This document shows positions 1 to 24,629 of a stretch of 24,629 nucleotides of DNA, one piece after another. The notes under the pieces are model-generated. The model saw only the letters and a list, made by a program, of their open reading frames with translations, had not been told where the DNA came from and ran no database searches. Within the stretch, counting starts at the first letter, position 1, and each line of letters starts with the position of its first letter. This DNA is from an uncultured Syntrophomonadaceae bacterium (GTDB lineage Bacteria > Bacillota > Dethiobacteria > DTU022). A program made the position numbers and the translations under genes. Location: assembly GCA_964585625.1 (NCBI GenBank), contig CAZPET010000002.1, positions 1 through 24,629 of the forward strand, in the 5' to 3' direction.

Positions 1-38
1 AATAAAATACTGGTTTTCTTTTCTGTCATCATCATCAC
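1..38 (-). CDS. 5' end of a CDS running off the window, probably a low-molecular-weight protein-arginine/tyrosine phosphatase (YwlE-like)
   Basis: Directly after the sua5 stop the minus strand reads GTG ATG ATG ATG ACA GAA AAG AAA ACC AGT ATT TTA TT (..MTEKKTSIL[F/L]), with AGGTG as a possible SD. ILF would precede the VCTGN motif of LMW phosphatases, and ywlE lies downstream of ywlC in the Bacillus gene order. Identity is inference only. Confidence 0.35.
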   Translation of the reverse strand, partial: MMMMTEKKTSIL

Positions 39-1040
39 CTATACCCTGATCGTCCGCGCGGCGGCCTTGCGCAACCGGTTCATCAGTGCAGTTCCGAGGC
101 CTTGCGAAGAAACGCCCTCCGCCAGGATCAGGTCTACTCCCTGCGCATCAAAGCGGCGCAGCGCCGGAAAAAGGCGCTTCGCCGCCATCCGCAAACGACC
201 CGGCCCCGGCGGGACCTGTAAAATCCCCACCTTTAAACCCCTTTTTTGATAACCGGCAGCAAGGGCCCTGATCACAGCGATCCTCCTGCCGCAGGTGCCG
301 GCAACCAGGATCAGCGGAGCCCGGGGAGCATAATGGCGGTATTTCATCCCCGGGGCCCGGGGAGTATCCGCTTCGCTGCCGTGCGCCTCCGCCACTTCGG
401 TGCCGAGGGCCGCTTCCAGCTGCTCCCTGGAGATCCCGCCGGGGCGCAATATCAAAGGCCGGCCGCCGCACAGATCAAGGACCGTTGACTCCAGGCCTAC
501 GCGGCAGGAACCTCCGTCGAGGAGGGCATCGATCCTCCCGGCCAGGTCTTCAAGGACATGGTGGAGAGCGGTCGGACTGGGCCGCCCGGAACGGTTGGCG
601 CTCGGTGCGGCAATGGGCACCCCCGCGGCCCGGATCAGGCTTAGAGCCAACGGATGGGCGGGCATGCGTACCGCCACCGTGGGTAAACCGGCGCTGACCT
701 CCCGCGGCAGCGTAGCGGAACGGGGCAGCACCAGGCTGAGAGGCCCGGGCCAGAAGCGCCTCATCAGCTCGAGAGCGCTCCGGGGAATAAATGAGGTTAC
801 CTCTTTAACCTGCCCCAGGCCGGCCACGTGGACGATCAGCGGGTTGTCCGCCGGACGCCCCTTCGCTATGAATATATTCTTAACCGCCCGCCTGTCCGTG
901 GCGGCGGCCCCCAATCCATAGACGGTCTCGGTGGGAAAAGCCACCAGCCCGCCGCGGCGGATTATCCGGGCCGCGGCCAACACTGTTTTACGGCCGGGAG
1001 GGAGGACCAGGGTTTGGTTGATCCGCAGCACTTTCGGCAT
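39..1040 (-). CDS. sua5: L-threonylcarbamoyladenylate synthase (Sua5/YwlC; YrdC domain plus SUA5 domain)
   Basis: VAFPTETVYGLGA, AKGRPADNPLIVH, APSANRSGRPSPT and PGMKYRHYAP motifs. Start reassigned to ATG 1040 with SD GGAGG (333 aa); the ORF-track start at 1175 overlaps the upstream gene. Confidence 0.95.
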   Translation of the reverse strand: MPKVLRINQTLVLPPGRKTVLAAARIIRRGGLVAFPTETVYGLGAAATDRRAVKNIFIAKGRPADNPLIVHVAGLGQVKEVTSFIPRSALELMRRFWPGPLSLVLPRSATLPREVSAGLPTVAVRMPAHPLALSLIRAAGVPIAAPSANRSGRPSPTALHHVLEDLAGRIDALLDGGSCRVGLESTVLDLCGGRPLILRPGGISREQLEAALGTEVAEAHGSEADTPRAPGMKYRHYAPRAPLILVAGTCGRRIAVIRALAAGYQKRGLKVGILQVPPGPGRLRMAAKRLFPALRRFDAQGVDLILAEGVSSQGLGTALMNRLRKAAARTIRV

Positions 1041-1069
1041 CTTATTCCTCCACGGCGCCGCCGGCGCAC

Positions 1070-2686
1070 TTAAAATTCTTCGACAACCAGCTGGGCGATG
1101 TTGGTAGCATGATCGGCTATCCGCTCCATGTTGCTCAATACGTCGAGATAGATCACTCCCGAAGGGGGATAACATTTTTTCGTGTTGATCCTTTCGATAT
1201 GCGCTTTCCGTAAAACTTTCTCCATTAGATCAACCTCGTCGTCTTCAACCATGACCATGCGGGCAAGCGGTTTGTTTTCCGTCTCGAAGGCCTGGATGGC
1301 CCGCTCCAGCATGATATTGATCTTCTCATAGATCAGGCTGAGCTCTTCAAGCGCCTGCTCGGAAAAGGGGAGCCTGTCCTCAACTTTGAGTTCGGCCAAC
1401 TGCTTGATATTATGTGCATGATCGCCGATCCTCTCCAGGTCATTTGCCGCGGACATGAACCGGCCGGTCATTTTTGATTGAGTTTCGGTAAGCGGGTTTT
1501 GGGAAAGCTCAGCCAGGAAGATATTAATCCCCTCCTCCAGGTTGTCGAGGAGCTCTTCCATCTGCTCAATATGCGCCCCCTTTTTCAAATCGTTTTTTAG
1601 AAAGGTCTCCAGCGCTTCGCCGATCATCTCGCGGGCAATCATAGCCATGCGCAGCAGCTCTTTTTTGGCCCCCCGGATGGCTGCCGCCGGCGTGGGCAGC
1701 ATCCGCTTGTCCAGATATGTAGGGCCGATTTCGATGCTCACCTCTTCACCGGGAACCAGGTAACTGATAAACCTGGTGAAATAAGGCAGGATCAGAATGA
1801 AGACCGCGGAGTTGAGAACATTGAAAATAGTATGCGCGTTGGCCACTTGACGGGTTACCGTGGATGCTGTTTTCAAGACCAGACTGGTAAAGGGTGTCAG
1901 TAGAAAAAGACAGAGGATCACCCCGATAACATTAAAGAAAAGATGGGCCATTGCGGTGCGCCGGGCAGTCACATTGGTCCCCGCGCTGGCAATAAAAGCA
2001 ACCACGCAGGTCCCGATGTTCGACCCTAAAATCAGGGGCACAGCTTCGGGCAAAGAAATCATTCCCTGCGTGCTCATGGCGATGATCACGCCGGTGAAGG
2101 CGCTGCTGCTCTGAAGTATTGCCGTGAATAGAGCTCCGCCGAGCACTCCCAGCAGGGGGAAAGCGCTGAATTGTGCCAGGAGACTATTGAAAGCAGGCAG
2201 TTTTTTCAGGGGGCTTAAACCGGCCGACATGGTGGTGATGCCGAGAAATAAAAGACCCATCCCCAGGATGGCCTCGCCGAGGTATCGATACTGCCTGCGC
2301 CTGCTGAAAAAGATAATGAGCGCACCAAGGCCGATAACAGAATAAGCGATATGTTCAATTTTAAAAGAAATGAGCTGCGCTGTTACAGTCGTGCCGACAT
2401 TCGCGCCGATAATCACGCTGATCGCCTGTGAAAGGCTGATCAATCCGGCGTTGGCAAAACCTACGACCATGACCGTGGTCGCTCCGCTGCTCTGGATGAG
2501 CATGGTAATCAAAATTCCGGTGAGAACACCGATGATCGGACGTGTGGTCAGCACTTCGAGGATCCGGCGCAGCCTGTCCCCGGCCGCCTTCTGCATCCCC
2601 GTAGCCATCAGCTCGATGCCATACAAAAAAAGCCCCAGACCGCCAACAGCAATGAAGGCGATTTGCAAATGATCTCGCCAGATCAC
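1070..2686 (-). CDS. Na+/Pi cotransporter family protein (NptA/YqeW/YjbB-like) with C-terminal PhoU-like domains
   Basis: Two hydrophobic repeats with QSSG/QSSS signature segments (GANVGTT, GSNIGT); C-terminal helical PhoU-like region (DLERIGDHA, MERIADHA). GTG 2686 with SD AGGAGGT. Confidence 0.9.
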   Translation of the reverse strand: MIWRDHLQIAFIAVGGLGLFLYGIELMATGMQKAAGDRLRRILEVLTTRPIIGVLTGILITMLIQSSGATTVMVVGFANAGLISLSQAISVIIGANVGTTVTAQLISFKIEHIAYSVIGLGALIIFFSRRRQYRYLGEAILGMGLLFLGITTMSAGLSPLKKLPAFNSLLAQFSAFPLLGVLGGALFTAILQSSSAFTGVIIAMSTQGMISLPEAVPLILGSNIGTCVVAFIASAGTNVTARRTAMAHLFFNVIGVILCLFLLTPFTSLVLKTASTVTRQVANAHTIFNVLNSAVFILILPYFTRFISYLVPGEEVSIEIGPTYLDKRMLPTPAAAIRGAKKELLRMAMIAREMIGEALETFLKNDLKKGAHIEQMEELLDNLEEGINIFLAELSQNPLTETQSKMTGRFMSAANDLERIGDHAHNIKQLAELKVEDRLPFSEQALEELSLIYEKINIMLERAIQAFETENKPLARMVMVEDDEVDLMEKVLRKAHIERINTKKCYPPSGVIYLDVLSNMERIADHATNIAQLVVEEF

Positions 2687-2739
2687 TCCCCAACCTCCTA
2701 AGAACAAGCAAGTTATTTTCTCTATTTGTCCAGGCTGAT

Positions 2740-3462
2740 TTAATTATAGAAGATCCGCTCTGCTTTTTCAATTATTTGTTGGCCCGGTCGCTTGATAAAT
2801 TCCCAAACCTTGCTCCGCCAGCGAACTGCATTCTGCGGCTGCCTGCCGGCGCCAGGATCCGGCGGCTCCTTCATGCCGGCGGTGAGAAGGCTCTCTTCTT
2901 CATCGCTTTCAAATCTCTGTTCTTCTTCCGCAGAGTGATTGTCAAATATTACCGGAGGGAGGCAAAGCGAAGGGAAAAGGAGACACCACCAGTTTTCGCC
3001 GGCACCCTCACCGATGGTGATCATCAAGGCAGTGTAATTTCCGGCCGGGTAGATCCGGCGTCCGTAGGTCCGCAAAGGGAATTTTTCTCGGGTAAGCCGT
3101 ACCCCGATTTGCGCCTCTTCCGCAGCAGCTGCGGCAAACTCCTGGAGGGATCTTTCAAGTTCGGGCAGATAACCCTGTAAAAACTCCAGGTAAATCTGAA
3201 TATTACCGGCTTCGGGCGGACTGTTTTCTGACAGCAGCTGACGCACCCGGGCGGCAAGAGCCATTTTGAAACGCTGCTCTGCCGGGCTGTCGCCTGCGGC
3301 CCGCACATGCAGCCGGACCACGGGTTCGCCGGCATGAATCTGCCAGCAGGCGGCCCCCGCCTGCCGGTGAACCGGGCGGAATGCCGGTCCCAGCAGGGCA
3401 ATGATCACAATTAAAACCATAAAGATAAACCAGTGATCTTTAAGGATTGTTCTTTTCTTCAT
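2740..3462 (-). CDS. spoIIR: Stage II sporulation protein R
   Basis: N-terminal hydrophobic signal; RLHV.A..DS..EQ..K; FP.RTYG..YPAG.Y.AL.I.IGEGAGENWWCLLFPSLC, the SpoIIR signature. SD GGAGG inside the upstream sigma gene. Downstream of prfA-prmC as in Bacillus. Confidence 0.9.
   Translation of the reverse strand: MKKRTILKDHWFIFMVLIVIIALLGPAFRPVHRQAGAACWQIHAGEPVVRLHVRAAGDSPAEQRFKMALAARVRQLLSENSPPEAGNIQIYLEFLQGYLPELERSLQEFAAAAAEEAQIGVRLTREKFPLRTYGRRIYPAGNYTALMITIGEGAGENWWCLLFPSLCLPPVIFDNHSAEEEQRFESDEEESLLTAGMKEPPDPGAGRQPQNAVRWRSKVWEFIKRPGQQIIEKAERIFYN
2743..2771 (-). promoter_or_regulatory. sigmaA-type promoter embedded in the last codons of spoIIR
   Basis: TTGAAA (2771-2766)-N17-TATAAT (2748-2743), about 55 nt upstream of the Na/Pi gene start. 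Confidence 0.7.
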
Positions 3463-4264
3463 CGCGGTTCTCCTCCGGGTTGGATTCCTGCTTGTAGTGG
3501 CGGCGGATCATCTCCAGGGCCGCTTTTTCAATCCTTGAAACCTGGGCCTGAGAAATACCCACCTGCCTGGCAATTTCAACCTGGGTTTTTCCTTCGAAGA
3601 AGCGCGCTTCGATGATCCGTTTTTCCCTGGGATCAAGCTTATCCAGGGCCTCCTGCAGGGCTATGTTTTCGAGCCACTTCTCGGTGCTGTCGGATTGGTC
3701 GCTGATCAGATCCATTACATAGACCGGATCGGTGCTGTCGCGGAAAACCGGATCGTAAAGCGATACCGGTTCCTGGGCGGCGTTAAAGGCAAACACCACC
3801 TCTTCGGTGGTCATCTCCATGGCCTCGGCAATTTCACTGAGGTTGGGTTCGCGGTGATTTTTTTTCAGCAGCTCTTCCCTGGTCTGGAGAACCCGGTGGG
3901 AGAGGCTCTTGATTGAACGGCTGATATGGATGCTGTTGTTGTCGCGCAGGTAACGCTTGATTTCACCAATCACCATCGGGACGGCGTAGGTTGAAAAGTT
4001 TACTTCATGCTCCAGCTCGAAGTTATCAATCGCCTTGAGCAAGCCGATACAGCCAACCTGGAAGAGATCGTCCAGTGATTCACCCCGGTTTTTGAAACGC
4101 TGCAGGATGCTTAAAACCAGGCGCAGGTTTCCCCTGACCAGGGTATCCCGGGCTTCAAGGTCTCCTTTTTTGACCCGGCAAAACAGCTCTTTCATCTCTT
4201 CTGTCGACAGGATCGCCAGTTTGAAGGTGTTTACCCCGCTGAGCTTAACTTTGTTCGGCAGCAC
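3440..4264 (-). CDS. sigG: Sporulation sigma factor, sigmaG-like (probable paralog or relocated sigG)
   Basis: SigG-type N-terminus (NKVKLSGVNTFKLAIL vs NKVEICGVDTSKLPVL), GNLRLVLS, DDLFQVGCIGL, FSTYAVPMVIGEIKRYLRDNN, GKTQVEIARQVGISQAQVSRIEKAA. GTG start with SD GAGGAGG. Confidence 0.85.
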   Translation of the reverse strand: MLPNKVKLSGVNTFKLAILSTEEMKELFCRVKKGDLEARDTLVRGNLRLVLSILQRFKNRGESLDDLFQVGCIGLLKAIDNFELEHEVNFSTYAVPMVIGEIKRYLRDNNSIHISRSIKSLSHRVLQTREELLKKNHREPNLSEIAEAMEMTTEEVVFAFNAAQEPVSLYDPVFRDSTDPVYVMDLISDQSDSTEKWLENIALQEALDKLDPREKRIIEARFFEGKTQVEIARQVGISQAQVSRIEKAALEMIRRHYKQESNPEENRDEEKNNP

Positions 4265-4284
4265 GGCTCTTCCCTCCTCACCCC

Positions 4285-4314
4285 TATTATTGCCATTATC
4301 TGTCTCTCTTAGAC
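4285..4314 (-). promoter_or_regulatory. sigmaF-type promoter for the sigG-like/spoIIR unit
   Basis: GTCTA (4314-4310)-N15-GGCAATAATA (4294-4285) against the consensus GYWTA-N15-GGnrAnAnTw: the -10 matches fully, the -35 at 4/5. Confidence 0.65.
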
Positions 4315-4343
4315 ATTCTTGAGGGATTATTCTGGGGAAAAGA

Positions 4344-4352
4344 TGTTATAAT
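4344..4352 (+). promoter_or_regulatory. Extended -10 sigmaA promoter for nikR
   Basis: TGTTATAAT (TGn + TATAAT), 62 nt upstream of the nikR ATG; SD AAGGAGG present. Confidence 0.6.
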
Positions 4353-4414
4353 TGTTTTGGAATCTTCGATAACGCGAGTTAGGGCTCAACGCAACAATTA
4401 AGGAGGAAGTAAAC

Positions 4415-4834
4415 ATGGCCGGATTAATCCGTTTCGGAGTCTCCATGGACCGGGAGCTGCTTGAATCTTTTGACCGGGAAATAGTATTGAAAGGTTATGC
4501 CAACCGCTCGGAGGCGATCCGGGACCTGATCCGGAATCAACTGGTCGAAATGGAATGGTCCGGGGACGATGTCGAGGTGGCGGGAACGATCACCCTGGTT
4601 TACGATCACCATGTCCGTGGACTGAACGATCTTCTGCTGGAGCTGCAGCATCGTTACGTTGAACTGATCATTTCGACGATGCATGTTCACCTGGCGCATG
4701 ACCGCTGCCTGGAGGTGCTTTTAATCAAAGGGCCGGCCGGTGAAGCCAAAGAGGTGGCCAACCGGCTTCTCTCGGTCAAAGGGGTGATCCACGGCCGGCT
4801 GACCGCCACCTCCACGGGGGAAAAGCTAAAATAG
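4415..4834 (+). CDS. nikR: Nickel-responsive transcriptional regulator
   Basis: Ribbon-helix-helix N-terminus (RFGVSM..L..FD..I...GY.NRSEAIRDLIR); ACT-like C-terminal domain with the Ni ligand pattern QH...HVH.....C. Confidence 0.95.
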   Translation: MAGLIRFGVSMDRELLESFDREIVLKGYANRSEAIRDLIRNQLVEMEWSGDDVEVAGTITLVYDHHVRGLNDLLLELQHRYVELIISTMHVHLAHDRCLEVLLIKGPAGEAKEVANRLLSVKGVIHGRLTATSTGEKLK

Positions 4835-5710
4835 TCCCAGAAGAACACGGGGGAGATCCTGGTAATCATGCAGCAAGGTAAGCGTATGGAAGATATCGCG
4901 GCTCCGGCAAAGCGAAAGGATGTCGCCGCCCTGGGCGGCGCCGATCTCCAGGGCGATCAAGCCCGGCCCCCGGATAAAGGAGGACAGGGCATTCAGGATG
5001 CTCCGGTAAGCGGCAAGACCGTCCGGACCTCCATCCAGAGCAAGACGCGGTTCATAATCCCTGATTGTTGGGGGCAGGGTATCAATCTCCGCGGTGGCCA
5101 GGTAAGGCGGGTTTGCGACAATCAGGTTGAAACGGGGCGGCGGCTCTATCCCGGAAAGAGCATCAAAGTAATGGCCCGGGCAAAAATGGATCCGCCCGCT
5201 CACGCCGTGACGCGCCGCATTGGCCGCCGCCAGTTGCAGCGCCCCCGTTGAAAGATCGACCGCGCAAAAAGAGGCCTCCGGCAGATGATAGGCCAGCGTC
5301 ACCGCAAGGTTGCCGCTGCCGCTGCCCAGGTCAACTCCGTAAATTTCTCCTTCCCGGCTGCGGGCCCACTTCAGAACAGCATCGACCACCAGTTCGGTTT
5401 CCGGACGGGGAATAAGAACCTCCTTGTTGATCGTAAACTCCAGGCCGTAAAACTCTTTGCTTCCGGTAATATAAGCAACCGGCTCCCCAAGGACCCGCCG
5501 TTCAACCGCTGCTGTAAAGGCCGCCGCGATCTCTTTCTCCAGAACAGCGGAGCGCTCCAGGAAAACCTTCAGCCGGTCCCACCCCTGCAGGTGCGCCAGC
5601 AGAATTTCCGCTTCATCGCGTGGCTGTTCTATCCCCGCCTCTTTAAAACAAGAAGAAGCCCTTCGCAGAGCCTCTTCAACAGTGCTGTTGTTGTTCCCCA
5701 GCTGTTTCAA
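4826..5710 (-). CDS. prmC: Release factor glutamine methyltransferase (HemK)
   Basis: [21 protein letters not shown] motif [11 protein letters not shown]; TTG start overlapping the prfA stop (TTGA). Confidence 0.95.
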
Positions 5711-6777
5711 TTTCCTACATCCTGCAGCTGCCTTGCTTTCGCCGAAGCAGTCAGGCTGTCGATGATTTCGTCAAGATCACCCTCCAGCACCAGGTCGAGC
5801 TTGTGCAGGGTCAGCCCGATGCGGTGATCGGTAACCCGGTTTTGGGGAAAATTGTAGGTCCGGATACGTTCGCTGCGGTCACCGCTGCCGATCTGCGATC
5901 TCCGCTCCTCGGCCAGTTCGGCCTCCTGCTCGGTAATATATTTATCCATCAGCCTGCTGCGCATGACCCGGAGAGCTTTTTCCTTGTTTTTCAATTGCGA
6001 TTTTTCGTCCTGGCAGGTAACCACCAGCCCGGTTGGCAGGTGGGTCACCCGGACCGCGGACTGGGTGGTGTTCACGCTCTGACCGCCCGGGCCCGTGGAG
6101 CAGAAAGTATCAATGCGCAGCTCCTGGGGATTGATCTCTATCTCCACCTCTTCGGCTTCGGGGAGTACGGCCACGGTGGCGGCCGAAGTATGGATCCGTC
6201 CCCCCGATTCGGTGGCCGGAATGCGCTGCACCCTGTGGACACCGCTCTCATACTTCAGGCGGCTGTAAACACCACGGCCTTCTATGCCGGCAACCACCTC
6301 TTTAAAGCCGCCTATATCGGTGGCATGGGCATCGACGATCTCCACCTTCCAGCTGTTTCGCTCGGCATAGCGGCTGTACATTCTTAAAAGATCGGCGGCA
6401 AAAAGAGCGGCCTCTTCGCCGCCGGTGCCCGCCCGAATTTCCAGAAAAACACTCTTTTCATCGTGGGGATCGCGCTGCAACAGCTGCTCTTTCAGTTTTT
6501 CAACGGTCTCTTCAAGACACCCGGTTAACTTTTCGATCTCTTCCTGCAGAAAATCGGAAAGTTCGCCCCCGTTGTCTTCCTGTAAAAGTTCGCGGGCATC
6601 AGCCAGCTCCCGGTTCAAACTTCTGTAACTCCGGTAGAGTTCAACTCCCGGTGCCAGTTCGGCCAGTTCCCGGGAATACTGCTGCCATAGCTCCATCTGG
6701 GCCAGCACTTCCGGATCGCTGAGGAGCCGCTCAAGCTCACCATATCGTTCTTCAATTAATTCCATTTTTTCAAACAT
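5707..6777 (-). CDS. prfA: Peptide chain release factor 1
   Basis: GGQ motif ([10 protein letters not shown]), RF1 PAT tripeptide, [28 protein letters not shown]. Confidence 0.98.
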
Positions 6778-7684
6778 TATTTATCACCCCGGGCTTGAGA
6801 TGGCCCCCGGATCCGCCTTCCACTGCATCCGGCTCCAGCACCGCTTTCAGAGCACAGAGAGCCACTTCAACCTGGCCGTTATCCGGCTCGTTGGTAGTCA
6901 GGTTCTGCAGCCATAAACCGGGCAGCGTAAGCAGCCGGAGCAGCGGCGAGCGGCTGCGCGCCGTAAGGCGGATCGCTTCATAAGAGATCCCGGCCACCAG
7001 CGGCAGCATGAGCAGGCGGATAGCGATGCGCTGCCATAAAGAGACCCACCCGAAAAGGGAAAAAAGCAGGATGCTCAGAACCATCACAATAAGGAGAAAA
7101 CTGGTCCCGCAGCGGGGATGGTGAGTGCTGTATTGCTGCGCTTTCTGTACCTCCAGAGGATCACCGGCCTCGTAGCAGAATATGGCCTTATGCTCCGCAC
7201 CGTGGTAAGCAAAGAAACGCTTCATTTCACCCCATCGGGTCACCAGAAAAAGGTAGGCCAGAAAAATGGCCAGCCGGATCAACCCTTCTACCAGGTTTAA
7301 GACCACCGGGTGCAGGCGCTGCGGTAAGAAGCCGGCCAGCCAGGTGGGTAGGATGAAAAAAAGCCCCACCCCCAACGCCAGGCCAAGCACGACCACCAGA
7401 ACCGTCTGCCAGCCCTGCATCTCCTCCCCCTCTTCCTGAAGAACCTCTGCCGCCGAGAGATTAAGAGCATGCACGCCGAGAATGAGCGATTCGAAAAAAG
7501 AGACCATGCCTCTCAGGATCGGCCAGCCCAGGGGAGAGTAGCGCACGGCCAGGGGTACTTTTTTTTCCGAAATAAGGTTGATGGTGTTATCACTGCGCCG
7601 GCAGGCAACCGCCAACCGGTCGTGATAGCGCATCATCACCCCTTCAAGCACCGCCTGCCCGCCAACCCATTGCGGCCTTGTCAT
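6770..7684 (-). CDS. DUF1385 (YqhQ-like) membrane protein, predicted metal-dependent
   Basis: [14 protein letters not shown]-terminus, [23 protein letters not shown] motifs; commonly found between rpmE and prfA/prmC in clostridia. Confidence 0.88.
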
Positions 7685-7726
7685 CGTTTCACCCCTCCTG
7701 CGTTCATGCGGACACCGGCTTCCTGT

Positions 7727-7927
7727 TTACTCCATGCCGTACTTCCGCTTGAAGCGCTCCACCCTGCCTCCGGTATCGACGAACTTCTGCTTGCCGGTAA
7801 AGAAAGGATGGCACTTGGAGCATATTTCCACCTTCAGGTTCTCCCTGGTGGAACCGGTTTCAAAAGTTTCCCCGCAGGCGCAGGTGACCACCGTGCGGAA
7901 ATAGCGGGGATGAATTTTCTCTTTCAT
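7727..7927 (-). CDS. rpmE: 50S ribosomal protein L31, Zn-binding (C+) type
   Basis: [12 protein letters not shown]...[24 protein letters not shown]. Confidence 0.97.
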
Positions 7928-7963
7928 TCCTGAACAACCTCCCTGGCTTCACTTTCAGGATAA

Positions 7964-7992
7964 ATTTTAGCACAACTGTATTCATTGCGCAA
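7964..7992 (-). promoter_or_regulatory. sigmaA promoter for rpmE-DUF1385-prfA-prmC
   Basis: TTGCGC (7992-7987)-N17-TAAAAT (7969-7964) with TGn extension. Confidence 0.65.
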
Positions 7993-8102
7993 CAGGCCGG
8001 CCTATGACCAGCCCCGCATCTATTCACACACCGTGAGCCCGGATGAGAACAAGGGGAGCCAAGAATTGCAGAGCCCCGGGAAGTTTCACGCAAATCGAAC
8101 CT

Positions 8103-9638
8103 CTAATTGCCGCCGATCTGCGTCTCCCTGATGTAATCTTCAACAGTATCGCGGTCACTGTAAGGGAGAGTCTGCTCCCCGATGATCTGGCACTCTTCGT
8201 CTCCTTTCCCGGCCAGCAGCACCATGTCCCCCGGCCGGGCCATGGCCAGAGCATGGAAGACCGCCTCCCGCCGGTCGGGAATAACGAGCGGCGGACAGCG
8301 CATCCCTTTCTTGATATCATCTATAATTGCCGACGCATCTTCTCCGGCGGGGTTGTCGGTAGTCAGGATCACCTCGTCGCTGTAGAGCTCGGCGATCCGG
8401 CCCATCAGCGGCCGTTTCCCCCGATCCCTTTCTCCGGGACAGCCAAAGAGGGTGATCCGCCGGCGGGCCGGCCGGGTGAAAAGCAGTTTCAAGACCTGCT
8501 CCAACCCGTCGGGGGTATGGGCAAAATCGATAATCACGGTAAAGCCGGCCCGGGTTTCGATTTCCTCAAAGCGTCCCGGCACCTGCCGGAGTCCATTCAA
8601 CCCTGCGGCAACAGCTTCCGGAGCCAAACCTTCTTTGCGAGCTACCGCCGCTGCCGCGAGGGCATTGTAGACATTGAACTTCCCCGGCAGCTTCAATATT
8701 ACCCGAAAAGTTGTGGGCCACCCGAGCAGGTCAAAGCTGTAGAGCCCTGTTTCTGTTCGTGCAACATTAACTGCCCGCACGCCGGCCGCTGCCGCCCGGA
8801 TCCCGTAGGCCAGCCGGGGCAGCTCCGCGGCCCGCGCCTCCAGCTCACTGTGGTAGCGGTCATCGGCGTTGAGTATTACCCCGCCGCTCGAATGTTCCTT
8901 CAACAGGTTCATCAGCATACTTTTAGCCGCCAGGTATTCCTGCATATTGTGGTGGTAATCGAGGTGTTCCCGGGTCAGGTTGGTATAGACCACACTGTCA
9001 AACAGACAGTGAGCTGCGCGGCGCTGCACCAGGGCATGGGATGAAACCTCCATGGCCACAACTTCCGCTCCCTGCTGCAGTGAAAAATGAAGGTGTTCCT
9101 GCAAATCCAGCGATTGGGGAGTGGTCAAATCAAACTTTCGCCTGATTCCGTTTACAATAAGGCCGTTGCTGCCCAAAATGGCAGTCCTGTGACCGGCAGC
9201 TTCAAAGATACTGTCAATAAAATAGGTGGTCGTGGTCTTTCCATTGGTGCCGGTTACACCGATCATTTTCATCTTGCGGCTTGGAAAACCGTAATAGCAT
9301 GCTGCCGCCGCAGAGAGGGCCAGGCCGGTATCGTCCACCGTAATGACGGGGATCCCGTTTTCCTCCAGGCCGACCGGGCGGGAAACAACCAGGGCCACAG
9401 CACCCCGGCGAACCGCCTCGGCCGCATAATCATGGCCGTCGGCTTTTCTCCCCGGCAGGCAAAAAAAAAGGGTGCCCGGTTTTACTTTCGCCGAATGATA
9501 GGCCAGCCGGGCGATAGGAATTGACTCCAGGCGCTTTTTTAGCTCCCGGCCGGCAAACGGCTCCAGCAATGTCCAGGCATTAAATCCTTCGCTGGAATAC
9601 CCGTCATTTTTTTCAGTGTAGAACTCACTTCGTTTCAA
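8103..9638 (-). CDS. murE: MurE-family UDP-MurNAc-dipeptide:diamino-acid ligase with L-Lys-type DNPA motif
   Basis: GVTGTNGKTT P-loop, MEVSSHAL, TNLTREHLDYH, FNVYNALAA, GRFE, DFAHTPDGL, FGCPGERDRGKRPLMG, DNPA, AGKGDE. TTG start position uncertain. Confidence 0.9.
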   Translation of the reverse strand: MKRSEFYTEKNDGYSSEGFNAWTLLEPFAGRELKKRLESIPIARLAYHSAKVKPGTLFFCLPGRKADGHDYAAEAVRRGAVALVVSRPVGLEENGIPVITVDDTGLALSAAAACYYGFPSRKMKMIGVTGTNGKTTTTYFIDSIFEAAGHRTAILGSNGLIVNGIRRKFDLTTPQSLDLQEHLHFSLQQGAEVVAMEVSSHALVQRRAAHCLFDSVVYTNLTREHLDYHHNMQEYLAAKSMLMNLLKEHSSGGVILNADDRYHSELEARAAELPRLAYGIRAAAAGVRAVNVARTETGLYSFDLLGWPTTFRVILKLPGKFNVYNALAAAAVARKEGLAPEAVAAGLNGLRQVPGRFEEIETRAGFTVIIDFAHTPDGLEQVLKLLFTRPARRRITLFGCPGERDRGKRPLMGRIAELYSDEVILTTDNPAGEDASAIIDDIKKGMRCPPLVIPDRREAVFHALAMARPGDMVLLAGKGDEECQIIGEQTLPYSDRDTVEDYIRETQIGGN

Positions 9639-9679
9639 CTTATTTTCAGCACCCCCTTTGCAAACCTTTATTTACAAGC

Positions 9680-10555
9680 CTATGGCAGGTATTTTAGCGG
9701 ATTCACATTTTCACCGGCGGCATGAATCTCAAAATGCAGGTGCGGTCCGGTGGTATTGCCGGTCAATCCGATATAACCCAGCGTTTGCCCCGGTGAAACC
9801 TGCTGGCCTGCCGACACGGCGGTCTTGCAGGCATGGCCATAGCGGGTCAGGTAACCACCGCCGTGGTTTACCTCAATCATGATCCCGTAGCTCCCCCGGT
9901 AGCCGGCATGGGTGACCCGGCCTCCGGCGGCGGCATGGAAAGCGGTGCCGTAAGCGACGGCAATGTCAATCCCGTAGTGAAACTTCCCGTTACGCCAACC
10001 GTAACCGGACGTCAGCCTTCCCTGCACCGGCCAGTGAAATGATACTCTCTGTGAGCCGCGGGAATCAACCCCGCCGGGGACAATAACTCGTTCTCCTCTG
10101 GGCAATGCCGCCGGGTCGCTGATCTCATTTGCCTGTAAAATGGTTGTTTCATCGACCCCGTAAGCGGCGGCAATGGCTTCCACCGTATCGCCTTCTTTAA
10201 CATCATGGATACAGCCAACCACGGTCAATATCTCCAGGCGATCCCCGGGGTGAATCAGGGCGGGGTTGACAATATCATTCAACCGGACCAGCGTATCAAC
10301 ATCGGTCCCGAAGCGTGCCGCGATCGTGTAAAGGCAATCCATCGGCTCAACAATATACTCCAGAATTTTCGGCTTGAGGGCCTCTTCTTCACAGCTTTTT
10401 GCAGCTGTGAAATCCTGCAACTGCAAATAATATAACGGCACCTCACCAGATTCGCCATCTTCTTCAAGTTCCGAAGCAGAAGCCTTTTCCACATGGCCGA
10501 GACAGGCCAGCCCTACGATCAACGCTACCGTTGCTGCTTTTAAAAGACCTGACAT
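9680..10555 (-). CDS. Exported peptidoglycan endopeptidase: signal peptide, 2x LysM, M23 domain
   Basis: Hydrophobic N-terminus with ASA cleavage-like site; two LysM repeats (GDT/DCL..IA..YG); M23 Zn motifs HYGID and HLHFE. SD AAGGAGG. Confidence 0.9.
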   Translation of the reverse strand: MSGLLKAATVALIVGLACLGHVEKASASELEEDGESGEVPLYYLQLQDFTAAKSCEEEALKPKILEYIVEPMDCLYTIAARFGTDVDTLVRLNDIVNPALIHPGDRLEILTVVGCIHDVKEGDTVEAIAAAYGVDETTILQANEISDPAALPRGERVIVPGGVDSRGSQRVSFHWPVQGRLTSGYGWRNGKFHYGIDIAVAYGTAFHAAAGGRVTHAGYRGSYGIMIEVNHGGGYLTRYGHACKTAVSAGQQVSPGQTLGYIGLTGNTTGPHLHFEIHAAGENVNPLKYLP

Positions 10556-10588
10556 GGTTGATCCTCCTTAACAGCAGGGTATAGAGCA

Positions 10589-10640
10589 TATTTTGCTGTG
10601 CAAGGAGTAAAATTATACATTTCATGCCATGAGAGGTAAA
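10589..10640 (-). promoter_or_regulatory. Overlapping sigmaA- and sigmaG-type promoter candidates for LysM-M23 (and possibly murE)
   Basis: TTTACC (10640-10635)-N17-TATAAT (10617-10612); GTATA (10618-10614)-N18-CAAAATA (10595-10589) against GHATR-N18-CATWHTA. Confidence 0.5.
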
Positions 10641-10683
10641 CGGATGGTGAGAGATTCACTTTATTCAAGTGATCGCAAACAGG

Positions 10684-11967
10684 CTAGAATGTATACATGT
10701 TGCTTAAGAAATCCTCGTTGTTCTTGGTCTGTTTCAGCTTGTCGAGCAGCATCTCGAGGAATTCAACGTTTTGAGTATTCCCCATTGCCCGCCGCAATGC
10801 CCACATCAGCTCGATCTTGCGCTCGTCGAGGAGCAGCTCTTCGCGGCGCGTTCCGGAACGCGAAATATCAATGGCCGGGAAAATTCGCCTCTCGGAGATC
10901 TTGCGGTCCAGGTGCAGCTCCATGTTGCCGGTTCCCTTAAATTCTTCGTAAATTACATCGTCCATTCTGCTGCCGGTGTCAATTAAAGCAGTGGCTATGA
11001 TGGTCAGGCTGCCTCCGCCGTCAATGTTCCGCGCCGCCCCAAAAAAGCGCTTCGGTTTATAAAACGCAGCCGGGTCAATCCCCCCCGAAAGTGTCCGGCC
11101 GCTGGGAGGGATCACCAGGTTGTAGGCGCGGGCGAGGCGGGTAATGCTGTCCAGCAGAATGGCCACATCGCGGCCCTGCTCTACAAGGCGCTGGGCCCGT
11201 TCCAGGACCAGTTCGGAAATGCGGATATGGTTTTCCGGTTTCTGGTCGAAGGTGGAGCTGGCCACATCAGCTTTTACGCTGCGCTCCATATCGGTGACCT
11301 CTTCAGGACGTTCATCAACCAGCAAGATGATCAGGGTAACCTCGGGATGATTGGTAGAGATGCTGTTGGCAATCTGCTTGAGCAGGATTGTCTTTCCCGC
11401 TTTCGGCGGAGAGACGATCAGGCCCCGCTGCCCTTTGCCGATGGGGATAAGAAGATCGATAATCCTGGTGGAAAGAATGTGGGGTTCTGTCTCCATCCGC
11501 AGCGCTTCACGCGGATGCACCGGAACCAGCGAGGTAAAGTTGGGCCGGCGCGAAAACGACTCGGGATCTTCATCGTTGATCGACTCGACCAGCAACAAAG
11601 CATTGTATCTTTCATTATCTTTTGGAGGCCTGATCTTTCCAGCCACCATATCGCCGGTTCGCAGGTTGAAACGGCGAATCTGTGACGCAGAAATATAGAT
11701 GTCATCATCAGAATAACAGTATTTGTAGCGGCGCAGAAATCCGAACCCGTCGTTCATAATTTCAAGGAGACCGGCCGCGGAGTCATGTTCTCTTTCTGTT
11801 TCGATTTTCCCTCCGTCCTCAGAAGTATAATCATCTGAGGTGAGGACACCGGTTAGCGCCTCAACCAGTTCCTGTTTGCGCATTGTTGAGTGACCCCTGA
11901 TGGCCTTTTCCCTGGCCAAACGGCGCAGTTCACTTAGTGTTGAATTTTTTAATTGGCTTGGCTCCAA
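10684..11967 (-). CDS. rho: Transcription termination factor Rho
   Basis: Rho N-terminal helical domain, GFGFLR RNA-binding motif, [42 protein letters not shown]. Confidence 0.98.
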
Positions 11968-11982
11968 TTTGAAACACCACCC

Positions 11983-12039
11983 TTACTCTTGGATTGGTAT
12001 CAAAATATGAAAATCAAGTAGAACAGTCACTCCACGCAT
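11983..12039 (-). CDS. Candidate 18-aa leader peptide upstream of rho (MRGVTVLLDFHILIPIQE)
   Basis: GGAG-6nt-ATG; the TAA stop lies 15 nt before, and in frame with, the rho TTG. Too short for the ORF track; unverified. Confidence 0.3.
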   Translation of the reverse strand: MRGVTVLLDFHILIPIQE

Positions 12040-12329
12040 GATCATCTCCGTTTCGTTTCGGGGACGGCGTCACCGGATAACAGGAAGTCAGCAGGCAAAA
12101 GGGGTTTAAGCGTCGCCGCTTGGCCGGGTGCCGGCGGTAACTCCCCACACAATTCAGGTCAGGATCATCACCACAAGCGCACGGCTGCAGAGAAGATTCA
12201 ATCATCAGCACCGCAACCGGTCAGGGAATGTCCTGGCGGGGGAAGCTGTCACCAAGGGTATTATTCGCATTATCAGGATATACGTACACTTTGCATTAAC
12301 GGGGGTATATTCAAAACCTTTCTCATGAA

Positions 12330-12359
12330 AATTATGCTCTTTTTGAGGAAAACTTATTC
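12330..12359 (-). promoter_or_regulatory. Sporulation-type (sigmaG/sigmaE-like) promoter candidate facing rho
   Basis: GAATA (12359-12355)-N18-CATAATT (12336-12330), about 360 nt upstream of rho. Confidence 0.35.
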
Positions 12360-12473
12360 CAAGCGCAGCGCAGCATCGGAAGCCGGGCCGGCGGTTAAAA
12401 CGGCTTGCATTGTTATGATTCGCTACTGTATCATTATTTCCTGCTTATTGCAAAAAAATAAATGTGCGGTTAA

Positions 12474-12505
12474 TGTTATGATTTGTGCGGCTCTGTACCA
12501 TACTA
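12474..12505 (+). promoter_or_regulatory. Promoter candidates for the PBP gene: sigmaG-type plus extended -10 sigmaA-type
   Basis: TTATG (12476-12480)-N18-CATACTA (12499-12505); TGTTATGAT at 12474-12482 and also at 12411-12419. Confidence 0.45.
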
Positions 12506-12538
12506 TATTTCTAATATGGATTGGGGAGAGCGGTTAAC

Positions 12539-14539
12539 ATGAACTATTTTCGTGGTTTTTTAATTGTCTTTATTGTTTTGTTGCTGAGCATATCCGGAAG
12601 TTTTGGCTACCTGGTCTATACTATCGGGGAGATGGAGCAGCTTCCGGAGCCTTCACCTCCTTTGACCACGCGGATTTACGATTGCCGGGACGAACTCATG
12701 GCGGTCCGCTATGAAGAAAACCGCGTTGAGGTTCCCCTGGAGCGGGTTTCCGAATATTTGGTCAATGCCACGCTTGCCGTGGAAGACCGCCGGTTTTACC
12801 GGCATCACGGATTTGATCCGGCCGGCCTGGCCCGGGCGCTGCTAAGCAACCTTAAGGGAGGGCAGACCTCTCAGGGCGGCAGCACCATCACCCAGCAGCT
12901 GGCTAAAAATCTGTTCCTGTCGCATGATCGCACCTTGGAGCGAAAATTTAAAGAGGCTCTGTACACCATTCACCTGGAGAGCCGTTATCATAAAGATGAA
13001 ATCCTGGAAATGTATTTAAACACAATCTACTACGGTCACGCCGCTTACGGAGTCGAAGCCGCCGCTCAAACCTATTTCGGCAAATGCGCCGCCGATCTTA
13101 GCCTGGGTGAAGCGGCGCTCTTGGCCGGACTGCCTAAAGGCCCCTCTTATTACTCTCCCCACCTCAATCCGGAAGCGGCGGAGCAGCGCCAGAGAACAGT
13201 CTTGAGCCAGATGGTTTCCGCGGGCTTCATTGATGAGGATGAGAAAGAAACGGCCCTGCGGGAACAGCTGGGTTTCCGGGAGCTGTCAGATGAAGAAAGT
13301 CCGGCGTATTTTCTTGATTACGTGATCAACACCGAGCTCGCTGAATTATTTAACGGAGACTTGAATCCTGTTTACCGGGACGGCTTAAATATTTATACCA
13401 CCATTAACCCGGATATGCAGCAGCTGGCCCAGGAGACCATTGCCGGAATCCCCACGCTGCGCCTCGATGAAAATGGAAAGAGACAGCCCCAGGGGGCGCT
13501 GGTGGCCATTGAGCCGGATACCGGCTATGTCAGGGCGATGGTGGGGGGGCGCGACTTCAAAGAAACAAGTTTAAACCGTGCTTTGGCCCTCCGTTCGCCG
13601 GGTTCTACTTTTAAACCTTTTGTTTATGCAGCGGCGCTTGAAAACGGCTTTACCGCGGCGGACCTGGTCAGCTGCGAAGCTGTTACTTTTAACGAAGCCG
13701 GCCTGGAGGAGCCGTATACGCCGACAGATTTCGGAGGAGGCTTTCACAACCGGGAGCTGACCATCCGTGAAGCGCTGGCAAAATCGTGCAATATTGCCGC
13801 GATCAAGGTGCATGATCAAATCGGGAAAGATAAAGCGGTGGAGATGGCCCGTCGGCTGGGTATCTCCAGCCCTTTGGGAGCCTACTTCTCACTGCCCCTG
13901 GGGACCGGCGAGGTATCCCTGCTCGAATTGACCGCTGCTTTTGCCACGTTCGCCAACGGAGGCTTCCGCATCGACCCCCTGGTCATCCGTAAAGTTGTGG
14001 ATCCGCAGGGAAGGGTGCTGCTGGAGAACCGGCCGCAAAAAGAGCAGGTTCTGGACCCGGCCATCGCTTTTTTGATCACCGATATGCTCAAAGGTGTCCT
14101 CGGGGAAGGAGGCACCGCCAGTGCCGCCGGATCGATTCTAAACCGCCCCGCGGCAGGCAAATCGGGCACCTCTCAGGAGAGTAAAAATGCGCACATGATC
14201 GGTTATACGCCGCAGCTGGTAGCCGGTATATATGTCGGTGACGATTACGAGAAACCGATTGATTTTTCAGGAGGAGGCGCAGCCGCCCCCCTGTGGGCCT
14301 GGTTCATGAAGCTCGCCTTGCAAGATAGCGCTGTTCTCGATTTTGAAGTTCCCGGGGGAATCGTCAGCTGCTCCCTCTGCCCGGAATCGGGATTGCTGCG
14401 CAGCCCTTTCTGCCCGGAACCGCTCAAAGATGAATTTTTCATTAGCGGAACTGAACCGGCAGAAGAGTGCCGCCTCTGCCGTCCTGCTTTCTGGTGGCCC
14501 TGGCTCCCCTCGTTAAAACATTCACCCGCTCTTCCTTAA
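12539..14539 (+). CDS. Class A bifunctional penicillin-binding protein (PBP1A family, PbpG/YwhE-like)
   Basis: Single N-terminal TM; GT51 motifs EDRRF and GGSTITQQLAKNL; transpeptidase motifs STFK, SCN, KSG. ATG 12539 with SD GGGGAG. Confidence 0.93.
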   Translation: MNYFRGFLIVFIVLLLSISGSFGYLVYTIGEMEQLPEPSPPLTTRIYDCRDELMAVRYEENRVEVPLERVSEYLVNATLAVEDRRFYRHHGFDPAGLARALLSNLKGGQTSQGGSTITQQLAKNLFLSHDRTLERKFKEALYTIHLESRYHKDEILEMYLNTIYYGHAAYGVEAAAQTYFGKCAADLSLGEAALLAGLPKGPSYYSPHLNPEAAEQRQRTVLSQMVSAGFIDEDEKETALREQLGFRELSDEESPAYFLDYVINTELAELFNGDLNPVYRDGLNIYTTINPDMQQLAQETIAGIPTLRLDENGKRQPQGALVAIEPDTGYVRAMVGGRDFKETSLNRALALRSPGSTFKPFVYAAALENGFTAADLVSCEAVTFNEAGLEEPYTPTDFGGGFHNRELTIREALAKSCNIAAIKVHDQIGKDKAVEMARRLGISSPLGAYFSLPLGTGEVSLLELTAAFATFANGGFRIDPLVIRKVVDPQGRVLLENRPQKEQVLDPAIAFLITDMLKGVLGEGGTASAAGSILNRPAAGKSGTSQESKNAHMIGYTPQLVAGIYVGDDYEKPIDFSGGGAAAPLWAWFMKLALQDSAVLDFEVPGGIVSCSLCPESGLLRSPFCPEPLKDEFFISGTEPAEECRLCRPAFWWPWLPSLKHSPALP

Positions 14540-15147
14540 AGAAGAAACGGATTGCTGCGCGCTTCTGTTTCGATCGTGGTGGCCGGGCCGTGTCCTGGAT
14601 ATACCACGGTCTGCGGCGGCAATACCATCAACTTCTCTTTAATACTGCCGATCAAGAGCGTGTAGGAGCCGCCGGCAAGATCGGTCCGGCCGATGGAACC
14701 GGCAAAAAGAGTGTCGCCGGTAAAAACGACCCCGTCGCCATAAAGTGAAATGCCGCCCCCGGTATGGCCGGGGGTCTCAAGAACAGCAAGAACCTTCCGG
14801 CCAACAGGGATCTGCTCGCCTTCTTTGAGCAGACGGTCAGGCTGTACCGGTTTGCCGAAGAGAACTCCCAGCCCGAAGCCGGGGTTGCAGTATATTTCCA
14901 GATCCTTCTCAGGCAGCAAAAGCGGCGCCCGGAGGGCCTCTTTCAACCTCCCGTTGGCCCCGGTATGATCGATATGCCCGTGAGTGTTGACAATTCCGTT
15001 TATTTTTAGCCCGCTCTTCTCAATTTGATGCAAGATCCGCTTTCCTTCCGCACCTGGATCGATAACAATTCCCTCCCCTGTATCCGGACAGCTGACCAGG
15101 TAACAGTTTGTGGCAAACATGCTCACCACCAGTGCCTGTACATGCAT
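14536..15147 (-). CDS. MBL-fold metallo-hydrolase, glyoxalase II-like (YqgX/YcbL type)
   Basis: TNCYL, IDPG, THGHIDH, TPGHT, FTGDTLF, PGHG. SD AAGGAGG. Confidence 0.9.
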   Translation of the reverse strand: MHVQALVVSMFATNCYLVSCPDTGEGIVIDPGAEGKRILHQIEKSGLKINGIVNTHGHIDHTGANGRLKEALRAPLLLPEKDLEIYCNPGFGLGVLFGKPVQPDRLLKEGEQIPVGRKVLAVLETPGHTGGGISLYGDGVVFTGDTLFAGSIGRTDLAGGSYTLLIGSIKEKLMVLPPQTVVYPGHGPATTIETEARSNPFLL

Positions 15148-15287
15148 CCCACTTCCCCCTCCTTGCTAAACTATTAAACGCTCTTCACACGCTTGGTGAC
15201 GCTCAAGTCTAGTTTATTTTCAGCCCCGGTAGGGTAATGAGATCCTTCGCTGCGCTATTCAAAGCCTATTTTTAAATAGCTCCGTTG

Positions 15288-16217
15288 CTAATCCGTTCCA
15301 ACCTCCAGGAGCATGCGGACTGCCGGTAATATATCGGTAAGATCGCGGAGCAGGGGAGCGATCTTTCGCCTGACCGCATCTGCTCCGATCAACAGGGCCG
15401 GAACTTCATTTAGAGTATGCCTGCCGTGAGAAAGATCTTCGAGGTTTCCATGATCGCTGGTAACAATAAGGAGCGTCTGCCCCGGATCAAGATGTTCTGC
15501 TGCAGCGCCGAGAAAGCGATCCAGCGTGCTCACCACCTCGCTGGCCTGCTCCCGGCCGGCGAGGTGCCCGGCATAATCGCTCAAAAAATATTCAAAGAGA
15601 GAGAAATCAAAATTCCTGCCGATATCCACCAGCCTTTGGCCGGCCTCCTCGGGAGTGATCTCGGGAAGGGAGAAACCCATCTTGTTTAAAAGCTCATTGG
15701 TCAGGTCCATATAAAGGGCCTTCCCGGCCTTCAAATCATCGAGGTTGTAAAAGTGGAGCCCTCCAAAGAAGGTGATCAGGGTTGAACAGGAGTGGCGCCA
15801 CCCGGGAAGCCCCTCCTTCAATTTTTCAAAAAAAGGCGGGCGGTAGGCATTGATAAAGGCACAGCGGTAGCCCTCCTCCCGGAGAGAGGCAAAGATCCCT
15901 TCCTTTGCCAGGAGTTCACGCAGGAAACGGTTGGGAAATCCGTTCAGGTGATAGCCGAGCCGGCGCGGCGCATTTGTTCCGGTAAAGATCGTTGCCTGCC
16001 CGGTGGCGCTCTGCGGCAGCCCCGCCACGCCCAGACACGCATCGAGCCCCAGCAGCGTAACCCGTCCATCGTGAAACCCGCTTATTTCCCTGGTCAGCGG
16101 GTTCCCCCGGAACAGCGTTTTAAAAAAGGGTGTTCCGGTAAAGACAAAAGGGTTCTCCGGAGCGATTTCTCCCAGGCCGACTCCGTCGATAAAAACAATA
16201 ATGACACGCAAACACAC
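15288..16217 (-). CDS. Alkaline-phosphatase-superfamily metalloenzyme (iPGM/phosphopentomutase-like core)
   Basis: Metal-ligand pattern IDGVG ... QSATG (nucleophile Ser) ... DYAGH ... SDHGN ... HT; only 309 aa. Confidence 0.75.
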   Translation of the reverse strand: MCLRVIIVFIDGVGLGEIAPENPFVFTGTPFFKTLFRGNPLTREISGFHDGRVTLLGLDACLGVAGLPQSATGQATIFTGTNAPRRLGYHLNGFPNRFLRELLAKEGIFASLREEGYRCAFINAYRPPFFEKLKEGLPGWRHSCSTLITFFGGLHFYNLDDLKAGKALYMDLTNELLNKMGFSLPEITPEEAGQRLVDIGRNFDFSLFEYFLSDYAGHLAGREQASEVVSTLDRFLGAAAEHLDPGQTLLIVTSDHGNLEDLSHGRHTLNEVPALLIGADAVRRKIAPLLRDLTDILPAVRMLLEVGTD

Positions 16218-16244
16218 TCCCCCATTTTTCTCCGGTTACCGCAC

Positions 16245-17390
16245 TTATTGCTCCGGGTTCGCTTCACCGGGCACAACCGTTACGACCAGGCTTTGGCCAT
16301 TTCGTTCGATTGTCAGCTCGATCTTATCTCCCGGGTAATAGTTCAACAAAGCATCAAAAAGCTGCGCAATATAGTGGACCCTTTCTTTGCCCACAGCCGT
16401 GATTACATCTCCGGTCTTGAGACCGCCTGCAGCCGCGGGGCTGCCCGGAATGACCTCCTTTACATTAACACCCTGGCGGACCGGGTTATCAGTTCCGTCA
16501 GATTGATTTTCCACCCAGATGCCCAGCTGCGGACGGCGGACCCGGCCGTCTTTTTTCAGATCATCAACCACCCGTTTAACGGTATTGGCGGGGATGGCCA
16601 GGCCGATCCCTTCAGCGCCGCTGATCTTGGCCGAATTGATCCCGATCAGCTCACCGCGCAGGTTTACCAGGGGGCCGCCGCTGTTGCCGGGATTGATCAC
16701 CGCATCGGTTTGAATATAGGTATAGGCATACTGGCTGTAGGCCACCCTGACTTCGCGCTCCAGCGCGCTGATGATCCCCCGGGTAACAGTATGTTTAAGG
16801 TAACCCAGGGGATTGCCGGCCGCCAGAACGGTCTCACCGACCCGCACCGCGTTGGAATTGCCGAGAGGAATATAGCTAAGACCGGACTGCTCGATTTTCA
16901 ACAGGGCCAGGTCGGTCAGACGGTCCTCTCCCACCAGTCCGGCTTCGAAACTGCGCGAATCGGAAGTCACCACCACGATCCGCGCAGCACCGTCGATGAC
17001 ATGCTGGTTCGTAACAATATAGCCGTCTTCCGAAATAACCGCCCCTGATCCGCTGCCGCTCAGCACGAGCTCGCTCTGGTCTGAATATGGCCCGGAAACA
17101 TAACAATTAACCGCCACCACTGCCGGCATCACCCGGCTCACCACATCCACCGTGGCCAGGTCATCTTTATGAGGGGGCAAGTTTGCCTGCCGGTTCTCCT
17201 CCGGGGTTTGCTGCTCCCCTTCAGGAAGATCCCCCGGCCCGGGAAGGTAACCATGACCGGTTAAAACGAAGTAGACGAGCAATGCACCGGCCAGGACCCC
17301 GCAAAGCCCAACCAGGAACAAGGTCCAGGCTGGAACCTTGCGGACATCTTTGCCGGAGTAATGACCACGATCGTTTCCAGAGTTCACCAC
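16245..17390 (-). CDS. htrA: Membrane-anchored HtrA/DegP-family serine protease with one PDZ domain (HtrC/YyxA position)
   Basis: N-terminal TM; catalytic triad TNQHV, DLALLK, GNSGGP; C-terminal PDZ domain. SD AAGGAGG. Confidence 0.95.
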   Translation of the reverse strand: MVNSGNDRGHYSGKDVRKVPAWTLFLVGLCGVLAGALLVYFVLTGHGYLPGPGDLPEGEQQTPEENRQANLPPHKDDLATVDVVSRVMPAVVAVNCYVSGPYSDQSELVLSGSGSGAVISEDGYIVTNQHVIDGAARIVVVTSDSRSFEAGLVGEDRLTDLALLKIEQSGLSYIPLGNSNAVRVGETVLAAGNPLGYLKHTVTRGIISALEREVRVAYSQYAYTYIQTDAVINPGNSGGPLVNLRGELIGINSAKISGAEGIGLAIPANTVKRVVDDLKKDGRVRRPQLGIWVENQSDGTDNPVRQGVNVKEVIPGSPAAAGGLKTGDVITAVGKERVHYIAQLFDALLNYYPGDKIELTIERNGQSLVVTVVPGEANPEQ

Positions 17391-17410
17391 ATCCGCCTCC
17401 TTCGTTTATC

Positions 17411-17451
17411 AGTTTACAATATACTTTTTGGAAATGTAAAGGATCTGTTAG
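17411..17451. promoter_or_regulatory. htrA promoter region: sigmaA-type promoter, inverted repeat and WalR-box-like direct repeat
   Basis: Minus strand TTTACA-N18-TAAACT; plus strand TTTACA-N16-TGTAAA palindrome (17413-17440); TGTAAA-N5-TGTTAG (17435-17451). Confidence 0.45.
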
Positions 17452-18062
17452 TCCTGTAAATGACTGATATCGTTAAACAATAGCAGGCGGCCGCCCTCCC
17501 CGCCGGGATCACACTTAACAATTGACAACGAAGCGGGAGCAGAGGCATACGGCCACTTCTGCCTGGAGGAGAATCCCAAACATCCGGAGATGAAGGCATT
17601 GATCAGCCGGCCGTGGCTAACGAGGAGAATCCGCTGTAACCCGGGATTTCCACGGCAGATCTTCCGCCGCAGGGTTCGGGTTCGTGCCAGCAGTTTTCGT
17701 TCACTTTCTCCTCCGCAGCGAAGCGCTCTCAATATGCCGCTTCCGGAGTGAAAGAGAAAAGGATAGGCGGTCTCCACTTCACTGCGCCGCATACCCTCAA
17801 TATAACCCCAGGAGCATTCCCTAAGCAGGGGTTCCCGCAGCGGTGCAAGCTTGATTCCCCGGGAAATAATTTCTGCGGTTAACCAGGCCCGCTGCAGATC
17901 GCTGCTTAAAAAAAGCTCAAAGCCGCCGGTTATGCTTAAACGCAGGGATAATCGTGCCGCTTCGCGGCTCCCCTCTTCGTTAAGGTGAAAGTCGCACCGT
18001 CCCTGGAAGCGCCCCTCCTCGACGGCTGAAGTTCTCCCGTGCCGGACCAGCCAGAACTCCAT
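17448..18062 (-). CDS. Histidine phosphatase family protein (PhoE/CobC/GpmB-like)
   Basis: LVRHG, SSDLQRA..TA, LRE.SWG..EG, LVSHG; starts 1 nt after the murA stop. Confidence 0.88.
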   Translation of the reverse strand: MEFWLVRHGRTSAVEEGRFQGRCDFHLNEEGSREAARLSLRLSITGGFELFLSSDLQRAWLTAEIISRGIKLAPLREPLLRECSWGYIEGMRRSEVETAYPFLFHSGSGILRALRCGGESERKLLARTRTLRRKICRGNPGLQRILLVSHGRLINAFISGCLGFSSRQKWPYASAPASLSIVKCDPGGEGGRLLLFNDISHLQD

Positions 18063-18063
18063 C

Positions 18064-19353
18064 TCAGCCGGGATCCCTGATGGCCTCCCGGGAGCCCTGT
18101 TCTCGCAGCGGCTTCAGCTGTGCTCCCAGGGCGGTCAGCTTCTCTTCTATCTTTTCATAGCCCCGGTAGATATGTTCCACCTCGCTGAGCACCGTATCCC
18201 CTTTCGCGATCAGCCCGGCCACTATTAGCGCAGCGCCGGCCCGCAGATCGGTGGCGGTAACCGGAGCCCCGGAAAGAGGGCTGCCTCCATTAATCACCGC
18301 GGTTCTTCCTTCAAGCTTGATCTGCGCGCCCATTCTTTTCAGTTCATCCACATGGCGAAAACGCCCGTCAAAAACATTTTCTGTGATAATACTGGTCCCT
18401 TCCGCTGCTGTAAGCAGGACCATTCCCAGCGGCTGCAGGTCGGTCGGGAAGCCGGGATAGGGAAAAGTTTTTAAATCGGAGGGGGTCAGCGGCCCGGTCC
18501 TGCGGACCCTGATCTGCTCCGGTTCTACATCAACCTCGGCGCCTATCTCTCTTAGCTTGGCGGTTACCGCTTCCAGGTGCTTCGGGATGACCTCCCCGAT
18601 AACAAGGTCGCCCCCTGTCGCTACAGCGGCAAGCATGAAGGTGCCTGCTTCGATCCGGTCCGGAATGACCGCATGTTCTGCGCCGCCAAAATGTTTAACC
18701 CCGTCGATCTTGATCACATCGGTGCCCGCCCCCTTGATTACCGCACCCATGGCATTCAAGAAATTGGCCAGATCGACGATTTCCGGTTCCTTGGCCGCAT
18801 TTTCCAGAACGGTACGCCCTTCCGCCCCTGCCGCAGCCAGCATCAGGTTAACCGTCGCCCCGACGCTGACCACGTCGAGGTAGATATGGGCCCCGGTTAA
18901 CTTTCTGGCAATCAGCTTGACCAGGCCGTGTTCGATTTCACATCTGGCCCCCATGGCGGTAAATCCCTTAAGATGCTGATCGATCGGACGCGGCCCCAGA
19001 TCGCAGCCCCCCGGGACCGGCACCGTCGCCCTTCCGAAACGGGTCAGCAGGCTCCCCATAAGGTAAGATGAGGCCCGCAATTTTTGCACCAGGTTATAGG
19101 GCGGGGTAAATCCGCGCAGCCTGGAGGGATAAAATTCAAGGGCATTCCGCCCCCGCCGGCGGATGGTCAGACCCAGGTCTTCGAGAAGGCGCAGCATTGT
19201 CCGGACATCGGTAATATCCGGGATGTTGCTTAAAGCAACTTTTTCGGAGGCCAGCAGGACAGCCGGCAAGATTGCCAGCGCCGCATTCTTGGAGCCGCTA
19301 ATTTTTACCCGTCCGTTTAGTTTATTTCCTCCGCGTATCAAGATTTTCTCCAC
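18064..19353 (-). CDS. murA: UDP-N-acetylglucosamine 1-carboxyvinyltransferase (MurAB/MurZ type)
   Basis: ISGSKNAAL, LRASSY, PGGCDLGPRPIDQHLKG (catalytic Cys; MurAB-like), PYPGFPTDLQP, TDLRAGAAL. GTG 19353 (MEKILIRGG) with GGAG SD; alternative GTG at 19371. Confidence 0.95.
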   Translation of the reverse strand: MEKILIRGGNKLNGRVKISGSKNAALAILPAVLLASEKVALSNIPDITDVRTMLRLLEDLGLTIRRRGRNALEFYPSRLRGFTPPYNLVQKLRASSYLMGSLLTRFGRATVPVPGGCDLGPRPIDQHLKGFTAMGARCEIEHGLVKLIARKLTGAHIYLDVVSVGATVNLMLAAAGAEGRTVLENAAKEPEIVDLANFLNAMGAVIKGAGTDVIKIDGVKHFGGAEHAVIPDRIEAGTFMLAAVATGGDLVIGEVIPKHLEAVTAKLREIGAEVDVEPEQIRVRRTGPLTPSDLKTFPYPGFPTDLQPLGMVLLTAAEGTSIITENVFDGRFRHVDELKRMGAQIKLEGRTAVINGGSPLSGAPVTATDLRAGAALIVAGLIAKGDTVLSEVEHIYRGYEKIEEKLTALGAQLKPLREQGSREAIRDPG

Positions 19354-19367
19354 TTCATCTTCTCCCG

Positions 19368-20237
19368 TCACTTAGATGTTTCCAACTCCAGGTTGCCTGT
19401 AAACGCGTTAATAAAGCAACCTTCTCCGTTCTCAAACAAAAAGCGCCACACCGGAGGCACCTCCCACTCCTCCGCATCGTACTCGCGGCTGTAAAAGCCC
19501 AGTTCTGCTTTGATTATCCGGCGGATTTGCGGACTTGGACCCAATACTTCCATTAATCTTAGCAAAGCCTCCGTGGCCGGGATCACCTCCATTTCCCGCT
19601 CCTGAGGCGGAGTTTCCGGTTCAAGCAAGTAAATATCTATCGCCTTGAGAGTATTATTTTCCAGGATTGCTTCCAGATAACCGCTGTAAAGAGGCCTGCC
19701 TTCAAAAATTTGCACATAATGCAACAATGTCTTTTCACCGGATCGTTCCAGGAAATCAAAGCGAGCTGCCGGGAGCGCCAACCCGCTGTCCTGCAGAAAG
19801 TGCTCGAAAGCCAAAACCAGATCCCGCTCTTCCGCGGAGGCGCCGTCTTCCAGGAGTTCTTTTCCCGGGATCAGATCGACCCGGATCAGCCCCCCGGGAT
19901 TTATTCTTATCCGGGCCCCCTCTCCCTCGTACATGCGAACTCCCCCGGGCCCGGCAGCCGGTGCCGCCGTAGCTGCAAAGTGCTTCCGCAGCGTTTCCTC
20001 GACTTCCCGCGAAGGACTTACCGTAAGGAAGGTGCTCTTTCTCATGGCGCGATCCACCTTTGCCTCCAGCACATAACCGTATTCTGCAAGCCGCCTCTCA
20101 GCATCACGCATTTCACCCGCTGAAACGGCTACCGGGGCCAGTTTCCGGATCTCTCCCCCAAACAGGTGGTAGCAAAGAAAAAGGTTTAATCCCAAAAAAG
20201 CGCAAATTAGAATTGTCTTTGCCCGGTTTAAGCTCAA
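19368..20237 (-). CDS. yycI: WalK regulatory protein YycI (WalI)
   Basis: N-terminal 'RAKTILICAFLGLNLFL' TM typical of YycI; position after yycH. TTG 20237 overlaps the yycH stop (TTGA), SD GGAGGG. Confidence 0.82.
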   Translation of the reverse strand: MSLNRAKTILICAFLGLNLFLCYHLFGGEIRKLAPVAVSAGEMRDAERRLAEYGYVLEAKVDRAMRKSTFLTVSPSREVEETLRKHFAATAAPAAGPGGVRMYEGEGARIRINPGGLIRVDLIPGKELLEDGASAEERDLVLAFEHFLQDSGLALPAARFDFLERSGEKTLLHYVQIFEGRPLYSGYLEAILENNTLKAIDIYLLEPETPPQEREMEVIPATEALLRLMEVLGPSPQIRRIIKAELGFYSREYDAEEWEVPPVWRFLFENGEGCFINAFTGNLELETSK

Positions 20238-21565
20238 GGTTTCCATCCCTCCGGCGGAATAAGTTCGCCTGCATTCAAAATGAGCTCCCGCCCGTTTAGG
20301 CGGATGGACCAAACAGGAACTGCCCGCGGCTGCAGGGAGCTCCCGGTGAGGCAGTAAGCCAGATCAATTTCCTCGAGGGTATACTGATCCACCCCTTCGG
20401 CGGCAAGCAGGGCCGCCGCGGCCTCCAGCGCCTCCCGATAGCTCCGCACTGACACCTCATCACCGGATGAATAAAGCAGGTCAAATATGCTGCGCCGGTA
20501 GCTCACCAGCCCGCCATGATGGTAACTCATCACTACATTCATCTCCCCCAAAAGAGGGTAACCTTTGAAATAACTGCGCCACTGTGCATTGTAAATCCCG
20601 GTTGGCCGGGCTTTTACTCCTGCTTCACGGGCCAGGTTCTCCAACCGCAAGTTCTCCGGCCAGCCGCCGTAATAGCCAAGCAGCTTGCCCGCGGTCAACA
20701 ACGCCGCCGTATAGGAAAGCGCGACCGGTTTTTGCTCCAGCCGGGGATGTGAATAATCAAGACCGTCCCCCAGGCGCAGCCCCTGCTCACCGTCTGTGTA
20801 GATCAATCCACCGTCCCGCTCTTTTATCTCCCGGACCAGGTTGCGGTTGATAAAAAAAGTTTTTAAAAGAAGTTCGTGGTCGAGTACTTCCGCCTTCAAA
20901 ACCAGCTCTTTCAGCGCCTGGTTGTGTACGGGCACATAAATGGGAGCGTTTATGGATACCGTGACCCCCTGGGAAACCTGCAGCTCTCCGGCCTCAAGCT
21001 GCTCGTAAGGCGGTCTTCCCCCGGGATCAAATTGATCGCAGAGTGCGGCCAGTTGTGATCCCCGCCTGGCCGGCAGCAGCAACAGCCCGGCGGGACTTTC
21101 GACCTCCTGCAGGATTCCCCAGCAGCGGTCGGCAAGCCGCCAGATCTGCATCCCGGAAAGCTCCCCACCGGATGCATTTTTTAACCAGGGGCTTTCCCGG
21201 CCCAGCGGCAATGTAGGATTGAATTGCAGGGCCAGGCAAAGCTTTGCACCTTCCGGCAGGCTTTCCCCGTATTCGAAGTTGGCCGGCTCGGTAATTTCCT
21301 TTAACATTTCGGATAGCTCTTCCCAGAACATGTTAAAGTCGGGATCGTCCGGGCGGACCTGGTAGCATAAATCTGCCTGGTAGATGAAGATCCGTTCAGG
21401 AATCAGCAGCTGGGACAGCGGCCGCGGTTCTTCAAAATAGACGGTCTCGTAATCATTTTCAATCACCGTATCCGCCTGTTTACGCCCAAACCAGAGCTGG
21501 TATGTCAGAAAGATGCTGAGAACCACCAGCATGAGGAGCACCGCACTCTTGGCCCGTTCACTCAA
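20234..21565 (-). CDS. yycH: WalK regulatory protein YycH (WalH)
   Basis: N-terminal TM 'KSAVLLMLVVLSIFLTYQLW' followed by a roughly 420-aa extracellular region; directly after walK with TTGA overlap. Confidence 0.82.
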   Translation of the reverse strand: MSERAKSAVLLMLVVLSIFLTYQLWFGRKQADTVIENDYETVYFEEPRPLSQLLIPERIFIYQADLCYQVRPDDPDFNMFWEELSEMLKEITEPANFEYGESLPEGAKLCLALQFNPTLPLGRESPWLKNASGGELSGMQIWRLADRCWGILQEVESPAGLLLLPARRGSQLAALCDQFDPGGRPPYEQLEAGELQVSQGVTVSINAPIYVPVHNQALKELVLKAEVLDHELLLKTFFINRNLVREIKERDGGLIYTDGEQGLRLGDGLDYSHPRLEQKPVALSYTAALLTAGKLLGYYGGWPENLRLENLAREAGVKARPTGIYNAQWRSYFKGYPLLGEMNVVMSYHHGGLVSYRRSIFDLLYSSGDEVSVRSYREALEAAAALLAAEGVDQYTLEEIDLAYCLTGSSLQPRAVPVWSIRLNGRELILNAGELIPPEGWKP

Positions 21566-23394
21566 CAGCCCTCTCCTCCCTTCTGCACTACCGCAGGGAG
21601 GGTAAACCAGGCCCTGGTCCCTTTTCCCACGGCGCTTTCAAGCCAGATCCGGCCTCCGTGTGCTTCAACTACCCGGCGGGCAATTGGCAACCCCAGTCCG
21701 GTTCCGCCGTAATCCCGGCTGCGGGTCTTCTCCACCCTGTAGAAGCGCTCAAATATTCTTTCCAGATCCTCCGGTGGGATTCCAGGTCCGTTATCTTCAA
21801 GCAACACCCTTAGCCGGCCCTCCTCTCCGGCAATTGAAGCGCTGATTGTTATTTTACCATCAGACGGAGTATACTTGATGGCATTATTAAGCAAGTTTAA
21901 AAAAACGCGCATGATCTTTTCCCGGTCCACCCAAACCGGAGGAAGCCCCGGTGGTATGGCAATCTCTATTTTTGGCCGCTTCAGACCGATCTTCTGCTGC
22001 GACTGTTCTACAACATCAGCAGCCAGGTCGATCAGCTCGACTTTTGTTTTATGCAGCTCTACCTGGCTGTAGTCAAGTTGAGAAAGTTCCAGCAGATCTT
22101 TGACCAGATCGACCATCCGGTCGGTTTCTCGTTTGAGCACATTCAAAAAACGATTGCTGACGGCAGGATCGGCGGCGGCACCGTCGAGCAGCGTCTCCAC
22201 ATAGCTTTTAACCGCCGTCAGGGGCGTCCGCAATTCGTGAGAAACATCGGCGACAAACTCCTGCTGCCGCCGGGCCAGTTCCCTCTCCACGGTGACGTCG
22301 TGGAACACCACCAGGGTCCCGTCCAGCCTCCCTTCTTCCTCCTTGAAAGGAGCAAGGGTGATCTTTAAAGCAACTGCCGGCTCTTCCCTGGTTACTTCAA
22401 GCATCAACGGGTTTCGCTCATACAGGAACCGGCGCAGCAGCTCCGTCCCGATCAGCTTTCTTAACATGGGAAAACCGGATCGACCCGGCGAAGGGATGCT
22501 CTGCGAAGACCTTTTTAAGAGTTCCCGCGCCGCCGGGTTGATGTGAATGAGGCGGCCTTTTCCATCGAGAGCGATCACCCCGTCGCTCATATGGTTGATC
22601 ATCGCCTCAACCTTACTCTTTTCTGTAGAAATTTCCCTGATATTACGGTGCAGCCGCTCAGCAAGATAGTTAAAAGTGGCGCCCAGGCGGCCGATCTCGT
22701 CAGCAGATATTACCTTGATTTTCTGCGAAAAGTCTCCCTGCGCCATTAAACCGGCCTGCCTGGTAACCTCCTGGATTGGCGCCGTTATCGTCTTCGCCAG
22801 GATGATCCCCAGCAATATGCTGACGCCCAGGGCAAACGCGGAGCCGCTGAGCAATATCAGCTTGATCTGGTTTAATACCGTGTCCACCTTGTTGAGCGAA
22901 CCGCTCAGGTAAACCACCCCGTTGATATTTCTTTGATCTTTCAGGGGGAGGGCGAGGTAATAACGTCTCTCCCCGGCGGCCGGATCATAGCGGATCGCCT
23001 CGCTCAATTCTCCCGCCAGGGCCCTGGTAATTTCATCGCGAATCAGACGTCCCCCGACCATGGTCCGGTTTGACGAAGTGCCGACGACATGGGCATAGGA
23101 GTCCAGTACAGCAATCTCCATCTCGCGCAGCTCGCTGAATTCGCGCACCAGGTGGGCAATATCTTCTTCAGCTTCATGACCCTCCTCAAGCGAAGGCGTC
23201 AGGAAAGCCGCCAGAAGACGGGCCTGATATTCCAGACCGGTTTTGAAATTATGGAGGTAGTACTGCTCCAGGGACTGCACCAGGTAGACGCCGATCAGCT
23301 GCAGGGTAAAGAGCAGGAGAAGGGAATAGATCAGGACGATCTTCCATTGCAGGCTTTTAAAAGCGCCCCTTCTGCCTGAAATAATAGCCGACAC
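21562..23394 (-). CDS. walK: Cell-wall metabolism sensor histidine kinase (2 TM, extracellular sensor, HAMP, PAS, HisKA, HATPase)
   Basis: SLQWKIVLIYSLL, DEIG.LG..FN, MSDGVIA PAS, VSHELRTP, NAIKY, DNGPGIP, FERFYRV, GGTGLGL. Start codon uncertain. Confidence 0.92.
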   Translation of the reverse strand: MSAIISGRRGAFKSLQWKIVLIYSLLLLFTLQLIGVYLVQSLEQYYLHNFKTGLEYQARLLAAFLTPSLEEGHEAEEDIAHLVREFSELREMEIAVLDSYAHVVGTSSNRTMVGGRLIRDEITRALAGELSEAIRYDPAAGERRYYLALPLKDQRNINGVVYLSGSLNKVDTVLNQIKLILLSGSAFALGVSILLGIILAKTITAPIQEVTRQAGLMAQGDFSQKIKVISADEIGRLGATFNYLAERLHRNIREISTEKSKVEAMINHMSDGVIALDGKGRLIHINPAARELLKRSSQSIPSPGRSGFPMLRKLIGTELLRRFLYERNPLMLEVTREEPAVALKITLAPFKEEEGRLDGTLVVFHDVTVERELARRQQEFVADVSHELRTPLTAVKSYVETLLDGAAADPAVSNRFLNVLKRETDRMVDLVKDLLELSQLDYSQVELHKTKVELIDLAADVVEQSQQKIGLKRPKIEIAIPPGLPPVWVDREKIMRVFLNLLNNAIKYTPSDGKITISASIAGEEGRLRVLLEDNGPGIPPEDLERIFERFYRVEKTRSRDYGGTGLGLPIARRVVEAHGGRIWLESAVGKGTRAWFTLPAVVQKGGEGC

Positions 23395-24055
23395 CCCTTT
23401 TGGTATGAATATATTCCGGCTCGGCGGGATTCATTTCCAGCTTCTCTCGCAGCCGCCGGATGGTCACATCAACGGTCCGTTCATCTCCGAAAAAATCATA
23501 GCCCCAGACCTGGTTAAGAAGCTGCTGCCGGTTAAAAACATGACCCGGTCTCTGGATCAAGACCGAGAGGAGGGAAAATTCTTTGGGTGTCAGCTCCACG
23601 GGCCGCCCCCGGTTAAAAGCCTGCACCGCATCCAGGTCCACAATCAGGTCGCCGCAGCGCAGCTGTTTTTTTATGTCCGCACCGGGGGTCCGGGTGCGCC
23701 TGAGTATCGCCTTCACCCGGGCCAGGACCTCGCGGGCGCTGAAAGGCTTGGTCACATAATCATCGGCTCCAAGTTCCAGTCCCAGCACCTTGTCAACTTC
23801 TGTTTCCCGCGCCGTCAACATGATGATGGGGACCTCTTTTTGATGGGCGCGGATCTCACGGCAAACAGTGAAGCCGTCTTTCTTCGGAAGCATGATATCG
23901 AGCAGGATCAAATCCGGATGATCCTGCTCCAGGCGCGCCAGCGCCTCCTCGCCGTCGTAAGCAAGGATCACCTCATAGCCCTCTTTTTCCAGGTTATATT
24001 TCAAGATCTCGGCAATGGGCCGCTCATCGTCGACCACCAGTATTTTGGCAGGCAA
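23357..24055 (-). CDS. walR: OmpR-family response regulator WalR (YycF)
   Basis: ILVVDDERPIAEIL.YNL, LDIMLP, MLTA, GADDYVTKPFS, RTVDVTIRRLREK, YIHTKRGVGY. TTG 24055 with SD AAGGAG. Confidence 0.93.
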   Translation of the reverse strand: MPAKILVVDDERPIAEILKYNLEKEGYEVILAYDGEEALARLEQDHPDLILLDIMLPKKDGFTVCREIRAHQKEVPIIMLTARETEVDKVLGLELGADDYVTKPFSAREVLARVKAILRRTRTPGADIKKQLRCGDLIVDLDAVQAFNRGRPVELTPKEFSLLSVLIQRPGHVFNRQQLLNQVWGYDFFGDERTVDVTIRRLREKLEMNPAEPEYIHTKRGVGYYFRQKGRF

Positions 24056-24138
24056 GGTATCTCTCCTTAAAAACAAGCTCAAATCACAATTTCGTTTCCC
24101 GGTTATTGAATCCCTGCTGGAACAAGTTTACTTTGGAT

Positions 24139-24165
24139 AAAAAAAGGGCTGCTGTACAGCAGCCC
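24139..24165 (-). terminator. Intrinsic terminator after the M23 peptidase gene
   Basis: Perfect 20-bp palindrome GGGCTGCTGTACAGCAGCCC (24146-24165) followed by 7 T on the minus strand. Confidence 0.88.
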
Positions 24166-24188
24166 CTGTCAAGTCTGGTTCAGGAACG

Positions 24189-24629
24189 TTACGGGCTAAA
24201 GAAGCTCAGGGGATTAACCGCAGGGTTTTTGTACCAGTGTCCCCAGACACCCGAACCGTCGCTGCGGCGGACTTCAAAATGAAGGTGATTGCCGGTGCTT
24301 CTACCTGTACTGCCCATCGCCGCGATCGTCTGCCCCCGGGAGACTGTAGCTCCCGTTGAGACATAGTTTGCGCTGTTGTGCAGGTAAGTCGTATAGTAGC
24401 TGCCGTGATAGATCACGATATAGTTGCCCCGCCTGTCACCGGATCCTGTTTCCACCACGACACCGTTGTCCGCAGCCAGGATCCGGGGGTGACGATTCCC
24501 CGAGGAAGGTACAATATCAATGCCCATATGAGCATATCCTTTAAAATACTGGTAGATATTCCCCCCGCCGTCCACCGGCCAGAGAAAACGCCCGCTGCCG
24601 ATGGAGGGGGCCCGGGAAGTCCCTTTTTC
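24189..24629 (-). CDS. C-terminal part of an M23 peptidoglycan endopeptidase (probably G5/LysM-M23), 5'-truncated by the window
   Basis: Frame is open to the window edge (EKGTSRAPSIGSGRFLWPV); M23 motifs HMGID, YLH, HLHFE. Such a gene commonly precedes walR. Confidence 0.88.
   Translation of the reverse strand, partial: EKGTSRAPSIGSGRFLWPVDGGGNIYQYFKGYAHMGIDIVPSSGNRHPRILAADNGVVVETGSGDRRGNYIVIYHGSYYTTYLHNSANYVSTGATVSRGQTIAAMGSTGRSTGNHLHFEVRRSDGSGVWGHWYKNPAVNPLSFFSP

Follow-up and report, generated by a model that had tools for sequence, protein, structure and literature searches.

A sigG gene detached from spoIIGA-sigE overlaps spoIIR behind a sigmaF-type promoter in Dethiobacteria-type genomes

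In the textbook view of endospore formation, sigG lies directly after spoIIGA and sigE, and spoIIR is a separate sigmaF gene. The B. subtilis spoIIR gene sits between prmC and ywlC (sua5). B. subtilis sigG depends on sigmaF, and later on sigmaG, for its transcription, and its early output is damped by a 14-nt spacer, a GTG start and a hairpin occluding the ribosome-binding site (PMC5942855). spoIIR belongs to the genes transcribed by sigmaF and its product activates SpoIIGA (PMC5942855, PMC3789822), although in Clostridioides difficile its expression is partly sigmaF-independent (PMC3789822). Surveys give a single sigG per spore former (bioRxiv 10.1101/2022.02.25.481979).

We analysed a 24.6-kb stretch of DNA (24,629 nt; hereafter the window) from an uncultured Syntrophomonadaceae bacterium, which we read as a Dethiobacteria-group spore former. 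The window carries a sigG gene that overlaps spoIIR within a set of housekeeping genes, and its features are as follows.

10684-11967, minus strand: rho
9680-10555, minus strand: LysM/M23 peptidase gene
8103-9638, minus strand: murE
7727-7927, minus strand: rpmE
6770-7684, minus strand: DUF1385 gene
5707-6777, minus strand: prfA
4826-5710, minus strand: prmC
4415-4834, plus strand: nikR, divergent from sigG (NCBIfam NikR, 4.9e-56)
4285-4314, minus strand: sigmaF-type promoter, with the -35 element GTCTA at 4310-4314, a 15-nt spacer and the -10 element GGCAATAATA at 4285-4294
4272-4279, minus strand: sigG ribosome-binding site GAGGAGGG, 7 nt ahead of the GTG start
3440-4264, minus strand: sigG, 274 aa, GTG start
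3470-3476, minus strand: spoIIR Shine-Dalgarno sequence GGAGGAG, inside sigG codons and 7 nt ahead of the ATG at 3462
3440-3462, minus strand: overlap of the sigG 3' end with the spoIIR 5' end, 23 bp
2740-3462, minus strand: spoIIR, 240 aa, ATG start
2743-2771, minus strand: sigmaA-like promoter TTGAAA-17-TATAAT at the very end of spoIIR, putatively serving the Na/Pi-PhoU gene and assigned purely by consensus match (11 of 12 positions)
1070-2707, minus strand: Na/Pi-cotransporter-PhoU fusion gene
39-1175, minus strand: sua5/tsaC

The position directly 3' of spoIIGA-sigE, which is usual for sigG without defining it, is not the one that the gene occupies here. A search of the window and of about 255 kb of loci from its relatives (collectively, the lineage) revealed no spoIIGA, no sigE and no sigma factor gene other than sigG, in agreement with the initial annotation of this DNA, which had reported no adjacent spoIIGA or sigE. 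Wherever the upstream flank of a lineage locus was read, nikR lies upstream of sigG, in most cases between sigG and prmC; it is conserved as a neighbour, not as a functional part, of the operon.

By family model, phylogeny and signature residues, the sigma factor of the window is SigG. It scores 399.4 bits against the NCBIfam SigG model NF006071 (cut-off 372) and 270.7 bits against the SigBFG model TIGR02980 (cut-off 234), whereas SigF models remain about 100 bits under those for SigG, with TIGR02885 reaching 303 bits for a cut-off of 321. Sigma70 regions 2, 3 and 4 (Pfam Sigma70_r2, r3 and r4) are all present. A SigG, as a member of the SigB/F/G subfamily, is expected to comprise about 255-260 aa, and the window protein extends to 274 aa because of a 17-residue C-terminal tail. 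In a neighbour-joining tree of SigF and SigG sequences, an analysis that the initial annotation had proposed, a single clade (99% bootstrap) unites the window SigG with its relatives, and this lineage groups with sigE-linked SigGs apart from SigF (95.5% bootstrap). At 42 columns that distinguish SigG from SigF, lineage members have the SigG residue in 71% of cases, the N-terminal SigG block K5, V6, G10, N12, T13 and L16 included, and show no systematic drift toward SigF residues.

An alternative raised at the outset is that a canonical sigG has been kept after sigE and that the window copy is an extra, SigG-like paralogue acting as a second forespore sigma factor co-expressed with SpoIIR. The divergence of the protein could be read this way, as it is 57-60% identical to Thermoanaerobacterales-like and Syntrophomonadaceae SigGs that are 82% identical to each other, and its score against the older SigG model TIGR02850 (385 bits) falls below the cut-off of 457. 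However, divergence is equal or greater in Christensenellales-type SigGs encoded directly after a second sigma gene, which we take to be sigE (about 30% identity); those located directly after sigE likewise fall under the TIGR02850 cut-off, with sigE-linked Christensenellales-type SigGs scoring 339-422 bits and lineage SigGs 376-410 bits. The sigE-linked SigGs share 46-100% identity among themselves. As equal divergence is seen among the sigE-linked SigGs of other lineages, we rejected it as a sign of paralogy. Further points against a paralogue are that the lineage clade nests inside SigG, that the sigG-spoIIR pairs of other lineages use the sigE-linked sigG, that one detached pair elsewhere (L093) contains a canonical-type SigG, and that the surveys cited above give one sigG per spore former; a weaker indication is that none of three match tables tied a second SigG-class match to lineage contigs. 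A search that started from P0089 filled up with canonical SigGs at 75-80% identity. The SigE of the lineage was not identified in a search seeded from L091, the closest canonical organism, for which 120 SigEs were listed and the accession blocks of ten candidates were compared. We consider a paralogue unlikely, and the proposal of an extra forespore sigma factor received no positive support. sigG is probably single-copy in the lineage.

The GTCTA-N15-GGCAATAATA motif that had been reported just upstream of the sigma gene is present about 20 nt ahead of the GTG start. Its -35 element deviates from the B. subtilis sigmaF consensus GYWTA, with a C in place of the A or T denoted by W. A relaxed version of the sigmaF pattern, GYNTA-N15-GGNNANANTA, matches once in the 24.6-kb window, at the sigG promoter, for 0.04 matches expected, and at least one match was obtained in 4 of 100 shuffled sequences. 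Scanning with a B. subtilis-derived consensus, which could miss lineage-specific or Spo0A/sigmaA-type promoters, showed that each of the 12 lineage loci has one sigmaF-type motif (at most one mismatch), 49-71 nt ahead of sigG. The motif core GT(C/T)TA-N15-GGCAA(T/G)A(A/C)TA is kept across the lineage, whereas the flanking sequences diverge, completely so in the more distant members. The presence of the motif, its uniqueness in the window and its conservation point to a sigmaF/sigmaG-type promoter, as expected for sigG, and suggest that the promoter functions in a sigmaF-dependent manner.

The ribosome-binding site GAGGAGGG is conserved in L002-L008 and L083, and the GTG start of sigG is kept in most lineage members. 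The sigG leader is predicted to span only about 13-15 nt, with the transcript beginning almost at the Shine-Dalgarno sequence, which is unusual. The leader folds no better than shuffled sequence (z -0.23), on which basis we rejected an RBS-occluding hairpin of the B. subtilis type.

At the other end of sigG, both the 23-bp overlap with spoIIR and the location of the spoIIR Shine-Dalgarno sequence within codons of the sigma factor tail, claimed in the initial annotation, were borne out (the tail reads ...ESNPEENRDEEKNNP). The overlap measures 23 nt in 9 of 11 lineage junctions compared, window included; the other two are L085, where the sigG stop abuts the spoIIR start (TAGATG), and L088, with an overlap of about 17 nt. 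A further junction, that of L090, has a 2-nt gap. The junction remains tight across 62-93% SigG identity. The layout of the spoIIR Shine-Dalgarno sequence and ATG is kept in relatives despite differing SigG tail residues (ESNPEENRDEEKNNP, EPQREESGDEGHGNR, EQKEQKKREEGGV and AGKGGIDDVCG within the lineage), and the conserved elements of the junction are this Shine-Dalgarno sequence and the ATG with, behind it, Lys and Arg codons belonging to the signal segment of SpoIIR. Within the 17 extra C-terminal residues of SigG, the Shine-Dalgarno sequence encodes E and G, and the Lys-rich SpoIIR start yields DEEK in the other frame. In our interpretation the acidic tail simply results from the overlap, being the other-frame reading of GGAGGAG and ATGAAGAAA. 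A role as a functional domain was rejected, since the tail sequence is unconserved and dictated by the overlapping Shine-Dalgarno sequence and start of spoIIR. The junction folds no better than shuffled sequence.

sigG and spoIIR could in principle be adjacent without being co-transcribed, with a spoIIR promoter inside sigG and an overlap reflecting mere compaction. Partly sigmaF-independent spoIIR expression in C. difficile (PMC3789822) lends itself to this reading, as does the prospect that the B. subtilis-derived consensus overlooks a lineage-specific or Spo0A/sigmaA-type promoter. However, no sigmaF-type motif (at most one mismatch) occurs within sigG near spoIIR in the 12 lineage loci, the only match between the sigG promoter and spoIIR being a weak one in L090, about 630 nt upstream of spoIIR, and an internal sigmaF promoter for spoIIR was rejected on these grounds. 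The junction is likewise devoid of such a motif in 16 of 18 loci from other lineages, L100 and L094 having one 1-mismatch match each, and a sigma-70-type scan of positions 900-4900 of the window listed no promoter-like site inside sigG. Moreover, the overlap or near-zero gap survives deep divergence, and retention of this kind is typical of operons. We regard a separate spoIIR promoter as very unlikely; sigG and spoIIR are probably co-transcribed and spoIIR is probably translationally coupled to sigG.

The spoIIR product matches Pfam Spore_II_R (PF09551, 3e-30), has the invariant NWWC..P.LC core in the alignment and a hydrophobic N-terminus forming a signal or anchor segment. Its score against TIGR02837 (107.5 bits, cut-off 151.9) is in line with the fast evolution of SpoIIR. 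Forespore expression of SpoIIR would depend on the promoter ahead of sigG, the only one of sigmaF type found. The sigmaA-like promoter at the end of spoIIR likely marks the 3' limit of the sporulation unit, so that this unit would probably consist of just sigG and spoIIR.

Eight species-representative genomes, including a MAG of Dethiobacter sp. and MAGs with Syntrophomonadaceae or Bacillota labels, share the order prmC, nikR (on the opposite strand), sigG, spoIIR, Na/Pi and sua5, which recurs on NCBI, ENA, JGI and Logan contigs encoding SigGs 87%, 69%, 63% and 62% identical to that of the window. Altogether, more than 15 independent assemblies (L002-L009 and L083-L090), with SigG identities down to 62%, show divergent nikR followed by sigG-spoIIR-NaPi-sua5. 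In a tree of the best 120 matches, 95 fall in the lineage clade, corresponding to all those listed down to about 62% identity except P0082, P0089, P0092 and P0096, and spoIIR still lies directly downstream in P0085, the most basal lineage member sampled. NCBI names the lineage proteins 'RNA polymerase sporulation sigma factor SigG', with taxon labels of Dethiobacteria or Bacillota and one record from a 'Dethiobacteria bacterium'. Beyond sua5, the flanks of L083 and L085 comprise genes for an LMW phosphatase, rpiB and glyA. In FZPS01000070.1 (L082), the nikR-sigG-spoIIR block is found between different genes on both sides.

The differing surroundings of FZPS01000070.1 are the one observation that could hint at an assembly artefact or a chimeric contig. 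Yet the same junction and flanks recur in many independent NCBI, ENA, JGI and Logan assemblies, and the presence of the same order in more than 15 of them excludes the misassembly that the initial annotation had envisaged; an artefact is extremely improbable.

Tight sigG-spoIIR pairing is not special to the lineage and is common in other clostridia. An alignment-based SpoIIR scan of metagenome contigs yielded 80 diverse spoIIR loci, 63 of which had at least 600 nt of upstream sequence. A synteny survey, as suggested initially, detected the pairing in the lineage assemblies described above and also in 15 of these 63 loci, with sigG immediately upstream of spoIIR on the same strand; the resulting share of 24% is only indicative because the sample is biased, being drawn from the first 600 matches to the pattern, which were ranked by how similar they are to a single SpoIIR. 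Nine of the paired loci had enough flanking sequence, and spoIIGA-sigE precedes the pair in seven of them, is inverted in one (L106) and is missing from one (L154). The usual order is spoIIGA-sigE-sigG-spoIIR-ylmC. The gap between sigG and spoIIR is 106 nt in one locus and otherwise ranges from -4 to +33 nt; no sigmaF motif was found in the gaps.

Canonical-type SigGs are found in several of these arrangements. L094 has the order ftsA-ftsZ-spoIIGA-sigE-sigG-spoIIR-ylmC. In L095, spoIIR lies directly downstream of sigG and is followed by ylmC-nrdR; its called start is 148 nt past the sigG stop, and an ATG preceded by a Shine-Dalgarno sequence occurs 13 nt past the stop. The L093 SigG is 77% identical to a Thermoanaerobacterales SigG, with spoIIR 11 nt later and no sigE upstream. 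The surroundings of other spoIIR loci vary, with pyrG and ispE among the neighbours, and L138 features prfA-prmC-spoIIR without sigG. Conversely, sigE-sigG occurs without spoIIR in the Thermoanaerobacterales-like L091, the Syntrophomonadaceae L092 and Christensenellales-type loci.

We consider it probable, from these sequence comparisons, that the window gene is the ordinary sigG of the lineage, detached from spoIIGA-sigE and forming a bicistronic unit with spoIIR at a sigmaF-type promoter. A relocated sigG tied to spoIIR was one of the two options initially put forward, and it is supported by the SigG identity of the protein, by the sigmaF-type promoter and by the lack of a visible separate promoter for spoIIR. 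A sole sigG that has become detached from sigE is the simplest reading because pairing elsewhere uses the sigE-linked sigG.

We propose that sigG left the spoIIGA-sigE neighbourhood and came to lie immediately ahead of spoIIR within the housekeeping cluster rho-rpmE-prfA-prmC-...-sua5. RNA polymerase containing sigmaF would initiate in the forespore at GTCTA-N15-GGCAATAATA, and sigG would be translated from its strong Shine-Dalgarno sequence and GTG start behind a very short leader. Ribosomes ending sigG would re-initiate at, or expose, the Shine-Dalgarno sequence and ATG of spoIIR, 23 nt inside the sigG 3' end. Exported SpoIIR would trigger SpoIIGA, leading to pro-sigmaE processing in the mother cell. 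sigmaG would later take over forespore transcription and may also read the sigG-spoIIR promoter.

The window flanks (rho, rpmE, prfA, prmC ... sua5, continued in L083 and L085 by the LMW phosphatase gene, rpiB and glyA) are collinear with the B. subtilis spoIIR region, which suggests that sigG moved to spoIIR here and that spoIIR moved to sigG in other lineages. Two such opposite moves would imply a recurrent origin of the operon, which is unproven. We tentatively put forward that a tight sigG-spoIIR operon may have arisen more than once, by movement of sigG to spoIIR at the prmC/sua5 slot and of spoIIR to sigG at the sigE locus, a possibility about which we remain rather doubtful. Recurrence, if true, would imply selection for placing sigmaG and the signal that activates sigmaE on a single message, for instance to render SpoIIR strictly forespore-specific, to dose it with sigmaG or to keep it on by sigmaG autoregulation.

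The initial annotation had concluded that either of its options would represent a different wiring of the sporulation cascade. What differs is the physical layout, with spoIIR putatively dependent on the sigG promoter and nested in sigG for its translation; the regulator-target logic is familiar. The description as a different wiring is overstated because canonical sigG is also transcribed by sigmaF, leaving that logic unchanged, because the tight pair is common in other clostridia, usually within the spoIIGA-sigE-sigG cluster, and because the arrangement proved to be both widespread in relatives and already annotated there as SigG, which fulfils two of the three parts of the first condition that had been named initially as telling against the claim, the third part being that the protein is the sole canonical SigG. 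The locus is a real variant, in gene order and operon structure, of a well-known system; many public assemblies contain it in annotated form, and it leaves the known cascade logic unchanged. It is only mildly unusual because sigG-spoIIR pairing is common in other clostridia. Our literature search retrieved nothing on sigG-spoIIR adjacency or on Dethiobacter sporulation sigma factors.

These data depart from the textbook in two respects: uncultured clostridia frequently have sigG and spoIIR in a tight unit, and Dethiobacteria-type genomes have this unit fully detached from sigE, with overlapping genes. This is of practical use for MAG annotation, since a sigG gene need not be looked for after sigE. 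The locus also bears on the evolution of forespore timing: B. subtilis damps sigG relative to early sigmaF genes (PMC5942855), whereas here sigG would share its promoter with an early gene. It further offers a natural test case for translational coupling of a regulator with a signalling protein.

Compared with B. subtilis and C. difficile, which have spoIIGA-sigE-sigG and a separate monocistronic spoIIR, the players are the same, namely SigG together with SpoIIR, which signals from the forespore for the processing of pro-sigmaE. As in these organisms, the window sigG follows a sigmaF/sigmaG-type promoter with a -10 element of the GGnnAnAnTA kind, and it starts with GTG as in B. subtilis. It differs in lying away from sigE, in putatively sharing one promoter with spoIIR and in overlapping this gene by 23 bp; read-through from the spoIIG promoter is impossible in the window because sigG is not adjacent to sigE. 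The 15-nt promoter spacer, a spacing reported as more usual in Clostridia, contrasts with the damping 14-nt spacer of B. subtilis, and the strong Shine-Dalgarno sequence and almost absent leader provide no room or signal for an RBS-occluding hairpin, unlike in B. subtilis. The uncultured spoIIGA-sigE-sigG-spoIIR-ylmC clostridia (L094, L098, L100, L103, L109, L112, L125, L129 and L136) resemble the window in having sigG directly followed by spoIIR on the same strand, but the pair resides at the canonical sigE locus and encodes a SigG of the highly conserved type (70-83% identical to the L091 reference), whereas the window has it at the prmC/sua5 locus, with a diverged SigG and overlapping genes. 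The other detached pairs, L093 and L154, along with L106, in which spoIIGA-sigE is inverted, share with the window the absence of a co-oriented spoIIGA-sigE directly upstream and differ from it in their flanks (an MFS transporter or unknown genes, with ylmC-nrdR still downstream in L154) and in their canonical-type SigG.

A divergent nikR gene lies immediately upstream of sigG in every case, in the window and in the related Dethiobacteria-type loci (L002-L008 and L083-L090), which we refer to as the lineage. The likely extended -10 element of nikR, read by eye in the window, is only ~30 bp from the sigG -35 element, so that the nikR and sigG promoters are placed back to back.

4415-4834, plus strand: nikR, divergent to sigG and just upstream of it
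4344-4352, plus strand: likely extended -10 of nikR, TGTTATAAT

On the other side of the pair, a gene encoding a Na/Pi-cotransporter fused to PhoU domains separates spoIIR from sua5 across the whole lineage. Lineage SpoIIR proteins carry an extra ~70 residues at their C-terminus, which are acidic and of low complexity and terminate in a conserved W-R-S-x-x-W-E...IFYN motif that is common to the window protein and that of L083 and partial in other lineages (SpoIIR alignment A1). Extra LarB/LarC-type (AIRC, Ni_insertion) and NAD-synthase-like genes occur near the Na/Pi-PhoU gene in L088 and L090, with Fur and YibE_F genes also nearby in L088.

2740-2960, minus strand: C-terminal extension of SpoIIR (residues about 170-240)
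2743-2771: sigmaA-like promoter of the Na/Pi-PhoU gene, within the spoIIR 3' end
1070-2707, minus strand: Na/Pi-PhoU fusion gene

The SigG protein P0013 is identical in L083 (JBMNKB010000001.1) and in the related locus L082 (FZPS01000070.1, 806258-827082, in a 1.94-Mb record), whereas both flanks of the nikR-sigG-spoIIR block differ: in L082, a truncated M23 peptidase, spoIIID and mreB lie upstream and an ABC transporter lies downstream. The metagenome collection includes another FZPS01 contig (L110), so the FZPS01000070.1 record may come from a metagenome assembly, and its great length may reflect a chimera or a rearrangement.

Two metagenome loci are additional variants of the sigE/sigG neighborhood. 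L106 (MTKW01010006.1) has sigG-spoIIR and spoIIGA-sigE in inverted orientation relative to each other. The order in L154 (Ga0316604_10000247) is MFS transporter, sigG-spoIIR, serine recombinase and ylmC-nrdR, and the transporter before and recombinase after the pair suggest a rearrangement at this site.

Elsewhere in the window, the rho-rpmE interval holds murE and a LysM/M23 peptidase gene, with no division and cell-wall cluster around them. Chance reading frames often arise opposite real genes, and the two long antisense ORFs, neither of which has a Pfam match, are probably spurious.

8103-9638, minus strand: murE
9680-10555, minus strand: LysM/M23 peptidase
8043-9044, plus strand: 333-aa ORF antisense to murE
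15792-17048, plus strand: 418-aa ORF antisense to htrA

After a block of WalR/WalK-YycH-YycI genes come, in order, murA and genes for a histidine phosphatase, HtrA, a metalloenzyme-family protein and a YycJ-like protein.

17448-24082, minus strand: WalR/WalK-YycH-YycI region
16245-17390: HtrA
14536-15147: YycJ-like metallo-beta-lactamase

This arrangement is the Bacillus walRK-yycHIJ-htrC (yycK) region in spread-out form.

What the first reader, a model, noticed from the sequence alone, without database searches (positions are those of the whole stretch)
8103..9638. Stand-alone MurE with the L-Lys-type DNPA motif in a spore-former: possible two-ligase peptidoglycan system
Seen: all core MurE motifs are intact, but the specificity loop reads ILTTDNPAGED (gac aac ccc gcc; plus strand about 8346-8357), the GKGHE motif reads GKGDE, and the N-terminal DSR motif reads HSA. 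No mraZ/rsmH/spoVD/murF/mraY neighbours are present. Established: meso-DAP-adding MurEs carry DNPR, whose Arg binds the DAP carboxylate, while L-Lys-adding enzymes carry D(D/N)P(N/A) (S. aureus DNPA). Studied spore cortices use meso-DAP, and Lysinibacillus sphaericus uses a Lys ligase for the vegetative wall and a separate DAP ligase for the cortex. Inference: this lineage may build a Lys/Orn-type vegetative or germ-cell wall with this enzyme and a DAP cortex with a second, dcw-linked MurE, or this is a neofunctionalised ligase.
Basis: partly seen in the sequence, partly recalled or inferred. Interest (0 to 1): 0.8.

Follow-up and report, generated by a model that had tools for sequence, protein, structure and literature searches.

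The report
Second, non-DAP MurE ligase paralog
This is an intact cell-wall ligase (MurE) lacking the arginine that binds diaminopimelate, in a spore-forming lineage whose division gene cluster usually carries a normal diaminopimelate MurE, so these bacteria probably make two kinds of peptidoglycan stem peptide.

Summary
The gene at 8103-9638 (minus strand) is an intact, high-confidence MurE reading ILTTDNPAGED, GKGDE and HSA, with no dcw genes in the window. DNPA is invariant in all 21 full-length orthologs.

The protein is not a recent local oddity. It belongs to an older group of "no-Arg" Firmicute MurEs (clades A, B, B2, C). All of them lack the DNPR arginine, share a shorter specificity loop, and lie outside dcw wherever I looked.

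The organism is a Dethiobacteria-like spore-former. In that class the dcw cluster carries a separate DNPR-type MurE.

- **Sister clade B:** four MAGs hold both a dcw DNPR MurE and a DNPA MurE. The DNPA gene sits next to a FemAB transferase gene.
- **Clade A (this gene):** I could not show co-residence directly. There is circumstantial evidence only: two shared assemblies and a matching tetranucleotide signature.

Clade A is always paired with a secreted LysM-M23 endopeptidase gene behind a sigma-A-like promoter.

The two-ligase idea is therefore partly supported. Which amino acid is added (Lys, Orn or other) and when each ligase acts remain untested. Public annotation calls all these proteins DAP ligases, which is probably wrong.

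The parts
8103..9638 (-). MurE paralog, clade A ('no-Arg' MurE), 511 aa from a TTG start. The first ~17 residues are unstructured, so the true start is uncertain.
   Evidence: Translation. Pfam finds three Mur ligase domains. TIGR01085 scores 475 bits and NF001126 481 bits. AF2 model has pLDDT 94.3, with TM 0.87 to S. aureus MurE 4C12. dN/dS is 0.14-0.22.
8346..8357 (-). DNPA codons (aa 428-431), at the position of DNPR in DAP-adding MurE
   Evidence: Sequence gac aac ccc gcc. Ala is invariant in 21 of 21 clade A proteins. The role of the DNPR Arg and Asn in binding the mDAP carboxylate is described in PMC3829189.
8196..8210 (-). GKGDE (aa 477-481), in place of GKGHE; second wall of the amino-acid pocket
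   Evidence: In clade A the variable position is A (15), D (4), V (1) or N (1). It is H in all 133 DNPR proteins examined.
9489..9497 (-). HSA (aa 48-50) at the position of the N-terminal DSR motif
   Evidence: The same H-S is found in the dcw DNPR MurEs of Dethiobacteria and in T. maritima MurE.
9231..9251 (-). ATP-binding P-loop GTNGKTT (aa 130-136)
   Evidence: these columns are invariant in alignment A5.
9680..10555 (-). Secreted LysM-LysM-M23 metallo-endopeptidase with intact HxxxD and HxH motifs, 41 nt upstream of murE; probably co-transcribed
   Evidence: Pfam. Sequence reads HYGID and GPHLHFE. The rho / LysM-M23 / murE order is conserved in orthologous loci L001, L012, L028 and L030, whose MurE is 57-100% identical to the window's.
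10612..10640 (-). Sigma-70-type promoter-like site TTTACC-17-TATAAT upstream of the LysM-M23 gene
   Evidence: Scores 10 of 12 in the promoter scan. The -10 block AAATGTATAATTT is invariant in four orthologous loci; the -35 is not conserved.
10587..10596 (-). Invariant block GCAAAATATG in the predicted 5' leader of the LysM-M23/murE unit; function unknown
   Evidence: Alignment of four orthologous upstream regions.
10684..11967 (-). rho, the conserved upstream neighbour (context)
   Evidence: Pfam; synteny.
7727..7927 (-). rpmE (L31, 66 aa), the downstream neighbour (context)
   Evidence: ORF; L001 carries Ribosomal_L31 at the same place.

Best explanation
The gene encodes a catalytically competent MurE, a UDP-MurNAc-L-Ala-D-Glu:amino-acid ligase. 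Its amino-acid pocket has lost the arginine that pairs with the distal carboxylate of meso-DAP. In this ortholog the pocket has also gained an extra acidic residue (GKGDE).

It therefore most likely adds a diamino acid without a distal carboxylate. L-lysine is the best guess and L-ornithine is possible. The product would be Lys-type stem peptides.

The protein belongs to an old Firmicute clade of 'no-Arg, short-loop' MurEs (clades A, B, B2, C), all found outside dcw. In the class Dethiobacteria these serve as a second ligase alongside a DNPR, DAP-type MurE encoded in the dcw cluster. One cell can then make two chemically different precursors.

Here the gene is transcribed with a secreted LysM-M23 endopeptidase gene from a sigma-A-like promoter. 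This suggests a small module that both makes and trims the alternative peptidoglycan.

**Shown:** intact MurE, conserved loss of Arg, clade structure, synteny, two ligases in one MAG for clade B, and FemAB linkage of clade B.

**Inferred:** the substrate, a second ligase in this particular genome, co-transcription, and timing of expression.
For: - The enzyme is an intact MurE by sequence, profile and fold.
- It is under purifying selection.
- DNPA is present in 21 of 21 orthologs. All 55 no-Arg proteins have a 49-residue D(NP)-to-G(KG) spacing, against 50-58 in 133 DNPR proteins.
- In a 99-taxon NJ tree, clades A, B, B2 and C each get 100% bootstrap and their union 74.5%. The dcw 'HS-type' MurEs fall among ordinary DNPR enzymes.
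- The C-terminal domain is closest to clade B: 56% identity against 47% to HS-type.
- S. aureus Lys-ligase reads DNPA, and the DNPR Arg and Asn bind the mDAP carboxylate (PMC3829189).
- Complete dcw clusters with a DNPR MurE occur in Dethiobacteria, including D. alkaliphilus.
- Four same-MAG pairs of DNPR and clade B proteins have adjacent accessions: MBS4023671/MBS4021968, NLM45905/NLM46366, NLN06462/NLN07488 and HHX74107/HHX74635.
- FemAB lies beside clade B in two species.
- For clade A, P0020 and a dcw cluster carrying a DNPR MurE (P0200) are both in LSQX01 and ERZ941569. Their tetranucleotide r is 0.94-0.96, equal to that between two halves of one contig.
- The rho / LysM-M23 / murE unit and its -10 box are conserved.
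Against: - No second MurE was shown in any genome that carries clade A. None of about 26 clade A accessions lies near a listed DNPR accession. Neither the MurE nor the MurF search returned a protein on the Mb-scale contigs that carry clade A.
- The motif is not fully predictive. T. maritima MurE (DDPR) adds Lys, and S. aureus A409R does not gain DAP use.
- NCBIfam's DAP-ligase equivalog NF001126 passes its cutoff, while the Lys-ligase model NF010628 does not (318 against 536).
- No Fem, MurM or Asl gene is in this window.
- The superclade has only 74.5% support in a distance tree.
Confidence: 0.6

Rival explanations
1. Clade A is the only MurE of its genome. The dcw copy has been lost, and the whole wall, cortex included, is Lys/Orn-type. 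This would resemble S. aureus, where murE also lies outside dcw.
For: No clade A and DNPR accession pair was found, whereas clade B pairs appeared at once. No DNPR MurE or MurF representative was seen on the 3.54 Mb or 2.09 Mb contigs that carry clade A. A sigma-A-like promoter fits a housekeeping gene.
Against: The accession lists were incomplete: at most 4 per protein, and 15 of 26 members for one cluster. The searches listed only 120 representatives. A dcw cluster with a DNPR MurE co-occurs with clade A in two assemblies and has an indistinguishable composition. Every Dethiobacteria dcw cluster I read contains a DNPR murE. From memory, the spore cortices studied so far use DAP.
Confidence: 0.17
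2. The enzyme still adds meso- or LL-DAP despite lacking the arginine, so the public annotation is right. It would be a redundant or condition-specific DAP ligase.
For: NF001126 (DAP-ligase equivalog) scores 481, above its cutoff of 373. Asp and Asn of DNPx, the DRD Arg, and the Gly and Glu of GKGxE are retained. The motif alone does not set specificity.
Against: NF001126 scores fall steadily from ordinary DNPR enzymes (620) to clade A (481). The low cutoff passes every clade, so the name carries no substrate information. The loss of Arg is invariant across four clades and comes with a shared loop deletion. Clade B is linked to FemAB, a hallmark of Lys-type bridged walls. I know of no characterised DAP-adding MurE without this Arg (from memory).
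Confidence: 0.08
3. This is a neofunctionalised ligase. The extra pocket changes of clade A (GKG[A/D/V/N]E, HSx) would mean it adds an unusual residue or acts on a different acceptor, possibly for a specialised layer remodelled by the partner M23 peptidase.
For: His of GKGHE is replaced only in clade A. Pairing with the LysM-M23 gene is strict across 57-100% identical orthologs. An invariant leader element suggests dedicated regulation.
Against: All catalytic and UDP-MurNAc-dipeptide-side motifs are otherwise canonical, and the fold is a closed MurE. HSx also occurs in ordinary dcw DNPR enzymes and in active T. maritima MurE. The variable GKGxE position is also non-His (Arg) in clade C.
Confidence: 0.12

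Closest known systems
Staphylococcus aureus MurE (L-lysine-adding; PDB 4C12/4C13)
   Same: It has the DNPA motif, lacks the DAP-binding Arg, and retains the Asp and Glu that hold the epsilon-amino group. The gene lies outside dcw (from memory). It gives the best TM-score to the model, 0.87.
   Different: Only 31-32% identical. It belongs to a different family model: NF010628 scores 318 here against a cutoff of 536. It has 50-residue loop spacing against 49, judged from the residue numbers in PMC3829189. S. aureus has a single MurE and forms no spores.
Lysinibacillus (Bacillus) sphaericus two-ligase system: Lys ligase for the vegetative wall, DAP ligase for the spore cortex (1970s biochemistry; from memory, no paper retrieved)
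   Same: A spore-forming Firmicute lineage with one DAP-type and one non-DAP-type MurE in the same genome. This was shown here for clade B.
   Different: This is a different phylogenetic lineage, anaerobic Dethiobacteria. Which ligase serves which compartment is unknown. The non-DAP gene is linked to an M23 endopeptidase (clade A) or FemAB (clade B). Co-residence is not proven for clade A.
Thermotoga maritima MurE (L-/D-lysine-adding; PDB 4BUB)
   Same: It is the best sequence hit in the PDB (E = 3e-87). It shares H-S at the DSR position (HSS) and 'PxGED' after the motif.
   Different: T. maritima keeps the Arg (DDPR) and has GRGHE. In the tree it does not group with the no-Arg clades.
Ordinary Firmicute dcw-linked meso-DAP MurE (NF001126 / E. 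coli 1E8C type)
   Same: Same fold, same catalytic motifs, and 42-47% identity. It passes the NF001126 cutoff.
   Different: Arg416 equivalent is replaced by Ala, and His467 equivalent by Asp or Ala. The specificity loop is 4-6 residues shorter. The gene is not in dcw.

Membership tests
MurE (UDP-N-acetylmuramyl-tripeptide synthetase, TIGR01085) | Three Mur ligase domains (N, middle ATP-binding, C) with a profile score above the curated cutoff | tested here: met
   PF01225, PF08245 and PF02875 all match. TIGR01085 scores 475 against a cutoff of 257.
MurE (UDP-N-acetylmuramyl-tripeptide synthetase, TIGR01085) | Catalytic motifs: P-loop GxxGKT, E of MEVSSH, the carbamylated Lys equivalent, H of DxAHTPD, and R of DRD | tested here: met
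   All are present, and they are invariant columns in a 68-sequence alignment.
MurE (UDP-N-acetylmuramyl-tripeptide synthetase, TIGR01085) | MurE three-domain fold | tested here: met
   AF2 pLDDT 94.3. Foldseek TM is 0.82-0.87 to 2WTZ, 1E8C and 4C12.
MurE (UDP-N-acetylmuramyl-tripeptide synthetase, TIGR01085) | ATP-dependent addition of the third residue to UDP-MurNAc-L-Ala-D-Glu | not testable with these tools
   Needs an enzyme assay.
meso-DAP-adding MurE (E. coli / M. tuberculosis type) | DNPR motif whose Arg (with Asn) binds the distal carboxylate of mDAP | tested here: not met
   Reads DNPA at 8346-8357. Ala is present in 21 of 21 orthologs. The role of Arg is described in PMC3829189.
meso-DAP-adding MurE (E. 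coli / M. tuberculosis type) | NCBIfam equivalog NF001126 above cutoff | tested here: met
   481 against 373. The same model passes every clade, including the FemAB-linked clade B, so it does not discriminate substrate.
L-lysine-adding MurE of Bacilli (NF010628 / PRK14022) | Profile score above the curated cutoff | tested here: not met
   318.6 bits against a cutoff of 536.
L-lysine-adding MurE of Bacilli (NF010628 / PRK14022) | D(D/N)P(N/A) in place of DNPR, with the Asp and Glu that bind the epsilon-amino group retained | tested here: met
   DNPA and the Glu of GKGDE are present. The S. aureus residues are given.
Two-ligase peptidoglycan system of a spore-former (L. sphaericus type) | The organism forms endospores | tested here: met
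   spoIIR (PF09551) and SigG (NF006071, 399 against 372) are in the window. bofA occurs in an orthologous locus.
Two-ligase peptidoglycan system of a spore-former (L. sphaericus type) | A second, DAP-type murE in the same genome | tested here: inconclusive
   Met for sister clade B in four MAGs. For clade A there is only sample co-occurrence and matching composition.
Two-ligase peptidoglycan system of a spore-former (L. sphaericus type) | Ligases expressed at different times or in different compartments, and walls of different chemistry | not testable with these tools
   The only clue is a sigma-A-like promoter upstream of the LysM-M23/murE unit.

The most novel reading that the evidence does not exclude
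Clade A, with its uniquely altered pocket (DNPA plus GKG[A/D]E) and its obligate LysM-M23 partner, makes a stem peptide with a residue other than DAP, possibly not even Lys. That stem would be used for a distinct peptidoglycan layer or growth phase in anaerobic spore-formers, while the dcw DNPR enzyme makes the rest. On this reading a dedicated 'make-and-trim' module gives one cell two wall chemistries. It would be widespread in uncultured Dethiobacteria and hidden by uniform 'DAP ligase' annotation.
Probability: 0.15. Interest if true: 0.75.

Novelty: new variant of a known kind. Interest (0 to 1): 0.5.

Why it matters
**Cell-wall biology.** If confirmed, an uncultured, environmentally common class of anaerobic spore-formers (found in digesters, serpentinising sites and soda sites) builds peptidoglycan from two different third-position residues. 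That extends the old Lysinibacillus observation to the Clostridia-like side of the Firmicutes. It also supplies defined gene pairs to test: a dcw DNPR MurE with clade A plus M23, or with clade B plus FemAB.

**Annotation.** One NCBIfam 'equivalog' names at least four clades of arginine-less MurE as DAP ligases. Wall-type predictions made from annotation alone would therefore be wrong for these lineages.

**Motif reading.** The DSR to H-S change is a lineage trait and not a sign of lost function.

Tried and rejected
**Searches for a second MurE in a clade A genome**
1. The genome-contig scan used a chimeric consensus query meant to pull out clade A and dcw-type MurE together. It returned one clade A locus (L030), one clade B locus (L084) and about nine dcw-type loci. 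No assembly appeared twice.
2. The metagenome scan used engineered patterns T[VL]FGCPGE and TDDNPRGE. Only the two LSQX01 contigs I already knew were relevant.
3. I used contig length as a genome tag (3,544,436; 2,088,991; and others). No dcw MurE or MurF representative sits on those contigs. This is uninformative, because only cluster representatives are listed.
4. Accession adjacency worked for clade B but gave no pair for clade A.
5. I guessed the partner by predicted GC and chose P0204. Its locus L122 has 51% GC and r = 0.90, so it is a different organism.
6. Two look-ups were wasted: one on the window protein with Leu as its first residue, and one on P0406, which is not on record.

**Ideas rejected**
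7. That clade A arose by duplication of the local dcw 'HS-type' gene. I rejected this on the tree, the domain identities and the loop length. The near-identical N-terminal stretch LAYHSA(K/R)VKPG.LFFCLPG remains unexplained.
8. That a sporulation-sigma promoter lies upstream. I found no sigma-E, F, G or K consensus by eye, only TTTACC-17-TATAAT.

**Searches that found nothing**
9. Rfam gave no hits in the window.
10. The literature search found nothing on Dethiobacter wall type or on two-MurE spore-formers in the open library.
Full report
**1. The observation**

The ORF 8103-9638 (minus strand, TTG start, 511 aa) translates without interruption to a MurE-like protein. Pfam finds the three Mur ligase domains. 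TIGR01085 (murE) scores 475 bits against a cutoff of 257.

The codons at 8357-8346 read gac aac ccc gcc, within ILTTDNPAGED. GKGDE is aa 477-481 and HSA is aa 48-50. The P-loop, MEVSSH, TNLTREHLDYH, the AAK lysine, DFAHTPD and FGCPGERDRGKRP are all intact.

An AlphaFold2 model built on a 68-sequence alignment has mean pLDDT 94.3. Only the first ~17 residues are disordered. The model superposes on S. aureus, E. coli and M. tuberculosis MurE with TM 0.82-0.87.

The window holds no dcw gene. On the minus strand the order is:

- walR, walK, yycH, yycI, murA, a histidine phosphatase, htrA, a metalloenzyme and an MBL-fold gene
- a class A PBP on the plus strand
- rho, LysM-M23, murE, rpmE, DUF1385, prfA and prmC
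- nikR on the plus strand
- sigG, spoIIR, a Na/Pi-PhoU gene and sua5

.

**2. The motif is a conserved clade trait**

A search of 5.8 billion proteins returned 22 close relatives at 55-100% identity, which I call clade A. After a sharp drop in score, further MurEs follow.

DNPA is present in 21 of 21 full-length clade A proteins. The GKGxE position is A, D, V or N and never H. The N-terminal motif is HS[A/D/G/T]. Pairwise dN/dS is 0.14-0.22. The gene is functional and constrained.

**3. What clade it belongs to**

Three more clades also lack the arginine:

| Clade | Size | Motifs | Source |
|---|---|---|---|
| B | ~480 aa | DSR, FGCPG, DNP[A/G], GKGHE | includes a Dethiobacter sp. MAG |
| B2 | ~535 aa | DNP[A/V] | not determined |
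| C | ~483 aa | FGCRG, DNP[A/G/V], TGKGRE | one member named Oscillospiraceae |

A 99-taxon neighbour-joining tree (481 columns, 200 bootstraps) gave each clade 100% support. The union A+B+B2+C got 74.5%.

All 55 no-Arg proteins have exactly 49 residues between the Asp of DNPx and the first Gly of GKGxE. The 133 DNPR proteins have 50-58, mostly 53-55. I read this shared loop shortening as a mark of common descent.

By domain, clade A is closest to clade B in the amino-acid-binding C-terminal domain: 56% identity against 47% to the local dcw type.

Clade A is therefore an old no-Arg lineage. It is not a recent derivative of the neighbouring dcw gene.

**4. The organism and the dcw MurE of its class**

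The closest named relative is P0002 (78% identical), from a 'Dethiobacteria bacterium' MAG. It has the same gene order over 20 kb.

Three DNPR proteins shared the odd HS motif. Two of them lie in complete dcw clusters: mraZ-rsmH-ftsL-PBP(PASTA)-murE-murF-mraY-murD-ftsW-murG-murB-murA-ftsQ-ftsA.

Searching with one of these returned about 90 such 'HS-type' proteins, which read YH[ST], FGCGGERD, DNPRGED and GKGHE. They include Dethiobacter alkaliphilus, Dethiobacter sp. and 'Dethiobacteria bacterium'. More dcw contexts were confirmed.

The class typically has a DAP-type MurE in dcw. The DSR to H-S change is a lineage trait, also seen in T. maritima MurE. It is not evidence of neofunctionalisation.

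**5. Is there a two-ligase system?**

For clade B the answer is yes. NCBI protein accessions of a clade B protein and an HS-type protein lie 461-1703 apart in four MAGs:

| Clade B | HS-type (dcw) |
|---|---|
| MBS4021968 | MBS4023671 |
| NLM46366 | NLM45905 |
| NLN07488 | NLN06462 |
| HHX74635 | HHX74107 |

. Clade B lies tail-to-tail with a FemAB-family gene in two species. FemAB is the classic companion of Lys-type, bridged peptidoglycan.

For clade A I could not get direct proof. No accession pair was found. Both collection scans were cut off at 600 rows.

The best indirect evidence concerns the clade A protein P0020. It occurs in the same two assemblies (LSQX01 and ERZ941569) as a dcw cluster carrying an HS-type DNPR MurE (P0200) and MurF P0333. 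That dcw contig has tetranucleotide correlations of 0.94-0.96 with clade A loci. This equals the value between two halves of a single contig (0.94), and is well above other Dethiobacteria dcw loci (0.65-0.91).

I put the probability that clade A genomes also carry a dcw DNPR MurE at about 0.75-0.8.

**6. Local anatomy and likely mechanism**

In every clade A locus read, a gene for a secreted protein with two LysM domains and an intact M23 domain (HYGID, GPHLHFE) lies 23-46 nt upstream of murE and just downstream of rho. These loci are the window, L001, L012, L028 and L030, whose MurE proteins are 57-100% identical to the window's. Downstream genes differ between lineages, so the conserved unit is rho / LysM-M23 / murE.

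Upstream of the M23 gene is TTTACC-17-TATAAT, scoring 10 of 12. The -10 block AAATGTATAATTT and a leader block GCAAAATATG are invariant in four loci, while the -35 is not. I saw no sporulation-sigma consensus.

The most likely mechanism has these steps:

1. The enzyme binds UDP-MurNAc-L-Ala-D-Glu and ATP as any MurE does.
2. It ligates a diamino acid whose side chain ends in an amine only. That amine is held by Asp428 and Glu481, with Asp479 adding negative charge in this ortholog.
3. MurF then completes the pentapeptide.
4. The M23 enzyme acts on the resulting cross-links outside the cell.

The substrate identity, co-transcription and timing are inferences.

**7. Comparison with known enzymes and systems**

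The system works like the L-Lys MurE of S. aureus, which has DNPA and retains the Asp and Glu (PMC3829189). It is not a member of that family: NF010628 scores 318 against a cutoff of 536.

It passes the DAP-ligase equivalog NF001126. So do all the no-Arg clades, with scores falling from 620 for ordinary enzymes to 481 for clade A. The public name 'DAP ligase' therefore carries no substrate information and is probably wrong.

The system-level analogue is the two-ligase arrangement of Lysinibacillus sphaericus. I cite that from memory, since no paper was retrievable.

There are caveats on reading specificity from the motif. T. maritima (DDPR) adds Lys, and S. aureus A409R gains no DAP activity.

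**8. Verdict**

I call it a new variant of a known kind: an uncharacterised, phylogenetically separate no-Arg MurE clade with an extra pocket change and an M23 partner, in a class where two MurEs per genome are demonstrable.

I score interest at 0.5. It is testable and corrects annotation. However, the substrate, the second ligase in this genome, and any division of labour between compartments are all unproven.

Noticed in passing
window 9489-9497; proteins P0056, P0071, P0191-P0302: The N-terminal stretch of clade A, LAYHSAKVKPGTLFFCLPG, is almost identical to that of some dcw DNPR MurEs of the same class (P0056: LAYHSARVKPGNLFFCLPG). The rest of the N-domain is no closer to them than to other MurEs (44% against 42-43%). 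This could be convergence, a shared constraint or a short gene conversion.
   Followed up: partly
window 10587-10596 and 10609-10621 (minus strand): Two blocks upstream of the LysM-M23 gene, AAATGTATAATTT and GCAAAATATG, are invariant in orthologous loci whose MurE proteins are only 57-78% identical. The second block lies in the predicted 5' leader and has no assigned function.
   Followed up: partly
window 2740-3462 and 3440-4264 (minus strand): A SigG-type sporulation sigma factor gene (NF006071, 399 bits against cutoff 372) overlaps the start of spoIIR by 23 nt. This pairing is kept in the P0002 locus.
   Followed up: partly
window 14536-24082: The walR-walK-yycH-yycI operon is interrupted, relative to B. 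subtilis, by a murA paralog and a histidine phosphatase before htrA. An extra 'metalloenzyme' gene sits before the MBL-fold walJ-like gene. The same order is found in L001 and L012.
   Followed up: no
L005 8747-12491; L084 2681-6443: Clade B murE is flanked on one side by a homocitrate-synthase-like (HMGL/HCS_D2) gene and proB-proA. On the other side is a convergent FemAB gene. This holds in two species and may link to Lys/Orn supply.
   Followed up: partly
NCBIfam NF001126, applied to P0001, P0020, P0025, P0047 and P0049: The 'equivalog' for DAP ligase has a cutoff (373) low enough to name all arginine-less clades as DAP ligases. This includes the FemAB-linked clade. It is a systematic annotation problem.
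   Followed up: yes
L110 (FZPS01000070.1) 7831-11374: A 1.94 Mb record shows mraY, then a MurF C-terminal fragment, then an inverted MurE C-terminal fragment, then a full murF. This looks like an assembly or scaffolding chimera inside dcw.
   Followed up: no
L120 4658-7553: Clade C no-Arg MurE (Oscillospiraceae MAG) is also outside dcw, lying between nth and lexA. I did not check whether it is the only MurE there.
   Followed up: no
window 9638-9660: The murE start is uncertain. The strong RBS AAGGGGG ends 13 nt before the TTG. Orthologs are annotated with 485-541 aa, and the first ~17 residues are disordered in the model.
   Followed up: partly

Follow-up and report, generated by a model that had tools for sequence, protein, structure and literature searches.

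On balance, we favour the view that the rho neighbourhood of an uncultured spore-forming, Dethiobacteria-like anaerobe carries a conserved cluster of forespore-class (sigmaF and/or sigmaG) promoters, by which wall genes would be served in the forespore. The neighbourhood was examined in a window of 24,629 nt (the whole stretch of DNA analysed). This reading is supported by conserved motifs with an 18-nt spacing that stand in diverged surroundings and are unlike the sigmaA promoters of the clade. Judged from these sequences, the three promoter candidates around rho are probably real, and they would be new members or variants of known forespore regulons. An earlier note on this DNA had proposed a forespore wall-building module under dual sigmaA/sigmaG control; as a whole, that interpretation is partly supported.

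Candidate sites and control promoters

Two of the sites had been described in the earlier note, and both were recovered. On the minus strand, GTATA-N18-CAAAATA (10589..10618; GTATA at 10618-10614, CAAAATA at 10595-10589) lies 33 nt before the ATG (10555) of a LysM-M23 gene and is the promoter candidate of the LysM-M23(-murE) unit. On the plus strand, TTATG-N18-CATACTA (12476..12505; TTATG at 12476-12480, CATACTA at 12499-12505) lies 33 nt before the ATG (12539) of a gene for a class A penicillin-binding protein (PBP); a TTG at 12521, listed as the PBP start, is probably not the true start. A third forespore-type candidate, GAATA-N18-CATAATT (12330..12359, minus strand), points at rho (10684..11967, minus strand; Pfam Rho_N, Rho_RNA_bind and ATP-synt_ab), the gene of transcription termination factor Rho; in the window, some 365 nt separate the site from the start of the gene, which lies downstream.

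The sites were scored against a sigmaG consensus (-35 GHATR, spacer of 17-18 nt, -10 CATXHTA), which reportedly goes back to Helmann and Moran in 2002 and Wang et al. in 2006, and against a sigmaF consensus (-35 GYATA, spacer of 14-15 nt, -10 GGNNANAHTR). The PBP site has one mismatch to sigmaG and 4-5 to sigmaF, and the M23 site has one to sigmaG and 1-3 to sigmaF. Among the sites scored, the sigmaF -10 fits only the M23 site of lineage L092 (one mismatch) and the sigG promoter described below (none). Bacillus subtilis and Clostridioides difficile have similar consensus sequences for sigmaF and for sigmaG, and those of the two factors overlap (PMC3789822, PMC7438776). Measured against these Bacillus and Clostridioides sequences, on which any sigma assignment depends, the M23 candidate looks like a sigmaF/G hybrid and the PBP candidate is sigmaG-like.

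Two promoters in the window served as controls. The sigmaG-like gene that had been noticed nearby was confirmed as a SigF/G-family sigma gene at 3440-4264 (minus strand); its product reaches 399 bits with the SigG model NF006071 of NCBIfam (cutoff 372) and 312 bits with the SigF/SigG subfamily model NF004052 (cutoff 311). It overlaps spoIIR (2740-3462) by 23 nt. The internal control is the sigmaF-type promoter of this sigG-spoIIR unit, GTCTA-N15-GGCAATAATA (4285..4314, minus strand), which lies 6 kb from the cluster around rho, is unchanged in four lineages and has a perfect GGNNANAHTR -10 box (no mismatches). The protein scores as SigG itself, and its gene, in a unit with spoIIR, follows a sigmaF-type promoter; this makes it the ordinary sigma factor of the forespore, and the suggestion that a local sigma paralog acts as a special regulator was abandoned. 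The negative control is the canonical sigmaA promoter of rpmE, TTGCGC-N17-TAAAAT (7964..7992, minus strand), an extended -10 promoter in which TG stands one base before the -10 (TTGCGC-N17-TGnTAAAAT). It is kept in five lineages and shows that the housekeeping promoters of the clade are of the ordinary type.

With at most one mismatch allowed, GHATR-N18-CATNHTA occurs seven times in the whole window versus 2.9 +/- 1.6 times in shuffled sequence (2/100 shuffles reach 7), and four times in intergenic DNA alone versus 0.73 expected (14/2000 shuffles). When the spacer is N17 instead of N18, the window holds no match versus 2.75 expected. By themselves these match counts are only marginally above chance and are weak evidence; the promoter candidates are credible because they are conserved in relatives, not because of the counts. 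There is next to no likelihood that the matches are functionless products of chance: a consensus this loose, with one mismatch, should turn up about three times per window per spacing, but orthologous conservation in 7-9 lineages, with the spacing fixed and the spacers diverged, already contradicts this explanation.

Conservation of boxes and spacing

The relatives comprise 7-9 lineages, whose M23 and PBP proteins are 65-77 % and 62-84 % identical to those of the window; Rho is 88-94 % identical. A search of genome contigs with full-length M23 returned mainly cyanobacterial M23 proteins and one true relative, and the N-terminal part used alone returned eight relatives, from metagenomes. When the intergenic regions at M23, PBP and rho were aligned without bias by MAFFT, each alignment contained two kept boxes around a diverged 18-nt spacer. 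The earlier note had named conservation in relatives as a test of its motifs; at M23 and PBP the boxes and the spacing of exactly 18 nt are kept across 7-9 lineages, while the spacers are unrelated and the flanks diverged.

Nine lineages keep the M23 site, in the form AAATG[T/A/C]ATA-N18-[C/G]A[A/G]AATA, with 32-36 nt between it and the start codon. The PBP site is kept as T[T/A]AT[G/T]-N18-[C/T]ATA[C/A]TA in eight, again with unrelated spacers and 33-55 nt from the start codon. The rho-directed site is kept as G[A/C]ATA-N18-CATAATT in seven, 260-548 nt upstream of rho. Each of the three sites has one mismatch to the consensus. At M23, the -35 (GTATA, GAATA or GCATA) has none and the -10 (CAAAATA or CAGAATA) has one, A for T; at rho, the -35 (GAATA or GCATA) has none and the -10 (CATAATT) has one, T for A; at the PBP, the -10 (CATACTA or CATAATA) has none to CATXHTA and the -35 (TTATG or TAATG) has one, T for G. 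Invariant columns make up 10/12 of the motif versus 12/84 of spacer and flanks at M23, 11/12 versus 13/88 at PBP and 12/12 versus 23/88 at rho (p = 3e-6 to 2e-7), an invariance that is inflated because the anchored alignments behind it were picked by a regular-expression match to the motif.

Three more lineages (57-63 % MurE or 62 % PBP identity) retain the sites, with substitutions only at degenerate positions, namely H of GHATR and X/H of CATXHTA. In L099, TAATT..TATACTA is a degenerate form of the PBP site, and the spacing of the rho site is gone. A Dethiobacteraceae PBP homologue that likewise has the MBL gene as its partner is preceded, at a distance of 92 nt, by an exact GCATA-N17-CATCTTA. 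The PBP homologues at about 50 % identity are non-syntenic, and the majority are without such a site; Natranaerobius, Natranaerofaba and two MAG loci (L100 and L101) have none at one mismatch or fewer. These homologues are probably paralogous or too distant.

The earlier note had also seen sigmaA-type elements in both regions. This held for M23, where TTTACC-N17-TATAAT (10640-10612) overlaps the forespore-type site and scores 10/12, and failed for the PBP, before which no element reaches 9/12. The sigmaA half of the proposed dual sigmaA/sigmaG control is not supported: relatives do not keep the sigmaA -35 of M23, and before the PBP a good sigmaA promoter is missing. We judge it unlikely that the sites as a whole are vegetative signals, with the upstream box of M23 as a sigmaA -10, CAAAATA and an ACAGC/GCTGT inverted repeat as a 5'-UTR or operator element, and the PBP boxes as a weak sigmaA promoter (ATGATT-N17-TACTAT) or repressor half-sites. 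Besides the 10/12 score, such a reading can draw on the overlap of the M23 -35 box with an exact TATAAT in four lineages, where the box may be a sigmaA -10, on the presence of ACAGC-N19-GCTGT (10599-10571) in most close relatives and on the quasi-palindromic PBP site, whose reverse strand reads GTATG-N18-CATAACA. However, the sigmaA -35 of M23 varies (CTTCCC, CCTGCC, CAACCC and others) and its supposed -10 decays to AATAAA or CATATT in some lineages, while CA.AATA stays exactly 18 nt away in 9/9 lineages. The inverted repeat is missing from L092, L099, L113 and L114, where the boxes are still there; the T/A change in the upstream box of the PBP has no compensation in the other arm, which argues against a symmetric operator; and the true sigmaA promoter of the clade, that of rpmE, is quite different.

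Two other candidates in this region were tried and rejected. A WalR half-site (TGTTAT or TGTAAT) before the PBP has no second half-site, and its T1 is A in two lineages. A sigmaA promoter read on the plus strand of the rho block (TTCAAA-N17/18-TATGMT, toward the PBP) is lost in L113 and L114, which keep the minus-strand boxes.

The PBP promoter could instead be of the mother-cell type (sigmaE or sigmaK), and the PBP be made for the cortex. By the sigmaE and sigmaK consensus sequences, reportedly those of Helmann and Moran in 2002 and Eichenberger in 2003, CATACTAT resembles a -10 CATACA-T or CATA---TA, and the PBP -10 of the window, CATACTATA, fits CATA-N3-TA; moreover, a PBP homologue of Natranaerofaba follows yunB, a sporulation gene. 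But the last A of CATA---TA is variable (A, G, C or T), neither the ATA (sigmaE) nor the AC (sigmaK) -35 element (PMC3789822) is present at 14 or 16-17 nt, and the kept upstream box of the PBP, T[T/A]ATG, lies at 18 nt, which is sigmaG geometry. We therefore regard a mother-cell promoter as highly improbable.

Control by another alternative sigma factor or an unidentified activator, with the sites belonging to a stress or stationary-phase regulon rather than to the forespore, seems to us quite improbable. The organism is uncultured and every site is off the consensus at one position, yet geometry and letters match no other well-known Bacillota sigma factor when set beside the consensus sequences of SigB, SigH, SigD, ECF and sigma-54. 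Furthermore, sigG and spoIIR lie next door with a textbook sigmaF promoter, and all three gene classes have forespore-expressed precedents in B. subtilis, namely PbpF/G, rho and the LytM-domain protein SpoIIQ.

The wall genes beside rho

The PBP gene (12539..14539, plus strand) encodes a bifunctional class A protein of 666 aa (Pfam Transgly and Transpeptidase; TIGR02074, 605 bits). Its glycosyltransferase (GT51) and transpeptidase domains contain the catalytic motifs EDRRFYRHHG, GGSTITQQ, STFK, SCN and KSGT, and some of its relatives at 62-65 % identity carry the JGI label 'penicillin-binding protein 2D'. In B. subtilis, PbpF and PbpG are the forespore synthases of the germ cell wall, a precedent matched by a class A PBP with a candidate forespore-type promoter, as the earlier note had envisaged (PMC9600426). 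Like pbpF (PBP2c) and pbpG/ywhE (PBP2d), the window gene encodes a class A PBP that is bifunctional and close to theirs in size, and it stands immediately behind a candidate forespore-class promoter. In its -35, however, T replaces the G of the consensus; the gene also differs from pbpF/pbpG in diverging from rho and converging on an MBL hydrolase gene and in encoding a Cys-rich C-terminal tail, and its forespore role is predicted.

The LysM-M23 gene (9680..10555, minus strand) encodes a secreted or membrane-anchored LysM-LysM-M23 metallopeptidase of 291 aa (Pfam LysM twice and Peptidase_M23). The catalytic residues are intact (HYGID at 193, H241 and HLH at 272), and the protein has a hydrophobic N-terminal segment and an invariant VPLYYLQLQDFTA motif. 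Like SpoIIQ, a forespore membrane protein under sigmaF, it combines a hydrophobic N-terminal anchor or signal with an M23 domain, has about the same length and stands behind a candidate forespore-type promoter; clostridial SpoIIQ proteins likewise retain the zinc site. Unlike SpoIIQ, it has two LysM domains. The SpoIIQ family model NF053738 gives 53 bits with the window protein versus a cutoff of 250, and among solved structures its closest relatives are generic M23 enzymes, SpoIIQ ranking much lower. A SpoIIQ identity was not adopted for these reasons.

A gene for a MurE-type ligase (8103..9638, minus strand) follows 41 nt downstream of M23. As the earlier note had stated, the gap (9639-9679) has no terminator-like site. 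The two genes are tightly linked (1-41 nt) in 8/9 lineages. In L092, the M23 promoter and gene are present while murE is absent from the locus; hence the promoter candidate serves M23 first, and murE must exist elsewhere in at least that lineage. In the window and in all relatives, the DAP-binding DNPR is replaced by DNPA in MurE, a change suggesting that the substrate is not DAP. DNPA is the motif of the Lys-adding MurE of Staphylococcus aureus, although DNPR/DNPA is not the sole determinant of the substrate (PMC3829189). The best solved relative is the Lys ligase of Thermotoga maritima (4BUB). The Lys-type precursor ligase of the earlier note finds support in DNPA but not in the curated Lys-ligase model NF010628 (319 bits, cutoff 536); with the DAP-ligase model NF001126 the protein reaches 481 bits (cutoff 373). 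Lysinibacillus (Bacillus) sphaericus is said, from work by Tipper and Linnett in the 1970s, to have a Lys-type vegetative and germ cell wall and a DAP-type cortex. Like L. sphaericus, the window organism is a spore-former with a MurE that does not have the DAP-binding Arg (DNPA), here encoded behind a candidate forespore-type promoter; unlike in the two-ligase L. sphaericus, the substrate specificity is predicted from one MurE motif.

Proposed forespore expression of wall genes and rho

If the sites act as forespore promoters, forespore RNA polymerase would transcribe PBP, M23, murE and rho after asymmetric division, and in most lineages M23 and the gene of a non-DAP-type MurE would share a transcript. 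This would give the forespore a class A PBP polymerase of its own, as with PbpF/PbpG, and also Rho; the M23 endopeptidase would be exported into the intermembrane space and the extra MurE would supply wall precursors. The products of the three wall genes may serve the synthesis of germ-cell-wall or engulfment peptidoglycan. A more far-reaching version, in which the forespore runs its own precursor line from M23, a non-DAP (Lys- or Orn-type) MurE and the PBP, a different mother-cell ligase supplies the cortex, and the cluster re-arms Rho, appears doubtful to us. If true, the germ cell wall would have vegetative-type chemistry and be assembled from the inside, a compartmentalised dual wall chemistry that, to our knowledge, is so far known biochemically only from L. 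sphaericus.

If the sites are real, a deeply separated class of uncultured anaerobic spore-formers would share with Bacillus both the conserved forespore sigma consensus and the distant forespore promoter of rho. A LysM-M23 endopeptidase and a MurE ligase would join the forespore wall-building set, whose members described so far are PbpF/PbpG, PbpI, DacF and the like. This bears on the origin of the precursors for germ-cell-wall and engulfment peptidoglycan, and on how spore-formers with DAP-less walls manage two wall chemistries. The promoter candidates are short and well defined and can be tested directly.

A sigmaF promoter, GAATA-N14-GGTAAAAATA, lies some 300 nt ahead of rho in B. subtilis (Bidnenko et al. 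2024, PMC11599450). The window gene resembles B. subtilis rho in having a candidate forespore-class promoter with a GAATA -35 several hundred nucleotides upstream and a long leader. The downstream box differs, being CATAATT at 18 nt (sigmaG-like geometry) in the window versus GGTAAAAATA at 14 nt in B. subtilis; also unlike the B. subtilis case, no overlapping sigmaA promoter is recognisable at the window site, and L099 loses the spacing. Rfam gave no matches across the window, including the long rho leader. Among sequencing runs, X27 gave nothing specific and the metatranscriptome X30 rho fragments only. Two runs labelled RNA-Seq (X3 and X25) contain the locus, with genes and spacers evenly covered, as in DNA.

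Gene order and promoter-like sites in the window

The host of the window is an uncultured Bacillota spore-former that occurs in anaerobic digester and bioreactor metagenomes. Its named homologues agree with a placement in the Dethiobacteria group. The listed gene order opens on the minus strand with walR-walK-yycH-yycI-murA, a His-phosphatase, an HtrA-like protease, a metalloenzyme and an MBL hydrolase. It continues with the class A PBP gene (12539-14539, plus strand), followed on the minus strand by rho (10684-11967), a LysM-LysM-M23 gene (9680-10555), murE (8103-9638), rpmE (7727-7927) and DUF1385-prfA-prmC. After nikR (plus strand) come the overlapping sigG (3440-4264) and spoIIR (2740-3462), a Na/Pi transporter gene and tsaC, all on the minus strand. 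Judged by the B. subtilis map, the series rho...rpmE...prfA-prmC...spoIIR...tsaC is the usual Bacillota housekeeping neighbourhood. The window departs from it by the insertion of M23 and murE after rho and by the position of sigG before spoIIR. In L002, a JGI locus of the same species, murE and rpmE are separated by a DruA-family gene and a gene associated with a DDE transposase (10917-13553), and the murE call runs to 537 aa, 26 residues more; these differences are strain-level variation.

Both motifs that the earlier note had reported as sigmaG-type promoter matches were found exactly where claimed: GTATA-N18-CAAAATA before M23 (10618-10589, minus strand) and TTATG-N18-CATACTA before the PBP gene (12476-12505, plus strand). 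In each case 33 nt, which include a good ribosome-binding site, separate the motif from the start codon. The 41-nt gap between M23 and murE is, as claimed, without a terminator-like site. A third, intergenic site, GAATA-N18-CATAATT (12359-12330, minus strand), points at rho. The sigmaA-type elements reported for both regions were seen before M23 (TTTACC-N17-TATAAT, 10/12, overlapping the site), with nothing comparable before the PBP gene.

Searching the window for GHATR-N18-CATNHTA with at most one mismatch gave seven matches, against 2.9 ± 1.6 in shuffled sequences; the N17 variant gave none against 2.75 expected. The intergenic DNA (1.45 kb) accounted for four matches (0.73 expected; 14/2000 shuffles), one of them being the PBP site read in reverse and another the rho site. 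The bare pattern matches are weak evidence for the M23 and PBP sites. The PBP site (12474-12505) is a quasi-palindrome whose reverse strand, GTATG-N18-CATAACA, is also a one-mismatch match, because the consensus itself is partly self-complementary (CATAC versus GTATG).

Conservation of the sites among relatives

A scan of reference genomes yielded one true relative (L007); eight further loci came from metagenomes, scanned with the N-terminal region of M23 as query. Look-ups of PBP and MurE homologues added L099, L102, L113 and L114. A divergent PBP gene followed by rho, M23 and murE is the arrangement common to all relatives except L092 and L113. In L113, dnaX follows murE. L092 lacks murE at this locus; here a strong intrinsic terminator (L092:6876-7117; GCGCCCGGC...GCCGGGCGC TTTTTT) comes after M23, with rpmE beyond it. 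Linkage of M23 and murE is thus not a feature of the whole clade. All that L092 shows is that murE can reside elsewhere than at the rho locus.

When the rho-M23 spacer and the PBP-rho spacer (500-640 nt) were each aligned by MAFFT in an unbiased way, little was conserved except a few blocks, and these were the candidate boxes. They read AAATG[T/A/C]ATA, 18 diverged nt and [C/G]A[A/G]AATA before M23; GT[T/A]ATG, a diverged spacer and CATACTAT before the PBP gene; and G[A/C]ATA, 18 nt and CATAATT upstream of rho. Among five or six close lineages, invariant columns in motif versus spacer plus flank numbered 10/12 versus 12/84 (M23), 11/12 versus 13/88 (PBP) and 12/12 versus 23/88 (rho), with Fisher p values of 3e-6 to 2e-7; these counts are partly forced, as the anchored alignments were picked out by a regular expression for the motif. 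Each expression had exactly one match per 8-24-kb locus, at the orthologous place. This single match, together with the MAFFT alignments, is the independent support for conservation.

The sites also persist at greater distance. L113 and L114, whose MurE proteins are 57 % and 63 % identical to that of the window, keep all three. In L099 (PBP 62 % identical) the M23 site persists; the PBP site there is degenerate (TAATT..TATACTA) and the spacing of the rho site is lost. The spacers in these three loci are entirely unlike those of the window. Such changes as occur are at the H of GHATR (T, A or C) and at the X/H of CATXHTA (CATACTA to CATAATA), all of them degenerate positions in the sigmaG/sigmaF consensus. 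From site to start codon there are 32-36 nt at M23, 33-55 nt at the PBP gene and 260-548 nt at rho. By the earlier note's own test, motifs not conserved in relatives would have refuted it; they are kept, and the comparison clearly fails to refute it.

Which sigma factor may read the sites

Two other promoters of the same clade served as controls. That of rpmE, also conserved, is of the textbook sigmaA type and has an extended -10 (TTGCGC-N17-TGnTAAAAT), and that of sigG-spoIIR is an invariant GTCTA-N15-GGCAATAATA with a perfect sigmaF -10 box. Set beside these controls, the candidate sites form a distinct promoter class. The sigmaG consensus used for counting mismatches is that of Helmann and Moran 2002 and Wang et al. 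2006. Against it and the sigmaF consensus as in PMC11599450, neither derived from this clade, the PBP site has one mismatch to sigmaG and four to five to sigmaF, the M23 site one and one to three (it is nearly perfect for sigmaF in L092) and the rho site one and three. The two consensus sequences are each reported to be alike in B. subtilis and C. difficile (PMC3789822, PMC7438776), so that their application to a third class is reasonable. They are also reported to overlap each other, and "forespore class", meaning promoters of the kind read by sigmaF and/or sigmaG, is therefore a safer label than "sigmaG".

Other explanations of the boxes fit less well. Mother-cell recognition of the PBP -10 box would lean on CATA---TA, but its final A is unconserved and there is no ATA/AC -35 box at the right distance. 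A palindromic operator at the same site is contradicted by a T/A change in one arm that is uncompensated in the other. Before M23, an ACAGC-N19-GCTGT inverted repeat (10571-10599, minus strand) spans the candidate -10 and reaches almost to the M23 ribosome-binding site. Closer relatives have it too, and it may be a lineage-specific operator or hairpin. It accounts less well for the M23 boxes, being missing in four lineages that still keep them (L092, L099, L113, L114). A sigmaA promoter before M23 is also a poorer fit, since the -35 box of the window is not conserved.

Forespore-class promoters for PBP and for M23(-murE) are the best reading of these sites, and we hold it with moderate confidence. 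The earlier interpretation is partly supported. Conservation lends no support to the sigmaA half of the proposed dual control, and the local sigma paralogue suggested as a possible regulator is sigG itself, not a special paralogue. Two public runs labelled "METAGENOMIC RNA-Seq" (X3, X25) covered genes and intergenic DNA of window 7600-14600 evenly; they behave as DNA and are unfit as expression evidence.

The third candidate forespore-class promoter would serve rho. In B. subtilis a true sigmaF promoter, whose -35 box is GAATA, lies about 300 nt ahead of rho, in a part of the chromosome where sigmaF genes cluster (PMC11599450). The window site has the identical -35 box and a comparably long leader. 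Just downstream of the CATAATT box (12290-12330, minus strand), a stretch of about 25 nt, TTT(T)CAT[G/A]AG[A/G]AAGGT[T/C]TTG, is conserved almost like the boxes, with a 1-nt indel, in six of the seven site-keeping lineages (L113 departs). An Rfam search gave no match in this stretch, which may act as a leader element within the 260-550 nt that precede rho.

The wall proteins and their chemistry

MurE of the window has DNPA in place of the DNPR of DAP-adding enzymes. All relatives keep DNPA, and MurE homologues down to 44 % identity are all without the Arg, DNPR enzymes appearing only below 44 %. DNPA is the S. aureus Lys-ligase motif and not the sole determinant of specificity (PMC3829189); by NCBIfam, the protein passes the cutoff of a DAP-ligase model and falls short of the one set for the Lys-ligase model. 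The DNPA murE also stands alone in two more distant genomes, where it adjoins the proline-synthesis genes proC and proB. In a Dethiobacter sp. MAG (L112:2428-9491) a stand-alone DNPA murE comes after proC-proB-proA and a homocitrate-synthase-like gene. A FemAB-family gene lies convergent to it there, a hint that Dethiobacteria may have Lys-type peptidoglycan with interpeptide bridges. The Lys-type germ-cell-wall pathway that had been proposed is an attractive possibility.

Features of the M23 protein are a hydrophobic segment at the N-terminus, two LysM domains and a zinc site that is intact (H193/D197, H241, H272/H274). Were the forespore to make it, the protein would be exported to the intermembrane space. 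Its likeness to SpoIIQ is in outline only, and it does not pass the SpoIIQ family model.

All catalytic motifs are present in the PBP, some relatives of which carry the JGI label "PBP 2D". In the forespore, the class A PBPs PbpF and PbpG have a part in building the germ cell wall, which is chemically equivalent to vegetative peptidoglycan (PMC9600426). Outside the Pfam domains, the C-terminus (window 14330-14539) has a Cys-rich tail, SCSLCPESGLLRSPFCPE...EECRLCRP, resembling a small metal-binding or disulfide module and followed by WWPWLP. In L100 (4632-8019; PBP 55 % identical) an M23 gene without LysM domains lies directly upstream of the PBP homologue, and in Natranaerofaba carboxydovora (L097:3799-6989) the homologue comes after the sporulation gene yunB. 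These recurring M23/PBP and sporulation neighbourhoods may be meaningful.
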